Shown: positions 1 through 64,000, numbered from the stretch's first letter. The stretch is 64,000 nucleotides of DNA from Bdellovibrionales bacterium (GCA_031429075.1 JANOYW010000091.1:34663-98662); one strand, 5' to 3'. Numbers and translations: made by a program. The notes: generated by a model not told the origin, from the sequence alone.

Positions 1-978
1 AGAAGGCAATCGGCAACGGGACTTCCAAGAACTTACCGCATTCGTCGTGATGCCACAGACCCCAATCTTTTTGTCGCAGAATTTAATCTTCGTTTCGGAC
101 CCTTGCGTGACGCCGTCCAAGAGCGATTTGGAAGTCAGTTAGCGTTCATCGATCAAACTGAAAAAAACGCACTGGCACCCTACGCCGACGAAATGCGCGC
201 AGCTTTTATTGCACGCACTCGACAGTGTTTTGAAAGCATGCGCGATCGGTTGCGAACACCCAATGGACAACGATTGGAGCTTCGACTGGACTATCCAAAT
301 CTTCAAGACCCTGATGCTCCACCAGAATCCACCATTCGAATTCAGTCCGATGCAGGAAGATCCAGCTCTACGAGTTGGGCGCGCACGATCGACTGCAGTA
401 CAATTGTGCACGAAGTACTCCACCTCACAGGATTGTGCGACGGATACACCGAAAGATGGCTCACGGTGCAACGCCCCCACCCGGAGCGAGGTGATGCCAA
501 CATTTTTAGCTGTCGTTCCATCGAGCCCGCGGACTCCATCATGCACGATCAATCGGGTCTAAATTTTACTTACGAAGTTCTTCGCTGCACGCAAACATCT
601 CGAACGCCGGGGCCAGAAGTTTCAACGCTAACGAATCCTCTTCCGGCGGTTTGTCCCGACGGGGGCACTTCGAAGAGACTGTTAGTGGGGCGGCGAGAAT
701 ATGCAGCAATGGTGGCCTCGGAAAGCGCGCGGCGCCGCACGGGCGTTAGCGTGACAAAAGACGGCCGGCCCCGACCGCCGGTGTTTTTTTACTACCGCGA
801 AAGGCCTGCGCCAACGGCGACGCTTTATCCAGCGCAGATGCGCTTAATCACTCAACCTTTTTGCGATAGTGGCAATCAACGTTATCTCGACTGCGCGCAA
901 AATGCCTATCGCACCAGAGAGATCGAAGGGTGTGCTGTAGTTCCAGATTATTGTCAGACCGCAGATTATTTGCAGTAG
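1..978 (+). CDS. Zinc metalloprotease-like protein, 5' end outside window (metzincin-type HExxHxxGxxD motif)
   Basis: Frame 1 is open from base 1, so the listed TTG at 103 is internal. Motif HEVLHLTGLCD is followed about 35 aa later by SIMH, a possible Met-turn. The C-terminal part contains several Cys. Confidence 0.5.
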   Translation, partial: RRQSATGLPRTYRIRRDATDPNLFVAEFNLRFGPLRDAVQERFGSQLAFIDQTEKNALAPYADEMRAAFIARTRQCFESMRDRLRTPNGQRLELRLDYPNLQDPDAPPESTIRIQSDAGRSSSTSWARTIDCSTIVHEVLHLTGLCDGYTERWLTVQRPHPERGDANIFSCRSIEPADSIMHDQSGLNFTYEVLRCTQTSRTPGPEVSTLTNPLPAVCPDGGTSKRLLVGRREYAAMVASESARRRTGVSVTKDGRPRPPVFFYYRERPAPTATLYPAQMRLITQPFCDSGNQRYLDCAQNAYRTREIEGCAVVPDYCQTADYLQ

Positions 979-987
979 TCAAATTTC

Positions 988-1542
988 TTACGACTTTAAC
1001 AATTTCTCGATGGCAGCTGTGAGAGCTGCTTCTTCGGGTTTCACGGTGGGCGAAAAGCGGGCGACCACTTTTCCGCTGCGGTCCACGAGGAATTTTTCGA
1101 AGTTCCAAGAGATGTCCGTGGCTTTTTTGTTGATGCCGCCGAGAATTCGAAATGCCATTTTTTTTACAAAAGAAGCTTCGCTAGAGCCTTGAACCGCCAC
1201 AGAGCTGTGCGTGAGTGCTGCATAGAGGGGATGTTGGTTGTCGCCTTTAACTGAAATTTTTTGAAATAACGGAAACGAAACATCATACGAGCTTTTACAA
1301 AACTCAACAATTTCTGCATTTGTGCCGGGCTCTTGGCCCATAAAATTATTTGCAGGGAAACCGAGGACTTCGAAGCCCTGCGCTTTGTATTTTTTGTAGA
1401 TTCGTTCGAGTCCTTCATACTGAGGAGTGAGGCCACACTTGGAGGCCACATTTACAATGAGTAAAACTTTTCCTTTGTAGGCAGCTAAACTAGAATCTTG
1501 GCCTTTAATTGTTTTAATCGGAATGTTTGCAATTGAGCTCAT
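988..1542 (-). CDS. Glutathione peroxidase family protein (Cys-type)
   Basis: Motifs NVASKCGLT, FPANNFMGQEPG and WNFEKFLV. The ATG at 1542 is preferred over 1569 because GGGAG lies about 5 nt upstream. Confidence 0.85.
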   Translation of the reverse strand: MSSIANIPIKTIKGQDSSLAAYKGKVLLIVNVASKCGLTPQYEGLERIYKKYKAQGFEVLGFPANNFMGQEPGTNAEIVEFCKSSYDVSFPLFQKISVKGDNQHPLYAALTHSSVAVQGSSEASFVKKMAFRILGGINKKATDISWNFEKFLVDRSGKVVARFSPTVKPEEAALTAAIEKLLKS

Positions 1543-1589
1543 AAAATCTCCCGTAATGGCCTTCAGCATAGCCTTGTTTTATACTAGGT

Positions 1590-1961
1590 CTACTCAAAAT
1601 TAAATCCTGCCTTGTGCAGCACACGCTTGGCAGGTTCCCAGGTCGCACTTTTAATGAGTACGAAGTCTGTGTCGAAAGTTGAAATCGCAAAGATGCTAAT
1701 TTTTTCCTGAGCCAACGGATTGGCAATGGCAGCTAGTATACCAGTGAGTGAAAAATCAAGGGTGCCAACAACGCGAAAACATTTCCAATCAGTTTCGGCT
1801 TTCATATCTGCAGGAACTAGCGCTTGCTCGCAAACAATCGACAGTTCGTCGGAAGTTTTTGTGATGGAAAAAAAACGGCTTTTATTGACCCAGGCAGGAA
1901 TTTCCGACTGTGGCTCCAGTCGGCAAACGGCTAAAATTTCGGAGAGCTCTTGAAGCTTCAT
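1590..1961 (-). CDS. ACT domain-containing protein (ACT_7/CASTOR-like)
   Basis: 123 aa with the pattern LAVCRL...FFSITKTSDELSIVC...GILAAIANPLAQEKISIFAISTFDTDFVLIK, typical of small ACT proteins. Overlaps the upstream antiporter gene by 4 nt. Confidence 0.5.
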   Translation of the reverse strand: MKLQELSEILAVCRLEPQSEIPAWVNKSRFFSITKTSDELSIVCEQALVPADMKAETDWKCFRVVGTLDFSLTGILAAIANPLAQEKISIFAISTFDTDFVLIKSATWEPAKRVLHKAGFNFE

Positions 1962-3196
1962 CGTCGTTTACGCTCGTCGGAATAAGTGCCAACAACTCGT
2001 AAGAGGGGGCCCGCCATAAAGGTTGTGACTAAGGCCATAAGCACCAGCATGGTAAACAGTGTGGGGGTGAGGATTCCCAAAGACAATCCGATGTTGAGGA
2101 CGATCAGCTCCACGAGGCCGCGCGTATTCATAAGAATACCTAAAATTGTAGATTCGCGGCGACTGTGGCCAGATAGCATGGCTCCAGTAAAGGCTCCGAA
2201 AAACTTTCCTGCCGTGGCGAGACCGATAATGATGAGGCATAGAATCCACTCCTGGCCTCCCGAAATCAGATTGATCTGCGTCTTCATGCCGGTCAAAGCG
2301 AAAAAAGCTGGTAAAAAAAGAATCCGGACGAAGTCTTGTAAGCGTCCCGTCACATCTCGAGCTATCAAACTATCGTGGGGAATCACGGCACCAAACAAAA
2401 AGGCCCCGAAGAGCGCGTGGATGCCAATAACCTCTGTGAGCATTGCCGAAGTTAAAGCTCCCAAGATTGCAAACGCCAACAGGGCTTCGGGCAAGCGCTC
2501 GAATTTTTTTTCAAACCTGGGAATCATGTTTGTTATAAGGGGGCGCACAACGAATAACATAAATAAAATGTAAACTAAGGTGAGTCCCAAGGTTACCCAC
2601 GCCCCGGAGAGACCAGTTCCCATCACTCCAGTGACAACTGCAATAAGGACCCACGCGGTCACATCATCGACGGCGGCACAGGTTAAAGCTAAATCACCCA
2701 GGCGGGTTTTATGGAGGGGCGAGTCTGCCAAAATTCTTGCGAGAACTGGAAATGCAGTGATGGAAAACGACACTCCAATAAAAAGCGAAAATGCCAAGAG
2801 ATCAAACCCCGGTGGAGCATACTGGGAATAAATTTGCTGAGCGAGGAGAAGTCCGAGAACAAAAGGTAATAAAATGCTGAGCTGGGATATCAGTATGGCG
2901 GAACGTGCAGACTTTTGCAGTCGCGGAAGGTCAATTTCCAGACCCGTTACAAAAAGATAAAGCATAATTCCCACATCAGCGACATTCTTTAGGAAAACAA
3001 GAGAGTCTTTATGAAATAGGAAGGACGATGATTCGGGAAAGAAATAGCCAAAGGCCGAAGGACCAAGAAGAATCCCGCCGAGCACTTCGCCCATAACGGG
3101 AGGTTGGCCGGTTTTACGAAAGACAAATCCAATCAGTCGCGCAAAAGCGATGACAATGATGAGTGTTGAAAATATGGGAACTGACTGGGAAATCAT
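1958..3196 (-). CDS. Cation:proton antiporter (CPA2/Kef-type Na+/K+:H+ exchanger)
   Basis: 412 aa polytopic membrane protein with a typical Na_H_exchanger N-terminus (GQPPVMGEVLGGILLGPS). Confidence 0.8.
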   Translation of the reverse strand: MISQSVPIFSTLIIVIAFARLIGFVFRKTGQPPVMGEVLGGILLGPSAFGYFFPESSSFLFHKDSLVFLKNVADVGIMLYLFVTGLEIDLPRLQKSARSAILISQLSILLPFVLGLLLAQQIYSQYAPPGFDLLAFSLFIGVSFSITAFPVLARILADSPLHKTRLGDLALTCAAVDDVTAWVLIAVVTGVMGTGLSGAWVTLGLTLVYILFMLFVVRPLITNMIPRFEKKFERLPEALLAFAILGALTSAMLTEVIGIHALFGAFLFGAVIPHDSLIARDVTGRLQDFVRILFLPAFFALTGMKTQINLISGGQEWILCLIIIGLATAGKFFGAFTGAMLSGHSRRESTILGILMNTRGLVELIVLNIGLSLGILTPTLFTMLVLMALVTTFMAGPLLRVVGTYSDERKRR

Positions 3197-3609
3197 AGGA
3201 CGAGAAAAATTCCATCGTCGGCGATTTTAATAAGTTGTTTTTTATAGAGGCCACCAATGGCCATTTTGAACTTCTTTTTACTCACTCCAAAAAGATGGTA
3301 GATTTCTTCGGCGTGGGTTTTGCTTGTGAGTGGCAAAAAACCTTTGTTCTTTTTCAGAGCCTCAAGAATACGCTGTCCTAATTCCTCAGCGCCATGGTGC
3401 CCCAGTGGTTGCAATAAGAGGTCGATGGCGCCGTTGGAGCGAACCGTTTTAAAATAACCAGGCAATTCATCGCCGGGTTCCAAGGCTTCGAATATTTCAT
3501 TGTGATAAAGAAGACCTTCATCTTCCCCATTGATCAGTGCCACAAATCCGAGAGGTGTTTCGCGAAGGATCTTGAGTTCTACTTTTTGACCGGGTGTATA
3601 CTTGGACAT
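3193..3609 (-). CDS. S1-like RNA-binding domain plus winged-helix protein (short CvfB/YitL-like)
   Basis: An N-terminal OB/S1-like segment (GQKVELKILRETPLGFVALI) and a C-terminal segment resembling the CvfB winged helix (FGVSKKKFKMAIGGLYKK). Confidence 0.55.
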   Translation of the reverse strand: MSKYTPGQKVELKILRETPLGFVALINGEDEGLLYHNEIFEALEPGDELPGYFKTVRSNGAIDLLLQPLGHHGAEELGQRILEALKKNKGFLPLTSKTHAEEIYHLFGVSKKKFKMAIGGLYKKQLIKIADDGIFLVL

Positions 3610-3676
3610 TATTAATTCTTAGCACATTGATTTTATTTTAACGACTGTTATCATGCTTCCAATATAAGGAATCTGT

Positions 3677-4384
3677 ATGAATCTCTCCCTCCGAAAACAC
3701 AAAGAAGGCCACAAATCCGAAAGAATTGGGTGGATGCGCGCAGCGGTACTTGGCGCCAATGATGGGATTGTGTCCACGGCCAGCCTGATTGTTGGAGTTG
3801 CTGCGGCCCACTCCACCCATCAGCAAATTCTCGTAAGCGGTGTGGCGGGGTTGGTTGCAGGTGCGATGTCCATGGCCGCCGGTGAGTATGTGTCGGTGAG
3901 CTCACAAGCAGATACGGAGCGCGCTGATCTGAGACGCGAAGCCAAAGAGCTTGCAACAAATTTGGAACATGAGCGTGAAGAGCTGGCACAAATTTATATG
4001 GAGCGAGGGCTTGAGGCAACATTGGCCCGCCAGGTGGCATTTCAATTGATGGAGCACGACGCGCTGGGAAGCCATGCTCGCGATGAGCTGGGAATTACGG
4101 ATACGTCAGCAGCTCGCCCTGCACAGGCCGCGATAATGTCTGCTGCGAGCTTTGCCGTGGGTGCCACTCTCCCACTGCTCATGGTGCTGTTGTGCCCGGA
4201 GCAAAATCTTGTGCTTTATGTTTCGGTCGCCTCTCTGAGTTTTTTGGTGGGTCTTGGTTTTTTAGCAGCCCGAGTGGGTGGCGCCAATATTTGGATCGGT
4301 GCTCTTCGCGTTGGATTTTGGGGCGCTCTCGCAATGTTAGCAACAGCCGGTATCGGAATGCTGTTTAATGTGGCTGTAATCTGA
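3677..4384 (+). CDS. VIT1/CCC1 family iron/manganese transporter
   Basis: GANDGIVSTASLIVGVAAA motif, an acidic cytoplasmic helix region and C-terminal TM helices. Confidence 0.8.
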   Translation: MNLSLRKHKEGHKSERIGWMRAAVLGANDGIVSTASLIVGVAAAHSTHQQILVSGVAGLVAGAMSMAAGEYVSVSSQADTERADLRREAKELATNLEHEREELAQIYMERGLEATLARQVAFQLMEHDALGSHARDELGITDTSAARPAQAAIMSAASFAVGATLPLLMVLLCPEQNLVLYVSVASLSFLVGLGFLAARVGGANIWIGALRVGFWGALAMLATAGIGMLFNVAVI

Positions 4385-4396
4385 CGGCAATTTGAG

Positions 4397-4768
4397 CTAT
4401 GAGTTCGGCTGCAAGTTGTACAGTGAGACCGATAGCAAAAACAAACTCAACAGAAAATAAAATAAAGCCGGTGCGGTCTGAAGCGCATTATCTTTGATGC
4501 GTAGCCGAACAAGGATAGCCCCAAACATCATGGCCGAAAGGCCCAGCGCGCTGAGGGGAACAAACCATGGAAAATAAAATCCTAACAAAAGCCCTACGCA
4601 CGCCGCCAACTGCAGAAGGCCAACAACTTTTCGAAAGCGCAACATTTGATAGCGCGCGAATTCCTGTTTATTTTTTTCCGAAACTAAACAGCTTGCTCCG
4701 TAGATCAAAAAAGATATGATAAGGATCCACTGGGCAATATAAGATAACAAAAGTGCAGTGTTGGCCAT
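4397..4768 (-). CDS. DoxX-like family membrane protein
   Basis: 123 aa with 4 predicted TM segments. The pattern around FRKVVGLLQLAACVGLLLG resembles DoxX-like proteins. Confidence 0.5.
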   Translation of the reverse strand: MANTALLLSYIAQWILIISFLIYGASCLVSEKNKQEFARYQMLRFRKVVGLLQLAACVGLLLGFYFPWFVPLSALGLSAMMFGAILVRLRIKDNALQTAPALFYFLLSLFLLSVSLYNLQPNS

Positions 4769-4833
4769 AGGTGTTTAGACCACGATATGGCGACAAGGGC
4801 TATACAATAAATATTTTTAGAATGAGGTTACTA

Positions 4834-5217
4834 ATGAATTCAATTGCATCCGTTTTACAAATCGTCTTTCAAATTACCGTCGCGCTAGGTCTGTTAAATG
4901 TATGGCTTCTGCGTTTTAATAAAAGCACTGAATACCGCGGGAAAAATGCCAAGAATCTAAAAGAAGAATTTGCAGCCTACGGTTTGCCAGAATGGTTTGT
5001 CTATGTGATTGGGGCGCTTAAAATTGGTTCGGCTGTTGCCTTGCTCGCAGGTGTGTGGGTTCCATCGTTGGTCCTACCGGCCGCTGCACTGGTTGTAATG
5101 TTGATGCTTGGGGCCTTGGCCATGCACCTCAAAGTGGGCGATCCGCTGAAGAAGTCCATGCCCGCAGGATTAATGCTTGTGATGAGTGCACTGATCACAT
5201 TCAGTGTGGCGGGTTAA
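4834..5217 (+). CDS. DoxX family membrane protein
   Basis: GLPEWFVYVIGALKIGSAVALLAG is a typical DoxX pattern. The ATG at 4834 has GAGG 6 nt upstream, and the listed 4771 start adds a non-hydrophobic leader. Confidence 0.6.
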   Translation: MNSIASVLQIVFQITVALGLLNVWLLRFNKSTEYRGKNAKNLKEEFAAYGLPEWFVYVIGALKIGSAVALLAGVWVPSLVLPAAALVVMLMLGALAMHLKVGDPLKKSMPAGLMLVMSALITFSVAG

Positions 5218-7028
5218 TTCTCGGCCTCGACGGTCGCTAGGCGTTCCATCTGGTTCATCAAAGTTTCTTCGAGTTGTTGAATTTGATGGGCGCAGTCGTT
5301 TAACTCTTTTGCAAGCTCAGCAGCGCGCGGGCCTTTTGCGGATAAAAGTTCTTCACTGAGCTCGCTGAGTTTTTGCGTTTGTTTCTGGAGAGTCTCTTCG
5401 CCCTTTTTAATTTGCCGATGTAGATCTTTGATCTCATCTTTTAATTTCTTATTATCTGTCCAAGTGCTGTTTTTTTCGGGATTGCGCTGTGGAATATTTT
5501 CCACCGTTGTGGTGGGAGTCGGTTCGGATTTGGCAAATCGAACCTTCAGTGATCCTTTTTCAAGGCTCCACAAATAATCATCGTACGTACCGGGATAAAT
5601 TTCGGCGCGCCCATCGCGAATTTCCAAAATCTTAGTGGCCACACGACCAATAAAGCTGCGATCGTGGCTTACAACGACAACGGTTCCTGGATAATTTTTG
5701 AGAGCTTCGGTGAGCGCCTCTACGGTGTCAAAATCCAAGTGGTTGGTGGGTTCATCGAGGAGAATCAGCGGACTTCTCTGCAAAAGAATCTGTCCCAGGG
5801 CCACACGGGATTTTTCGCCACCAGAAAGAACAGCCACTTTCTTTTGGACCGCCTCGCCCGAAAACAGCAGGGAGCCCGCGATATTGAGTATCTCCTGCGT
5901 AGGGATGTCGTGACTGGCCACGCGCTGAAGACTTTGCAGCACTGTCTCTTTAGGGTCCAGCTCTTCACTGACGTGCTGAGCGTAGTACGACAAGCTCACA
6001 TTGTGGCCGAGCTGCAGTTCACCTCTGAGCAAGGGCAAGCGTCGCGCCAAGGACTTAAGAAAAGTTGATTTTCCGGCGCCATTAAATCCCACCACACCCA
6101 GGTGCACGCCTCGCTCCAAGCGGAGTTCGCAATTGGCGATGATGGTTTTTTCGGGGTAGCCGAGAGCGGCTCCTCGCACATTGAGAATTTCTTTGCCTGT
6201 GGAAAGTGGCGGAGGAATTTTGATGCGCGCACGTATTTGCAGATCTTTAATTTCAATTTTTTGCATTTTATCAAGTTGCTTCACTCGGCTTTGCGCTTGA
6301 CGCGCTTTTGTAGCTTTGGCTCCAAAGCGATCGACAAAATCTTGCAAGTGTTTGCGCTTGGCTTCTTGATTGGCGGCCTGGGCTTCGAGGATCGTGCGGA
6401 GTTGCGCTTTTTGTTCAAAGTAATCGTCGATGTGGCCGGGAAATTTTGTGATCTCGCCGCCTTCCACTTCCAAGGTGTGATCGGTCACGCGGCGAAGAAA
6501 CTCACGATCGTGGGAGATGAGCATAAAAGCGCCCTCGTACCTCTGTAAAAATTTTTCCAGCGCCAAAATACTTTCTAAATCCAAAAAGTTTGTGGGCTCA
6601 TCCAGCAGCATCAAGTTGGGTTCGCGCCCGATGAGCGACAAAAGCTTCATGCGCATCCGGTAACCACCGCTCAGTTTATGAAAGGGCACGGCAAAGTGAC
6701 TTTCCAGAAGGCCAAGCTCCGTGCCAAGTTGCTGGAGCTCCCAGAGAGGTTTTGTGCAGGTGGTTTGTAAATACTCTTCTGCGGATATATCCAGCGGCTC
6801 GTGGGCCTCTTGCTCCAAGTAGCCAATGTTCAATCGCTGCGATTTAATGAGATCCCCGGAATCCAGGGAAATCTGGTTGACGATGATTTTAAACAGCGTG
6901 GTTTTGCCAGCGCCGTTTGGACCAATCACACCCACATGCTCGCCCTCATTAATGGCGAAGCGGGCGTCGTCAAAAAGAACTTTAGTGCCGTACTGTTTAT
7001 AGCCGTTGTTGAGCTGCAGGAGATTCAT
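5214..7028 (-). CDS. ABC-F family ATPase (Uup/YheS-like, no TM domain)
   Basis: Two ABC cassettes: Walker A GPNGAGKTT and GFNGAGKST, signatures LSGGYRMR and LSGGEKSR. A C-terminal coiled-coil is present. Confidence 0.9.
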   Translation of the reverse strand: MNLLQLNNGYKQYGTKVLFDDARFAINEGEHVGVIGPNGAGKTTLFKIIVNQISLDSGDLIKSQRLNIGYLEQEAHEPLDISAEEYLQTTCTKPLWELQQLGTELGLLESHFAVPFHKLSGGYRMRMKLLSLIGREPNLMLLDEPTNFLDLESILALEKFLQRYEGAFMLISHDREFLRRVTDHTLEVEGGEITKFPGHIDDYFEQKAQLRTILEAQAANQEAKRKHLQDFVDRFGAKATKARQAQSRVKQLDKMQKIEIKDLQIRARIKIPPPLSTGKEILNVRGAALGYPEKTIIANCELRLERGVHLGVVGFNGAGKSTFLKSLARRLPLLRGELQLGHNVSLSYYAQHVSEELDPKETVLQSLQRVASHDIPTQEILNIAGSLLFSGEAVQKKVAVLSGGEKSRVALGQILLQRSPLILLDEPTNHLDFDTVEALTEALKNYPGTVVVVSHDRSFIGRVATKILEIRDGRAEIYPGTYDDYLWSLEKGSLKVRFAKSEPTPTTTVENIPQRNPEKNSTWTDNKKLKDEIKDLHRQIKKGEETLQKQTQKLSELSEELLSAKGPRAAELAKELNDCAHQIQQLEETLMNQMERLATVEAEN

Positions 7029-7078
7029 GCAGCGACCTTAGCTTTTTAGAGAAGGGATGTCTGCAGTTTTTTAGACTT

Positions 7079-8143
7079 TTATGTTTGCCCTGGGTAGTCG
7101 GTGTAACCCTTTGCACCTGGAGTATAAAATGTGGAGGCGTCGGGCTCCACAAACGGTCTATTTTTTTCGATGCACGCCACCAAATCGGGATTGCTGACAT
7201 AGTGATGTCCAAAGGCCACAGCGTCGAGAATTTTTTTACCAATGGCCTCGTGGGCTTCGGCAGGGGTGTAACCCATATTTCCGATGAGCACTCCTCGAAA
7301 TCCCTCACGGGCCGGTGTGACCACATCGCCTTGTTGGAGGCCGAGGAAATCGGCGCGCATCAGATGCAAATAGGCAATTTTTTTGCGATTGAGTTGTTGC
7401 GCAACATAAAGAGTAAGTCCAATGGGATCAGAATCTTTCATGCTGTTGTAGCTATTGAGCGGCGAAATGCGCACGCCCACACGGTCCGCACCCCAAACTC
7501 CGATGGCAGCATCGGTGACTTGCAGTAATAATTGCGCACGATTTTGCAATGAGCCACCGTAAGGACCTTGTCGTTTGTTGGAAGAATCGCGCAGAAACTG
7601 ATCGAGCAAGTAACCATTGGCGCCATGTACTTCAACGCCGTCAAAGCCTGCGTCTTTGGCGTTTTGTGCGGCTTTACGAAAGCCCTCGATGATTCCTGGG
7701 ATTTCTTCGTCTGTCAGAGCCCGAGGTGTGACATGGGGCACTTTTCCTTGTGGAGTGTGGATGTCGCCCTCCACTGCAATAGCTGAGGGCGCCACTGTTT
7801 CCTGTCCTTGATTTAAATTGGGATGACAGGCGCGTCCGCCATGCCAAAGTTGCAAAAACATTTTGCCACCTTTTGCATGAACTGCGTCCGTTACTTTTTT
7901 CCAACCGGCCACTTGCTCGCTGGAGTAAATACCGGGCTCGGCGATGAAGGCGGAATTGCCCTTCATGACCATGGTGGCTTCGGCAATGATAAGGCCTGCA
8001 GAGGCGCGCTGGGAATAATACTCAGCCATCATGGAATTTGGAACATGGTTTTGCTCCGTACGACTGCGAGTGAGTGGAGCCATTATAACTCGATTTGCAA
8101 GTTGGAGAGTGCCAAGAGTAACGGGAGATAAAAGATGATTCAT
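7079..8143 (-). CDS. NADH:flavin oxidoreductase, Old Yellow Enzyme family (NemA-like alkene reductase)
   Basis: Motifs MAPLTRSR, HGANGYLLDQFL and GFDGVEVH. The start is set at the ATG at 8143 (MNHLLSP). Confidence 0.9.
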   Translation of the reverse strand: MNHLLSPVTLGTLQLANRVIMAPLTRSRTEQNHVPNSMMAEYYSQRASAGLIIAEATMVMKGNSAFIAEPGIYSSEQVAGWKKVTDAVHAKGGKMFLQLWHGGRACHPNLNQGQETVAPSAIAVEGDIHTPQGKVPHVTPRALTDEEIPGIIEGFRKAAQNAKDAGFDGVEVHGANGYLLDQFLRDSSNKRQGPYGGSLQNRAQLLLQVTDAAIGVWGADRVGVRISPLNSYNSMKDSDPIGLTLYVAQQLNRKKIAYLHLMRADFLGLQQGDVVTPAREGFRGVLIGNMGYTPAEAHEAIGKKILDAVAFGHHYVSNPDLVACIEKNRPFVEPDASTFYTPGAKGYTDYPGQT

Positions 8144-8274
8144 GGTGACGCCTTTGTTAAATTTAAAAATAACGCTATCAGAAGCAGTGAGGAGAGCCAA
8201 ATCATAATTTGTCGTGTTGTCAAAAAATCACGCCTGCGGTACATTCGGCTTTTTATGATAGTAAGGATGTTTCA

Positions 8275-9000
8275 ATGGCTAAAATTAAATGTCAATCTTC
8301 AACGACAGCACAAAAACGAGCTACGCAATTTTTTACCGACAAAGCAGAATACGAAAGCGAACTTTTAAAAGTACAGACTGTTTTGTTAAAGGTCCAACAA
8401 GACATTTTTCGAAAAAAAAGAAAATTAATTGTCATTCTCGAAGGATGCGATACGGCGGGCAAAGGTGGCTTGGTTCGCAGGATGTCGCAGTATTTGGATC
8501 CACGGACATTGCATGTTTACGGCATTGGCAAACCGACGAGCGACGAACTGGCTCAGCACTACTTGCAGCGTTTTTTTGCGCGCTTGCCAAACGCCGGGGA
8601 AATTTGTGTGTTCGATCGCAGTTGGTATGGACGTGTTTTGGTGGAGAGGGTTGAGGGGCTCGCACAAGAGAAACAATGGAAGCGGGCTTACACTGAAATT
8701 AATAATTTTGAAAAAATGTTGTCTGATGATGGCGTGCTTGTTTTAAAATATCTGCTCGATCTTTCTTATCAAGTACAAGGCGTACGATTTAAAGAGCGGG
8801 AGCAAGATCCATTAAAATCTTGGAAAATGACTGATGAAGATTACCGAAATCGCAAGAAGTGGGATATCTACCAAAAGGCGTTTAAAGAAATGACCAAAAG
8901 AACTTCCACCTCGTTCAGCCCATGGACCGTGGTCCCCGCAGATAGCAAATGGTTTTGTCGTACGTACATTTTAAACGATATCTCGAAAAGAATAAGTTAG
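8275..9000 (+). CDS. Polyphosphate kinase 2 family protein
   Basis: P-loop-like GCDTAGKGG plus FDRSWYGRVLVERVEG, as in PPK2. The ATG at 8275 has AAGGA 7 nt upstream. Confidence 0.85.
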   Translation: MAKIKCQSSTTAQKRATQFFTDKAEYESELLKVQTVLLKVQQDIFRKKRKLIVILEGCDTAGKGGLVRRMSQYLDPRTLHVYGIGKPTSDELAQHYLQRFFARLPNAGEICVFDRSWYGRVLVERVEGLAQEKQWKRAYTEINNFEKMLSDDGVLVLKYLLDLSYQVQGVRFKEREQDPLKSWKMTDEDYRNRKKWDIYQKAFKEMTKRTSTSFSPWTVVPADSKWFCRTYILNDISKRIS

Positions 9001-9074
9001 ACACAGCTGTACAATAGAACTAAAATCAGGTCTGCAGACGAGTGCTATGGTGCGCATAATTTGAAGGAGTAACC

Positions 9075-9287
9075 GTGAAACAAAACAGCAATAAACAAAC
9101 TACTAGCGAAAAAATTAAGCAGGTCAGGTTGGCGAAAAGTCTTATCTTTTTGGCGGCTTTTCTTTCGATGGTCTTTTCTATTTTCCTTTTTCATTCCGGC
9201 GACACGCAAAATGGCATATTTGTAGGAATATGGGTGCCATCCATTTTGTCTGCGGGATCGTTGATGCTTGTAGGTTACAATGAGTAA
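9075..9287 (+). CDS. Small two-TM membrane protein, hypothetical
   Basis: 70 aa with a GTG start preceded by GAAGGAG, and two hydrophobic helices. Confidence 0.35.
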   Translation: MKQNSNKQTTSEKIKQVRLAKSLIFLAAFLSMVFSIFLFHSGDTQNGIFVGIWVPSILSAGSLMLVGYNE

Positions 9288-9381
9288 AGAGTTTATCTTA
9301 TTCGCCGGACTCATCGTTTTCGTTATTTTTATGACGGGTGCTTATATTTTTTTCCGACTTGAATTCGGAAAAAAAATGTAA
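9280..9381 (+). CDS. Possible 33-aa single-TM peptide (not in ORF track)
   Basis: I translated it by hand as MSKEFILFAGLIVFVIFMTGAYIFFRLEFGKKM. Its ATG overlaps the last codons of the previous small ORF (ATGAGTAA). Confidence 0.2.
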   Translation: MSKEFILFAGLIVFVIFMTGAYIFFRLEFGKKM

Positions 9382-9390
9382 AGTGCCGCC

Positions 9391-10614
9391 ATGAAAAATT
9401 ATGATATTATCATTTTAGGGGCTGGTCTTTCGGGCCTCGCTTGCGCGCGCACGCTGCAAAAAAGCGGGATCCATTCGTTGCTCATTGAGCCTGAAAGTGC
9501 AGTGGGGGGGCGTGTGCAAAGCCGCACCACTGAATCCTGTTTTATCATCGATAAAGGTTTTCAAGTCCTTTTAAACTCGTATCCCGAACTTAAAAATTTT
9601 GTGGATTTGGCGAAGCTCGATTTAAAAAAGTTTAATTCCGGAGCACTGATTTACAACGGTGAAAGCTTGGATCTTTTGGCCAACCCAGTGGTCCATCCTG
9701 AACACTTGGTTTCGACAGCTTTTCAAAAATATATTACGGCAAAAGACAAACTATTGGTGCTTAAATTGCTGGTCATCGTTCAATCTCAAACAAGCGATTT
9801 TCCGCTTGGAAACAAGACGACATTAACATTCCTGCAAGAATTTGGCTTTAGTGAAAACTTCATCGAACTTTTTTGGCGGCCGTTCTTAGCCGGCGTGTAT
9901 TTGGATTCTGAACTCAGCATGGGGCAGAATTTTTTTAAATTTTTGCTACGCTGCTTTGCCTCGGGCAATGTAACGATTCCAGCTCACGGGATGATGGAAT
10001 TGCCACGCCTGATGGCGGCCGACTTACCAAAAGAATCTATTTTGCTCGGACAATCCGCCACGTCTTGGACTGCAAAGGAAGTCACCCTCGCCGATGGCCA
10101 AAAGCTAAAAGCTAAAAAAGTTGTCTGTGCCTTTGATGCCTCCACCTCGGCCTCGGCGACAGGAAAGCTGCAAAACACCGCTTATCATTCTGTGGAAACC
10201 ATTTATTTTACCAGTCCAATCTTAGAGCAGATGCCATGGGGAAAATGGCTGGTTCTAGTTCCGCAGAAGTTAGGCTTGGGAATTAATCATTTTTGCTTGC
10301 TCACTGCGGTGGCCGAAACCTACGGGCAAGGAAAGCCTTTGCTCAGTGTTTCGATCATCGGTGATAAAAAGTTAACACTTTCGCAGGTTCAGCAAGAGAT
10401 GAATCAAATTGCGAAGCAAGATCTCAAGCTGGAACTCGTCGAACGTGTTTTCGTGCAAAGAGCCTTGCCTGAGATAATAGACGAACCCCAAGGGTTTAAA
10501 GTTATGGATGGCGTCGTGCACTGCGGGGACCGCTGGGCATCGCCTTCCATCAACGGCGCCTTGCGCTCAGGGCGAATGGCGGCTGAATTTATTTTAAAAG
10601 AGGAGAGGCGATGA
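9391..10614 (+). CDS. NAD(P)/FAD-dependent oxidoreductase (amine oxidase / phytoene desaturase-like fold)
   Basis: N-terminal dinucleotide-binding motif DIIILGAGLSGLACA...E...GGR. Length 407 aa. Confidence 0.75.
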   Translation: MKNYDIIILGAGLSGLACARTLQKSGIHSLLIEPESAVGGRVQSRTTESCFIIDKGFQVLLNSYPELKNFVDLAKLDLKKFNSGALIYNGESLDLLANPVVHPEHLVSTAFQKYITAKDKLLVLKLLVIVQSQTSDFPLGNKTTLTFLQEFGFSENFIELFWRPFLAGVYLDSELSMGQNFFKFLLRCFASGNVTIPAHGMMELPRLMAADLPKESILLGQSATSWTAKEVTLADGQKLKAKKVVCAFDASTSASATGKLQNTAYHSVETIYFTSPILEQMPWGKWLVLVPQKLGLGINHFCLLTAVAETYGQGKPLLSVSIIGDKKLTLSQVQQEMNQIAKQDLKLELVERVFVQRALPEIIDEPQGFKVMDGVVHCGDRWASPSINGALRSGRMAAEFILKEERR

Positions 10615-11009
10615 AGGGTCAATGTCATTGCGGTGCGGTTCAGTACGAAGTCACAGGTAAGCCCATCACCCATGCGCTATGTCACTGCGCTGATTGTCGT
10701 CGGCACGCAGGCGCCCCTATGGTGGCTTGGGCCATGTTTCCTGAAGAGAACGTAAAGGTGACTTCTGGAGCAACCAAAATCTACGAGTCGTCCCAGCATG
10801 TTCACCGAGAATTCTGCGCCAACTGCGGAAGTGGACTATTTTATCGAAACTCCCACGTCCTTCCTGGGATTATTGATGTTCAATCAGGTACACTGGACAA
10901 TCCAGAGCAACTTCCAGCACAGTGTCAAATCCAAACCGCCGAAAGGCTCTCGTGGATGACAGGGATTCAAACTCTTCCGGAGTTCGAACGTTTTCCCGCC
11001 AAAGACTAA
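10611..11009 (+). CDS. GFA family protein (glutathione-dependent formaldehyde-activating / CENP-V-like)
   Basis: Zinc-binding Cys pattern CHCGAV...CHCADCRR...CANCGS. Overlaps the previous gene by 4 nt. Confidence 0.85.
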   Translation: MKGQCHCGAVQYEVTGKPITHALCHCADCRRHAGAPMVAWAMFPEENVKVTSGATKIYESSQHVHREFCANCGSGLFYRNSHVLPGIIDVQSGTLDNPEQLPAQCQIQTAERLSWMTGIQTLPEFERFPAKD

Positions 11010-11109
11010 CTTTTTTGTTTTTCATAAAATCCTTGGAGAATTTGCCCGTTGTGGTAAATAGTGTTCTCTGCAAAAATTTGCATTACAATGAACAAAACAG
11101 GTGGTGAAA

Positions 11110-11355
11110 ATGTCTGAGGATATGAAAGTAGAATTAGAAAGATTGAGAGCCGAAAACGAAGCCTTAAAAAGCAAAAAACCAACGGCTGGCACACTTTCAA
11201 TGAAAGTCAGCGAAAAGGGCGCATTGTCTGTTTACGGCATGGGTCGATTTCCAGTAACATTGTACAAAGAGCAGTGGTTGAAGTTGTTAGGAATCTCTGA
11301 CGAGCTGAAAAAATTTATTTCTGAAAACGACAGCCGGTTAAAAACTAAAGACTAG
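11110..11355 (+). CDS. Small hypothetical protein with N-terminal coiled-coil
   Basis: 81 aa from the ATG at 11110, with AGGTGG upstream. N-terminal heptad segment ELERLRAENEALK, then KVSEKGALSVYGMGRFPVTLYKEQW. I recognise no family for it. Confidence 0.45.
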   Translation: MSEDMKVELERLRAENEALKSKKPTAGTLSMKVSEKGALSVYGMGRFPVTLYKEQWLKLLGISDELKKFISENDSRLKTKD

Positions 11356-11356
11356 T

Positions 11357-11893
11357 TTGTTTTTACAAAAACAGACGTCTTTGCAAAAAATATTTATATA
11401 CACGGACGCAAGTTTTAGCTCCTCACTTGGTTTAGCTGTGTCGGGGTATTTATTTTTTGATAGCGAAACTTCTCATGCGACGAGTGAAGTTGTAGAAGCG
11501 AACATCCAAACCCGTTCATTTAAAGTAAAAAATAATATTCGTGCCGAGATTATGGGCGCGAATATTATTTTAAAAGAATTAAACGATGAAATAAATCTGA
11601 AAGATATTGACCTTAAAAGCTTAGAAATCAATTTATACTCGGATTGCCAAACGCTGACTGATTTATTGAGACGGCGCGATAAGCTGCAAGCTAACAACTT
11701 TATCAGCAGTAAAAAGAAAGCCGAATTAGCAAATGCCGATTTGTACAAAGAGTTTTATGCTCTTTATGATTTAATAAAGCCTCAGATAAATTGGGTAAAA
11801 GGGCATTCGCGGAACGCCGGCCAAAGTGTTGAGCAAAAAAACTTTCAAATCATTGACAAAAAAGTAAGAAAAGAATTACGGCTTTTAGGTTAA
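11357..11893 (+). CDS. RNase H (type 1)-like protein
   Basis: Candidate catalytic residues in RNase HI order: YTDAS, AEIMGA, YSDCQ, WVKGHS, IIDKK. The only available start is a TTG 1 nt after the upstream stop codon. Confidence 0.6.
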   Translation: MFLQKQTSLQKIFIYTDASFSSSLGLAVSGYLFFDSETSHATSEVVEANIQTRSFKVKNNIRAEIMGANIILKELNDEINLKDIDLKSLEINLYSDCQTLTDLLRRRDKLQANNFISSKKKAELANADLYKEFYALYDLIKPQINWVKGHSRNAGQSVEQKNFQIIDKKVRKELRLLG

Positions 11894-11945
11894 ATAGCTG
11901 AATCGAGCCAGCCAATAACTAATCCTTACTCATAAAAAACGTTCT

Positions 11946-12398
11946 TTATAAATTATGCTCTACTCTTTTTTTAATTTCCAGAAATTGCTTATTTTGCATT
12001 ATTTTGTGTGCCGGGCCTAAAGTGTATTTTACCAACCAACTGGGGGCTGTGACCCTCAGGCGAGTCCATAGCCGCGTTTTATTTTCGAAGGGCTCTAAAT
12101 AATACGTAAACGTGGCCTTTGAACCAAATTTAAACGTAATAAATTTGTCTTCTACAAAATCAGATATCTCGGCCAAAGGAATTTTTTGACCTTTATGTAA
12201 AACAACAAGCTGAGGATCTATGACTGTTAAACTTTTTTTACCCAAATTGTCTATCCAATCATAACTGTACCAACCGGCTCGTCCATTTCCCATTTGAGCG
12301 AGCCATGGCCAAATTTCACGGGGAGACGCATGGAGTTCTATCCATTGATCTGCAAGCCAAACACTGCTATCCAATGGTTCTGATATTGGGTATTTCAT
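11946..12398 (-). CDS. SRPBCC (START/polyketide cyclase-like) family protein
   Basis: 150 aa, with a size and sequence pattern compatible with the SRPBCC fold. The assignment is by resemblance only. Confidence 0.5.
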   Translation of the reverse strand: MKYPISEPLDSSVWLADQWIELHASPREIWPWLAQMGNGRAGWYSYDWIDNLGKKSLTVIDPQLVVLHKGQKIPLAEISDFVEDKFITFKFGSKATFTYYLEPFENKTRLWTRLRVTAPSWLVKYTLGPAHKIMQNKQFLEIKKRVEHNL

Positions 12399-12427
12399 AT
12401 CCTTATATGAAAGTAGATTATTAAATT

Positions 12428-12856
12428 ATGCAAAATATATATTTATTTTTAATGATGATCATCGGAGGCGCAATGGCAAATGAAACCGCAAAAAATGTGC
12501 TCGGTGAGCCACTCAAAATTTGTTGTACAAAACCAATGACTGGATATTACCGAGACGGTTACTGTCGCACGGGTAAAGAAGACGCTGGCAGCCATGTTAT
12601 AGCAGCTGCAGTGACTAAGGAGTTTCTCGAATTTAGCAAATCGCGAGGTAACGATTTAATGACACCGATGCCATCGTCCAATTTTCCAGGGCTCAAACCT
12701 GGTGACCGTTGGTGTTTGTGTGCACATCGATGGAAGGAAGCTCAAGAAGCAGGCGTCGCACCGCCTGTATTGCTCGATTCCACTCATGAGAACGCCTTAA
12801 AATATGTAACTATAGAAACACTGAGATCCTATGCTTTAAAAGAGTCTGTGTTTTGA
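12428..12856 (+). CDS. DUF2237 family protein
   Basis: The conserved pattern PMTGYYRDGYCRTGKEDAGSHVI...PGDRWCLCAHRWKEA is characteristic of DUF2237. An N-terminal signal-like segment is present. Confidence 0.75.
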   Translation: MQNIYLFLMMIIGGAMANETAKNVLGEPLKICCTKPMTGYYRDGYCRTGKEDAGSHVIAAAVTKEFLEFSKSRGNDLMTPMPSSNFPGLKPGDRWCLCAHRWKEAQEAGVAPPVLLDSTHENALKYVTIETLRSYALKESVF

Positions 12857-12865
12857 CAGATCAGT

Positions 12866-13606
12866 TTAGTTATTTTCAGAGAGAATTTCCAGCAGGTCTA
12901 AAAATAGGTTCACAATATCCAGGTAGATATTCACAGAAATGTTAACAGCAGTGGCCCAACTTTCATCTCCGGCCTTTTTTTCAAGTTGGTTAAAATCATA
13001 GAGAAGATAAAGGGTGAATATAATAGCCCCCACATAGGCCTTTACCAGAGAGACCATTTTTGACTTTATAAAAAAGGCGTTTATCAATCCCATAACGACC
13101 AGCATGAGGAGAGCGATAAATAAAAAGCCGCCTAAGAAATCAAAATTCATGTCGGTTGTAAACACCACGCACGCAGTTGCAATCACCGCAAGGGCCGTTC
13201 CCAAAAAAGCCTGGGTTACAATATTTTGCCACTCGTTGTGATAATCCAATTTATCAAAAGAGTTATTAAATTCTGCCAATTGTTCTGGCGTGGCGGTTCC
13301 CGCTTTTTTGAGTGGAGTGCCTTTATCCTTTAAAAACTTACGCAGTTTAAAGCGAGTTCCAAAGTGTTCGATGGTGGGGCCGATACTCCATCCAATAACC
13401 AATGAAAAAGCGCCAACTAAAATAAGGTTGAGCGGAAATTGATTGGCAAATCCCATCACCGCAAAGAGGAGCGCGAAGGAGGCTATGATTGTTATCCACA
13501 TCTCAGATGAAGTTTCAAAGACACGATTTTTCTTTGCAGTGATCGCTGTCAGGATAAGCATCGCTCCAACAATCATAAAGGTGCGAGCAAAAAGAATATC
13601 GACCAT
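12866..13606 (-). CDS. Bax inhibitor-1/YccA family membrane protein
   Basis: Seven hydrophobic segments and the family-typical C-terminus IYLDIVNLFLDLLEIL. It carries an unusually long hydrophilic loop (KLRKFLKDKG...DYHNEWQ). Confidence 0.65.
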   Translation of the reverse strand: MVDILFARTFMIVGAMLILTAITAKKNRVFETSSEMWITIIASFALLFAVMGFANQFPLNLILVGAFSLVIGWSIGPTIEHFGTRFKLRKFLKDKGTPLKKAGTATPEQLAEFNNSFDKLDYHNEWQNIVTQAFLGTALAVIATACVVFTTDMNFDFLGGFLFIALLMLVVMGLINAFFIKSKMVSLVKAYVGAIIFTLYLLYDFNQLEKKAGDESWATAVNISVNIYLDIVNLFLDLLEILSENN

Positions 13607-13941
13607 TGAATCCCCCTAATAGTTAGAATCCTATACATTTTCTTTAAGATGGTCAATGAATGCTCGGAGCAAGAACTTCTTCAAGTTTTCCACACTTAAC
13701 TTCACAGAATCTTCGACGGCAAAAAACCTTCGAACATCAGTTCTGTAACTCAGTGAGGAGTGCTTGTTAAGATGATCAAACTGCGCATTGATTCGAACTC
13801 ATTTTCGATAATGCTCTTCGCAGTTGTTTCTTTGCTCACTTTTAGGGGACTTAAGTCGAGACCGATAGCTTGCGTTTGAGTGAGGTCTCATTCATTTAAA
13901 AAATCATTTTCTTTTCTGCACCAATCACATAAAATTAGTTA

Positions 13942-15192
13942 ATGACGATCCATTTTAAAAATTATTTTTTATTCTATGTTGCACTGATGTTTGGTGCATT
14001 GTTTTTATCTTGTTCGAGTAGCAGTGACTCCACTCAAGCTGGCGGAGGTGGCGGCGGCACTTCTTGCGAAAGCCGAACTCTATCCAGAGTGTTGCGTTCG
14101 CTCGCTGTGGATCCAACAAATGATTCTATCTTGTATGTTGGTGTAGAAGGTCGCGGAGTTTACAAATCTACAGATGCTGGTTCAACTTGGACAAAAATTG
14201 TTAACGGAATCCAAGGCGCATCGACGTTCGAAGGATCTCCCTGCTTTAATGAATTCCGCGATATATCTATTGCCGCAAGTGATTCGAATAAAATTTGCGT
14301 TTCTCAATCCTCGGGGCCCAACAGTCCATCGAGCTCACCCTTTGGAACTGTTTCTGGGCCGTACTGCAGCAGTGACGCCGGTTTGACATGGGCCAGAGGA
14401 GTTACGGGCTTAAGAAATGTTGGTGGTTATTCAATAAAAATTGATCCCAACACTGCGAATACCGTTTACTACGGCGTTGGTGACGACATTAGTAATCCCA
14501 CTTCAGGCACTGGCGTTATTTATAAGTCCACCGATCTCGGCAGCGTTTGGACTGAACTGAACACGAGTTATACCAGCGGACAAAGTGTAAATCGTATTGA
14601 AGTAGATCCCTCAAACTCTAATAATATTTTTGCATCAATGATGTACTTAGTACCGCAAGGAACAGGTGTGGATGGTGGACGCTACAGTGCAAGCCAGGTA
14701 GGAATGATTGCTTCGGTCAATGCAGGCTCTACCTTTACAGTCACGAACTCTGGAATGGCCAGCGCCTCTCCGCTTCAACAAGCCATCACTGATGTTTCAG
14801 TTTCTTCAAGCGGCTTAAGAGTTTTTGCTGTTACTGCGGATTCTACAAACGCGGTTCGAAATTATTACAGCCACGACGCATCGGCCACTTTTACAGCCTC
14901 TGGTCTGAGCAGTATCGACTATGCCGAATTTAATCCCAACGATGCCACCGGAAATATTTTATTGGGAATTAATAATGGCTTGCTGATCAGATCTGCCAAT
15001 GGCGGAGTTGGCTGGGGTCCCTATGGAACACTTCCCACCTTGCCCTCAGGTGAAAGGTTCACAGTCATTCGCTGGAGTTTTCAAAGCTCAAATATAATCT
15101 ATATCGGTGCAGATAAAGCACGAGTTTATCGCTCGGCGGATGCTGGATTAACATGGACGCAAATTTTATCTGAGGCAACGCTTCCGCTTTAA
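13942..15192 (+). CDS. Asp-box (BNR) repeat beta-propeller lipoprotein
   Basis: Lipobox LFLSC followed by a Gly/Ser linker. Repeated SxDxGxTW motifs: STDAGSTWTKI, SSDAGLTWARG, STDLGSVWTEL, SADAGLTWTQI. Confidence 0.7.
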   Translation: MTIHFKNYFLFYVALMFGALFLSCSSSSDSTQAGGGGGGTSCESRTLSRVLRSLAVDPTNDSILYVGVEGRGVYKSTDAGSTWTKIVNGIQGASTFEGSPCFNEFRDISIAASDSNKICVSQSSGPNSPSSSPFGTVSGPYCSSDAGLTWARGVTGLRNVGGYSIKIDPNTANTVYYGVGDDISNPTSGTGVIYKSTDLGSVWTELNTSYTSGQSVNRIEVDPSNSNNIFASMMYLVPQGTGVDGGRYSASQVGMIASVNAGSTFTVTNSGMASASPLQQAITDVSVSSSGLRVFAVTADSTNAVRNYYSHDASATFTASGLSSIDYAEFNPNDATGNILLGINNGLLIRSANGGVGWGPYGTLPTLPSGERFTVIRWSFQSSNIIYIGADKARVYRSADAGLTWTQILSEATLPL

Positions 15193-15261
15193 CCCACAAA
15201 GTCTCTAGTCAAATAGAGTATCGTAAGTCGCACTTCCCATGGTTAACTTTGGATGGCTTAC

Positions 15262-15319
15262 TTTAAAATTTTCAAGATTTGATTCCCGATGGTTCTACAC
15301 CGGAGAAATTGGCGTTCCC
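15262..15319. repeat. Left copy of a 58-nt imperfect direct repeat (matches the tRNA-Glu 3' end plus downstream hairpin)
   Basis: 51 of 58 positions match 16867-16924 in my manual alignment. Ends with TGGCGTTCCC and contains the hairpin CCGATGgttctaCACCGG. Confidence 0.7.
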
Positions 15320-15323
15320 AACG

Positions 15324-15359
15324 GCGTTTTTGTAGAACCTCTTTCTACAGAACGCTTTT
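15324..15359 (+). terminator. Rho-independent terminator candidate after the Asp-box lipoprotein gene
   Basis: GCGTT-TT-TGTAGAA / loop CCTCT / TTCTACA-G-AACGC, followed by TTTT. Confidence 0.55.
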
Positions 15360-15564
15360 AATTTATTAAGCTGGAGCTAATGAGTAGGCAAGTGAAGTTT
15401 TCTTATTTCTTCGTTTTGAACAACATCACAATCGTTCATTTCGTACTTTTTGTGAGGAGAATTGCCTCGTCGGCTTGCTCAAATCCACGGGATCATGTTC
15501 ACCCAGAGGCTCGTTTATTGCAGCTGATACGATACGTACAGAAAGAAATTTCAACAAAAAGGAT

Positions 15565-16155
15565 ATGACAATGAACCAAACCACATCAACTTCAAATTTA
15601 AACACAAAAGGATTCGCCTCTAACGAGAAAGCCGTGATGGACACCAAGCAAGCTGAAATCATGAAAGTCTGGCAGGAAGCTTCTGCTCCTGGCGCCGAGC
15701 ATACCATGTTGAAAGGTCTCGTTGGGGATTGGGAAGTTGCCACGAAGTCATGGCAGAGCGAAGGATCAGCCCCTGAAGAAACCGTTGGGAGTTCCACATT
15801 CAAATCAATACTCGGTGGTCGCTTTGTTCAGCAGGAGTTCAAAGGCAAGATGATGGGTCAGCCTTACGAAGGCACGGGTATGATGGGCTACAACAACATG
15901 ACTAAAAAATTCGAATCAACCTGGCATGATTCTATGTCGACGGCATCAATGCGACTCGAAGGCACGTTCGATTCATCGACGAAAGTGATTTCAGAAACTG
16001 GCGAATTTCAATGCCCAGTCAAAAGGATTACTCAGAAGATGCGTTCAGAATTCAAGATCATCGATAAGAACAATGCTACTTTTACGATGTACATGCCCGA
16101 CATGGAGACCGGCAAAGAAATCAAGGGGATGGAGCAAGTTTACAAGCGGCAGTAG
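15565..16155 (+). CDS. DUF1579 domain-containing protein
   Basis: GDWEV...GGRFVQQEFKGKMMGQPYEGTGMMGYNNMTKKFESTWHDSMS matches the DUF1579 pattern. The start is the ATG at 15565 or 15571, and the listed 15475 start is unlikely. Confidence 0.7.
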   Translation: MTMNQTTSTSNLNTKGFASNEKAVMDTKQAEIMKVWQEASAPGAEHTMLKGLVGDWEVATKSWQSEGSAPEETVGSSTFKSILGGRFVQQEFKGKMMGQPYEGTGMMGYNNMTKKFESTWHDSMSTASMRLEGTFDSSTKVISETGEFQCPVKRITQKMRSEFKIIDKNNATFTMYMPDMETGKEIKGMEQVYKRQ

Positions 16156-16188
16156 TTCACGAGCTACTGCAAACGATGAGGTGTTACA

Positions 16189-16830
16189 ATGCTAAAGCTC
16201 TACGGTTTCAAAAAAGTAAATGCGATGGCCCGTGGTAATACTCGTGATCTTCGAATTTTATGGGCTCTTGAGGAAATGCAAATGCCCTTTGAACTCGTTG
16301 GAATGGATCATCCCGCGCATGACTTAAATACCGATACTTACCACAAGATGAATCCTTTCGAGCAAATTCCAGTTATAAATGACGATGGTGTGGTTTTGTC
16401 TGAATCAGGTGCCATATTGATTTATCTAGCTAAGAAATCGCAAAAAATGATTCCAAGTGACTTAGCTGGCGAATCTCAAGTCGTACGATGGTGTTTTGCC
16501 GCTACAAACTCGCTTGAAATCCCGCTGATAAATATTGCGATGATTGACTCATCCAAAGATGAGGGAAGTCGTAAGTACAGAGATTTTTTGGTCGGCTGGG
16601 CTCACCGACATCTTTCCAACCTTGAACGCTGGCTTGAACAACGTCAGTACATTACTTCAGATAGTTTTACTGTCGCTGACATTTTGATGGTGCACGTACT
16701 TGCTGTAATCAAAGACGAGAGTCTGCTTAAACCGTTCAGCAATGTTAGAAGTTATCGTGACAGATGTTTAGACCGCCCGGCATGGCAGCGCACGATCGAG
16801 TCCTACAATAAAAACGTAGAGGCTGGCTAA
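16189..16830 (+). CDS. Glutathione S-transferase
   Basis: N-terminal thioredoxin-like domain with VLSESGAILIYLA and a C-terminal helical domain. GAGG lies upstream of the ATG. Confidence 0.85.
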   Translation: MLKLYGFKKVNAMARGNTRDLRILWALEEMQMPFELVGMDHPAHDLNTDTYHKMNPFEQIPVINDDGVVLSESGAILIYLAKKSQKMIPSDLAGESQVVRWCFAATNSLEIPLINIAMIDSSKDEGSRKYRDFLVGWAHRHLSNLERWLEQRQYITSDSFTVADILMVHVLAVIKDESLLKPFSNVRSYRDRCLDRPAWQRTIESYNKNVEAG

Positions 16831-16866
16831 AGGTTTGAATTAGGTCGATCGACTTTGAAGGAGTGT

Positions 16867-16924
16867 TTTAAAAATTTCAAGGTTTAGTTTCCGATGGTTC
16901 TACATCGGAGAAATTGGCGTCCCC
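16867..16924. repeat. Right copy of the 58-nt direct repeat, overlapping the 3' end of tRNA-Glu
   Basis: The last 10 nt (TGGCGTCCCC, 16915-16924) are the complement of the tRNA-Glu acceptor 3' strand plus CCA. The rest is tRNA-distal flank with the hairpin CCGATGgttctaCATCGG. Confidence 0.7.
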
Positions 16925-16990
16925 TACCGAATTCGAATCGGTGTCTACTCCGTGAAAGGGAGTTGTCCTAGGCCTCTAGACGAAGGGGAC
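16915..16990 (-). tRNA. tRNA-Glu (anticodon UUC)
   Basis: The reverse complement GTCCCCTTCGTCTAGAGGCCTAGGACAACTCCCTTTCACGGAGTAGACACCGATTCGAATTCGGTAGGGGACGCCA folds as a cloverleaf. Acceptor GTCCCCT/AGGGGAC, anticodon loop CTTTCAC, encoded CCA. Confidence 0.95.
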
Positions 16991-16993
16991 ATA

Positions 16994-17115
16994 AAAACTT
17001 TTTAAAATATCCGATTTCTTCGTTGGCCGCGTCGCTCACTCCTTTCGATGTACAGGAAGTACACCTCAGTCGCTCGCTCCTTGCCGCCTCGAACTCGGAA
17101 ATTTTAAAAAGTTTT
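16994..17115. repeat. Inverted-repeat-bounded element in the tRNA-Lys/tRNA-Glu spacer
   Basis: A perfect 15-nt inverted repeat, AAAACTTTTTAAAAT (16994-17008) and ATTTTAAAAAGTTTT (17101-17115), brackets a GC-richer core. The core holds direct repeats GTCGCTCACTCCTT (17031-17044) and GTCGCTCGCTCCTT (17069-17082) and a small hairpin at 17049-17063. Confidence 0.5.
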
Positions 17116-17143
17116 AACTTTTTAAAAACCGCTGCATTCTCTC

Positions 17144-17168
17144 AAAAAAAAACCAACGTTTGTTGGCT
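17144..17168 (-). terminator. Terminator-like hairpin downstream of tRNA-Lys
   Basis: The minus strand reads GAGCCAACaaacGTTGG followed by T9. The short stem makes the call moderate. Confidence 0.45.
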
Positions 17169-17180
17169 CTTTTAAAAAAA

Positions 17181-17255
17181 TGGTGACCCGTCATGGATTT
17201 GAACCATGGACCCTCTCCTTAAAAGGGAGATGCTCTACCGCTGAGCTAACGGGTC
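17181..17255 (-). tRNA. tRNA-Lys (anticodon UUU)
   Basis: The reverse complement GACCCGTTAGCTCAGCGGTAGAGCATCTCCCTTTTAAGGAGAGGGTCCATGGTTCAAATCCATGACGGGTCACCA folds as a cloverleaf. Anticodon stem TCTCC/GGAGA, loop CTTTTAA, encoded CCA. Confidence 0.95.
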
Positions 17256-17316
17256 ATAAATTGCGGAACCGAACTTTTCTTATTTTATCGCTCTCTTGTC
17301 AATGACTTTTAAGTGC

Positions 17317-18642
<1,326 letters not shown>

Positions 18643-18657
18643 TCAAAAATTGATGGC

Positions 18658-19623
18658 TTAGCGAATGATTTTACTCGCCCAGAGTGCAGAGGGAGGGAGT
18701 GTGTCAGAGGTTTTTTCTGACTGAATATAGTGCAGAATTTTTTCTACAGCCTCCTGCGAGGCTCTGGCGATGGCTTGGTGGGTGGTGGCCCCGATATGCG
18801 GAGTAAAAAAAATCTGCGCATGGTCAAGAAGTGCCGAGGATTTATCCAGCGGTTCGGCCGCGTAAACGTCAAGTCCCAGGCGAAATTGCGGGTTTTCGAT
18901 GAGATGATTGAGCAGCGAACTAAAACAGATCACATCGCCACGGCTGGCGTTGATGAGAGTCGCGGACTCATGAAACCACTCCAAAGTGGACGCTTTGATC
19001 ATATGAAAGGTTTCGGAGGTGAGGGGAACATGAAAGCTCACAATATCGGCTTTGCGTACCACTTCTTCGAAGCCCAAAAACACCGTGTTGGGGTGCAAAC
19101 TTTGCTCCACATAAGGATCGTGAACGAGAATTTCTAAACCAAAAGCTTCGGCCATTTTTTTTACTTTGCTACCGATGCGACCCAGGCCAATGAGACCCAA
19201 GGTTTTGCCCATGAGCTCTTCGCCGATCAAAGCGCCACGCTCCCAGCGTCCCGATTTAACCTGAGAGCTTGCGCGGTCGTAATTGCGCTGAGTGGCCAAA
19301 ATCAAGCCCAGCGTGTGCTCAGCGGCGCTTTGCGCATTGGCCTCGGGTGTGTGCATGACGGTGATATTTTTTTGGCCACAGGTTTTTAAATCGATATGAT
19401 CAAAACCGCTCGTCGCGCTCACGATCACCCGCAGCTGTGGCATTTGCGTGAGAAGTTCCTGCGTGACTTGCACGCCACTGCGGATCAAAAGCCCTTGGCA
19501 GGTGGACCACTGATCTTTGAGCTCGCTGATGTTTTCGCAGGTGGATACATCAGCCAGTCCACTTTTTTTGAGTTGGATGAGCGAAGACTGCGAAAAGCGA
19601 TTGGCGACAATAAGTTTAAACAT
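18658..19623 (-). CDS. D-isomer-specific 2-hydroxyacid dehydrogenase (short SerA-like phosphoglycerate dehydrogenase)
   Basis: NAD-binding motif GLIGLGRIGSKV and catalytic region NASRGDV...TPHIGATT. Directly downstream of a class V aminotransferase, with a 1-nt overlap. Confidence 0.8.
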   Translation of the reverse strand: MFKLIVANRFSQSSLIQLKKSGLADVSTCENISELKDQWSTCQGLLIRSGVQVTQELLTQMPQLRVIVSATSGFDHIDLKTCGQKNITVMHTPEANAQSAAEHTLGLILATQRNYDRASSQVKSGRWERGALIGEELMGKTLGLIGLGRIGSKVKKMAEAFGLEILVHDPYVEQSLHPNTVFLGFEEVVRKADIVSFHVPLTSETFHMIKASTLEWFHESATLINASRGDVICFSSLLNHLIENPQFRLGLDVYAAEPLDKSSALLDHAQIFFTPHIGATTHQAIARASQEAVEKILHYIQSEKTSDTLPPSALWASKIIR

Positions 19624-20723
19624 TAGAGATTTCTATCTGGGATTTCTAACAGAGATTGGTGAATGGCGACACTGGTTTCTTCCAGATCCTGCAGAGTCAT
19701 GGAGCCCATGTGGCCGATGCGTAAAACTTTTCCCTTGAGCTCGTCCTGTCCGCCCATGACCACAATTTTATATTTGTCTTGCAAGTGTTTTTGCAACTTT
19801 TGACTGTCCACGGGCACTGACAAACACGTTAGACTGGGGCTTGGGATCTGTGGAAAAAGTGTGACGCCGTTTTTTAAAACGTGACGACGAAATACTTCTG
19901 CGCGCTGTACATGCTCGTTAAAAATATTTTCTAAGCCCACACGTTCAACGTGCGCGAGTGCCACATTGAGAGCGCGCAGCAAACTGACGGCAGAGCTAAA
20001 GCGAGTTTGTGATTTTTCGTTGGCTTTTAATTCTTCGATGAGATTCCAGTAAAAGGTTTGAGTGGGCGCTATTTTTTTGGCGGCTTCCAGGGCGCGCTGA
20101 GAAAGGCTCAGCACAGTGAGGCCCGTGGGAAGGCTTAACGCCTTTTGTGACCCACTGATCAGTACGTCCACGCCCCACTCATCCATTTTAATTGGAAATG
20201 CGCCGAGACCGGTGACGGCGTCCACAATCAGCAGGCAGGTTGTATTTTTTGTGAGTTTCGAAATCTGTTCCACCGGCAAAAGCGCCCCGGTACTGGTTTC
20301 GCAGGCTTGGCATAAAATGGCCCGAGCTTCGGGATACTGCTTGAGGGCATCTGCGATTTTTTGCACGTCGATGGCAGAACCCCAAGGAAACTTAAGCAGA
20401 ATGGATTTGTATCCAAGGGCCAACGCCAATTCGTGCCAACGCGCTCCAAACTTTCCACTATCTATGGAGATCACAGTGTCGCCGCGCTGGAGAGTATTCA
20501 CCATGGAGGCTTCCATGCCGCCTGTGCCAGTGGCCGTGAGCACAAAGCACGGCTGCCCAGTCATAAACACAATTTTCAGGCGTTTTAAAATTTGCGCCAA
20601 AATGGCTTCGAACTCGTCGGTTCGATGGTGGATAACAGGAAGAGCTAATTCTTTGAGCACTTCCTCGGAGAGCGGCACCGGGCCCGGCGTCATAAGCTTA
20701 TACATGAGCTTGGAATCATTCAT
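19623..20723 (-). CDS. Class V pyridoxal-phosphate aminotransferase (serine-glyoxylate / phosphoserine aminotransferase-like)
   Basis: PLP-lysine region SGSQKALSLPTG and an N-terminal MTPGPVPL typical of AGXT-type enzymes. Confidence 0.8.
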   Translation of the reverse strand: MNDSKLMYKLMTPGPVPLSEEVLKELALPVIHHRTDEFEAILAQILKRLKIVFMTGQPCFVLTATGTGGMEASMVNTLQRGDTVISIDSGKFGARWHELALALGYKSILLKFPWGSAIDVQKIADALKQYPEARAILCQACETSTGALLPVEQISKLTKNTTCLLIVDAVTGLGAFPIKMDEWGVDVLISGSQKALSLPTGLTVLSLSQRALEAAKKIAPTQTFYWNLIEELKANEKSQTRFSSAVSLLRALNVALAHVERVGLENIFNEHVQRAEVFRRHVLKNGVTLFPQIPSPSLTCLSVPVDSQKLQKHLQDKYKIVVMGGQDELKGKVLRIGHMGSMTLQDLEETSVAIHQSLLEIPDRNL

Positions 20724-20776
20724 TTTTTTAATTTCTGCCTTGAAAGCGCAAAAGTCAAAAGGTAGCTTATTTGAGC

Positions 20777-21328
20777 ATGAAAAAAGCGATGTTACTTTTA
20801 TTCTGTATGAGCCTCAGCTCCTGCGCCTATCGCTTTGGCCCCCACCAAAGGCAGCTTCCCGGTGGACATCAAAAAATCCATGTAAAAATTTTCGAAAACC
20901 GAACGCACGAAGTGGGAATTGAATCCGACTTCACCAATGCGTGTATTCAGGAGCTGGCGCGCACAGGTGTGGCCACGGTGACCACCGAGGGTAACGCCGA
21001 AGTGGTTTTAGAAGCGGTGATTCACGCGGTTTCCTATCTCGGTAAATCGGCCGTGAGTTTTCAGACCGTGCCAGGACAAGAGCGAAGTTTGATTTCGGAA
21101 TATCAAACCCACGTGAACGTGGTTTTTAGATTGCTGGATAAACAAAATAAAGAATTATGGCAGGGGCAGATCCTCGGGGAACGAAACTACAAAGCACCGC
21201 AATTAAGAGTGCTGGGCCTCAGCACCGCCAACCCCATTTACAATCAAAGCGCGCGTCGACAAGTGATGAAAATGATCGCTAAGGATATGGCGACCGAAGT
21301 GATGTCTGACATGACGGAGAATTTTTAA
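20777..21328 (+). CDS. lptE: LPS-assembly lipoprotein LptE-like
   Basis: Lipobox LSSC, about 180 aa, immediately upstream of holA (the conserved lptE-holA arrangement). The assignment rests mainly on context. Confidence 0.55.
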   Translation: MKKAMLLLFCMSLSSCAYRFGPHQRQLPGGHQKIHVKIFENRTHEVGIESDFTNACIQELARTGVATVTTEGNAEVVLEAVIHAVSYLGKSAVSFQTVPGQERSLISEYQTHVNVVFRLLDKQNKELWQGQILGERNYKAPQLRVLGLSTANPIYNQSARRQVMKMIAKDMATEVMSDMTENF

Positions 21329-22321
21329 ATGGAGTTTCAACTTTCGTCGTTTGAAAAAACAATAAAAACCCAGATTCGTCCGATTTATTTATTTTTTGGC
21401 GAAGAAGAATTTTTTGTACAAGAGGCCCTCCGGGTCCTCGAAAATGTAGTCCTCGACGGTGGAACCCGAGACTTCAACTATGATTCTTACTACGCCAAGG
21501 AGACACCGACGTCGCAAATTTTTGATGTGGCCGAAACTCTGCCCATGATGTCCACGCGCCGATTGGTGATCGTGAAGGGCATCGAAAAGTGGACCGAGGC
21601 CGACTGGGAAGTTTTAACCAGCTACATCGGCAACCCCTCAGAGTCCTCCGTGGTTGTGCTAACAGCGCGCACTCTGGATAAGCGAAAAAAAGCCCACAAG
21701 CTTCTCCTCGAAAAAACCGAAGCTCTCGAGTTTAAAAAGCCCTACGACAACCAAGTTCCCAGTTGGATTCAGTATATGGCACAAAAATGCGGAGTGACCA
21801 TTGAACCCGACGCGATTCAGTTGTTGCATCAGTTTGTTGGCAGTCAGCTGAAGGATCTTGAAGGCGAAGTGATCAAGCTGTCGCAGTATATCGGCGAGCG
21901 AAATCAAATTCTTGTAAAAGACGTGATCGAAGTTGTTTCGAAAATCAAAGTGCAATCGGTTTTCGATCTGGCCCGTGCCATCGGTGAAGGCGACAAGGCG
22001 CGAGCACTGCTTTGCCTCTCTCAGTTGTTGTCGCATGGACAGAATGAAGTGGGAATCCTTGCTTTGGTTTCGCGCCACGTGCGAATTTTAAGGGCCGTGC
22101 GCAAAGCGCAGCGCGAAGGTTTGCGAGGTCCACAAATGGCAGCCAAGGTGGGAGTGTCGCCGTACTTTTTGCAAGAGTACGAAAGCCAGGCCCGTGGTTG
22201 GAGTGAAAAGAAAATCGAAAATGCGTTTAAAGCCTTGGTCGATACCGACAGAGCTCTGAAATCGTCGCCCATGTCGTCGCATATTTGGTTAGAAAATTTT
22301 GTTCTGCAGACCTGCCGCTAG
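21329..22321 (+). CDS. holA: DNA polymerase III subunit delta
   Basis: 330 aa with an N-terminal pattern IYLFFGEEEFFVQEAL typical of HolA, in conserved position after lptE. Confidence 0.85.
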   Translation: MEFQLSSFEKTIKTQIRPIYLFFGEEEFFVQEALRVLENVVLDGGTRDFNYDSYYAKETPTSQIFDVAETLPMMSTRRLVIVKGIEKWTEADWEVLTSYIGNPSESSVVVLTARTLDKRKKAHKLLLEKTEALEFKKPYDNQVPSWIQYMAQKCGVTIEPDAIQLLHQFVGSQLKDLEGEVIKLSQYIGERNQILVKDVIEVVSKIKVQSVFDLARAIGEGDKARALLCLSQLLSHGQNEVGILALVSRHVRILRAVRKAQREGLRGPQMAAKVGVSPYFLQEYESQARGWSEKKIENAFKALVDTDRALKSSPMSSHIWLENFVLQTCR

Positions 22322-22330
22322 GAAAATCCG

Positions 22331-23374
22331 TTATAGCGGTAAAAACCGGTCCAAAACATTTTTCGGAGCTTTAAGAATTCCACGCCCGGTCTTTTTATGA
22401 ATAATAATACTAGCGGGAACAACCGCTGTGAGAAACATATCACAGCCGCCTCCAAGACCCGTTTCACAGCCAGCGGCAATAAAGTCTGTGTTTACTGTGG
22501 CGTCTTGTTGTTTGATCAATTCAAGAATAATAGGGTCTTGCACGTAGTATTCCTTTTCGAGAAACGGCTGAACGACTCGACGGTACTCAACAACCAGTTG
22601 GTCACCAAAAATTTCTTTGTATTTGGCGAGAACATCTTTCACCAGCGACATTCGGTACGGATCGTTTTCGGAAGAGTCAGTTTTTTCGAAGACCACATTT
22701 TTATTCAGAAAAATAGCCGTGTGCATAAGCATCGAGGTGTCTTCGGCCACCAGGGATTTTTCGCGAATCACCAGCATGTCCCACAACTGCACGTCATCGT
22801 CGGCAATCACGGTGGAAACTATGTCCACTTCGTCGTTGGCGGTCCAGCGAGAAGGCACTGTGAGCCTGTAGGTTTGTTTTTTAAACAAAATAGCATTTAA
22901 ATTTTCGAATGTTGTATTCCAGCAGTTGGTCACAGTGCTTAAGCCATTTTTTCGAAGAGCCCAAAGATCCATGCCGCTATCGGTATCTAGAAGATATTCG
23001 TATTTTTGCGAATACAAGCCATCCGTGATGTGAAAAATGGGGGAGAAGCTCTGGTTGATCACAGCTTGAATACTCGGAGGTAGAAAATCACTCAAATCAT
23101 ACTTGCGCGAAGTTTCGTAAGCGACTTGAGAGGGCGAGCCATAAAAGGCGTTGAGGGAGTCGAATTGAGCCTGCGACACCTTTCCGAGCTGAACCGAAAG
23201 ATAGTAGCGATCCTGCTCGTAACTGAGTTCGGCAAACTTTTTGGAGTTTTTCTTTTCGACGTTGGCAGCGATATTCAAATCTGCGAACTCTGGAAAAACG
23301 GTTGAGAATGAAAGTTCTCCCGCAAAGACCGAGGTGGAAAAAAGAAGGGCGACTAAAAAATTGAATGTACGCAT
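22331..23374 (-). CDS. Secreted hypothetical protein
   Basis: N-terminal signal peptide MRTFNFLVALLFSTSVFAGE. I recognise no family. Confidence 0.55.
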   Translation of the reverse strand: MRTFNFLVALLFSTSVFAGELSFSTVFPEFADLNIAANVEKKNSKKFAELSYEQDRYYLSVQLGKVSQAQFDSLNAFYGSPSQVAYETSRKYDLSDFLPPSIQAVINQSFSPIFHITDGLYSQKYEYLLDTDSGMDLWALRKNGLSTVTNCWNTTFENLNAILFKKQTYRLTVPSRWTANDEVDIVSTVIADDDVQLWDMLVIREKSLVAEDTSMLMHTAIFLNKNVVFEKTDSSENDPYRMSLVKDVLAKYKEIFGDQLVVEYRRVVQPFLEKEYYVQDPIILELIKQQDATVNTDFIAAGCETGLGGGCDMFLTAVVPASIIIHKKTGRGILKAPKNVLDRFLPL

Positions 23375-23619
23375 TGATGGCTCCTGCAGACATAAGGGAC
23401 GTTAAGAACTTATGAAGGTTGGGAGCAATTTAACTGGAGTCGGTATTATTTGAAACTGCGCTTGTAAAGAATATAGAAGGCGGGTCTTAGATCTGACAAA
23501 TCAAAAGGAAGGAAGTTGCTATTCCACTCCGGCCTTCCGCGAGCTGCAATAGGCTCACGGAAAAGGGACTTGCAAGGGGACTTTAGCGCCTGCGGCGCTT
23601 GTTCCGGTCCCGTACCTTT

Positions 23620-23877
23620 TTACTTGCTGACCTGGATGCTCATGCGGCCGATTTTACGAGAAGCAGTTTGTCTCTTGTAAACGCCTTTTTGAGCGGCTTT
23701 ATCGATGGCGCTTGAAAAAGCACTAAGAGCTGCTGCTTTTGCGGCCTTATCACCAGTGGCGATGGCAGTGCGTAGCTTTTTTTCAGCAGTGCGAACGGCA
23801 CTTTTTGTTTTTTGGTTGCGATCTTTTCTTACAAGAGCCTGACGTGCTTGCTTTTCGGCTGACTTAATATTTGCCAA
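23620..23877 (-). CDS. rpsT: 30S ribosomal protein S20
   Basis: ANIKSAEKQARQALVRKDRN is the canonical S20 N-terminus. The TTG start at 23877 has GGAGG 7 nt upstream, and the longer listed ORF (to 24000) is an artefactual extension. Confidence 0.9.
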   Translation of the reverse strand: MANIKSAEKQARQALVRKDRNQKTKSAVRTAEKKLRTAIATGDKAAKAAALSAFSSAIDKAAQKGVYKRQTASRKIGRMSIQVSK

Positions 23878-23901
23878 GGTAATTCCTCCACAGTAGTCTG
23901 A

Positions 23902-25581
23902 ATGAAAGTTTCTATTATAAAAGACGCGGGGATACAAGCCTTTTTGCCTTCGAGGGTTAACTACTTGTCTAAAAATAAACCGACCAATAAACCGACTCAC
24001 TTACCTCCTAAAAGCGAACAGAAAATAAAAAATTCCGTAGCAAAATCAGCTATTTATTTTGCCTCCGGCACGCTCATGAGTCGCGTGATGGGGTTGGTGC
24101 GAGACGCTCTGCTTGTGGCGATATTCGGGAAAACCGTGTCGGATGCATGGCTGGCGGCTTTTCGATTTCCCAATTTGTTTCGTCGGATTTTTGGCGAAGG
24201 GGCGCTTTCGGCCTGCTTTATACCGTTATACGTAGAGTACAAAGATCGCAAAGACGAAAAGTCCTTGGGGCAATTGACGGCGGGAGTACTGGGCCTATTG
24301 CTTGCGGTTTTGGTGCCTCTCACCGTGCTCTTTGTGCTGGGCATGGACTCGGTGATTCGCTCGTGGGTGCATGGCAAAGGGTTTACCGATATTCCGGGTA
24401 AAGTGGAACTCACTGTGAGCATGACAAAAATCATGTTTCCATTTTTGTTGCTGATGACATTGTACGCCTATCTGATGGCGGTGCTGAATGCGCATAAAAA
24501 ATTCCTGCTGTCGTCCATTGCCCCTTTGTTTTTTAATGCCATCATCGTGGCTGCCAGCCTGTATTGCTATTACGCCGATTTTATCTCTGCCATTTTCCTT
24601 TCGTGGTCGGTGATTGCCGGTGGGGTTGTGCAGTTTTTAGCGCTTGTGCCGTCGTTTTTAAAGTTAAAAACCTCCTTCGACTGGCGCCTCAGCAGTCTAA
24701 CATCTGTTCCGGTAAAAAGAGTGTTGAAGGCTTTTTTGCCCAGCATTGTTGGGTTGGGAATTATCCAGTTTATGGGATTGGTAAATATTTCGTTTGCCAG
24801 CCAACTGCAAGAGGGATCGGTGACGTACATTTACTTGGCGGATCGTTTGCTAGAGTTGCCGCTATCGTTAGTGGCGGTGAGTTTGGGAACGGCGCTTTTG
24901 CCAACACTGTCCGAGGCCATCAGCCAGAATGACGAAACAGGATTTAAGTTTGAGCTCTTCAAAAACATTAAACTTCTCCTGCTACTTTGTATTCCTGCCT
25001 CTGTAGGAATGTGGATGACCTCGTCGCTCCTCGTTTCCGTGCTTTTTGAGCGAGGCGCGTTCAGCGCCGACGAAGTCGCGGTTGTTGCGGCCATTGTGAA
25101 AGTCTACGCCTTTACCCTTGTGGGCGCGTCGTTGACGCGGATTCTTGGCCAAGCGTTTTACGCCGAAAAAAGCACCACGGTGCCGGCCCTGGCATCGGCG
25201 GTGGGCTTTGTGGTCCATCTTTTTATGGCGCCATTTTTAATGCAGCGTTGGGGCGTGGAGGGCCTGGTTATCTCTACGGCGTTTAGCACATTTCTTAATT
25301 GTTTTGCTTTGGTGATTTGGTTTTACACCCGGCATGGGAGTTTGTACTTTGCTGAGCTGTTTTGGTTTTGTGCAAAAATACTGGTGGCTAGCACTGCCAT
25401 TGTTGGCGTTTGTTGGCTGCAAAGCGTGTACTTTACGCCCACAGCTTTTTTGCAAAAAGTGATGGTTCTGCTGTCGGTGGTTTTTTTAAGTGGCGTTTTG
25501 TTTTTTGTGGCGGCTCGCATGTTACGAGTGGAAGAGGCGCAGTGGTTGTTTAAGCGTTTGCAAATTCGTTTAAAGAAGTAA
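23902..25581 (+). CDS. murJ: Lipid II flippase MurJ (MviN family)
   Basis: A 14-TM-type protein with the conserved N-terminal SRVMGLVRDALLVAIFG. The start is uncertain: the ATG at 23902 gives a roughly 45-aa hydrophilic leader, and TTG at 23965 is an alternative. Confidence 0.88.
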   Translation: MKVSIIKDAGIQAFLPSRVNYLSKNKPTNKPTHLPPKSEQKIKNSVAKSAIYFASGTLMSRVMGLVRDALLVAIFGKTVSDAWLAAFRFPNLFRRIFGEGALSACFIPLYVEYKDRKDEKSLGQLTAGVLGLLLAVLVPLTVLFVLGMDSVIRSWVHGKGFTDIPGKVELTVSMTKIMFPFLLLMTLYAYLMAVLNAHKKFLLSSIAPLFFNAIIVAASLYCYYADFISAIFLSWSVIAGGVVQFLALVPSFLKLKTSFDWRLSSLTSVPVKRVLKAFLPSIVGLGIIQFMGLVNISFASQLQEGSVTYIYLADRLLELPLSLVAVSLGTALLPTLSEAISQNDETGFKFELFKNIKLLLLLCIPASVGMWMTSSLLVSVLFERGAFSADEVAVVAAIVKVYAFTLVGASLTRILGQAFYAEKSTTVPALASAVGFVVHLFMAPFLMQRWGVEGLVISTAFSTFLNCFALVIWFYTRHGSLYFAELFWFCAKILVASTAIVGVCWLQSVYFTPTAFLQKVMVLLSVVFLSGVLFFVAARMLRVEEAQWLFKRLQIRLKK

Positions 25582-25620
25582 GTTAAAGTCATTGGACTTC
25601 GTAAAAGCCCAATTAAATGT

Positions 25621-27759
25621 TTAAGGACCCGCTTCGGTGGTTGCAGGGTTGGCCTTCCACACTCCGTCAGTTCCCACGGGAGATCCTGGGTAGTTAATAA
25701 AGCACGACGCGCCACTCACGTCATAGGTGGCAGCTGCTTCTGGAAAAACTGCTGTTCGAGCCGAGAAAATGGGGCAAGGTGTAACCACCGCCGCTAACGG
25801 GCCCCCGGCGGATGAGCAATGAAAATTCCATTCCTCGGGCGGGCGCCCGGTGAGGTGCACGAGGCGATTTCCGGGAGCAGCTTCTTGAGTGTATTCGTAA
25901 AATTCGATGGTTCGCACATTGTAAGCGGAGTCTACTTCGGCAACTTGCATATGGACTTCGCAGCCCGTGGGTACGCCGGTGTACTGTATATGATATCCAT
26001 CGGACACAGTTCCAGAACCAGATACGAATTCTGTGATCGGCGTGCGCAGAGTTTGTCCCGCAGCCGTCGCCATATCGGTTGCCGAGTACTCATTTGTCGC
26101 GCAGGAGATCTCAGCATACTCGCAAGGGACCCATCGACCGGTTTTAAAAATAATGTTCCAACCCGTGGGTGTGTTTGAAAGGTGCGTGGACGGTGTAAAT
26201 ACAGTGTAGTCTTCCGGGTCCAAAGGGCCAGCAGGGAGGTTCGACGAGAGTCCGGTGGTATCAAAACGCGGAAGATTTGGACAGCCATCTGCCACCGAGT
26301 CGCAAAAATAAGAGCCAAAGGGATAGTACAAACTATTAAACTGATGAAATCCAGTGGTCGCGTTGGCAACTGCGGCGGGTCGATCGGCGTTTGCGACGGA
26401 AGTATCATCGTTGTCGAAACTTGTGCCATTTTGTGCAAGCTCTGTGGAGAAAAACGATTGTCTCAGTCCTCCGGCGCGAAAAACATTCAAGAGATGTCGA
26501 GTGGCCGAAATGGTTGCTATATTGTAAGTATTAAGTCCAGCGGTGTCGTTGAGCATTCGCTGGCGCGTGAGATTTCGACACATAAAAACACTTCCTGGTC
26601 GCGCATTGGAAACGCGAAAGTTAAGGGTGCCCGGGTTTGGATCGTCGCAGGCGCGGAAGGGTCTTGTGCCACCATTGGCTGCATAGTCAATATTTGCAGG
26701 TGTCGATGGAGAGGACGCTGGTGGATCAGATGTTGGAACAAAAGTGTTGATGGCTTCGGAGGTGTCGCCGTCGTCAGCTAGGGGAGTTTCCGCAGCGTCC
26801 ACGTCGCTAATACGCAGCGGTCGTGCTGGGTCGGCCATGTTTAACGGGTATTGGAATTTTTCTGTGACGGAACAAGACGGTGGATTTGCGGTGTTACCAT
26901 CTCTGCCATCGTACTGAACGGTGATCGTCACTTCGTAACCCGCATTGAACCGAACAGACGGGGGAATTTGGCCAATTCGCATCGCAGCCGCTGGTGCGCC
27001 TGCTGGAAAGTTTACGCCGCTGTTCAAGCCTGGAGGAAATACATTGAGCATTCCCGTAGCGCTGCTATTTGGCATGGCGGCATGGTCGTAAGCACCTCCG
27101 CAGGTTCCGCCGATGACGGCGCCGGTGGCTGTATTAAAAAGTCGAATTTGTAGAAAAGCCTCTGGATCAAAAAGCCCGGTATTGGAAGTGGCAGAGTCCT
27201 CAACGCCCACGGGATTCGGAAAAATGGTGCTCAGTGGAGGCGAAGCTGAGGATGCTTGCAGACCGGGCGGGGTGCAAACTGCGGGAAAGTTATTGTGTAG
27301 TGTTTCAAGAGTCGAAATAGTACCCATGATGAACGTGTAAGGACGAAGAAGCGTAAGTGGATTTCCTGTTACGGGATCACCTGTGGTGAAAGGCGTGTTG
27401 ATGACGTCTGCGGCTCCGGTATTTGCCCAACGGTCTGCATAGTCCAGTCCCTCTTCTGAAGCTGACGGCACATCTGGAACCGTGACGTGACTTTCCGGCA
27501 CAGGTAAGGATCCTCCTCCGGGGCCTCCTGGAGCTGGAGCAAATCTGTAATGATCTCGCACCAATCCCTTGCCTTTAAATTCGCTCATCAAGCGTTGCGC
27601 TTCGGCTTTGCAACTTGCATTGAAGGTGAGGTTTTTTCGCGCGGAGGTTTTATCTCCCAATGTGACGGAAAGAATGGCACCCACAAGAATGGCAAGTAAA
27701 ACCATGCCCACAACGGCTTCGATGAGAGAGAATCCTTTTTGGGACCTGATAAAAAGCAT
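25621..27759 (-). CDS. Very large type IV pilin-like protein with prepilin-type N-terminal cleavage/methylation domain
   Basis: The N-terminus MLFIRSQKG|FSLIEAVVGMVLLAILVGAIL has Gly-1, Phe+1, Glu+5 and a hydrophobic helix. About 680 further residues follow, rich in P/G/T/N, with 14 Cys by my count. Confidence 0.8.
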   Translation of the reverse strand: MLFIRSQKGFSLIEAVVGMVLLAILVGAILSVTLGDKTSARKNLTFNASCKAEAQRLMSEFKGKGLVRDHYRFAPAPGGPGGGSLPVPESHVTVPDVPSASEEGLDYADRWANTGAADVINTPFTTGDPVTGNPLTLLRPYTFIMGTISTLETLHNNFPAVCTPPGLQASSASPPLSTIFPNPVGVEDSATSNTGLFDPEAFLQIRLFNTATGAVIGGTCGGAYDHAAMPNSSATGMLNVFPPGLNSGVNFPAGAPAAAMRIGQIPPSVRFNAGYEVTITVQYDGRDGNTANPPSCSVTEKFQYPLNMADPARPLRISDVDAAETPLADDGDTSEAINTFVPTSDPPASSPSTPANIDYAANGGTRPFRACDDPNPGTLNFRVSNARPGSVFMCRNLTRQRMLNDTAGLNTYNIATISATRHLLNVFRAGGLRQSFFSTELAQNGTSFDNDDTSVANADRPAAVANATTGFHQFNSLYYPFGSYFCDSVADGCPNLPRFDTTGLSSNLPAGPLDPEDYTVFTPSTHLSNTPTGWNIIFKTGRWVPCEYAEISCATNEYSATDMATAAGQTLRTPITEFVSGSGTVSDGYHIQYTGVPTGCEVHMQVAEVDSAYNVRTIEFYEYTQEAAPGNRLVHLTGRPPEEWNFHCSSAGGPLAAVVTPCPIFSARTAVFPEAAATYDVSGASCFINYPGSPVGTDGVWKANPATTEAGP

Positions 27760-27803
27760 ATGTAAGTATCGGGTTTGTTTACAAAAAACTCAAGATGGTC
27801 TAG

Positions 27804-29510
27804 CTAAAAAGCTGTATCAAAGCGAAACAACATGAACGGATTCTGGGAAATTTTTGGGGGGGGAACAGTAACAATAGAAAAATGAACGTGTTCCAGTGGA
27901 ATTGCCAGCCATTGTGTTGCATTTTGAGTCGGCTTCAGTTCCGAATCAAGCAATAGGCACTCGCTGAGTATATCCTTTTTTGTCGTTTGCGAGAAAATAA
28001 AGCTAGGTTTATTGTAAGGAAACAGCCAATAACTCTTATTTTTAAATTGAATAATGTTCGTATTATGTGAAGTTTTCTCATCCGCACGCATGTGCTGAGC
28101 TCTTAAAAACACGCCAGGGGAATATTCCAAATAATTGTTTTTTAGAAACATTTGCAGATCATGGGTAAATAAAATATTTTTATAAGTATAGAGGTAAATA
28201 TCTGGAGGCTTGGCTTGCAGAGCCGCTAAGATTTCACGGCTTCGAGTGACTTCCCCAGGACCAATAAACAAGTAGTAGGTATTATCTTGAGGGAGCAGTC
28301 CGATGATGTCGTATACTGAAACGGCTGGATTCTCTTTTTCATAAGTCTGTAATTGGGAAATAAATTCTTTTTGCAAGATATTGCCGTTGAACTGTTGATT
28401 GACCGTAAATTGTTTCCAGCAGAGCCAACAAGCGGCGGCTATCAACAGAGGGGAAAGCCACTTTAAAAGGGGTCGGGAGCTGCAGAAATGATCCAACGAG
28501 CAAAACTGGATTGCAATTAAAGGAGTTAAAAACGGCCCCAGAAAAAAAGGCAGTTTTTGATTGTAAAGAAGAACTAAGCTCAGCAAACAAGCACCGTACA
28601 AATGGAAGAAAGAATGAATGGGATCTTTTTGTTTAGAAAATATATGGACAAAAAATAAAACCAACCACCCAACGAGTAAAAGTGTGTGTACCATACTTAG
28701 TCGTAGAAAACGAAGTACGTACATAAAGTCCATGGATTTAAAAAATAGAGCACCTCCCAGGTCGGGATCGAAACTTTTTAGATAAAAGTCGCCAGCTGAT
28801 TGGATGGCGGAAAGTAAAGTATGTTCTGGTTGGGTAAACCCCAAATACGATAAAATAAATAATGCAAATGTTAACGGAATCAGTAGAGATATAAGGGTGG
28901 TTTTTCCAATAGATTGCTTGTCCGAACTTTGCTGGGACAAGAAATGGCAACCTATTAGAAATTGCATAGCAATAAAAATGAGAGCTTTTGGTGTGGTGAG
29001 CAAAAGAGCCGTGTTCAGTAGCATAAACCACAGAAGGTATTTTCTGCGGGGTTTGAAATCTTGAAAAACAAGAAACAAAAAACAAGTATGAAGAAGTAGA
29101 GCTAGAATATCCGCACGGATGCGGAAGCCTTGATTGAAGAACAGGCTCGAGGTGAGACAAACGAGAATAATGGGAAGGAACAGGTTTTTTTTTTGGTAAA
29201 TCTTCGTAAAAGTTGCGGCGACCAAAACGACGGAAGTGAGAGCGATCAAAGCAAAAACGATGCGCGAGACTTCGTAAATTAACAAGTTATTGTTGCTCCA
29301 AAAAGCCGTAATAAAAACTACCATGTGGAAAAACCATTTATAATAAACAGATTGAACAGCACCAACAGAGAGGGCTTTTTTACTTAAGGCGAGAAGCCAG
29401 ATTTCTGAATCAGAAAAATAACAGATTGTGGCGAGGTGGATGAATAAGCCGCTGAAGGCGAGGCACAGAAGTAAATAAAATGTTTGAATTTTCGGTAAGG
29501 CAATGCGCAT
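27804..29510 (-). CDS. Polytopic membrane protein with C-terminal soluble domain, GT-C-like (ArnT/PMT/oligosaccharyltransferase-like topology)
   Basis: A long series of hydrophobic segments spans roughly the first two thirds of the protein, followed by a C-terminal hydrophilic domain of about 200 aa. An acidic SDSE sits in the first loop. The gene is 44 bp upstream of, and co-oriented with, the pilin-like gene. The functional class is inferred from topology only. Confidence 0.5.
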   Translation of the reverse strand: MRIALPKIQTFYLLLCLAFSGLFIHLATICYFSDSEIWLLALSKKALSVGAVQSVYYKWFFHMVVFITAFWSNNNLLIYEVSRIVFALIALTSVVLVAATFTKIYQKKNLFLPIILVCLTSSLFFNQGFRIRADILALLLHTCFLFLVFQDFKPRRKYLLWFMLLNTALLLTTPKALIFIAMQFLIGCHFLSQQSSDKQSIGKTTLISLLIPLTFALFILSYLGFTQPEHTLLSAIQSAGDFYLKSFDPDLGGALFFKSMDFMYVLRFLRLSMVHTLLLVGWLVLFFVHIFSKQKDPIHSFFHLYGACLLSLVLLYNQKLPFFLGPFLTPLIAIQFCSLDHFCSSRPLLKWLSPLLIAAACWLCWKQFTVNQQFNGNILQKEFISQLQTYEKENPAVSVYDIIGLLPQDNTYYLFIGPGEVTRSREILAALQAKPPDIYLYTYKNILFTHDLQMFLKNNYLEYSPGVFLRAQHMRADEKTSHNTNIIQFKNKSYWLFPYNKPSFIFSQTTKKDILSECLLLDSELKPTQNATQWLAIPLEHVHFSIVTVPPPKISQNPFMLFRFDTAF

Positions 29511-29522
29511 ATATAGTTAACT

Positions 29523-30542
29523 ATGAGTCTAACGATCTGTACCGTTGTTTACAACGAAGAAAGAAATCTTTCCACAATCGAGCACAACATTCGTTTACTC
29601 TGGGAAACAGCTCCTTCAGTGCGATTTCTGCTTATTGATAATGCGTCAACGGATCAGTCACCTTTAGCTCTGCGGGTGCTCAGTGCAAAGTACGGGATTC
29701 GCCATATTCAAAGAGCGCAAAATCACTTGCCGCAAGCTCGTCAACAGGCTCTGCAATTAAGTTTAACGAAGTGGGTTGGGTTTATTGATGCCGATTGTCG
29801 AATTGATGAGGATTGGGTTTCTAATATGGGCCAACGCATTTTAGAGGTTGCAGGTCCAGTTGCGGCGTTTGGTGGTCCATGGCAAATAACGGGGGAGCGA
29901 TCTGCACTTTACCAGGGGTTGTTTAGCTCGTTTCTTGGACACTTTGGAAACTGCTACTTACGGAATCAATTTCAAAAAAGCTATGTTGACCATTTGCCAA
30001 CCGCTAATGTTTTTTACTCTCTGGAACACGTTTTGCTGGTGGGAGGATTTTCGTCGCCCCATCCCCATGTGGGAGAAGATTTAGACTTAAGCTACCGGCT
30101 TCGACGGCACGGCCTTAAGATTGAGTTTAATCCTAAGTTAAAAATTCAGCATCAGTTACCAACGTCTTTGCGAGCGTGGTGTGCCAAAATGTTTTTGTAT
30201 GGAACAGCTCGCGGTGAAGTGCTTTCGAGGTATAAAAAAATCAATTCTTATAAATCGATGGTTCCGCTTTTATTTTTACCGATTTTTTTATTAGCTGGGT
30301 ATTTTTCAACACATTTATTTTTAGGTGTTCTTGCTTTTTACTTACTGTCTTGCTTTTTTTGTTCGCTAAACTGGAGAAAGCTACGCCTCTGCTTGCAAAT
30401 TTTTCTATGGATGCTGGCAACTCATACTTTTTACGGGTTCGGCATTTATTATGGCTGTAAAATTTCGTTGCAAGCTTCGTTAAAAAAGAGGCTCGCCCAA
30501 TGGCGCCATAGAGGCCCAGCATGGGAAGAAAAATCAACTTAG
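29523..30542 (+). CDS. Glycosyltransferase family 2 with C-terminal TM helices
   Basis: ICTVVYNEERNL...LLIDNASTDQS...FIDADC (DxD-type motif). The C-terminal hydrophobic helices overlap the convergent GT2 ORF. Confidence 0.8.
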   Translation: MSLTICTVVYNEERNLSTIEHNIRLLWETAPSVRFLLIDNASTDQSPLALRVLSAKYGIRHIQRAQNHLPQARQQALQLSLTKWVGFIDADCRIDEDWVSNMGQRILEVAGPVAAFGGPWQITGERSALYQGLFSSFLGHFGNCYLRNQFQKSYVDHLPTANVFYSLEHVLLVGGFSSPHPHVGEDLDLSYRLRRHGLKIEFNPKLKIQHQLPTSLRAWCAKMFLYGTARGEVLSRYKKINSYKSMVPLLFLPIFLLAGYFSTHLFLGVLAFYLLSCFFCSLNWRKLRLCLQIFLWMLATHTFYGFGIYYGCKISLQASLKKRLAQWRHRGPAWEEKST

Positions 30543-31290
30543 TTTCTTTGTCTTGGTAAAGAAAGCCCAGCCCGCGCTTCAGTTGCTCTAGCTGGAAAAC
30601 GACTTTTTCAGGCTGCAGCTGGGCACCTTGGGTCCAAGACTTTCGAAAAACCCCATACAGCGAAGTCTTTGGCTGGTGAAACACGCTCCAGCGAGAGGAT
30701 AATTGAATCTGTAGCCCAACATCGGCCCAGGATGAATTTAATAAATATTCCTCACCAGCTCGCGAGTTTCTCTCGTCAAACGAAATTTTGTTCTGTTGAA
30801 GGAGCTGCCGTGGGTAGAAACAGCACCCTCCAAGGAGAACCGGTGAAGTTGTCTTTAGTTTTTGATAACTTTTGGCCCAGGCATTACACATATAGTTGTA
30901 AAACTGATCGCTCATCGTCGATGTTGTTTCGCTGAGATAAAATCCCCCGGCGGCATGGGTTGGCCTCTTTTGATGAAACTGTGTCATCTGTTGCAAATAA
31001 TTGCGGCGAGGCAAATAACAATCTTCATCCAGAAAAAAGACAATTTCCCCTTTCGCAACTTTGATGCCTTGGTTGCGCGCGCTTGCAATGCTGTGTTTAG
31101 GAGTTGCCACGATACGGTAGTTCAATTCGCCGGCGAATGATCTTATGGTTTGCTGGTGCCGTTGTTCTGGGTTTGTTGCGCAAATAAGCACTTCAAAGTT
31201 TTTGTAGCTTTGGCTTTGCAGAGAGGTAAAGAGTCTTTTTAAAAACGCAATATTGAATCTTGAGGCTACGATGATAGAAATCATGCTCAT
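30241..31290 (-). CDS. Glycosyltransferase family 2
   Basis: ISIIVASRFN...ARNQGIKVAKGEIVFFLDEDC. The last 100 or so codons are Lys-rich, low complexity and antisense to the neighbouring gene's TM helices. Confidence 0.72.
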   Translation of the reverse strand: MSMISIIVASRFNIAFLKRLFTSLQSQSYKNFEVLICATNPEQRHQQTIRSFAGELNYRIVATPKHSIASARNQGIKVAKGEIVFFLDEDCYLPRRNYLQQMTQFHQKRPTHAAGGFYLSETTSTMSDQFYNYMCNAWAKSYQKLKTTSPVLLGGCCFYPRQLLQQNKISFDERNSRAGEEYLLNSSWADVGLQIQLSSRWSVFHQPKTSLYGVFRKSWTQGAQLQPEKVVFQLEQLKRGLGFLYQDKETKLIFLPMLGLYGAIGRASFLTKLATKFYSHNKCRTRKKYELPASIEKFASRGVAFSSLANKKSKTVSKKQEHLKINVLKNTQLIKKSVKIKAEPSIYKN

Positions 31291-32363
31291 TTTAGCCCAA
31301 CTGTCTTAAAAGCCAACCAGCCCAATTTTTTGCAAATAAAAATACATCGGTAGGAAAAACGAACTGCTATCAGGGTTCGCGGCGCCAGCGGCAATGGTTC
31401 GAACATGGATTGGAAGAAGCCATAGGATGCGAGAGTGATTGAATGCAGTCGCCAAAAGGTTTTCGAGCAAAGGGAGTATAGCCACCAATACAGTTGGACC
31501 ATTTGTTTGCCAATAAACCGATCAAACAGGGTTTTTAAAAACAGCAAAAATCGATTTCCATCGGTGAATTGCGATTGATAGCCCAAAATAAAAAACAGCG
31601 CGTAAAGCTCTAATCCAGCACGCAACCACATCGGGGCTTGGTCGGTGCTTGACGACATTTGCTTGAGTTGATGACCATACATTTTTGTTTGTACGGCGGC
31701 GCCGATTCCTTGCAAAAAGGCCTTGCGCAAAAGGCTATGCAAATTGAGTTGGGTGTTGTGATAAACCGCCAGATCTAAAAAATACCCATGGGCACCGTAT
31801 TTAAGGGCCAAGATGGTGTTGAGTGGTGTTTCACTGCCGCCGTAGATGATCTCTTCGGTAAAACGAAAACCGTTTGCAAAAATAAAAGCTTTGTAAGAGG
31901 CATTACCGCCGAGAAGTGCTGTTGATCGCGAGGTTTCGATGAAATTGGCATGGATCCAATTGGCGTTGTTTGCATGATAAATTTGGTCACAGAGTGAAGA
32001 ATTTTGTGTGAGCAAGTAAGGCCCGCCCACCGCCGCCAAGTGGGAAAAGCTGTGGTGGTAAGCGAAGTGTTTTTGCAAAAATGCGGGATCCGTGACTTCG
32101 CAGTCGTCGTCTAAAAACAGAATCACCGAACCCCGTGCGTGGAGAGCTCCATGATTTCGCGCATGGTTAACCCCTGGGTGTGGCGCGCATAAAAGTTGGA
32201 CTAGCGAAGAGTCTTTCAGCGGAGACGATTTTTTTTGCAGTTCGGAATTGTAAACAACGAGCACTTCGAAGGAAGCGCGAACCATGTTTTGTAGTTGAAG
32301 GGACTCAACAAGCCTGATAAGGCTGTCGGGTCGATTCGTTGTAGGAATCACCACTGAAAGCAT
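31287..32363 (-). CDS. Glycosyltransferase family 2
   Basis: LSVVIPTTNRPDSL...ARNHGALHARGSVILFLDDDC. 4-nt overlap with the downstream GT2. Confidence 0.75.
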   Translation of the reverse strand: MLSVVIPTTNRPDSLIRLVESLQLQNMVRASFEVLVVYNSELQKKSSPLKDSSLVQLLCAPHPGVNHARNHGALHARGSVILFLDDDCEVTDPAFLQKHFAYHHSFSHLAAVGGPYLLTQNSSLCDQIYHANNANWIHANFIETSRSTALLGGNASYKAFIFANGFRFTEEIIYGGSETPLNTILALKYGAHGYFLDLAVYHNTQLNLHSLLRKAFLQGIGAAVQTKMYGHQLKQMSSSTDQAPMWLRAGLELYALFFILGYQSQFTDGNRFLLFLKTLFDRFIGKQMVQLYWWLYSLCSKTFWRLHSITLASYGFFQSMFEPLPLAPRTLIAVRFSYRCIFICKKLGWLAFKTVGLK

Positions 32364-32391
32364 TGAACAAAACTACTGATAAGGTCTGACT

Positions 32392-33948
32392 GTGTCAACG
32401 CGGTTCGAGCAAAAGCCATTCCATGGATTACATTCTCGCGGGCGGAGTTATGTTTACGCTGTGCCGGCCGCTGATGACGTCTGCAATGATTTATGGAAGC
32501 TCAATGGCACGTGGCGAAAAGGTTTCTGGAATTACGATAAATTTTTGCGTTCTTTGGAAAAAGCTCAAAGGTCTGGTTACTCCAGCTTTGTGATGTCTGA
32601 GCTCGTGTTTGCACTCCCGCAATGGGAGTCGATGTTTCAGGAGATAAAAATGGCAGGACTGACTCCGGTTCTGCAAGTGAGCAGTGAAGAAAGCTTAACT
32701 CACTTTGCCGCGTTCGTTGCGCAAAATCAAATTGGGGTGGAGCGATGGATTGTTGACCAGTGGCCAAACTGGCAGGTCTTACGGTCTTTAAAAAAAACCA
32801 ACACAGTCAGTTTAAAAATGCTCGGTACTCGTTCGAACAAGTGTCTTTATAATCTTGATCAAATTCCCAAAGATTTTTATAGCGACATGGAGTTTTATTT
32901 TCCCTACCATCTCGATAAAAAGCAAAAGCTTCGTCCTCGAGAGGTGGTTGCTTGGCAGAAACACGTTCAGAAAAACCATCCACAGCTCAATGTTAAGGGG
33001 GTTAGCGGCGTAGATGTGTTTGAACCACGAATCGGAGAGGAAATGGAGTTGGAACCTTGCCATCCTCCGCTATTTTGCTCGGATCCTTCCTTGCTGCCGC
33101 AGGTATCGGTGGTGATTCCCACTTATAACAATGGATTGTATTTGCTAAATACTTTACGCCATCTTGAGCGGCAGACTCTTTCGAAAAACTGCTATGAAGT
33201 GGTTGTTGTGGACGATGGAAGTTGCGACAAAATAAGCGAAAATTTAATGAATTTAATCAAAGACTTTCAAATGCCCATCCGTCTTCTCTACTATCCACGC
33301 ATGCAGCTGCGAAAGATGGGAGATGGTCAATTTCGTGCAGGTCTTGCTAGAAACTATGGTGTGAAGTTTGCGAGAGGAGAACTTTTAGTTTTTCTCGACT
33401 CGGATATTTTAACGCCTGCCGATTTTTTAGAAAAAACTTTGGCTTTGCACGAGCAGTATGAGGTTGTTCAGTGGCGTCGGGATTACTTTCATAAAAAAGT
33501 CCCCAGCATTCGGATGCGCTACGAAGATGTTGTGGAGACTCAGCACTGCTACGTGCCTGAAGGCGGCTACTGGCATCGTTTTTACGAGCAGGCTGGCGAA
33601 AAAGGTTGGATGCAAGTGGCGGATCATTGGAAGTACGCTTGCACCTATGGATTTTCGCTTAAAAAATCGTTGTTTAAAGACGTCGGTTGGTTTCGCAAAA
33701 CCTTTTGTTTTTACGGATTGGAAGACACTGATCTCGGCTGGCGCTTGGCGCAAAGAGGGTGTTCGTTTCATCTCGAGCCGACGCCGGTGTATCATCTGTT
33801 TCACGAGAATTCCCGTTCGGAGTATTTCAACTCGGCCTACAAGCGGCAGAAGTTGTTGAAAGCAACGTCAGAGATCTTCTTTTACAACAATCTCTCCCCC
33901 GAGATCTATCGGGTGTTTCAGTATTTGTTGAACAGCTGGATTTTTTGA
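32392..33948 (+). CDS. Two-domain protein: unknown N-terminal domain (about 235 aa) plus C-terminal family 2 glycosyltransferase
   Basis: The C-terminal half has VSVVIPTYNNGLYL...VVVVDDGSCD...ARNYGVKFARGELLVFLDSD. I do not recognise the N-terminal part. GTG start. Confidence 0.72.
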   Translation: MSTRFEQKPFHGLHSRGRSYVYAVPAADDVCNDLWKLNGTWRKGFWNYDKFLRSLEKAQRSGYSSFVMSELVFALPQWESMFQEIKMAGLTPVLQVSSEESLTHFAAFVAQNQIGVERWIVDQWPNWQVLRSLKKTNTVSLKMLGTRSNKCLYNLDQIPKDFYSDMEFYFPYHLDKKQKLRPREVVAWQKHVQKNHPQLNVKGVSGVDVFEPRIGEEMELEPCHPPLFCSDPSLLPQVSVVIPTYNNGLYLLNTLRHLERQTLSKNCYEVVVVDDGSCDKISENLMNLIKDFQMPIRLLYYPRMQLRKMGDGQFRAGLARNYGVKFARGELLVFLDSDILTPADFLEKTLALHEQYEVVQWRRDYFHKKVPSIRMRYEDVVETQHCYVPEGGYWHRFYEQAGEKGWMQVADHWKYACTYGFSLKKSLFKDVGWFRKTFCFYGLEDTDLGWRLAQRGCSFHLEPTPVYHLFHENSRSEYFNSAYKRQKLLKATSEIFFYNNLSPEIYRVFQYLLNSWIF

Positions 33949-33984
33949 GGAGAGTGGTGGCTTCGGATAGCCTTAATCTTTCAC

Positions 33985-33997
33985 TGCCGTTGCGGCA
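33985..33997. repeat. REP-like palindromic motif, copy 1 (TGCCGTTGCGGCA)
   Basis: Imperfect palindrome of the family TGCCGCWGCGGCA, in the intergenic region after the GT2 gene. Confidence 0.5.
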
Positions 33998-34175
33998 TCG
34001 GTGGGGGTGTTTCAGAAGTGTTGGATGTGCGGTGAATGATGGGGTTGGTGTCTGAAAAGAATGGATTATTCTTTCATAGAGAGTTTTAGCTGGGTTATCG
34101 GAGTTATTTCCGGCAATGTCTAGGATAAGAAGTCCATGCTCATACACGGACTGACAACTAGAAAAGGTTGAATAC

Positions 34176-34841
34176 TCAAATACACTTCTCGCCAATTGGT
34201 TTTTGGACAGCTAAAAATGAGTTACTTCTAAATTCGATATTTATGTTCTCTTTGATCCAAAAATCCATCCCACATGAACTGGAATCCACATGGAATCGAG
34301 GAAGATCATAAAGGTAGGGATTAACCGTATACTGACTACAATCTGTATTTGCCGTATTGAGATTCTCAATCGTATGAACGCTTCCATCATCACAGGTCAC
34401 AGCACCGATGTTATTCTTTACAGTAAAGCCAAAAGATTTTCCTGCGTACTTAACTAAATAATAATAATTTTCATAATACTCCTTATAATCTGGAGAATAC
34501 CAAGTCAGTGATGTGTACTCAAAAAAACTTTGATTGTTTTTCTCTGCAACAAACGAGATTTCATCCTGAATTCCCTGAAAGAGTCCTGATGGGATCTGTA
34601 CAGGATTTTTAAAATTGAGCTTGATATATCCATTTTTGCTTACGGCAGACATCAGGTCGGCTGACTGCCGAACAGCCAACAAGTTCATGATTGAAAACGA
34701 TTTGTCGGTAAAGCGATTTATTGATTCCGTTAAGCATTGAACACTTTTGCGATAGGCATCACATCTTGGTAGTGCTGCTTCTGAGCCATTAACCGAGCCA
34801 AAACTTATTAACATGCCAATTAAAAATAATGATTTCTTCAT
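34176..34841 (-). CDS. Secreted hypothetical protein (AT-rich gene, several Cys)
   Basis: Signal peptide MKKSLFLIGMLISFGSVNGSEA. No recognisable family. Looks markedly AT-richer than the surrounding genes by eye. Confidence 0.55.
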   Translation of the reverse strand: MKKSLFLIGMLISFGSVNGSEAALPRCDAYRKSVQCLTESINRFTDKSFSIMNLLAVRQSADLMSAVSKNGYIKLNFKNPVQIPSGLFQGIQDEISFVAEKNNQSFFEYTSLTWYSPDYKEYYENYYYLVKYAGKSFGFTVKNNIGAVTCDDGSVHTIENLNTANTDCSQYTVNPYLYDLPRFHVDSSSCGMDFWIKENINIEFRSNSFLAVQKPIGEKCI

Positions 34842-35052
34842 CGAAGTCCCCTGTAAAAATTCTGAATTGTTAAATAGTGTTTAATGGACCAGCTTAAGTG
34901 TCAACAAAAGTAATGGACTTGGAGCACCCTGGTCACTACAAGATCAATAAAACCTACCCAATACCAAATAATCCCTCACTCCAACACCTCGCCCGTCTAT
35001 TAAAGAAGTGCCATTCTTTCCGTGAATTCCTCCGATGCAAGCATCTATGTTG

Positions 35053-35065
35053 ATGCCGCTGCGGC
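35053..35065. repeat. REP-like palindromic motif, copy 2 (TGCCGCTGCGGCA)
   Basis: Same 13-nt palindrome family, in the 513-bp divergent intergenic region. Confidence 0.5.
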
Positions 35066-35354
35066 AGCACGTGTGGCGTCAATCCGGAAACTTTTTTTTC
35101 AAAAAAGTTTGACCAGTGTTTCTGCGTGTTTGGATTGTGTCTAAGAAGCTATTAGGTTGTTGCCTGTGGAGCATTATTGGCGTTGCGAAAACTCGCGCTA
35201 TAGATCAGTTTTTGTAGGTTTAATGACATTTTAAAGATTTATTTTTTTAAATTGTCCGGCTCATATATTTCTCAAAAATGAAATATAAAAACCCGTGTTA
35301 TTGTTTTTTTGAAAGCTAAAACTCAAATGAATGAGCAGCTGAAAAGGAGAAATC

Positions 35355-36365
35355 ATGCAGGTAAGTTCTGTATCAGACGAACATCTCTTAACTTGTTTTG
35401 CAAACGCAGTTCGCAGTGAGCGAAAAATTACCCATCACGTGTTAGCGTTGATTGGTGAAATAGACCGACGGAAACTTTATCTACGCAAAACTTATACCAG
35501 TCTTTTTGATTTTTTAGTGAACGACTTTGGGTATAGTCCTGGATCTGCCATGCGCCGTATTGATGCTGCGCGATTGCTTTGTGAGTTGCCGGAAACAGCG
35601 CAGAAATTTCAGGAGGGGACTCTTACTTTATCCCAGGCCACCCAAGTTCAGCGTGCAAGTCGCGAGTTGAAGAAGATTAAAAATAAGAATCTCAGTACAG
35701 AGAATAAGCGCGAGTTGATTTTGCAGATTGAAAATTCCACGCAAAAACAAACCGAGCAGCTTATTGCAACGACTTTGGATTTACCGGTTGTGCCTCAGCA
35801 AAAACAGACACTGCATCGTGATCAATCGGTAACTTTGACGATCACTTTTACCCACGAGCAAATGCAAATTTTGCAGCAGGCGCAGAATATGATTTCGCAC
35901 ACGGTGGTGAGCGAGGACTGGGCGGAGGCGCTGACCCATTTGGCTAGGAGAGAATTAAAACGCCGAACGAGCGTGCGCGAGATTAACTCTGCGCGTAGCT
36001 TTGGAGCCACGAAAGTTGCTGCCGTAGCGGCAGTGAAAACAATTGGGAGTGTTGAAGTTACCCCCTTGGCTACTAGCTCGAAAGGCAATGGTAAAGCTTA
36101 TTCATCTACCTCTGCGATAGTAAAACCAAATAACCAATTTACTTCTACCAATAAACGCCGGGCGCTGCCGGCGGCGGTTCGCAAGGCGCTGCTGTATGGG
36201 GATGCGGTTTGTGCTTACAAAGATGCAAATGGTAAAATATGCGGGAGCCAACGATTTTTACAAATCGATCATATTCACAGTTGGAGTCGAGGGGGAACAA
36301 ACAATCGCGAAAATTTGCAGGTTTTGTGTGGAGTTCACAACCGACTTAAATTTCAAATTGAATAG
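35355..36365 (+). CDS. HNH endonuclease with DUF222-like N-terminal domain
   Basis: C-terminal HNH motif CGSQRFLQIDHIHSWSRGGTNNRENLQVLCGVHNRLK. The N-terminus (ERKITHHVLALIGEIDRRKLYLRKTYTSLFDFL...AMRRIDAARLL) resembles DUF222. Confidence 0.85.
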   Translation: MQVSSVSDEHLLTCFANAVRSERKITHHVLALIGEIDRRKLYLRKTYTSLFDFLVNDFGYSPGSAMRRIDAARLLCELPETAQKFQEGTLTLSQATQVQRASRELKKIKNKNLSTENKRELILQIENSTQKQTEQLIATTLDLPVVPQQKQTLHRDQSVTLTITFTHEQMQILQQAQNMISHTVVSEDWAEALTHLARRELKRRTSVREINSARSFGATKVAAVAAVKTIGSVEVTPLATSSKGNGKAYSSTSAIVKPNNQFTSTNKRRALPAAVRKALLYGDAVCAYKDANGKICGSQRFLQIDHIHSWSRGGTNNRENLQVLCGVHNRLKFQIE

Positions 36366-36430
36366 CCAGGAAAGTTCATTGGATATTCGTAGTCTGTGAG
36401 GCATCGGGCAAAAATCTTGGGCCGACTTTA

Positions 36431-36464
36431 ACTGCCGCTACGGCAGTAAGGAGCTCAGTTTGTT
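36431..36464. repeat. REP-like element, copy 3 (34-nt extended form)
   Basis: ACTGCCGCTACGGCAGTAAGGAGCTCAGTTTGTT matches copy 4 at 28 of 34 positions in my manual alignment. Confidence 0.6.
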
Positions 36465-36532
36465 ACATATAAATGAGTAGAGGCTGGTGCATACACAAAG
36501 CTAAAATACACAAGGGGAGGATGCTATTCATT

Positions 36533-36570
36533 GCTGATGGGTGCTATCAGCTTTGTATCTTTATTTTTTT
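36533..36570 (+). terminator. Terminator-like hairpin downstream of the HNH gene
   Basis: GCTGAT-gggtgct-ATCAGC followed by a T-rich tract (TTTGTATCTTTATTTTTTTT). Confidence 0.4.
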
Positions 36571-36614
36571 TGCCGGAAGTTTTTTTAGGTTAGAGAACCC
36601 TTGCCTTCTTTTCT

Positions 36615-36648
36615 ATTGCCGCTGCGGCAGTGATGAACTTAGTTTGTT
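36615..36648. repeat. REP-like element, copy 4 (34-nt extended form), overlapping the mazG stop codon
   Basis: ATTGCCGCTGCGGCAGTGATGAACTTAGTTTGTT. Its last 10 nt encode the final three codons and the stop of mazG on the minus strand. Confidence 0.6.
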
Positions 36649-37460
36649 TTCTTGCGCGAAGATTTTGCCTTCACCTTTTTCAACTGCTTTACTGCCTTCA
36701 ACTGTTTCTTCGCCTTGTCCCACAGCACTTCCTTTTTCTTCACGGAAAGGGCGCAGTACTCTTTCCAGCTTAAGCTCGAAATCTTAAAAGCTGTTTCGAT
36801 GCGCTTGACCACTTTTGTATTTGCCAGGCGCAGGGATTTTTCGGGATCGAGATCCAGCAGGCGTGCGACTTGCGCCAAGGTGAAAAGTGTATCGCCGAGC
36901 TCTTCCATCTGATGGGCTTTGTCTTTGCCGCGCAAGGTGGCCTTGAGTTCGCTCACTTCGGACATAAATTGTTTAAACACATCGCTCACTTTGTACCAAT
37001 CAAAGTCGATGGTGCGGGTTTTTTTGCCAATTTTCACTGCGCTCAATAGTGAAGGGAAATTGCGTGGCATTTTAAAAATTTCGGTGGAGTTGATTTTTGC
37101 AGATTTGGTTCTTTCCCAGGTCTGCTTTACGCTGTCGGCAGATATTTGCTTTTTGTCCAACGCAAATACATGCGGATGTCTTTCAATCATTTTTTCGCTC
37201 AGCGAATGGATCACATCATCCAAAGAAAAATGCCCCGCCTCTTGCGCCATTTGGCTTTGAAACACCACCTGGAAAAGCAAATCTCCGAGCTCTTCTTTTA
37301 CATCCTCCGGCGTTTTGTGGAGAATAGCGTCTTCCAGTTCTAACGCCTCTTCGACGGCATAGGGAGTGAGGCTTTCGGGAGTTTGTTTTTGATCCCAGGG
37401 GCAGCCGGCGCGCAGAGAAGCCATGATTTTTTTAAGATCGTCGAGAGTTTGTCGTTTCAT
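36639..37460 (-). CDS. mazG: Nucleoside triphosphate pyrophosphohydrolase MazG
   Basis: Two MazG EExxE-type motifs (YAVEEALELEDAI, EELGDLLFQV; second repeat EELGDTLFTL). Start at the ATG at 37460 (MKRQTLDDL). Lys-rich C-terminal tail. Confidence 0.85.
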   Translation of the reverse strand: MKRQTLDDLKKIMASLRAGCPWDQKQTPESLTPYAVEEALELEDAILHKTPEDVKEELGDLLFQVVFQSQMAQEAGHFSLDDVIHSLSEKMIERHPHVFALDKKQISADSVKQTWERTKSAKINSTEIFKMPRNFPSLLSAVKIGKKTRTIDFDWYKVSDVFKQFMSEVSELKATLRGKDKAHQMEELGDTLFTLAQVARLLDLDPEKSLRLANTKVVKRIETAFKISSLSWKEYCALSVKKKEVLWDKAKKQLKAVKQLKKVKAKSSRKKTN

Positions 37461-37486
37461 GTGGAAACCTTTGATGTTATGTTTTT

Positions 37487-37969
37487 GTGATGCAATTTTA
37501 CGTAGTAAATAACACAAAATGGCGAGTGTCAGAAGTTTTTTTAAAGTGGCTTCTCAAACATGTTTCCAAAGACCTCGCAAAAACGGCAAAGCATCGCAAG
37601 GCTCTGAAAAAACAAGTGGGCATTGTCTTTATTGATAAAAAAGCCATGCGCAAGTTGAACAAGCAGTATCGTCAAAAAGACAAAGTGACGGATGTGTTGA
37701 GTTTTGCGGGCGGCGGTGAAGTGATGGATGACGACGCATTTTTGGGCGATATCGTGCTGTGTGTAGAGCAAGTTAAAAAGCAGGCGGAAGAGCACGATTT
37801 GCATGTCAGTGAAGAACTCTCGTATCTCGTGCTTCACGGATTGCTGCACCTGCTCGGGTACGACCACGAGGAAAACGAAGCCCAGGCCAAGAAAATGTTC
37901 CGTATCCAAGATAAACTCTTTGCAGATTTACAAGATCGCGATATCTTAAAGGCCTTTCGCAAAAGGTAG
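37487..37969 (+). CDS. ybeY: rRNA maturation endoribonuclease YbeY
   Basis: The zinc motif HGLLHLLGYDH is characteristic of YbeY. The start is GTG at 37487 or ATG at 37490. Confidence 0.88.
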   Translation: MMQFYVVNNTKWRVSEVFLKWLLKHVSKDLAKTAKHRKALKKQVGIVFIDKKAMRKLNKQYRQKDKVTDVLSFAGGGEVMDDDAFLGDIVLCVEQVKKQAEEHDLHVSEELSYLVLHGLLHLLGYDHEENEAQAKKMFRIQDKLFADLQDRDILKAFRKR

Positions 37970-38019
37970 TAAAGTCGTCTGACAGACGGCCAATCACACG
38001 ACGTACAGGCAGGCAGCTA

Positions 38020-39145
38020 ATGGAAAAAAAACGCAGTTTAGTCACACATTACAACGATAGCAAAAGTCAGATTGCCTCCATGGTTGTTAAGGTGGAGGAT
38101 CTCCGGAGGTCGCTTTGACCTCGATAGCAAGTTTAAACAGCTCGACGAATTAAAACACAAATCCGAAAATCCCGAGGTTTGGCAAAATCCCACCCTCATG
38201 CAGAAAATCAATCAAGATATATCGATTCTTGATAAAACCTGCAGCCAATGGCAGGCACTCAAAACCCGCACTGATGACGCGCTCCTTATGCTCGAGATGG
38301 CCCAGGACGCCGACGACGAGGACACGTTTCAGGAAGTCAGTCGCGAAATCCTGCTGCTCAATAAAGAAATTGATGAGCTTGAGCTCAAACGGCTATTGGA
38401 TGGAGAAACGGATATGAACAGTTCGTTTTTATCTATTAACTCTGGGGCCGGTGGGACCGAGGCCTGCGATTGGGCCAACATGTTACTGAGAATGTATGTT
38501 CGTTACGCCGAAAAAAATGGCTATCGCGTGGAAGTGTTAGAAATGACCGAAGGTGATGGTGCAGGAATTAAATCTGTAACCTTAAATATCCAAGGCCCCT
38601 TTGCCTATGGCTATTTAAAAGCGGAAACAGGAGTGCATCGCTTGGTGCGCATCAGTCCATTTGATTCAAACGCTCGACGACATACCAGTTTTGCCTCGGT
38701 CTTTGCGTGGCCCGAAGTGGACGACTCTGTGGTCATCGATATCAAAACCGAAGATCTTAAAATCGACACCTACCGAGCGGGTGGCTCGGGAGGGCAGCAC
38801 GTGAACAAAACGGACTCTGCGGTGCGAATCACTCACATGCCCACAGGCATCGTGGTGCAGTGTCAGAACGAGCGCAGTCAGCACTCCAACAAAGATCGCG
38901 CCATGAAAATGTTAAAGGCGGCATTGTACGAACGAGAACTCGAAGAGAAACAAAAAGCCAAGGATAAATTGAATTCCACAAAAAGTGCGAATGAATGGGG
39001 AAGTCAAATTCGCTCCTACGTTTTGCACCCCTATCAGCTTGTCAAAGACCACAGAACGGATCACGAAACCAGCCAGTCACAAGACGTGTTGGATGGAGAT
39101 TTACAGCCATTTATTAACACGTACCTCAGGTCGCTAAAAAATTAA
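38020..39145 (+). CDS. prfB: Peptide chain release factor 2, requires programmed +1 frameshift (38020..38115 in frame 0, then 38117..39145)
   Basis: Frame 0 encodes MEKKRSLVTHYNDSKSQIASMVVKVEDLRRSL and stops at TGA 38116-38118. Skipping T38116 joins it to DLDSKFKQLDEL... The body carries the SPF (RISPFDS) and GGQ (SGGQHVNKTDSAVR) motifs. Confidence 0.92.
38104..38119 (+). other. prfB programmed +1 ribosomal frameshift site
   Basis: CGG AGG TCG CTT TGA C: an internal Shine-Dalgarno-like GGAGG 3 nt before the slippery CTT, then an in-frame TGA followed by C. This matches the canonical RF2 autoregulatory site. Confidence 0.9.
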
Positions 39146-39178
39146 CCAGTAAAAACCTAATTGCAAAGGATAGCCCTT

Positions 39179-40402
39179 ATGTTTTTTCATTTTTGGATTT
39201 TAGGAAAATACATGAAGGCGTGGCGCCAGTTTTTTGATGTGACGATTCTGCTCACAGTGGCGGGAATCACCATGGGCGTGGCCGTATTGCTAGTAGCCAT
39301 GTCGAGCTTTAGTGGTTTTGAGACAACGCTGAAGCGAGCCATCATTGAAGCCGTGGGCGATGTGGCGATTTACAAACGCAATGGCAAGATCGACAAAATC
39401 GAAGTGCTGGAAAAACAGCTCAATCCCTACATGGGCAGCGTGCAAGATAAACTTTATTTTTTAGGCCAAGAGTCCTTGGTGGCCTCGAAAGGAAAGATCG
39501 CCGCCGTCTTTTTACAAGGTGTGGAAAAAGAAAAAGCCGCCAGCGTTCTCAATTTAAAAAATCGCATCATCCGCGGTCAGGATTCCTGGGAGCATCGCGA
39601 TGACGTTCCTCCCGCCTATGTGGGCAAAGATCTGTTAAAAAAAATGGGATTGCAAGTTGGCGACACCTTCAAGATTATTCTTCCTCGCACAAGCAAAACC
39701 AGCTCGTCCGATCTCAACCCCATTATCAAAACATTTTATGTCACGGCCGCCTTGGATTTAGGGCGATACGATTTTAATTCGCGTTTTTTATTTGTGGATT
39801 TATCTATTGTGCAAGATCTGCTCGACACACGCATGATTTCTGGCATTCGCCTCAAACTGAAAGATTCTGATCGCGCCGAAAAGTGGGCGCAGGTTGTGCA
39901 AGAAAAATTAGGCTGGAGTTATTCAGTGATGGACTGGCGGCAAACCAATAAAAATTATTTTTCGGCCATCGATTACGAAAAACGGGTGATCTTTTTTGTT
40001 GTTCTGGTCATCGTCATCGCCTCTGGCTTTAATGTAATCACGTCACTGTTTGTGACTATCTTAAAACGCTATCGGGACATCAGCTTATTTAAAACCCTGG
40101 GCGCCCGCCCCAGAGACATTGGCTTTTTATTTTGCCTGCACGGCCTTTTGCTTGGAGCCATCGGCACTCTTTTGGGGCTCACCATTGGTGGGCTTTTATG
40201 TTACTTGTTCGAAATGGGACAAAAGGTGTTTCCCCTCTTGCCGGCAGACATTTATCGTTTGTCCTTTGTGGCCACTGAATTTCGCGCTCAGGACATTGTT
40301 TGGATCTGTAGTGCCACAATGACGATTTGTTTTTTATCAACTCTCATTCCGGCGCTGCGTGGAGCTCGTTTGTCCCCCGTGGAAGGACTCAAATATGAAT
40401 AA
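39179..40402 (+). CDS. Lipoprotein-releasing system permease (LolC/LolE family, FtsX-like)
   Basis: MacB/FtsX topology (TM1, large periplasmic domain, three C-terminal TMs), immediately upstream of lolD. The ATG at 39179 has AAGGA upstream, and TTG at 39161 is an alternative. Confidence 0.82.
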   Translation: MFFHFWILGKYMKAWRQFFDVTILLTVAGITMGVAVLLVAMSSFSGFETTLKRAIIEAVGDVAIYKRNGKIDKIEVLEKQLNPYMGSVQDKLYFLGQESLVASKGKIAAVFLQGVEKEKAASVLNLKNRIIRGQDSWEHRDDVPPAYVGKDLLKKMGLQVGDTFKIILPRTSKTSSSDLNPIIKTFYVTAALDLGRYDFNSRFLFVDLSIVQDLLDTRMISGIRLKLKDSDRAEKWAQVVQEKLGWSYSVMDWRQTNKNYFSAIDYEKRVIFFVVLVIVIASGFNVITSLFVTILKRYRDISLFKTLGARPRDIGFLFCLHGLLLGAIGTLLGLTIGGLLCYLFEMGQKVFPLLPADIYRLSFVATEFRAQDIVWICSATMTICFLSTLIPALRGARLSPVEGLKYE

Positions 40403-41081
40403 GCTATTGATGGATGTAAAGTGCGTGACCAAGTCGTTTTCTCGCAAGGGCGAAGCGCTGGATGTGCTTAAAGGCATCGACTTGGATATTCGCGAAGGCG
40501 AGGCTTTGTGCATCATGGGCTCCTCGGGCGCTGGCAAAAGTACCCTCCTGCATATTTTGGGCACTCTCGATCAGCCCACGCTGGGAAAGATTTTTTTTGA
40601 GGGCGTGGATTTAACGCGGAAGTCTTCGGCAGAACTTGCCCGTTTTCGCAGCCAAACCATGGGCTTTGTTTTTCAATTCCATCATTTGTTGCCCGAATTT
40701 ACGGCACTGGAAAATGTTTTGTTGCCCTGTCGAATTGCCGGTGACTCTCGCCGCGAAAGTTTACAAAAAGCAGAAGAATTATTGGGCCGTATGGGGATGA
40801 AAGATCGCAAGGATCACTATCCGTCGCAACTCAGCGGCGGCGAACAGCAGCGAGTGGCCATTGCCCGAGCGCTCATCAGAAGTCCACGTATCCTCTTTGC
40901 TGATGAACCCACTGGAAATCTCGATAGTTCCAATGCAAAAATTATTCAGGATCTCTTTTTTCAATTGAAGCAGGAACAGAAGTTAACGCTTGTTGTCGTG
41001 ACCCATGATCAGAATTTCGCGAATCGATTTCCGCGCCGTCTAGAGCTAAAAGACGGCATGTGGGTGAGTTACCGCTTCTAG
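40395..41081 (+). CDS. lolD: Lipoprotein-releasing system ATP-binding protein LolD
   Basis: Walker [12 protein letters not shown], signature [15 protein letters not shown], Walker [10 protein letters not shown]. The ATG at 40395 has GGAAGGA upstream and overlaps the permease gene by 8 nt. Confidence 0.88.
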
Positions 41082-41161
41082 CGGCCACAACAGTTTTGAC
41101 ATGCCTAACGTTTATAGCTAACTTGCAATTTGTTCTTAAAAGGCAGCACTTTAGGTATGAG

Positions 41162-43594
41162 ATGGGTTTGAGACGGGCTTTAGGAGTCTTCGTGAAATCA
41201 GCTTTGATTTTGGCATTTTGGATTTTATGGAACCCTTGCGCGGTCGCCCAAAAAACAGCTGACCAAAATTCGGCCGCTAAAAAGCTCGCGACCAAACAGT
41301 CCTCCACGATTTCCGAAATTCGCGTGGACGGCAATAAAAAAATCGAGACCACAGCCATCACCGAAAAAATGACCATCAAAGCGGGCTCCACGTTTGATAG
41401 CAGCAAAGTTCGCGAGGACATCCAAGCCCTCTACGACATGGGATATTTTGAAGATATCCAATTTGCGCGGCAAGGAACACAGCTGATCGTTACGGTTTCT
41501 GAAAAGCCTTCTATCTCGGCCATCGAATTCGAAGGCAACGACGAACTGGACGATGAGGAGCTTACAGAAAAATCAGGTCTTAAAACTTTCGAGATGGTGA
41601 ACTACAGCAAGATTCAAAAAGCCATTTCCGAAATTCAAAAGGCCTACGAAGAAAAGGGATATCTTCTTGCCAAGGTCGACTACTCTCTCAAGCCAGAGGA
41701 AAAAACGCCCCAGTCCTCGCGGTTGATCTTTAACGTGAATGAAAACCAAAAAGTGCAAGTAAAGCGCGTGTCGTTTGTCGGCAACAAAAATGTTCGCGAT
41801 CAGGATTTGAAAGCGTTTATGGCCACGCAAGAGGGAGGCTTTTTTAGTTTCCTCAGTGGCAGTGGCACCTACAAACAGGATATGTTCGACGATGATGTAA
41901 AACGACTGTCGATGATTTATCTCAACAAAGGCTACGTGCAGGCAAAAGTGAGCCGCCCCGAAGTGACGGTGACGCCCGACAAAAAGGGTATTTATATTTC
42001 GATTAAAATCGAAGAGGGTGAGCTATTCCAAGTTGGTGAAGTTGATTTTTCTGGCGACCTTTTGTTTGACAAAGCGGACCTCAGAGCAGAGACAAAAATT
42101 GATGACTCCGAAGACTTTTCCTACGAAACCGTGCAAAACGATCTGCGCGCCCTCGAAGCAAAATATGGCGATTTGGGGTACGCCTACGCCAACCCCATTC
42201 CGCGCATTCAAACGCTAGAAAAAGAGCGCAAGGTCAACATCACCTACGAAATCGAAAAAGGTCAGAAGGTCTACTTCCGACGGATCAATGTCATTGGCAA
42301 TACAAGTACACGGGATAAAGTCATCCGCCGTGAACTGCGTTTTGTCGAAGGCGAACTTTACAACGAAACCCACAAGCGCAATTCATTGGCGAACATCAAG
42401 CGACTGGGATACTTTGAAGACGCGCAATTTATGACAAAGACTCCTCCTGGACGCGATGATCAAATGGATATTGATATCGTAGTGAAAGAGCGCAACACCG
42501 GACAGTTTCAATTGGGTGCGGGGTACGCGACGGCCCTTGGCGCTCAGTTAAATGTGCAACTCGATGAAAGCAACTTTATGGGTTACGGTTATCGTGCCGG
42601 TGTGCGAGTGGAATACAATGGGGCTCGTTATCAAAACTATACTGTGAGCTTCACCGATCCTTACTTTAACGACAGCTTTTGGAGTTTAGGTACGGATATG
42701 TACTACACGGATTCCCGAGTGTTGCAGTTTGTGCAGCAGAACAAAGGGGTCTCGCTTCGCGGTGGACATCCGCTGTTTTTTGATTACTTTCAAAACAATA
42801 ACTTTTACGCCTTCCTCCGCTATAAAATTGACGAAACCTACGTAAGTTTTGCCTCCGATCAAGACGTTTCCGATGTGTTAAATCCAGCTACAGTGAACGG
42901 TGTGACAAGTTCAGTTCAGGGGTCCTTGGAGTTTGATAAGAGAAACGATCGTATGATGCCATCAGACGGGGTCTACGCCAGCGCGTCCTACGAATTTGCA
43001 GGACTTGGGGGCGATGTTAAATTTATGAAATCGCAACTCAACGCTCGCTATTACAAAAACCTTTTCTGGGATGTGGTTTTTAGAAACAACCTTTCCTACG
43101 GCATTATGGGCTCTGTGGACGATAAGCCTCTGCCGTTTACCGAGTTGTTTCGTCTCGGCGGACCTAACAATCTTCGCGGTTATGCCTTCCGCAACGTGGG
43201 GACGCGAAAGTTTTCGAAAAAACTATACAACTATCTGTTAAATCCCGCAGCTCCTGGCAGCGTGGATCCGGTTGCGGCCTGCGCGGCCAATTTTGACAGT
43301 AACTGTCAACGAGCCTTCACGGTCATGGGTGGCTCGCAGCAACTATTCTACATGGCAGAGCTTGAGTTTCCGCTGGCTAAAGAAGCAGGTATGCGGGCTG
43401 TGATTTTTTATGATATAGGTCAGGCAGAAAACAACATCGACTCCAGCAACTTTCGTGCAGATATTGGCTTCGGAATTCGCTGGTTTTCGCCCATGGGACC
43501 TTTGCGCTTTGAGTTTGGTTTCCCGTTGGATCGACGGGCCGAGTTGGGTGAGCGCAGTAATAACTTCCAGTTTGCCGTGGGAAGTCCATTTTAG
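41162..43594 (+). CDS. bamA: Outer membrane protein assembly factor BamA
   Basis: Signal peptide, repeated POTRA-type segments (I.V.GN..), a C-terminal beta-barrel and a terminal Phe (FQFAVGSPF). Start set at the ATG at 41162 (MGLRRALGVF...). Confidence 0.92.
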   Translation: MGLRRALGVFVKSALILAFWILWNPCAVAQKTADQNSAAKKLATKQSSTISEIRVDGNKKIETTAITEKMTIKAGSTFDSSKVREDIQALYDMGYFEDIQFARQGTQLIVTVSEKPSISAIEFEGNDELDDEELTEKSGLKTFEMVNYSKIQKAISEIQKAYEEKGYLLAKVDYSLKPEEKTPQSSRLIFNVNENQKVQVKRVSFVGNKNVRDQDLKAFMATQEGGFFSFLSGSGTYKQDMFDDDVKRLSMIYLNKGYVQAKVSRPEVTVTPDKKGIYISIKIEEGELFQVGEVDFSGDLLFDKADLRAETKIDDSEDFSYETVQNDLRALEAKYGDLGYAYANPIPRIQTLEKERKVNITYEIEKGQKVYFRRINVIGNTSTRDKVIRRELRFVEGELYNETHKRNSLANIKRLGYFEDAQFMTKTPPGRDDQMDIDIVVKERNTGQFQLGAGYATALGAQLNVQLDESNFMGYGYRAGVRVEYNGARYQNYTVSFTDPYFNDSFWSLGTDMYYTDSRVLQFVQQNKGVSLRGGHPLFFDYFQNNNFYAFLRYKIDETYVSFASDQDVSDVLNPATVNGVTSSVQGSLEFDKRNDRMMPSDGVYASASYEFAGLGGDVKFMKSQLNARYYKNLFWDVVFRNNLSYGIMGSVDDKPLPFTELFRLGGPNNLRGYAFRNVGTRKFSKKLYNYLLNPAAPGSVDPVAACAANFDSNCQRAFTVMGGSQQLFYMAELEFPLAKEAGMRAVIFYDIGQAENNIDSSNFRADIGFGIRWFSPMGPLRFEFGFPLDRRAELGERSNNFQFAVGSPF

Positions 43595-43634
43595 AGTTTG
43601 AGTTATGTAAGTAATTTTTCAAGGGAGGATACTA

Positions 43635-44144
43635 ATGAAAAATAAAATTGTTATCGTAGTCGCTTTATTTGCCGGCCTAATTACCAGTGCAGCTTCTGCT
43701 GCCGAATTCAAAGTCGGTGTGGTGGATATGCAAAAAGCCATTCAAACATCTTCGGCAGGCAAAAAAGCCAAAAAAGAAGTTGAAGGTGATTTTGAGAAGA
43801 AAAAGAAAGATCTTAAGAAAAAAGAAGACGATCTAAAGAAGCGTGTGGAAGAGTTTGAAAAAAAACAGGCGGTACTTTCGGACAAAGTTCGTCAAGAACA
43901 GCAAACTGATTTGCAAAAAGATATGATGCAGTTTCGCGAAGAAGTGAGCAAGAGTCAGGTCACAATTCAGCAGCGCGAGCGCGAACTGACAAAGCCGATT
44001 CTAGAAAAACTACAAAAAGTAATTTTAGAAATCGCTAAAGAAAAAGACTTCTCCATGGTTCTCGAGAAAGCTGAGCAAAGTGTGATGTTTGCAAAGACCG
44101 AGCTCGACATTACCGACGAAGTTATCAAACGAGCGGATAAATAA
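43635..44144 (+). CDS. skp: Periplasmic chaperone Skp (OmpH family)
   Basis: Signal peptide, then KVGVVDMQKAIQTS and a long charged coiled-coil. Conserved position after bamA. Confidence 0.85.
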   Translation: MKNKIVIVVALFAGLITSAASAAEFKVGVVDMQKAIQTSSAGKKAKKEVEGDFEKKKKDLKKKEDDLKKRVEEFEKKQAVLSDKVRQEQQTDLQKDMMQFREEVSKSQVTIQQRERELTKPILEKLQKVILEIAKEKDFSMVLEKAEQSVMFAKTELDITDEVIKRADK

Positions 44145-44147
44145 TAG

Positions 44148-44633
44148 ATGTCTGAAAAAAAAGTTTTCATGGATGTGCTCGATATTAGAAAGCGGATTCC
44201 TCACAGGTTTCCGTTTTTGTTTATCGATCGAATTGATTCGTACACGCCCAGTCCAGGTGGTGACAAGGTTCGTGTGGGTCGCAAAGTGATTGCGCGAAAA
44301 AATGTCACTGTGAATGAACCCTATTTTAACGGTCATTTTCCCCATAAACCAGTAATGCCTGGAGTTTTACAGGTTGAGGCCATGGCCCAAGCTGGAGCTC
44401 TGGCCTGTTTACCTTTCGAGGGTGAGCACCTGGATGTGCTGATTGCCAAAATTGATAACACCCGTTTTCGTCGTCCAGTGGTTCCCGGAGATGTGTTAGA
44501 AATCCATGCGGAAATCACCAAAGAAAAATCGGGTATTGTGTGCCTGAAGGGCGCAATTTATTGTGATGGAGAGCTCGTGGCCGAAACAGATATCACGGCT
44601 AAGATATTCCCCACAAAGGAGGCCTGGGTATGA
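44148..44633 (+). CDS. fabZ: 3-hydroxyacyl-ACP dehydratase FabZ
   Basis: RFPFLFIDRI and HFPHKPVMPGVLQVEAMAQ motifs. Confidence 0.95.
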   Translation: MSEKKVFMDVLDIRKRIPHRFPFLFIDRIDSYTPSPGGDKVRVGRKVIARKNVTVNEPYFNGHFPHKPVMPGVLQVEAMAQAGALACLPFEGEHLDVLIAKIDNTRFRRPVVPGDVLEIHAEITKEKSGIVCLKGAIYCDGELVAETDITAKIFPTKEAWV

Positions 44634-45418
44634 GTATTCATCCCACAAGTATTATTGGACCCGAGGTTAAACTCGGAGAGAATATAAAAATTGGCCCTTT
44701 TTGTGTTGTGACCGGTGATGTGACTATCGGTGATAACACTCAGTTGGCAAGTCATGTGGTGATTGGTGATCCCCAAACCCATGTGATTATCGGTAAAAAC
44801 AATCGCTTTTTCTCTGGTGCCGTTGTCGGCGGCCCCCCACAAGATCTCACTTACAAGGGCGAAAAAACCCAGCTCGTTATCGGCGACAACAACAGCATTC
44901 GCGAATTTGTATCTATTAACGTTGGAACTCCCAAAGGTGGCGGTGTCACACGTATTGGATCAGATAACCTTTTGATGGCCTACGTGCACATAGCTCATGA
45001 CTGTCAGTTGGGAAATCACATTGTCATGGCCAACTCCTGTCAGCTCGCGGGACATGTGGAAATTCACGATCACGCAAAAATCAGTGGTGTCTGTCTGTTT
45101 AATCAGTTCGTTGTTTTAGGAAAGTACTGCTACATCACGGGCGATAGCGCCGTGAACAAAGACGTTCCTCCCTTCTGTATTGCTCAGGGTAAATACGCTG
45201 TGGTTCGCGCGGCCAACGAAATCGGAATGGATCGCGCGGGTTTTTCAAAAGCAGAGATCGAAAATATTCGTCGTGCAGTTCGCATTATTACTAAATCAAA
45301 GCTGACCCTTGAGGGCTCTCTACAAAGAATTGCTGAAGAGTGCGAAATGGTACCAGCGTTGAATGATTTTTTAGCGTTCATTAAGTCGGATGAACGAAAA
45401 CGAGGCTTGGCGTTCTAA
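44630..45418 (+). CDS. lpxA: Acyl-ACP--UDP-N-acetylglucosamine O-acyltransferase LpxA
   Basis: Left-handed beta-helix hexapeptide repeats, MAYVHIAHDCQLGN, and the C-terminal helical domain typical of LpxA. Confidence 0.93.
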   Translation: MSIHPTSIIGPEVKLGENIKIGPFCVVTGDVTIGDNTQLASHVVIGDPQTHVIIGKNNRFFSGAVVGGPPQDLTYKGEKTQLVIGDNNSIREFVSINVGTPKGGGVTRIGSDNLLMAYVHIAHDCQLGNHIVMANSCQLAGHVEIHDHAKISGVCLFNQFVVLGKYCYITGDSAVNKDVPPFCIAQGKYAVVRAANEIGMDRAGFSKAEIENIRRAVRIITKSKLTLEGSLQRIAEECEMVPALNDFLAFIKSDERKRGLAF

Positions 45419-46374
45419 TGGTAGAAAAAAACAAAAAGATTCGTATCGCAGTTGTTGGGGCTGGTCACTTGGGCCGCTTTCATTCACAAAAGTTTTCAAA
45501 AATTTCAGACTGCGAATTGGTGGCAATCTGTGATGTGGACGGCAGCAAAGCAAAATCTGTTGCCGACGAAGTTCAAAGTCATGCCGAAACTGATTATAAA
45601 AATCTTATCGGCCGCGTGGATGCCGTCATGGTTGCAACGCCGACCACCAACCACTACGAAGTGGCGAAATTCTTTTTACAAAAAGGCGTACATGTTCAGG
45701 TGGAAAAACCACTGACAGAATCTGTTGTTGAAGCCAAAGAGCTGTGTGGGCTCGCCAAAGAAAACAAACTCGTTTTGCAGGTTGGCCATGTGGAACGCTT
45801 CAATCCGGCGCTTGTGGCCGCAAAGGATAAACTGGGTGTACCTCTTTTTATCGAGTGCCATCGACTTGCTCCCTTTAAACCGCGAAGCATCGATGTGGAT
45901 GTGGTTTTAGATTTAATGATTCACGATCTGGATGTGGTAATGTCGTTGATCAAAAGCCCGGTAAAATCTGTATCGGCCATTGGCACACCGGTTTTAACCA
46001 AGACCGTAGACATCGCCAACGTTCGCTTGGAATTTGAATCGAAGGCCATTGCCAATTTAACGGCCTCGCGAGTTTCCTTAAATAGCATGCGCAAATTTCG
46101 CGTGTTTCAGAGATCCCAATACCTCTCCATCGATTTTGGCAGTGGCGAAGTCAACCTCACCACTAAAACGGGTGACTGGAAGTTTGGCGAAGACCCACCA
46201 TTAGCCATGGAAAACTGGAATCTCGAAAAAGGCGATGCTTTGATGGTTGAAGATCAAGCCTTCATCGATGCCGTTTTGCAAAGGAAGCCCTGTTTAGTGA
46301 CTGGCGAAGACGGTCTTCGTGCCCTCGAAGTTGCGGAGTTGATTCGTGCCGATATCCAAAAAAGAATCTCTTAA
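45418..46374 (+). CDS. Gfo/Idh/MocA family NAD-dependent oxidoreductase embedded in the lipid A cluster (GnnA-like candidate)
   Basis: Rossmann motif IRIAVVGAGHLGRFH and EKP motif (VQVEKPL) typical of the family. Located between lpxA and lpxB with overlapping stop/start codons. Confidence 0.8.
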   Translation: MVEKNKKIRIAVVGAGHLGRFHSQKFSKISDCELVAICDVDGSKAKSVADEVQSHAETDYKNLIGRVDAVMVATPTTNHYEVAKFFLQKGVHVQVEKPLTESVVEAKELCGLAKENKLVLQVGHVERFNPALVAAKDKLGVPLFIECHRLAPFKPRSIDVDVVLDLMIHDLDVVMSLIKSPVKSVSAIGTPVLTKTVDIANVRLEFESKAIANLTASRVSLNSMRKFRVFQRSQYLSIDFGSGEVNLTTKTGDWKFGEDPPLAMENWNLEKGDALMVEDQAFIDAVLQRKPCLVTGEDGLRALEVAELIRADIQKRIS

Positions 46375-47527
46375 AGTCCTCATTGTTGCCGCCGAAGCTT
46401 CCAGTGCCGCCTATGCTCGGCAGCTCCTACATATCTGGAATGAAAAAAACGTTTCGTGGACCGCTGCCGGCATTGGCAGTCGTGACATGGAATCCATGGG
46501 ATTTCAGATTTTGGGCCGTTCGGAAGAACTTGCTGTTGTGGGATTGCAGGAAATCATCGCTCATTGGGGTGATATTAAAAAAGCCTTTCATGCTGTGGTT
46601 GATTACGCCACCACCGAAAAGCCAGATTTTATTTTATTGATGGATTATCCAGAATTTAATCTGCGTTTGGCAAAAAAGATGAAGTCGCTGGGTGTTCCTG
46701 TGGTTTATTATATTTCTCCACAAATCTGGGCGTGGCGCAGTTACCGAGTTCATAACATCAAAAAGATTGTGGATTTAATGTTGGTGATTTTTCCTTTTGA
46801 AGAAGCCTTTTACAAAAATCACGGATTGGCGACGCGTTTTGTGGGGCATCCACTTTTGGAAATGCTCGCTGAAAAAAAGGCAACGCCACAAAAAATTGTG
46901 GAATTACGATCTCGTTTGCTGAGTGACGGTATAAAAGCCGACAAAAAAAGAATTCTGGGTCTGATGCCAGGCAGCCGAAAAAGCGAGTTGAAATACAACT
47001 TAAAGACACAAATCGAAACAGCCCAAAAAGTCGTGGAGCAATATCCAGATGCTCAGCCGGTCTTATTTATTGCGCCATCGCTCGACGAGAAAGTAGTTCG
47101 AGAGCAGGCACTTCAGTTTGGCTATACAGGATTATTTTTAAAAGAAGATCCTTTTTTAATGATTCACACCGCAGACGAAATTCTTTGTGCCTCTGGCACC
47201 GCCACCTTAATGGTGGGCCTTTGCGAAAAACCCATGGTGATCATGTATCGAATGAATACCATTTCCAGCTACTTAGCAAAGTGGTTGGTGAACAAGATTG
47301 CGTATTTTGGGATGGTCAATCTCATTGCCGAGCGCGAAATTGTTCCAGAACGCTTCCAAGAGCGCGCAACTGCGGACGAACTGAGTCGGTGTTTATCGAA
47401 AATTATTTCTGATCAAACTTACCGAAAACAGATGATTGTTGAACTCAAGCAATTGAAATTTAAATTAGGCGATGGCAACGGCTTGCAAAATCTTTCGCAA
47501 GCTCTGCTTGAATTTTCAGGCTTATGA
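46346..47527 (+). CDS. lpxB: Lipid-A-disaccharide synthase LpxB
   Basis: A GT19-type sequence (VLIVAAEASS...DYPEFNLRLAKKMK...YYISPQIWAWR). The GTG start overlaps the previous gene. Confidence 0.9.
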   Translation: MPISKKESLKVLIVAAEASSAAYARQLLHIWNEKNVSWTAAGIGSRDMESMGFQILGRSEELAVVGLQEIIAHWGDIKKAFHAVVDYATTEKPDFILLMDYPEFNLRLAKKMKSLGVPVVYYISPQIWAWRSYRVHNIKKIVDLMLVIFPFEEAFYKNHGLATRFVGHPLLEMLAEKKATPQKIVELRSRLLSDGIKADKKRILGLMPGSRKSELKYNLKTQIETAQKVVEQYPDAQPVLFIAPSLDEKVVREQALQFGYTGLFLKEDPFLMIHTADEILCASGTATLMVGLCEKPMVIMYRMNTISSYLAKWLVNKIAYFGMVNLIAEREIVPERFQERATADELSRCLSKIISDQTYRKQMIVELKQLKFKLGDGNGLQNLSQALLEFSGL

Positions 47528-48534
47528 GATTTTTACTGGGACCGATCCTATGGCCTCTGATGGTCCTTTTTTACTTGATCACGGCTGCGCGAAATTTCTG
47601 TTTTGATAAAGGTTTTTTAAAAGTTCGAAGATTTGCCGTGCCGATTATTTCGGTAGGAAATATCAGCGTAGGCGGTACGGGGAAAACTCCGCACGTCAAA
47701 AAAATTGTCGAAATTTTACAACAGCAAAAAAAGCGTGTGAGCATCGTAAGTCGGGGATACGGTGGAAATTATGGCGGCTACGCCACCCGAGTTTTACCGG
47801 ATAATGAAAATGCGGCTAGTCTTTACGGCGACGAGCCAGTCTTTTTTGCAAAAAACTTAATGGCCTCCACGTTTGTGGCTCACGATCGATCCACAGCGGT
47901 GGAATTAAGTATTCAGCAAGCAAACCCAGAAATCATTGTTTCCGATGACAGCTTTCAGCATCGCTGGCTGGGCCGCTCTCTCGATATCGTTTTGATCGAT
48001 GGCACAGATCAAAACTGCTGGATGATGCCCATGGGGAGATACCGAGAACCTCTTTCTTCACTTCGGCGCGCGCAAATAGTGATTTTAACTAAAACCAACC
48101 TCATCAGTGTCGAGCAGAAGTCCACGTGGTTGGAGCGTTTGCGAAAAAAAGGTTTTTCGAAAAACAGTGGAAACCTTTATGAATCCGCCTACGCCATCCA
48201 CGAAATAAGTATCTTTCGCGGTACTGAAACTTTCACCGAAGGCGAACGTGTTTTTTTAGCATCCGCCATTGCGAGGCCGGAAAGCTTTTTTAAACTCGTC
48301 GATAAGCGCTGCCGAGTTGTTAAACACTTGGCTTTTAAGGACCATTACGTGTGGCAACAAAAAGACGTGGATGCCATGGAGATTGAAGCTGTCGATGCGG
48401 GTGTAAAAGCCTTACTGATTACAGAAAAAGATGCAGTTAAAATGGAAAACCTGATCTTTCGTTACTTGCAAGTGCATACAGTTAAGCTGGAACTCAACAT
48501 CGAGCCAGAATTAAAATATGAAAACCTTATTTAA
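47524..48534 (+). CDS. lpxK: Tetraacyldisaccharide 4'-kinase LpxK
   Basis: P-loop ISVGNISVGGTGKTP, DDSFQH motif, N-terminal membrane anchor. Confidence 0.87.
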   Translation: MRFLLGPILWPLMVLFYLITAARNFCFDKGFLKVRRFAVPIISVGNISVGGTGKTPHVKKIVEILQQQKKRVSIVSRGYGGNYGGYATRVLPDNENAASLYGDEPVFFAKNLMASTFVAHDRSTAVELSIQQANPEIIVSDDSFQHRWLGRSLDIVLIDGTDQNCWMMPMGRYREPLSSLRRAQIVILTKTNLISVEQKSTWLERLRKKGFSKNSGNLYESAYAIHEISIFRGTETFTEGERVFLASAIARPESFFKLVDKRCRVVKHLAFKDHYVWQQKDVDAMEIEAVDAGVKALLITEKDAVKMENLIFRYLQVHTVKLELNIEPELKYENLI

Positions 48535-49393
48535 AAACGTATTTTATTTTTTTGCCTATTTAATTTTTAAATCGCCACTATGGTTTAAGGAATTTTTGGC
48601 CTTTGGGATTGGCGTTTTATGGTTTGATATTTTGCGAATTCGCCGCGCGGTGGCCATGAGCAACATTCAAAATTCATTTCCAGAGATTTCTTTACAAAAA
48701 GCCACTCAAATCGCTCGAGACTCGGTGATTCAGATGGGGCGGACCATCGTCGACTTTAATACGCTGACCTGGATTTCTCCTGAGCAGCTTCGAGAGCATG
48801 TGCAGTTTGAAGGTTTGGAGCATATTGATAGGGCACTCAAACAGAATAAAGGCGTCATTGTATTGGGCTGTCATATTGCCAATGGGGATTTTGGAATCTT
48901 GGCCCTTTCGAACTTTGGGTACCCCATGCATTTGATTTCGAAAAGGTTTAGTCATTTGTGGTTGGATGAGATTTGGTTTTCGGTTCGTGGGCGATTTGGA
49001 ACGCAATTTATTGCTCCCCGAAATAGCCCCTACGAAATATTGAAAGCCCTTAAGAAAAACGCCTGTGTGATTTTTGTTTTGGACCAATTTATGGGACCAC
49101 CTCTGGGAGTTCGCACTGTGTTTTTTGGCAGGGAGACAGGTACGGCCATGGGCCTAGCTCTTTTTGCACAAAAAACAGGGGCACCGGTGGTTCCTTGCTA
49201 TTCGAGACGTACGGCGGATGGTCGGTATATTGTATGTTTTGAGCCCGAGGTGCCCTTTGAAGAGATCGGCGATAAAAATAAGAATGTACAATATATGACG
49301 CAGAAGTATACTGATCGGGTTGAAGCCATTGTTCGCAAGTATCCAGAACAGTGGATGTGGATTCATCGACGCTGGAAGGTGTTTCGTGAATAA
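48518..49393 (+). CDS. Lipid A biosynthesis (LpxL/HtrB-like) lysophospholipid acyltransferase family protein
   Basis: N-terminal TM, HX4D motif (HIANGD), C-terminal EQWMWIHRRWK typical of late acyltransferases. Confidence 0.75.
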   Translation: MKTLFKNVFYFFAYLIFKSPLWFKEFLAFGIGVLWFDILRIRRAVAMSNIQNSFPEISLQKATQIARDSVIQMGRTIVDFNTLTWISPEQLREHVQFEGLEHIDRALKQNKGVIVLGCHIANGDFGILALSNFGYPMHLISKRFSHLWLDEIWFSVRGRFGTQFIAPRNSPYEILKALKKNACVIFVLDQFMGPPLGVRTVFFGRETGTAMGLALFAQKTGAPVVPCYSRRTADGRYIVCFEPEVPFEEIGDKNKNVQYMTQKYTDRVEAIVRKYPEQWMWIHRRWKVFRE

Positions 49394-50432
49394 AAAGAAA
49401 ATAGTCCTTATTTTGTTTCCACTTTTGGCAAGCAGCTGTGCCACACTTTTTAACGACTACGATGAAAAGCTTTTAGAAAATAAAGAATTTAGTGACAGTT
49501 TAAAAGTTGAAGAGATTCCTCCGCCAGAAACTGCAAAAGCGGACGAAGTTAAAGCGACTCCTGAGTCGAATCCTGAAGAGATCAAAAAAGTTGCAAAAGC
49601 GAAATCGGGGAAATCCAGTGCCGCTAAAACTCCAGTTAAAGCCGCGCCCTTGGTTCCGCCCGAAAAAGCCGCTAAACTTCTCCAGCATCAGCCAGACATC
49701 GAGGATGGGGAGGGTTTCAATGGACGCCGACCTAAGGTGGATCCTTTTGTAGAAAATGAAGAGCTGATTTATGCTGTTTCGTACTTTGCTGTTGAAGGCG
49801 GACGTTTTACGATGAGATCGCATCCTTTTGTTGAAGTGAACGGTCGCAAGTCCTACCGCTTTACCTTTCATGCCCGTTCAAGCTCCACTTTTTCGCTTTT
49901 TTATGCTGTGGATGATATGGCTGAGTTTTTCATGGATTATGAGGACCTCGTACCCTACAGCTATACGATTAAAGCCAAAGAGTCCAAACAGGTGAGAGAC
50001 GTGAAGAGTTTTTACAATTGGAAAACTTTGCAAGCCAAAACCTGGGATAAAAAAATTAAAAAAGGAAAAGGTCCCGAAGAAAAAATTTATGAGTGGCAAA
50101 TCTTGCCATACTCCCAAAACGTGTTTTCTGCTGTGTATTACATGCGAACTTTTCAGTACTCTGTGGGTAAAGAAATTTCGATGCGCGTCGGTCACGAGGG
50201 AAAAAACATTATTATGAAGGCCAAAATTCTCCGTGAAGAAAAGTTGAGCACAGCGGTGGGAACGCTTGATACCTTTGTTATAAAGCCAGAATTCGAAATC
50301 GATGGCGTCTTTAAACCGGTGGGCGATGTATTTATGTGGATCACGAACGACTCTCACCACCGCATTGCGCGAATCGAATCTAAAATAAAGATTGGCAAAG
50401 TTGTTGTTAATCTACAAAAAATTTCTCCATGA
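49386..50432 (+). CDS. Lipoprotein, possibly DUF3108-like, with Lys/Pro/Ala-rich linker
   Basis: A GTG at 49386 gives VNKKKIVLILFPLLASSCA (lipobox). The DUF3108 assignment is by resemblance and LPS-cluster context only. Confidence 0.45.
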   Translation: MNKKKIVLILFPLLASSCATLFNDYDEKLLENKEFSDSLKVEEIPPPETAKADEVKATPESNPEEIKKVAKAKSGKSSAAKTPVKAAPLVPPEKAAKLLQHQPDIEDGEGFNGRRPKVDPFVENEELIYAVSYFAVEGGRFTMRSHPFVEVNGRKSYRFTFHARSSSTFSLFYAVDDMAEFFMDYEDLVPYSYTIKAKESKQVRDVKSFYNWKTLQAKTWDKKIKKGKGPEEKIYEWQILPYSQNVFSAVYYMRTFQYSVGKEISMRVGHEGKNIIMKAKILREEKLSTAVGTLDTFVIKPEFEIDGVFKPVGDVFMWITNDSHHRIARIESKIKIGKVVVNLQKISP

Positions 50433-51466
50433 TTTTATACATCCAAACGGCTTTTTTAGGAGATCTCTTACTCAGTATCCCAACACTCAAGCGGCTGCGC
50501 GAAATCTATCCAGGGAAAGAAGTACACCTTCTCTGTCGGAAAAACTTTGGATCTATCATCAAAGAAAACGGCTTGGTGGATGTGGTGCACGATCAGTTCT
50601 CAGGCACCAAGCCGACCCTTTATGAAATCAAAAAAGTCTTTTCGAAACTCAACTTCGATGTTGTGATTTGCCCCCACGAATCGTTTCGCTCCACAGTCAT
50701 TAGCGCTCTTATCCATGCTCAACGTAAAATTGGCTATAAAAATTGGGTCAACTCTTTGGTATTCTCTGACTGTGTAAAACGCCCCATGAATCTTCCAGAG
50801 GTTCTACGTCAGTTGTCGTTGTTGCGTCCGTTAGATGTGCAAACAGAGTCGCGCATTGCGAGTCTCACAGAGTCTGTCGCCCCATTCAGGAAGATCCCAG
50901 GTTGGAGCTCCATGACTTTGCCACGCTATCAGGAGACCTCAAAAAGATATGATTGGAAAAAAAAGTACGGTCTCGATGAGTGCAGGAAAACAATTTGCCT
51001 AGCACCGGGAAGTGTATGGCCCACAAAACAGTGGGGAGAAGAGAAGTTTTCCCAATTGGCCAGTGATATTTTTAAAAGTGGTCGGCAAGTGATACTTGTG
51101 GGAAGCCCCTCGGAGTCGGAGCTTTGCCAAAAAATCCAAACTCAAGTTCCAGAAGCCCTAAATCTCGCTGGTAAAACAAATCTTATAGAACTCGCAGAAG
51201 TCATTGCGGCAAGTGATTATTTGGTCAGCAACGACAGTGGCGCCATGCACATCGCAGCCATGACGGGCACTCCATCAGTGAGCATCTTTGGACCGACAGT
51301 GCTCCAATTTGGCTATCAACCTTGGAATGAAAAAGCAGTTATTGTGGAGAACAAAGTGCTTGCCTGTCGTCCGTGCTCATCCCATGGGGGCAAGATCTGC
51401 CCCATAGGAACCCACGAGTGTATGACTTCGATCTCCGTGCACGATGTGGAGCCGTTAATGGTCTAA
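50429..51466 (+). CDS. Glycosyltransferase family 9 (LPS heptosyltransferase-like)
   Basis: ILYIQTAFLGDLLLSIPTLKRLRE at the N-terminus and the NDSGAMHIAA motif. Confidence 0.85.
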   Translation: MILYIQTAFLGDLLLSIPTLKRLREIYPGKEVHLLCRKNFGSIIKENGLVDVVHDQFSGTKPTLYEIKKVFSKLNFDVVICPHESFRSTVISALIHAQRKIGYKNWVNSLVFSDCVKRPMNLPEVLRQLSLLRPLDVQTESRIASLTESVAPFRKIPGWSSMTLPRYQETSKRYDWKKKYGLDECRKTICLAPGSVWPTKQWGEEKFSQLASDIFKSGRQVILVGSPSESELCQKIQTQVPEALNLAGKTNLIELAEVIAASDYLVSNDSGAMHIAAMTGTPSVSIFGPTVLQFGYQPWNEKAVIVENKVLACRPCSSHGGKICPIGTHECMTSISVHDVEPLMV

Positions 51467-51489
51467 CAGCAAAAATTTATTTTTTGCTG
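51467..51489. terminator. Bidirectional terminator-like hairpin between convergent genes
   Basis: CAGCAAAAA-tttat-TTTTTGCTG. The stem is AT-rich, so it is weak, and it overlaps the last codons of the response regulator. Confidence 0.35.
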
Positions 51490-52862
51490 TAATCTTTTGG
51501 ATTGATATTAAATTTTTTAATTTTACGCAGCAAAGTATTTTTTGGAATATTCGCATTGGCAACAGTCTGGTTAATCTTTCCGCTATTTACTTTCAAAGCA
51601 TTAATAATAAAATCGCGTTCGGCGTCTTCTTTAAATTTTTCGAAATTTAAGGCTGTTCCTGCATTCGGGTCCTGATTTAGCAAATTCTGAAAGTTCTCCG
51701 GCAACTGTGATAGCGAGAGTTTGCCATCGGTATTCATGATGGTAAACCGTTCGATCAAATTTTCGAGCTCGCGAATATTTCCTGGCCACAAGTGCTTTTT
51801 AAATACCTGCAAAACGGCAGGATCCACAGTTGGGATTGGCTTTTCATACTTTTCACTGAATTTTTTCAGGAAATAAAGAGTCAGATTTTCTATATCCTCA
51901 AGCCGTTCTCTCAATGGAGGTAAAAAGATGGGCATTACATTGAGCCGGTAATAAAGATCTTCGCGAAAACGACCCTCAAGGATCATTTTTTCCAAATTCT
52001 GGTTTGTCGCAGTTACAATTCGAGCAGACGTCACAAGCTCCCGATTCGAACCCACCGGATTGAACTTTTTCTCCTGAAGAACACGTAAGAGTTTGACCTG
52101 CGTTTCGGGCTTTAACTCGGCAATTTCATCAAGAAACAAAGTTCCATCGTTGGCCAACTGGAATTTTCCAATTTTTCGTTCGTCGGCACCGGTAAAGGCC
52201 CCTTTTTCGTGGCCAAAGAGTTCGCTCTCTATAAGACTTTCTGCAAGAGCAGCGCAATTGATGGCGATAAAAGGCGAAAGTTTACGATGAGAATTGTAGT
52301 GCACGGCACGAGCCACAAGCTCTTTTCCGGTGCCATTTTCTCCGCGAATTAACACGGTGGTGTCGACCTTACAAACTTTATAAACAAGATTAAAAACCTC
52401 GCGCATCTTTTGCGATTCGCCAACGAAGTCTGTATTGACGTCATCGTCAAAGATTGGCAACGAAGCAACAACATCTTCGACGAGCTCTTTGGCCTCTTGC
52501 GACTTTTTGTAAATTTCGATTAACTTTGCTCGCTGAATCGGTTTTTCGAGGTAGTCAAAGGCACCTTCTTTGATGGCATCTATGGCATCACGAACGTTCG
52601 TATGAGCGGTAAGTATAACAACAAACGTTCTCGGATCGATCGACTTAATCCTGTGGAGAGCAGAGAGACCATCCATCTGTGGCATTTTCACATCCATAAT
52701 GATCAGATCATAAAAATGATTCTCAACCTTTTCTACGGCCTCAAGTCCATTCATTGCCTGTTCGCAAATTACATCGGGTAGTTCTTGCTGAAACATGGAA
52801 ATGACGGAGGATCTTAAGTCAGCCTCGTCATCGACAATTAAAACACGATTTTTCTTTTCCAT
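51477..52862 (-). CDS. Sigma-54-dependent response regulator (NtrC family)
   Basis: Receiver domain (VLIVDDE...IMDVKMP), AAA+ domain with GENGTGKE and GAFTGA, C-terminal HTH. Confidence 0.9.
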   Translation of the reverse strand: MEKKNRVLIVDDEADLRSSVISMFQQELPDVICEQAMNGLEAVEKVENHFYDLIIMDVKMPQMDGLSALHRIKSIDPRTFVVILTAHTNVRDAIDAIKEGAFDYLEKPIQRAKLIEIYKKSQEAKELVEDVVASLPIFDDDVNTDFVGESQKMREVFNLVYKVCKVDTTVLIRGENGTGKELVARAVHYNSHRKLSPFIAINCAALAESLIESELFGHEKGAFTGADERKIGKFQLANDGTLFLDEIAELKPETQVKLLRVLQEKKFNPVGSNRELVTSARIVTATNQNLEKMILEGRFREDLYYRLNVMPIFLPPLRERLEDIENLTLYFLKKFSEKYEKPIPTVDPAVLQVFKKHLWPGNIRELENLIERFTIMNTDGKLSLSQLPENFQNLLNQDPNAGTALNFEKFKEDAERDFIINALKVNSGKINQTVANANIPKNTLLRKIKKFNINPKDYSKK

Positions 52863-52876
52863 AAACTATGCCTTCC

Positions 52877-54460
52877 TTACACTAGCGGTAATTTAAATCC
52901 GACGATCGAGCCACTGAGTCCATCACTCTCAACAAATACAGTTCCATCATGCGCTTCTACAAAATATTTCACAAGGTACAGACCAAGCCCAGTCCCGTCG
53001 GTATTTTCATCGGTACGGTAAAACTTTCTCCAGATCTTATCCTGATCTTCCATTTTAATGCCGCAGCCGTGGTCTTCAATTGAAACAACCACAAAATTTT
53101 CTTCCTCACTGGATGAGACATTGATGGTTGTTGAGTCTGGAGAGAACTTGATTGCGTTTTCTAAAATATTTAAAATAATTTGCTGAACCAGGTCTTTATC
53201 GCAATTGATCGAAAACAGAGGCTCAAGACTTTCTTGGATTACGATATCTTTTTCGTCAGCCAGTGGGCGAATCATAGAAACGCCATTTTTGATAAGAGAA
53301 TTGATGTCACAGGGTTCGATTTTTAATAAAAACCGATTGGATTCGATTTGTGAAATTTTGAGAATATTCTTAACGTACTGATTTAATTCGTTGCTGTATT
53401 TTCTAATCTTTTGCAACCCATCAGTGATGCGCTCATTCAGCGGCGGTTCGCCATCCAAAATTTCGATTTGCCCAAGAATTTTCGCGATCGGAGTTTTTAA
53501 GTCGTGACTGAAAAGATTTAAAAAGTTTTTTTTCATCTCATCCATTTCGTCTTTATAGGCTTTTTCTTTTTCAAGTCTCCATGCAAATTGTTCTTTTTTA
53601 TCTAGTTTGTAATTTAAAAACACGAAGTAAGACGTAAAGATCTGTAAAATATAGGCGGTGAGGGGAAGCCAAACATTGAATTGATCAAACATCATAAAGC
53701 TGATTGAGCTGATGACTATGATGAGAATAAAAATACCGAGAAAAGCTAAATTACTTGAAAGGCTTAAAATCAACAATGACACCAATGTTGTGATGATCAG
53801 GATGATAAGCATAGAGATCCAGGTGCGCAAAGGCGTAATCCAACGCTCACGTAGAACGTTATCGATCATATTGGCAATAAGTTCGGAAGTGCTTAGCTCA
53901 CCTACTGGTGTAATGATTGAGTCTTCCTCAGGGTCTTGAATATCTAGAATCACAATTTTGTCACGAATGTTAGTTGGTAAAATCTTTTGATTCTTTAATT
54001 CGTAAAAATAAATTGTGGTAAAGCTGTTTTGCGGTCCACGAAAATTGATAAACGAGGGAGTCTGAATCTTTTCAAGAGAATGATCAGGCGTTAGTTTTCG
54101 TAGCAAGGACTGAGGAATGCTGAGGCTTCGCAGAATACCATCGGCATCAGCTTTCAGACTTTTTCGTGGAATGAGGACAACACCGCTGTATTCGTTAAGC
54201 CAGACGAGAGTTTTACGATTTACGGGAGCCACTAGCAAGCGTGGACTGTGCTTCTTAATTTCGTAAATAGCAGTTCGCAAATCGGCGGCTTCAGGAGGGA
54301 TGTGCGCTATGATTATATCGGAATTAACGTTTTGCGCTCCTCGAAGTGTAAAATGCAAGTCGAAGTTTTGGATGTTGATGAGAAATAAGAGAAGATAGCC
54401 CGAGGCTAAACAAATAAATATACGATTGAAAAGGCCGGTCTGAAGTTGCATTTTTACCAT
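52877..54460 (-). CDS. Sensor histidine kinase with large extracytoplasmic N-terminal region
   Basis: TM1, a roughly 200-aa sensor region, clustered TMs, H-box SHDLKTPI and ATPase motifs (DHGCGI, GTGLGLYLV). The CHASE2-like topology is not verified. Start set at the ATG at 54460. Confidence 0.83.
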   Translation of the reverse strand: MVKMQLQTGLFNRIFICLASGYLLLFLINIQNFDLHFTLRGAQNVNSDIIIAHIPPEAADLRTAIYEIKKHSPRLLVAPVNRKTLVWLNEYSGVVLIPRKSLKADADGILRSLSIPQSLLRKLTPDHSLEKIQTPSFINFRGPQNSFTTIYFYELKNQKILPTNIRDKIVILDIQDPEEDSIITPVGELSTSELIANMIDNVLRERWITPLRTWISMLIILIITTLVSLLILSLSSNLAFLGIFILIIVISSISFMMFDQFNVWLPLTAYILQIFTSYFVFLNYKLDKKEQFAWRLEKEKAYKDEMDEMKKNFLNLFSHDLKTPIAKILGQIEILDGEPPLNERITDGLQKIRKYSNELNQYVKNILKISQIESNRFLLKIEPCDINSLIKNGVSMIRPLADEKDIVIQESLEPLFSINCDKDLVQQIILNILENAIKFSPDSTTINVSSSEEENFVVVSIEDHGCGIKMEDQDKIWRKFYRTDENTDGTGLGLYLVKYFVEAHDGTVFVESDGLSGSIVGFKLPLV

Positions 54461-54482
54461 TCTTGAGGTGTGATAATATATC

Positions 54483-55397
54483 ATGAAAGTCGTAAGATCA
54501 ATTTCTGAAGCACAATCCCTCGCTCTCAATGGACCAACAGTGGTGAGTATTGGGAGTTTTGATGGTGTTCATCGTGGCCATCAGCAACTCATCAACGCAA
54601 TGTTTGAAAAAAATTCAGTCGAGAAAAAAGTGATTATCACTTTTTCTCCCCATCCCGCCAAGGTTCTCTCCTCTCATCCGCCAGTTTTGATTTTTTCGGA
54701 GAAGGATCAAATTGAAGTATTTTCCAAAAAAGGCATAGATGTGCTCTTTTATATCCCTTTCACGAGAGAAATCGCTAACTGTTCTGCCGAGACTTTTATC
54801 GAAACGATACTGATGCAAATTTTTAATCCAAAATTGTTGGTCATTGGCTATGATTTTAGCTTCGGTAAAGGCAAACAAGGTGACTTTGAGCTCCTGCAAA
54901 GAGTGCTAAGTCCTCGCGGTGTGAAGGTGATGCGCATTCCTCCCTATGAAGTTGATGGAGTTGTGGTTTCCAGCTCGAAAATTAGGGAGTTGGTCACTTC
55001 TGGAAGAGTGGATTTAGCGGCGGAACTTTTAGGTCGTAAATACTACATCGAAGGTGTTGTCTCACAAGGTAAGCAACTCGGGCGAAAAATCGGATTTCCC
55101 ACCGTCAATTTGCGCTGCGAGAATGAGCTGTATCCTTCTCGGGGCGTATATTTTTGCCAAACCCTTATCGACGGAGTGGCTTACAAGGGCGTCGGTAACA
55201 TCGGTGTAAACCCAACGACGCAGAATTCTTTAGATATCAAAGTCGAATTCCATATTCTTGATTATCAAGGAGACCTTTACGGTCGCGTGCTTCGATTCGA
55301 GCTCATTAAGATGCTAAGGGCTGAAAAACGTTTTGCCAGTGTTGCTGAACTCCAGGAACAAATTGCCAAGGATGTCGAGCAGGCTCGTTCCCTCTAA
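54483..55397 (+). CDS. ribF: Bifunctional riboflavin kinase / FAD synthetase
   Basis: GSFDGVHRGHQ at the N-terminus and a C-terminal riboflavin kinase domain (GFPTVN...). Confidence 0.92.
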   Translation: MKVVRSISEAQSLALNGPTVVSIGSFDGVHRGHQQLINAMFEKNSVEKKVIITFSPHPAKVLSSHPPVLIFSEKDQIEVFSKKGIDVLFYIPFTREIANCSAETFIETILMQIFNPKLLVIGYDFSFGKGKQGDFELLQRVLSPRGVKVMRIPPYEVDGVVVSSSKIRELVTSGRVDLAAELLGRKYYIEGVVSQGKQLGRKIGFPTVNLRCENELYPSRGVYFCQTLIDGVAYKGVGNIGVNPTTQNSLDIKVEFHILDYQGDLYGRVLRFELIKMLRAEKRFASVAELQEQIAKDVEQARSL

Positions 55398-55532
55398 CCT
55401 TTGTCGAGTCGAGTTGACCCTGAGTCGAGCGGAACCTAGATCAAAGATAGAGCTCGAAAAAATCTATAGTCGCCAGTGGTCTAAAACCGTTAAATTATGA
55501 AGAGGTGTTGAGAAAATACTCAAGGAGACCTC

Positions 55533-57209
55533 GTGTCTAAAAATAATCTTGCAGAAGTTAAAAAACCAAGTGGTAAGTTGGCTCACGTTCAGGCCAATCG
55601 CCGAACCAATGAGTCACTCACAGCCGCCGCCGAACGCTTGGGCGTGACCCAGCAACAATTGGGTGAAGAACTTGGTGAGTTTTATCAAATGCCATTCATC
55701 GATCTTTCTGATTTTGAAATCGATCAAGCAGCCATCGCTGCTTTAAGCGTAGAGCAATGTAGAAAATATTCCGTCATGCCTTTATCTCGGGCGGGAAATA
55801 CTCTAGTGGTTGCCTTCTCCGATCCCACCAATTTGTTCATGCGAGATGATATTTCGTACATTACGAAATGCAAAATTGAGCCGGTTGTGGCCACAGAAAG
55901 TGGCATCCAAAAAGCGATTGCGAAATACTATGCAAAAGCAGAGGTGCAAGAAGATTACCTAAATGACTTTGGAGATGAAGATATCCAAGAGGAGACCAAA
56001 AGCACGCACATCGGATCAAATCCTGCTGATGAAGCGCCTGTCGTCAAGTTCGTAAATATGATGCTGACTGAAGCTGTGAAAGAAAACGCTTCTGATATCC
56101 ATGTTGAACCCTACGAAAAAAGCATTCGCATTCGTTTTCGCAAAGATGGCCAGTTATTCGAAAAATACAGACCACCAAACAATATTGCCTCGGCGATTTC
56201 GTCACGTCTCAAAGTCATGGCCAAAATGGATTTGGCTGAAAGAAGAAAACCACAGGATGGCCGTATTAAGCTGAAGTTTAAAGACAAAGGCGATGTGGAT
56301 TTTCGAGTGAACGTATTGCCTGTGGTCGATGGTGAAAAAGTGGTTATGCGGATTATGGATAAATCCAAAATCACCAATATTAAGCTGACAGAGCTTGGCT
56401 TTACAAATGATCAGTACTTAGTACTGCAAGCTGTTCTTCAAAAACCGCAAGGTCTTGTATTGGTTACTGGGCCGACAGGTAGCGGTAAAACAACAACGCT
56501 CTATGCCTCTCTGCAAGAAATCCATGATACGACAATCAATATCAGCACGGCTGAGGACCCGGTTGAATTTAAATTGACCGGAATCAATCAAACGCAGGTG
56601 CAGCCAGACATCGGATATACTTTTGCCGAAGCTCTAAGGGCGTTTTTACGTCAAGATCCCGATGTGATTTTGGTGGGAGAGATCCGCGATACAGAAACTG
56701 CAGAGATTTCTTTTAAAGCGGCCTCAACTGGTCACTTGGTGCTGAGCACTCTTCATACAAACGATGCACCGGGGACAGTCTCTCGTCTGATTGAAATGGG
56801 TATTCCAGGATATATGATTACCTCCACGGTGGAAATTATATTGGCGCAACGCTTGGTTGGAAAAATATGTCCCGCTTGCAAAACGGAAGATCGCGTAGAT
56901 ACGGGCTTACTGCTAAAGCTCAATTTGCAAGCGAAGGATCTCAAGGATATTAAGTTTTACAAAGGGCAAGGTTGTGAAACCTGCTCCGGTACGGGAATTA
57001 AAGGGCGAGTCGCAATTTACGAATTTTTGCCAATTTCTGATGAGATCAAAGAGGCCGTCATGGCAAATGCAACACCTCTTGAACTCAAGCGGGCGGCCAT
57101 CCGCGGCGGAATGAAGTCGTTGAGAATGTCGGCCGTGGAAAAAGCGAAACTAGGTTTGATTTCATTGATGGAAGTTCTCAACAGCACCATGCAGGATCCT
57201 AAATTATGA
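55533..57209 (+). CDS. pilB: Type IV pilus assembly ATPase PilB (GspE family)
   Basis: N-terminal GSPII domain, Walker A GPTGSGKTT, tetracysteine CPACK...CETCSGTG. GTG start with AAGGAG upstream. Confidence 0.92.
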   Translation: MSKNNLAEVKKPSGKLAHVQANRRTNESLTAAAERLGVTQQQLGEELGEFYQMPFIDLSDFEIDQAAIAALSVEQCRKYSVMPLSRAGNTLVVAFSDPTNLFMRDDISYITKCKIEPVVATESGIQKAIAKYYAKAEVQEDYLNDFGDEDIQEETKSTHIGSNPADEAPVVKFVNMMLTEAVKENASDIHVEPYEKSIRIRFRKDGQLFEKYRPPNNIASAISSRLKVMAKMDLAERRKPQDGRIKLKFKDKGDVDFRVNVLPVVDGEKVVMRIMDKSKITNIKLTELGFTNDQYLVLQAVLQKPQGLVLVTGPTGSGKTTTLYASLQEIHDTTINISTAEDPVEFKLTGINQTQVQPDIGYTFAEALRAFLRQDPDVILVGEIRDTETAEISFKAASTGHLVLSTLHTNDAPGTVSRLIEMGIPGYMITSTVEIILAQRLVGKICPACKTEDRVDTGLLLKLNLQAKDLKDIKFYKGQGCETCSGTGIKGRVAIYEFLPISDEIKEAVMANATPLELKRAAIRGGMKSLRMSAVEKAKLGLISLMEVLNSTMQDPKL

Positions 57210-58270
57210 TTACGTTGATTCAATTACTCAAGTTGACTTCTGAGCAGGGTGCATCTGATTTGCACATTGTGGCGGGTAGCCCCCCGTGTTTGCGCGTTGA
57301 AGGGCGAGTGATTCGAGTTAAAAGTAGTAGCTTGAATGCCGAGGACACGCGTCGCCTCTGTTATTCTGTGCTCAATGATGCGCAAAAGAGTCGGTTTGAG
57401 CAAGAAAAGGAATTGGATTTCAGTTTCGAAGTGAAAGGCTTGTGTCGCTTTCGTGGTAATTTGTTTTTTCAGAAAAACTCACTGTCAGGAGTTTTTCGTC
57501 GCGTGCCCAATCATATTCCCAATTATTTAGACTTAGGCCTGCCGCCTGCTATTCCTAAGTTGACCGGACTTGCTAACGGATTGGTACTGGTCACCGGGCC
57601 AACGGGCTCTGGAAAAACCACAACGATTGCCTCGCTGATCGACAAAATTAACCAAGAAAAAGAGGGTCACATCGTAACTCTCGAAGATCCCATCGAATTT
57701 ATGCATCCGCATAAAAACTGTATTGTGAATCAGCGAGAAGTGGGTGTGGACTCCTTATCTTATTCTGAAGGTTTAAGACGTTTGATGCGTCAGGATCCTG
57801 ATTATTGCTTGATTGGCGAGATTCGCGATGAAGATACGGTGGAGACGGCGTTAAAACTCGCCGAAACGGGCCATTTAGTTTTTGCAACATTGCACACCAA
57901 TTCGGCAGTGCAAACGATCAATCGTGTTGTGAGTATTTTTCCTTCCGATCAACAGGAGCGAATTCGCGTTGTTTTGAGTTTTACTTTGCAAGCCGTCGTC
58001 AGCCAAAGGCTGATTGTGAGCACGACGGGTAAGCGCATTCTTGCCTGTGAATTCTTGTTGCTCAATGCTGGGATTCGTAATTTGATAAGAGAAGGAAAAC
58101 TGCATCAAGTTCAGAATATGATGGAAGTTGGTCAAGAACGATCAGGAATGATAACTTTAAATCAAACTCTTTGTGATTTAATTCGCGCCAGTCGCATCAC
58201 AGAGAAAGAAGCCTATGCCTGTACCAATAACCCAGATGATCTATTCAAGTTACTACAACGAGGAGCCTAA
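57206..58270 (+). CDS. pilT: Type IV pilus retraction ATPase PilT
   Basis: Walker A GPTGSGKTTT, and the PilT-type AIRNLIREGK motif appears here as GIRNLIREGK. Length 354 aa. Confidence 0.92.
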   Translation: MITLIQLLKLTSEQGASDLHIVAGSPPCLRVEGRVIRVKSSSLNAEDTRRLCYSVLNDAQKSRFEQEKELDFSFEVKGLCRFRGNLFFQKNSLSGVFRRVPNHIPNYLDLGLPPAIPKLTGLANGLVLVTGPTGSGKTTTIASLIDKINQEKEGHIVTLEDPIEFMHPHKNCIVNQREVGVDSLSYSEGLRRLMRQDPDYCLIGEIRDEDTVETALKLAETGHLVFATLHTNSAVQTINRVVSIFPSDQQERIRVVLSFTLQAVVSQRLIVSTTGKRILACEFLLLNAGIRNLIREGKLHQVQNMMEVGQERSGMITLNQTLCDLIRASRITEKEAYACTNNPDDLFKLLQRGA

Positions 58271-59520
58271 TGGCTGTATTTAACTATCAGGCGAGAGCCC
58301 TCAACGGATCTGCAGTTCAAGGGCAGGTCGAGGCAGCCAGCGAAAACGAAGCGCGCGTTAAAATCCGCGCGAACCGATTGATTCCGCTCAAGCTAGAGAT
58401 GACAAGTGGCGGACCGTCTGCAGCGAGCTCTTCGGCACCTTCGAGTAAAAAAACTGGGGGGATCAACTTTTCAATGGGGCCTGGGAAAGTAAAACCCAAG
58501 GACCTGCAAAACTTCACACGCCAGCTCGCTGTGCTTGTCGGAGCCGGCGTGGCCATCATTCCCTCACTAGAGGCGCTGGCAACAGGACAAAAAAGCCCGG
58601 TATTTAGAAAAGCCATCACCGAGGTCTGCCAAGATATTTCCACAGGAAAAAAAATGGGACAAGCTTTTGCTCGGCAAGGGCACGTGTTTGATAAATTCTA
58701 TATTAATATGATTGTGGCCGGAGAAGAGGGCGGGGTTTTAGAAATCGTTCTCAAAAGACTTGCGGATTACATTGAAAAAGCGGTTAAAATTCAAGGAAAA
58801 ATCAAAGGTGCGTTGGTTTACCCGATTGCAGTTTTAGTTATTTCGTTGCTCATCATTACCGGGTTATTAATTTTTGTGGTTCCCAAATTTGCCGAACTTT
58901 TTATGGGCTCGGGGATGAAGTTGCCATTTTTAACCCAGTTGATGATGGATATGAGTGCGTTTATGCAGAGAACATGGTGGATGTTCGGCGTAGGTATTTT
59001 TGTGCTGGTACAGGGAACTAAAGCTTACTATGCCACCTCCTCGGGACGACAGGTGATCGATGCACTTTTGATTCGTGCACCTCTCTTTGGAAATTTGATC
59101 ATTAAAGGTGGCCTTGCAAAGTTCACGCGAACACTTTCAACTCTGCTCAACGCGGGGGTCTCCATCATGGACGCCATGGATATCGGCGCTCAGGTGTCGG
59201 GAAATTATGTGATTGAAGTGGCCATTGTGAAAGCTAAGGACGCGATTGCTTCGGGAAAGTCCATTGCCACACCGTTTTCGCAGGATAAAATGTTTCCTCC
59301 TTTGGTGGTGCAAATGATGGCGGTGGGCGAAGCAACCGGTGCTTTGGATCAAATGTTGTCGAAGATCGCCGATTTTTTTGAGGACGAAGTAGAAACCATC
59401 GTATCAAGTATTACAACCCTCATTGAGCCCATTATGATCGTGGTTCTTGGGGGGATCGTGGCGTGTCTTGTTTTGGCGATGTATATGCCTATTTTCCAAA
59501 TGGCGGGCGGCGTTCAGTAG
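58270..59520 (+). CDS. pilC: Type IV pilus platform protein PilC (GspF family)
   Basis: Duplicated GspF/T2SSF domains with three TM segments, in conserved position after pilB and pilT. Confidence 0.9.
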   Translation: MAVFNYQARALNGSAVQGQVEAASENEARVKIRANRLIPLKLEMTSGGPSAASSSAPSSKKTGGINFSMGPGKVKPKDLQNFTRQLAVLVGAGVAIIPSLEALATGQKSPVFRKAITEVCQDISTGKKMGQAFARQGHVFDKFYINMIVAGEEGGVLEIVLKRLADYIEKAVKIQGKIKGALVYPIAVLVISLLIITGLLIFVVPKFAELFMGSGMKLPFLTQLMMDMSAFMQRTWWMFGVGIFVLVQGTKAYYATSSGRQVIDALLIRAPLFGNLIIKGGLAKFTRTLSTLLNAGVSIMDAMDIGAQVSGNYVIEVAIVKAKDAIASGKSIATPFSQDKMFPPLVVQMMAVGEATGALDQMLSKIADFFEDEVETIVSSITTLIEPIMIVVLGGIVACLVLAMYMPIFQMAGGVQ

Positions 59521-59535
59521 TAAGGACACATTTTC

Positions 59536-61134
59536 ATGAGCACTCAAGAAAAGAGTTTTGATTTTTCGCAAAGTCGCAGTCAGATATTGACCGTGCAGAG
59601 TGTGCGCATCTTTTTTCTGACTGTGGTCTTTCTGGCTTTTTTAGCCTACCAATTGGTAAACACACACTTTATCGCACAGGGTGTGTTCTTTTCGGTTTAC
59701 GGCCTGCTTACGTTTTCGTTTTTATTAAACTTTATTTATATTCTACTATTTCAGGAAAAAAACTCCTGGATTGGCTTTTTCACAGCTCTGCTATTTGTTT
59801 GGGAAGTATTTTTTGTAACTCTCCTTATCTATTTTATCGGCGTGAACCAATCGCTGCTCATTTTCCTGTACCTCATCAATATCATTTTGTGCGGCATCGT
59901 TTTTAAAAGACGGGGTGGTGTTTACCTCGCACTCGTGACCTCCATTTGTTTTAGTTTTTTGCTGGCGTCCGATCCCCAATGGCAAGGAAACACCTTGTAT
60001 ATGGCTACGGGAATCAACAATCTTGCCTTTTTTGCGGTGGCTTATCTTTCGGGTTACTTGAGCGAGCAATTGAATGTGATGGGGCTGGAACTCTTGGAAA
60101 GAGGGCGTGACATTCGCGCGTTAAAAAATCTTAATTCTCTGATTATCGAAGGCATGCCCTCCGGGCAAATGACGATTGATAGTAAAGGAATTATTTTGCA
60201 GGCTAACGAGCAGGCACAAAAAATCTTTGGCAAAACTGCAGCAACAATACTCAATCAAAATATTCAAACACTCATCCCGCCCTTTCAGGATTTTATTTCT
60301 CGAATCACCTCGGGCCCCTCGGCCGAGATCCATACGCAGGACGATCGTATTTTGCGACTGTCCTTTTCGCCTTTGAGTGATGATCAGGGCGTGCGCTTGG
60401 GATCTATTCTACTGATTGATGATATTACCAGTTTTAAAAAACTCGAAACTCGCGTGATGCAGAGTGAAAAGCTCGCCGCAGTGGGGCAGCTCGCCGCCGG
60501 TATTGCCCACGAAATACGTAACCCCTTGGCGGGCATCAGTGGGAGTGTTCAGCTTTTGCAGTCAGAAGCGTCGATGAACCAGGATCAAAAAAAGTTAATG
60601 TCCATTGCGATCAAAGAAATTGATCGCCTCAATCACCTTATCACTGAATTTTTGGACTACGCGCGACCGGTTGGTGCCGAGCTCACGAAAATTAATTTTT
60701 CAATTTTGCTAGAAGAAACCTTAGATTCTCTACGCAATGATCCCATTGCCAAGCACATTGCCATTGAAAAAAATCTTGATCCAGGCCTTCATATTCTGGG
60801 CCACGGCGACAAGTTAAAACAAGCCTTGCTCAATATTTTGGTCAATGCCATCCAATCTATGGAGTCGACGACCAAAAAAACACTCACCGTTCGACTGTTT
60901 CAGCACGACAGCTCAGTGACCTTGGTGATTCAGGATACCGGCGTTGGGATTTCTGAGAAAAATATAAAAAAGATTTTTGAGCCGTTCCACACAACTAAAG
61001 TCAAGGGAACAGGGCTTGGCTTAGCCATCGTGCACTCCATTTTAGAGGCCCACTCCGCTCAAATCGATGTGAAAAGTGTAGTCAGCGAGGGCACGACCTT
61101 TAGTTTGACCTTCGAACGGGTCCTGCCTTCTTGA
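59536..61134 (+). CDS. pilS: Sensor histidine kinase, PilS-like
   Basis: Multi-TM N-terminus, PAS-like segment, H-box HEIRNPLAGI, N/G boxes (NILVNAIQS, DTGVGI, GTGLGLAI). The pilS name comes from context with pilBTC and pilR. Confidence 0.72.
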   Translation: MSTQEKSFDFSQSRSQILTVQSVRIFFLTVVFLAFLAYQLVNTHFIAQGVFFSVYGLLTFSFLLNFIYILLFQEKNSWIGFFTALLFVWEVFFVTLLIYFIGVNQSLLIFLYLINIILCGIVFKRRGGVYLALVTSICFSFLLASDPQWQGNTLYMATGINNLAFFAVAYLSGYLSEQLNVMGLELLERGRDIRALKNLNSLIIEGMPSGQMTIDSKGIILQANEQAQKIFGKTAATILNQNIQTLIPPFQDFISRITSGPSAEIHTQDDRILRLSFSPLSDDQGVRLGSILLIDDITSFKKLETRVMQSEKLAAVGQLAAGIAHEIRNPLAGISGSVQLLQSEASMNQDQKKLMSIAIKEIDRLNHLITEFLDYARPVGAELTKINFSILLEETLDSLRNDPIAKHIAIEKNLDPGLHILGHGDKLKQALLNILVNAIQSMESTTKKTLTVRLFQHDSSVTLVIQDTGVGISEKNIKKIFEPFHTTKVKGTGLGLAIVHSILEAHSAQIDVKSVVSEGTTFSLTFERVLPS

Positions 61135-61250
61135 GAAATGCTTGCAGATAAAGTCGAGGCTGGAGACAATCATAGAGTCCCTATAAATCAGTCCCAGGAA
61201 TGCAGACGCAGGAATTCAGTCGCAAGAATTCAACAGTTTAGAGGTATTTT

Positions 61251-62663
61251 ATGAAGGCCCGAGTTTTAGTGGTGGATGATGAAGAATCCATAAGAGAATT
61301 TTTAAACATCATGCTGCGCAAGGAAGGTTACGATGTGACCTGCGTCGAAGACGGCCAGAAGGCCATCGATATTTTAAAGAAAAAATCCTTTGAGATGATC
61401 ATTTCCGACTTACAGATGCCGCACGTGACGGGGCTTGAGTTGCTGAAATTTGTAAAAGAAAACTATCCCGATCTTCTCTTTATGCTCATCACCGCGTTTG
61501 GCACCACGGAAACTGCCGTTGAAGCCATGAAGGCCGGTGCATATGATTATATTACAAAACCTTTTAAGTTAGACGAAGTCAGAATCAACATTGCAAATGC
61601 ACTTCGCAGTAAAACTCTTGAAACCGAAAATCGAAGTCTTAAAAAAGAACTTACTAAAGAATACAGCTTTCAAAATCTCGTCGGTAACTCGCCGGTAATG
61701 CACGCCATCTACGATTTAATCAAACGTGTTTCTGATACGCCCACAAATGTGTTGATCACCGGCGAAAGCGGAACGGGAAAAGAAATGATCGCTAAAGCGA
61801 TTCATTATAACGGCCTCTTAAAAGACCGAGCCTTTATGTCGGTGAACTGCGGTGCCATTCCCGAGACGCTCATGGAATCGGAAATGTTCGGTCACAAAAA
61901 AGGATCATTTACCGGCGCCCATGTGGATAAAACAGGTATTTTTGAAGCAGCCGACGGTGGCACTCTCTTTTTAGATGAAATTGGTGAGCTGCCATTGACC
62001 ATTCAAGTAAAGCTTCTTCGGGCGATTCAAGAGCGAATCATCCGTCGTGTGGGCTCCACCGAAGACACTCAAGTCAGTGTGCGAATCATCGCGGCCACCA
62101 ACCGAGATTTAGAGCAAATGGTCAAAGCTGGCACGTTCCGACAAGATCTTTACTATCGTTTAAATGTGATTCAGATTGAAGCACCGTCGTTGCGCCAGCG
62201 CCGCGATGATATTCCAATTTTAGCGAAACATTTTTTAAAAAAATATAACGAGCGACTTAACAAAAATATTTCCGGTATTAGTCAGGACGCCTTGGCGGTG
62301 CTAAAAACCTACGACTTTCCGGGGAACGTTCGCGAACTGGAAAATATTATTGAGCGCACTGTGGCTCTTGAAGCAGGAGCGTCGATTCTTCCCGAAAGTT
62401 TACCGCCGTTTGTAAAAACATCTTCGGGTGCAAAACAAATGGTTTCCAGCGATGGTATCGAGATAACAACAGAGGGTGTGGATCTGGATAAAATTATAGG
62501 ACAGATCGAAAAAGAACTGATCATCAAAGCCATTCATACGGCTGATGGAGTCAAAAAGCGCGCAGCCAAATTGTTAAGCATTACTTTTCGGTCCATGCGC
62601 TATCGAGTGGAGAAATATAATTTAGGTTCTATTTCAGAGGATGAGTTGGATGATGAAGCTTAG
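61251..62663 (+). CDS. pilR: Sigma-54-dependent response regulator, PilR-like
   Basis: Receiver domain (VLVVDDE...ISDLQMP), AAA+ domain with GESGTGKE and GSFTGA, C-terminal Fis-type HTH. The name comes from context. Confidence 0.78.
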   Translation: MKARVLVVDDEESIREFLNIMLRKEGYDVTCVEDGQKAIDILKKKSFEMIISDLQMPHVTGLELLKFVKENYPDLLFMLITAFGTTETAVEAMKAGAYDYITKPFKLDEVRINIANALRSKTLETENRSLKKELTKEYSFQNLVGNSPVMHAIYDLIKRVSDTPTNVLITGESGTGKEMIAKAIHYNGLLKDRAFMSVNCGAIPETLMESEMFGHKKGSFTGAHVDKTGIFEAADGGTLFLDEIGELPLTIQVKLLRAIQERIIRRVGSTEDTQVSVRIIAATNRDLEQMVKAGTFRQDLYYRLNVIQIEAPSLRQRRDDIPILAKHFLKKYNERLNKNISGISQDALAVLKTYDFPGNVRELENIIERTVALEAGASILPESLPPFVKTSSGAKQMVSSDGIEITTEGVDLDKIIGQIEKELIIKAIHTADGVKKRAAKLLSITFRSMRYRVEKYNLGSISEDELDDEA

Positions 62664-63285
62664 TTTAAAAGTGCTTAGTTTAGTTGCCGGATGTTTTTTG
62701 CATTTGGGCTGTGACAGCCTAGACACGTCTTACAAGATGGATAAAACTCAGCCACTTCCGCAAAAAAGCACCGCTTGCACAGTGGACTTTGCAAAAACCT
62801 GCTGGGTAGAGACCATGCAAAAGATCACGTCGTGTTTAACCAGCGATCGCCAGGGTACCTTTAGCTTTGATAAAAAATTCTGCACCAACCAGCAACAGAT
62901 GCTTGTCGACTTTGCCAATCCCATCGCCATGTTCGAACGCCCCTACGACGTTTTAAGCAACCCCGTGGACTTTCGCGTTCTCTCTAACAGCAAAGATGAG
63001 TGCTTTCGTTTACAAGGAACGCGAAAAAACTTTACGATCACCGTGGCGCAAACTGGGCAGACAGTGCATTTTGAAAATGATGGTGAGCAAATTCATTTTA
63101 ATTGTTTAGACGGACAAGAAATCATGGTGGAAACAAAAAATGTGGAAGGCTGCACAGACAAGCTGGGAGCGGATTCCGTGCCAGGCTTAACCCTAGACCT
63201 TTGGACCGAACAAAAGGTTGAGGCAGGGTGGCAACTGGACCTGCGCGGCGCAGGACTTGAGCCAATCTTTCGCTGCCGCTTTTAA
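62653..63285 (+). CDS. Hypothetical lipoprotein
   Basis: MKLSLKVLSLVAGC lipobox and several Cys. Overlaps the pilR 3' end, so it is probably co-transcribed. The start could be 62641-62653. Confidence 0.5.
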   Translation: MKLSLKVLSLVAGCFLHLGCDSLDTSYKMDKTQPLPQKSTACTVDFAKTCWVETMQKITSCLTSDRQGTFSFDKKFCTNQQQMLVDFANPIAMFERPYDVLSNPVDFRVLSNSKDECFRLQGTRKNFTITVAQTGQTVHFENDGEQIHFNCLDGQEIMVETKNVEGCTDKLGADSVPGLTLDLWTEQKVEAGWQLDLRGAGLEPIFRCRF

Positions 63286-63428
63286 TTTATCCTGACGAAA
63301 TCGTGATCAGTTTTTTTTCAAAACGCAGATATTTGCTCTGATCAGTTTTTTTTAAAAAAAATGGCGTCAAAATCTCAACGTTCTTAAAAGATAGTCGATA
63401 AGCCCTTTGTCTCAACAAAGGAGCATCT

Positions 63429-64000
63429 ATGAAACTTCGTCTCGCCCTATGTCTAGCCTTATTCTCAGTTTCCTGTGCGCAAAATTCAGGAGAATCTTTA
63501 CAATCAGTCAAAGGTTTCGAAAACATTCCAAGCAGTGAAGAGCTAGAAACTGATCAGGGTGTAATGACACCCGAAGAAGAAGTGGAGTACGAGAAGACGT
63601 ATTTTCCTGGTTCGGCAAAAGCTTTCACATATAAATTTTCACAAACGAGCTGGAAAGAGTGCGTGGATGTAGTGACAGGCAACTACTACGGTTACAAGTG
63701 CGCAACCTCGCGTGGGATTTCGGTGATGTTAAAAAGCTTTATGGATCAACACATGTACAAATGTGTCAATGCGGGCCTCGCAGCGCAGGGTGGTGGCACT
63801 GTGGACGACTACCATATCGTGCACGCTGGGATTAAAGGCGATCCAAATCATTCTCCAAAGAGTATGCATGCTGAGAATCGCGCCATCGATATTAAATCCA
63901 TCGAAGTGCAGTTAACTTCTGGTGCCGTAAAAAACTTTGTTTTTTCAGGCAGCTCCAGTAATCCGTTCTTCGGTGCCTTCCGCAGCTGCTGGGGAAAAGT
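63429..64000 (+). CDS. Lipoprotein with LAS/peptidase M15-like motif, 3' end outside window (not in ORF track)
   Basis: I translated it by hand as MKLRLALCLALFSVSCAQNSGE..., open to the window end. SMHAENRAID fits the SxHxxGxAxD metal-binding motif of M15/extensin-like peptidases, with G replaced by N. Confidence 0.5.
   Translation, partial: MKLRLALCLALFSVSCAQNSGESLQSVKGFENIPSSEELETDQGVMTPEEEVEYEKTYFPGSAKAFTYKFSQTSWKECVDVVTGNYYGYKCATSRGISVMLKSFMDQHMYKCVNAGLAAQGGGTVDDYHIVHAGIKGDPNHSPKSMHAENRAIDIKSIEVQLTSGAVKNFVFSGSSSNPFFGAFRSCWGK

Follow-up and report, generated by a model that had tools for sequence, protein, structure and literature searches.

A 712-residue prepilin-type protein from a Bdellovibrio-like lineage, with a large Cys-rich head and a neighboring GT-C-fold glycosyltransferase

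Prey entry by Bdellovibrio requires type IV pili, and, to our knowledge, the pilus component that contacts the prey is still poorly understood. The locus described here raises the question of what a protein of 712 residues does in such a lineage if it starts as a type IV pilin and continues with a head of about 650 residues. The gene is located in a 64,000-nucleotide (64 kb) stretch of Bdellovibrionales DNA, hereafter the window. An earlier note on this DNA had described its product as an orphan modular pilin-like protein, possibly an attachment determinant in a predatory lineage. The genes and features on which the argument depends are as follows:

25621..27759, minus strand: gene of the prepilin-type protein, 712 aa (stop codon at 25621-25623; open reading frame and translation, N_methyl match, nine full-length homologues with 45-100% identity)
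27760..27803, minus strand: intergenic gap of 44 bp leading from the GT-C gene to the pilin-like gene
27804..29510, minus strand: partner gene, 568 aa, GT-C-fold glycosyltransferase as judged from an AF2 model with Foldseek, invariant columns and an orthologue matching PMT_2
29523..30542, plus strand: GT2a, family-2 glycosyltransferase, 339 aa (Pfam GT2 and Glyco_trans_2_3; hydropathy)
30241-31290, minus strand: first of three further, soluble GT2 genes (Pfam)
31287-32363, minus strand: second soluble GT2 gene (Pfam)
32392-33948, plus strand: third soluble GT2 gene (Pfam)
55533..59520, plus strand: pilB, pilT and pilC, motor and platform of a type IVa pilus (Pfam T2SSE with MshEN, T2SSE and T2SSF)
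59536-62663: pilS and pilR, following pilC (Pfam 6TM_PilS and Sigma54_activat)

The 712-aa open reading frame proposed earlier was recovered with an ATG start, on the minus strand; the note had left the strand unspecified. Six-frame translation of the 64 kb revealed one prepilin motif, in agreement with the claim that this is the sole pilin-like gene of the window, and the distance to pilBTC, given before as 28 kb, was about 27.8 kb (the pilB/T/C/S/R genes occupy 55533-62663). The pilBTC products are the candidate assembly machine for the protein. The gene itself is set in an envelope/housekeeping block (MurJ, S20, holA, LptE) with no pilus genes or other minor pilins adjoining it, and none of the window ORFs that were scanned matched a prepilin peptidase (Peptidase_A24). 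Its GC content is indeed higher than that of the AT-rich upstream gene (0.528 vs. 0.392), yet any hint of foreign origin in this was not supported. The GC at codon position 2 was 0.533, compared to 0.33-0.40 in the neighbors, and the GC3 was ordinary (0.485). Since the contrast lies at codon position 2, it reflects amino-acid composition (A 11.1%, T 9.7%, P 9.0%, G 8.8%, S 7.7% and N 6.2%), and horizontal transfer was rejected as its cause.

Along its length, the protein is divided into the following regions, all encoded on the minus strand:

27733..27759, minus strand: leader peptide, residues 1-9 (MLFIRSQKG), basic (R5, K8), with Gly-1 at its end
27571..27732, minus strand: mature N-terminus, residues 10-63, with Phe+1, Glu+5 (E14), hydrophobic alpha1N and amphipathic alpha1C containing C50
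27433..27570, minus strand: variable Pro/Gly-rich linker, residues 64-109, of low identity and with many inserted columns in the alignments of both close and diverse homologues
26800..27432, minus strand: conserved core 1, residues 110-320, defined by invariant columns
26650..26799, minus strand: hypervariable acidic, Pro/Ser/Thr-rich, indel-rich linker, residues 321-370 (…DDGDTSEAINTFVPTSDPPASSPSTPANIDY…)
26260..26649, minus strand: conserved core 2, residues 371-500, defined by alignment conservation
25840..26139, minus strand: conserved core 3, residues 541-640, where conservation is highest outside alpha1
25624..25839, minus strand: Cys-containing C-terminal tail, residues 641-712 (C648, C662, C686; YPGSP; GVW.xNP)

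The N-terminus reads as quoted earlier, MLFIRSQKG followed by FSLIEAVVGMVLLAILVGAIL, with the predicted cleavage site between MLFIRSQKG and FSLIE…; it combines a basic leader, Gly-1, Phe+1, Glu+5 and a hydrophobic stretch (residues 7-38, the only hydrophobic segment of the protein) with a match to N_methyl. The scores were 27.8 bits for Pfam PF07963 (gathering cut-off 21.2) and 17.1 for NCBIfam TIGR02532 (cut-off 16.3), so that both curated models accept the prepilin site that, as the note had warned, predictors might reject. Prepilin peptidase would be expected to cut after G9, the Gly-1 residue, which is invariant in the alignment of nine close homologues and at least 90% conserved in that of 33 diverse members; F10, E14 and C50 are also invariant among the nine. 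Among PDB entries, a profile of the 33 members matched Geopilin, PilA, MshA and GspG over the alpha1 helix only, and the AF2 model placed helices at residues 12-33 and 37-63 at low confidence (mean pLDDT 34). Loss of the motif in homologues had been named as another sign of a chance resemblance. Instead, G-[FVAIY]-[ST]-x-x-E was kept in homologues down to E~1e-4, and in the few sequences lacking it, the start seems to lie within the protein or the termini seem non-standard. Judged from sequence, the 712-aa protein bears a genuine prepilin-type (class III) signal.

Beyond alpha1, the head resembles nothing in the libraries searched. N_methyl was the only Pfam or NCBIfam match even at E≤10, in line with the earlier reader, who recognized no domain family. 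There were no PDB sequence matches past the N-terminal alpha1, and a PDB search with the alignment of the nine close homologues gave nothing at lax thresholds (E≤1 to 10). The word "modular", taken as repeated or recognizable modules, therefore does not apply: there is no known domain, and internal repeats or duplicated modules were rejected by self-BLAST, which returned the identity hit only. The AF2 run on the nine-sequence alignment left the ~650-residue module with no predictable fold (mean pLDDT 34, pTM 0.32). Conservation is nevertheless pronounced in three cores. Core 1 is marked by R110-W111, IMG..ET..NN (144-157), C162, C220, GYEVT (274-278), C296 and EKFQYP (300-305), and extends to the most distant superfamily members, whose profile matches align mainly to profile positions ~4-330. 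Core 2 contains C371, RPGSVFMCRNL (387-397), GLRQSF.S.EL and LYYP.G.YFC…C.NLPRF with the C486-x6-C493 pair. Core 3 carries W543-V-P-C546-E…C553 and G-C600-E-V-H-M-Q-V-A-E-V-D-S-A-Y-N-V, with W543, C546 and C600 invariant in the 33 diverse members; the identity over residues 601-620 was 0.89 among the nine close and 0.65 among the 33 diverse homologues, and core 3 motifs were also present in the distant members P0074 and P0088. Distant relatives have extra modules added past the C-terminus of the shared region.

The count of 14 Cys was correct (positions 50, 162, 220, 296, 371, 394, 486, 493, 546, 553, 600, 648, 662 and 686), as were the close pairs, which are two C-x6-C pairs. All 14 are invariant in the nine close homologues, which supports the proposed disulfide-stabilized extracellular modules; six of the eight columns invariant over the 33 diverse members are Cys, and the count across the family is mostly 14 or 16. 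Residues 321-370, with the lowest identity (0.39) and the highest gap fraction (0.34) in the alignment of the nine, form a candidate O-glycosylation region. The campylobacter-type N-glycosylation sequon D/E-x-N-x-S/T is absent from the protein.

The gene is not an orphan. About 78 representative homologues were found among 1.84 billion proteins, with G-F-x-x-x-E kept in nearly all full-length members, and the gene has a conserved partner (see below). The close homologues belong to uncultured Bdellovibrionales/Pseudobdellovibrionaceae, which shows the lineage to be Bdellovibrio-like, and all members come from uncultured organisms. Their clusters bear only automated "pseudopilin PulG" labels. 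A word-indexed search with the 33-member alignment returned the same nine proteins, and a scan of metagenome contigs with the alignment A4 gave no relative. N_methyl was matched (E≤0.01) in 29 of the 33 diverse members and no other Pfam family, T2SSK/GspK included, in any of them; together with the restriction of PDB matches to alpha1, this removes the concern that the whole protein might align to an already characterized large minor-pilin family. In two loci (L012 and L019), the gene of the distant member overlaps or adjoins a second prepilin gene (about 280-320 aa), and in a third (L018), a second prepilin motif lies directly downstream; these arrangements look like minor-pilin operons. Some distant relatives carry a PT-HINT or Cys-rich extracellular-type module. 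Overall, the 712-aa protein founds a small, previously undescribed family of giant Cys-rich pilin-like proteins.

The gene just upstream encodes a 568-aa protein. Its AF2 model (pLDDT 86.5, pTM 0.85) shows about 11 TM helices, with a periplasmic alpha/beta domain at the C-terminus that starts near residue 378. In a Foldseek search of the PDB, the top 15 matches were all GT-C enzymes (AftA, ArnT, STT3, ALG9/12, DPY19, EmbB, Pmt1/2) with a probability of 0.97-1.00 and TM of 0.28-0.49, after which the probability dropped sharply to ≤0.30. The motif Y31-x-x-D34-S35-E36-I-W-L is invariant and falls in the first periplasmic loop, directly after TM1. Pfam PMT_2 (PF13231) scored 31.8 bits (cut-off 26.1) on the orthologue at the same position in L016 (6934-8832), a sub-threshold 17.7 on the L013 orthologue, and had no match to the window protein even at E≤10. 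PDB sequence searches with the protein, alone or as a profile, gave nothing at lax thresholds (E≤1 to 10), and a metagenome-contig scan with the same profile (A3) found two short loci only. By its modeled fold, the partner is a GT-C-fold, polyprenyl-phosphate-sugar glycosyltransferase.

The 44-bp gap between the two genes contains no promoter-like or terminator-like site, for which reason the GT-C and pilin-like genes are probably co-transcribed on one transcript. The spacing was about 40-55 bp in L001, L007, L008, L009 and L013; L016 and L017 have a wider gap. Wherever a GT-C gene was present with enough flanking DNA, a family member adjoined it, in every non-redundant locus (the window, L001, L003, L004, L006, L007, L008, L009, L013, L014, L016 and L017). 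This evidence comes mostly from one ancient syntenic block, the rearranged pair being that of L010 only, where the pair was retained with flipped orientation beside rpoD rather than the GT2 genes; the hhalign probability there was 99.2% (E=1.5e-19), with TESEIW aligned to DSEIW. No GT-C gene was found near the distant relatives in L012, L018 and L019. The rates of divergence were informative as well. Identity to the window for the pilin-like protein, GT-C and GT2a was 68/70/63% in L003 (holA 98%, LptE 95%), 53/61/61% in L006 (holA 92%, LptE 90%), 45/45/49% in L001 (holA 81%, LptE 77%) and 29/33/38% in L008 (holA 65%, LptE 57%). The pilin-like gene, the GT-C and GT2a thus diverge fast and together, whereas the flanking housekeeping genes are conserved.

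GT2a is transcribed divergently from the GT-C gene and occupies this place in every syntenic locus. Its GT2 domains and C-terminal hydrophobic region (residues 245-284) make it a candidate maker of the polyprenyl-phosphate-sugar donor; no relatives were found in the PDB by sequence at E≤1e-3. The three soluble GT2 genes are also conserved in the syntenic loci, although their number and fusion state vary. MurJ was rejected as a dedicated glycan flippase, given its murJ equivalog score (359.8 vs. 235.55 bits) and its slow, housekeeping-like evolution.

In the reading that we place at about an even chance, the type IVa pilus displays the 712-aa protein as a giant modular minor pilin that a dedicated GT-C has glycosylated. 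As its motif suggests, it would enter the inner membrane, where prepilin peptidase would cut after Gly9 and methylate Phe10, leaving alpha1 as the anchor. The periplasmic part of ~650 residues would fold with up to seven disulfides, to which the 14 invariant Cys point, and the GT-C would glycosylate it in the periplasm, a step suggested by the conserved pairing, the rate covariation and the TfpW precedent (see below). The donor would be a polyprenyl-phosphate sugar from the adjacent membrane-anchored GT2, with the hypervariable Pro/Ser/Thr-rich linker (residues 321-370) as one plausible target. The pilBTC machine may then take in small amounts of the protein, placing it at the pilus tip or close to it, since the body of the filament has no room for a ~70-kDa head; there it might act as a surface or prey-contact determinant. 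According to the apex-subunit principle, a pilin with Glu+5 is not expected at the extreme tip (PMC10628169), and the invariance of this residue here would thus call for at least one other pilin as a cap.

Alternatively, lipid A or some other glycan could be what the GT-C modifies. An unlikely alternative is that the protein is an envelope protein borrowing a pilin signal, which stays in the inner membrane/periplasm and works with the GT-C and GT2 on an envelope glycan as a scaffold, acceptor-binding or specificity subunit, e.g., in lipid A or LPS glycosylation. The position inside a conserved envelope/housekeeping block (MurJ, LptE, holA, S20) clade-wide, the lack of any other pilin or pilus gene nearby, and a GT-C as similar to ArnT as to protein-modifying GT-Cs all speak for this. 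Moreover, sugar additions to lipid A would suit a GT-C enzyme with a lipid-linked donor. The lipid A of B. bacteriovorus itself carries mannose in place of phosphate, according to Schwudke (2003) as cited in PMC2233673. What weighs against a purely envelope role is that an invariant Glu+5 and a full pilin alpha1 are tied to filament assembly (PMC10628169), that its divergence far outpaces that of the envelope neighbors, as is typical of exposed proteins, and that distant relatives occur in minor-pilin-like gene pairs or with a PT-HINT/Cys-rich extracellular-type module. If, on the other hand, the pairing reflects synteny only, the protein would be a large type IVa minor pilin that is not a substrate, and the GT-C and GT2 enzymes would belong to some other pathway (lipid A mannosylation, O-antigen or exopolysaccharide). 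We regard this as distinctly unlikely: most paired loci do belong to one syntenic block that also keeps unrelated genes, and the distant members in L012, L018 and L019 have no GT-C neighbor, but the pair survives in the rearranged L010 without the rest of the block, most close loci have a short gap, which in the window contains no terminator-like site, and the fast divergence is specific to the pilin-like gene, GT-C and GT2a among otherwise slow neighbors.

Two further explanations start from the N-terminus. With an invariant Glu+5 and a canonical alpha1, the protein might polymerize as the major subunit of an unusual thick fiber with ~70-kDa glycosylated heads; the presence of one gene copy and of a modification enzyme dedicated to it would fit, as well-known cases of dedicated pilin glycosylation concern major pilins. 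This is very improbable, since the family is rare, no dedicated assembly genes are adjacent, and a head of ~650 residues is far above that of any major pilin, much smaller bulky heads having already been judged filament-incompatible (PMC10628169). An ordinary signal anchor that resembles a prepilin signal by chance is barely conceivable and was rejected: the shortness of the motif is the one point in its favor, against scores above the curated cut-offs and G-1, F+1 and E+5 that are invariant or near-invariant in a family that is down to about 22% identity elsewhere in its sequence.

Under the reading of a glycosylated minor pilin on the type IVa pilus, the family offers a concrete prey-contact candidate, namely a very large, fast-evolving pilin-type protein with its own glycosyltransferase. 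It is rather doubtful, although worth stating, that the giant glycosylated pilin and a private three-component module (membrane GT2 plus PMT/ArnT-like GT-C) form a rapidly co-diversifying prey/surface-recognition cassette at the tip of a predatory type IVa pilus; if true, recognition proteins carried on pili would gain a new class, whose fold is unlike any solved structure. The idea of modular pilins is extended here to a protein of 700 residues whose head matches no known domain, and a fold and probable role are given to a 568-aa "hypothetical" membrane family unrecognized by sequence libraries. Should the pair act on the envelope instead, it would represent an unusual use of the pilin signal.

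Among known systems, the large minor (pseudo)pilins, i.e., GspK/T2SSK, the PilX/PilW group, ComZ and CofB/TcpB, are low-abundance, tip-located proteins that initiate assembly. They share with the 712-aa protein a class III signal and a size much larger than that of major pilins, but GspK-type apex subunits lack Glu+5, which is invariant here, and large minor pilins share their operons with three or four other minor pilins, in contrast to the present gene, which has no neighboring pseudopilin genes. Pfam T2SSK (PF03934) did not match the protein even at E≤10, and the PDB profile search returned none of the large minor pilins at E≤10. Closer in overall design are Streptococcus sanguinis PilB and PilC, which likewise join a canonical pilin N-terminus to an unusually large head; these bulky modular pilins have been placed at the pilus tip in an adhesin role, and such heads were judged incompatible with the filament body (PMC10628169). 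Their modules are recognizable (vWA, lectin), in contrast to the 33 members here, which have no known domain. In the 712-aa protein itself, no grafted domain was recognizable by Pfam, NCBIfam or PDB past the N-terminus and no repeats were seen. It also differs in its length, its 14 conserved Cys, its location away from pilus genes and its GT-C pairing, and no sequence similarity was detected beyond alpha1. Given the PilB/PilC-like size and bulk of the head, it may function alike without being a member of that group.

On the enzymatic side, the membrane-anchored GT2 beside a GT-C recalls three-component systems (GtrB/ArnC-type GT2, flippase and the GT-C ArnT/GtrC/PMT), a likeness strengthened by the fold matches to ArnT and Pmt1/2 and by the PMT_2 match of the orthologue; unlike in those systems, no small GtrA-type flippase was identified at the locus. 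A precedent for the pair is the tfpW gene of group IV Pseudomonas aeruginosa, located immediately beside pilA and encoding a GT-C enzyme that O-glycosylates that pilin via a lipid-linked sugar (bioRxiv 10.1101/2020.04.19.049825). Compared by description rather than by sequence, both are GT-C enzymes with an acidic motif (essential in TfpW), and the gene of each adjoins a pilin gene. The tfpW gene, however, follows that of a small major pilin, and its product contains a periplasmic TPR domain, whereas the present GT-C gene precedes that of a giant pilin-like protein, and its product has an alpha/beta C-terminal domain in the model, with no TPR family detected; the donor pathway also differs, with GT2 enzymes here and DprE-type arabinose genes accompanying TfpW. 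If the present GT-C is dedicated, it would be a second, independent case after TfpW of a GT-C tied to a pilin-like protein. Whether the pair works on the pilus or on the envelope, either reading stays within familiar biology, that of pilins, pilin glycosylation and GT-C enzymes.

The most informative feature of the locus is one overlooked in the earlier note, where it figured as the AT-rich gene just upstream of the 712-aa pilin-like protein: a partner gene for a GT-C-fold membrane glycosyltransferase. The genes concerned are:

25621-27759, minus strand, pilin-like gene (712 aa)
27804-29510, minus strand, GT-C partner gene (568 aa)
29523-30542, plus strand, GT2a, a membrane-anchored family-2 glycosyltransferase with a C-terminal hydrophobic region
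55533-62663, pilB, pilT, pilC, pilS and pilR, about 27.8 kb from the pilin-like gene

The pilin-like gene starts with ATG, and the N-terminus of its product, MLFIRSQKG|FSLIEAVVGMVLLAILVGAIL, matches the one previously quoted as a class III signal. Both curated models accepted it, Pfam N_methyl with 27.8 bits (gathering cut-off 21.2) and NCBIfam TIGR02532 with 17.1 (cut-off 16.3), so that the N-terminus is regarded as a prepilin signal; its reading as a chance signal anchor was rejected. The protein has one hydrophobic segment (residues 7-38), is rich in Ala, Thr, Pro, Gly, Ser and Asn and contains exactly the 14 Cys counted earlier, including the close pairs C486-x6-C493 and C546-x6-C553. Besides the prepilin N-terminus, no family was matched in Pfam (E<=10) or NCBIfam (E<=0.01), in line with the earlier impression. 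The PDB search gave no match with a nine-sequence profile of the family, and with a 33-sequence profile only matches confined to the alpha1 helix of Geopilin, PilA, MshA and GspG. No internal repeats were found, and the AlphaFold2 model built on the nine-sequence alignment had a pLDDT of 34. The protein is organized as follows:

Residues 1-9, leader
Residues 10-63, alpha1 helix, including C50
Residues 64-109, variable Pro/Gly linker
Residues 110-320, conserved core 1 (RW, IMG..ET..NN, C162, C220, GYEVT, C296, EKFQYP), the portion also present in the most distant relatives
Residues 321-370, hypervariable linker with many indels, acidic and Pro/Ser/Thr-rich
Residues 371-500, core 2 (C371, RPGSVFMCRNL, LYYP.G.YFC…C.NLPRF)
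Residues 501-540, variable stretch
Residues 541-640, core 3 (WVPCE…C; GCEVHMQVAEVDSAYNV), with the highest conservation outside alpha1
Residues 641-712, tail with Cys

Among 5.8 billion protein clusters, the window protein and eight full-length relatives (45-76% identity) were recovered, all with N_methyl; those that come from genome bins belong to MAGs labelled Bdellovibrionales or Pseudobdellovibrionaceae. These nine sequences all share G9, F10, E14 and the 14 Cys. Profile search of all 1.84 billion representatives returned 78 proteins at E<=1e-3 (22 of them at E<=1e-30), and no member with an informative name or cultured source was found. Down to E~1e-4, almost all full-length members keep G-[FVAIY]-[ST]-x-x-E behind a basic leader; the few motif-less ones mostly resemble fragments that lack the beginning of the protein. 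Most members have 14 or 16 Cys, and in a 33-member alignment (mean column identity 22%) C50, C296, F302, Y304, C394, W543, C546 and C600 are invariant. N_methyl was matched by 29 of these 33 members and no other Pfam family by any. The earlier note had named beforehand a rejected signal, motif-less homologues and membership of a characterised family as findings against it; the signal is accepted, the motif kept, and no other Pfam family was matched. Its reading of a large, Cys-stabilised, true prepilin-type protein of no known family in a Bdellovibrio-like lineage thus stands, whereas the label "orphan" falls with the 78 family proteins and the conserved GT-C partner.

Six-frame translation confirmed that the gene carries the sole prepilin motif in the window, at about the 28 kb from pilBTC noted before. 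Between pilR and the window end, no major pilin gene was found. On either side of pilBTC lies a pair of histidine kinase and sigma-54 activator: a CHASE2 kinase plus an NtrC-type regulator (51477-54529, minus strand) on one side and PilS/PilR, downstream of pilC (59536-62663), on the other. As remarked earlier, the pilin-like gene is GC-richer than the upstream GT-C gene (0.528 vs 0.392). Codon position 2 accounts for the excess (0.533 vs 0.33-0.40 across all neighbours) and GC3 is ordinary (0.485; window range 0.40-0.56), and the contrast is therefore one of an Ala/Gly/Pro/Thr-rich protein against a Phe/Leu/Ile/Lys-rich membrane protein. This pattern excludes foreign DNA as the source, with which the conserved synteny agrees.

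The GT-C gene ends 44 bp from the pilin-like start codon, and no site resembling a promoter or terminator was seen in this gap. Its product, with 39 homologues at identities down to 29%, had no sequence match in Pfam, NCBIfam or PDB. AlphaFold2, with 36 homologues aligned, gave a confident model (pLDDT 86.5, pTM 0.85) of about 11 TM helices and a C-terminal alpha/beta domain. The best 15 Foldseek matches in PDB were all GT-C glycosyltransferases using polyprenyl-phosphate-linked sugars (AftA, ArnT, the oligosaccharyltransferase STT3, ALG12, ALG9, DPY19, EmbB, Pmt1/2; probability 0.97-1.00, TM 0.28-0.49), followed, after a sharp fall, by transporters and receptors unrelated to them (probability <=0.30, TM about 0.1). 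An invariant Y31-x-x-D34-S35-E36-I-W-L immediately follows TM1, where the positive-inside rule and the usual layout of GT-C enzymes place the catalytic acidic loop. Independent support comes from a distant locus, L016, where the gene at this position passes Pfam PMT_2 (31.8 bits, cut-off 26.1); a second such gene scored a sub-threshold 17.7 bits. By its modelled fold, the partner is a GT-C glycosyltransferase.

A C-terminal hydrophobic region like that of GT2a is also found in the GT2 enzymes by which polyprenyl phosphate is loaded with sugar, and GT2a, which had no PDB relative by sequence at E<=1e-3, is a candidate maker of such a donor. Its 3' end overlaps that of a convergent GT2 ORF (30241-31290, minus strand) by about 300 bp; the overlap is about 47-115 bp in the equivalent pairs of L007, L008, L016 and L017, so either 3'-end overlap is conserved or the window ORFs extend beyond their true ends.

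Pairing was surveyed by local HMM searches across all fetched loci, counting non-redundant loci with enough flanking DNA. Every such GT-C locus also has an adjoining family member (window, L001, L003, L004, L006, L007, L008, L009, L013, L014, L016 and L017), with a gap of ~40-55 bp in most and a longer one in L016 and L017. Most paired loci share an ancient block of MazG, GT2 genes, GT-C, pilin-like gene, MurJ (convergent), S20, holA and LptE, and inside it the pairing could be explained by synteny alone, with no functional link. Against this, the pair is kept in the rearranged L010, with flipped orientation, beside rpoD and outside the block (hhalign probability 99.2%, E=1.5e-19; TESEIW aligned to DSEIW). 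Moreover, pilin-like protein, GT-C and GT2a diverge fast and in step, unlike holA, LptE and MurJ. Both observations argue for a functional link.

Identity to the window proteins (%), in the order pilin-like, GT-C, GT2a; holA, LptE
L003: 68, 70, 63; 98, 95
L006: 53, 61, 61; 92, 90
L001: 45, 45, 49; 81, 77
L008: 29, 33, 38; 65, 57

The holA gene (21329-22321), 98% identical to that of L003, lies 3 kb from the pilin-like gene, whose product is only 68% identical. Such uneven divergence within one block suggests that the cassette of pilin-like gene, GT-C and GT2a is under diversifying pressure.

The slot between holA and S20/MurJ is variable within the otherwise fixed block: the window has a 347-aa ORF with two hydrophobic segments and no family match (22331-23374, minus strand), L008 a 151-aa unknown gene, L017 a PilZ gene, and L016 both a PilZ gene and an unknown gene of 657 aa. 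Related loci have MazG at most about 150 bp from their last GT2 gene; in the window, ~2.7 kb is inserted between GT2d (end 33948) and MazG (36639-37517). This insert, which may be a small mobile insertion, holds (34176-36365) a 221-aa ORF without family match and an HNH/DUF222 endonuclease gene (35355-36365).

More distant superfamily members were found without GT-C. Those of L012 and L019 overlap or directly adjoin another prepilin-type gene, about 280-320 aa long, and in L018 a second prepilin motif lies just downstream, an arrangement typical of minor-pilin operons; judged by gene order, the wider superfamily behaves like pilins. The start of P0081 (L012:6713-8947) overlaps the stop codon of a 318-aa prepilin-type gene, and its C-terminus carries a Hint/pretoxin-HINT domain (PF07591, E=2.4e-11). 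Polymorphic toxin cargo typically carries this domain, and P0081 may be a pilin-borne toxin-delivery variant. P0065, P0088 (L011:320-2992) and P0098 (817-916 aa, 41-46 Cys in total) have long Cys-rich C-terminal extensions, with repeated CTLPWGG-type units in P0065 and a weak thrombospondin-type-1 match in P0098. The HINT domain and these extensions point to exposed or secreted proteins.

Alternatively, the 712-aa protein could work with GT-C in the inner membrane or periplasm to modify envelope glycans. The housekeeping neighbourhood of the pair favours this role, and mannose-type additions to lipid A would suit a lipid-donor GT-C enzyme. In B. bacteriovorus, lipid A has mannose replacing phosphate (Schwudke 2003, as cited in PMC2233673). 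The invariant Glu+5, the fast divergence of the protein and the relatives in pilin clusters speak against an envelope role. That the protein builds a novel thick fibre is unlikely given the size of its head.

As a pilin, which is the likeliest reading, the protein would be cleaved by prepilin peptidase after G9, its periplasmic head of 650 residues would fold with up to seven disulfides, and the probably co-transcribed GT-C would glycosylate it with a polyprenyl-phosphate sugar from GT2a. The pilBTC machine would add it to the pilus, at the tip or close to it, as a low-abundance pilin. This mechanism is supported by two precedents. In P. aeruginosa Pa5196 and PA7, tfpW, encoding a GT-C enzyme, immediately adjoins pilA, and TfpW O-glycosylates the neighbouring PilA, an acidic DDX motif being essential (bioRxiv 10.1101/2020.04.19.049825). 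[quoted passage not shown] Overall, it fits known kinds, namely the modular or large minor pilins and pilins glycosylated by a GT-C enzyme, rather than being categorically new.
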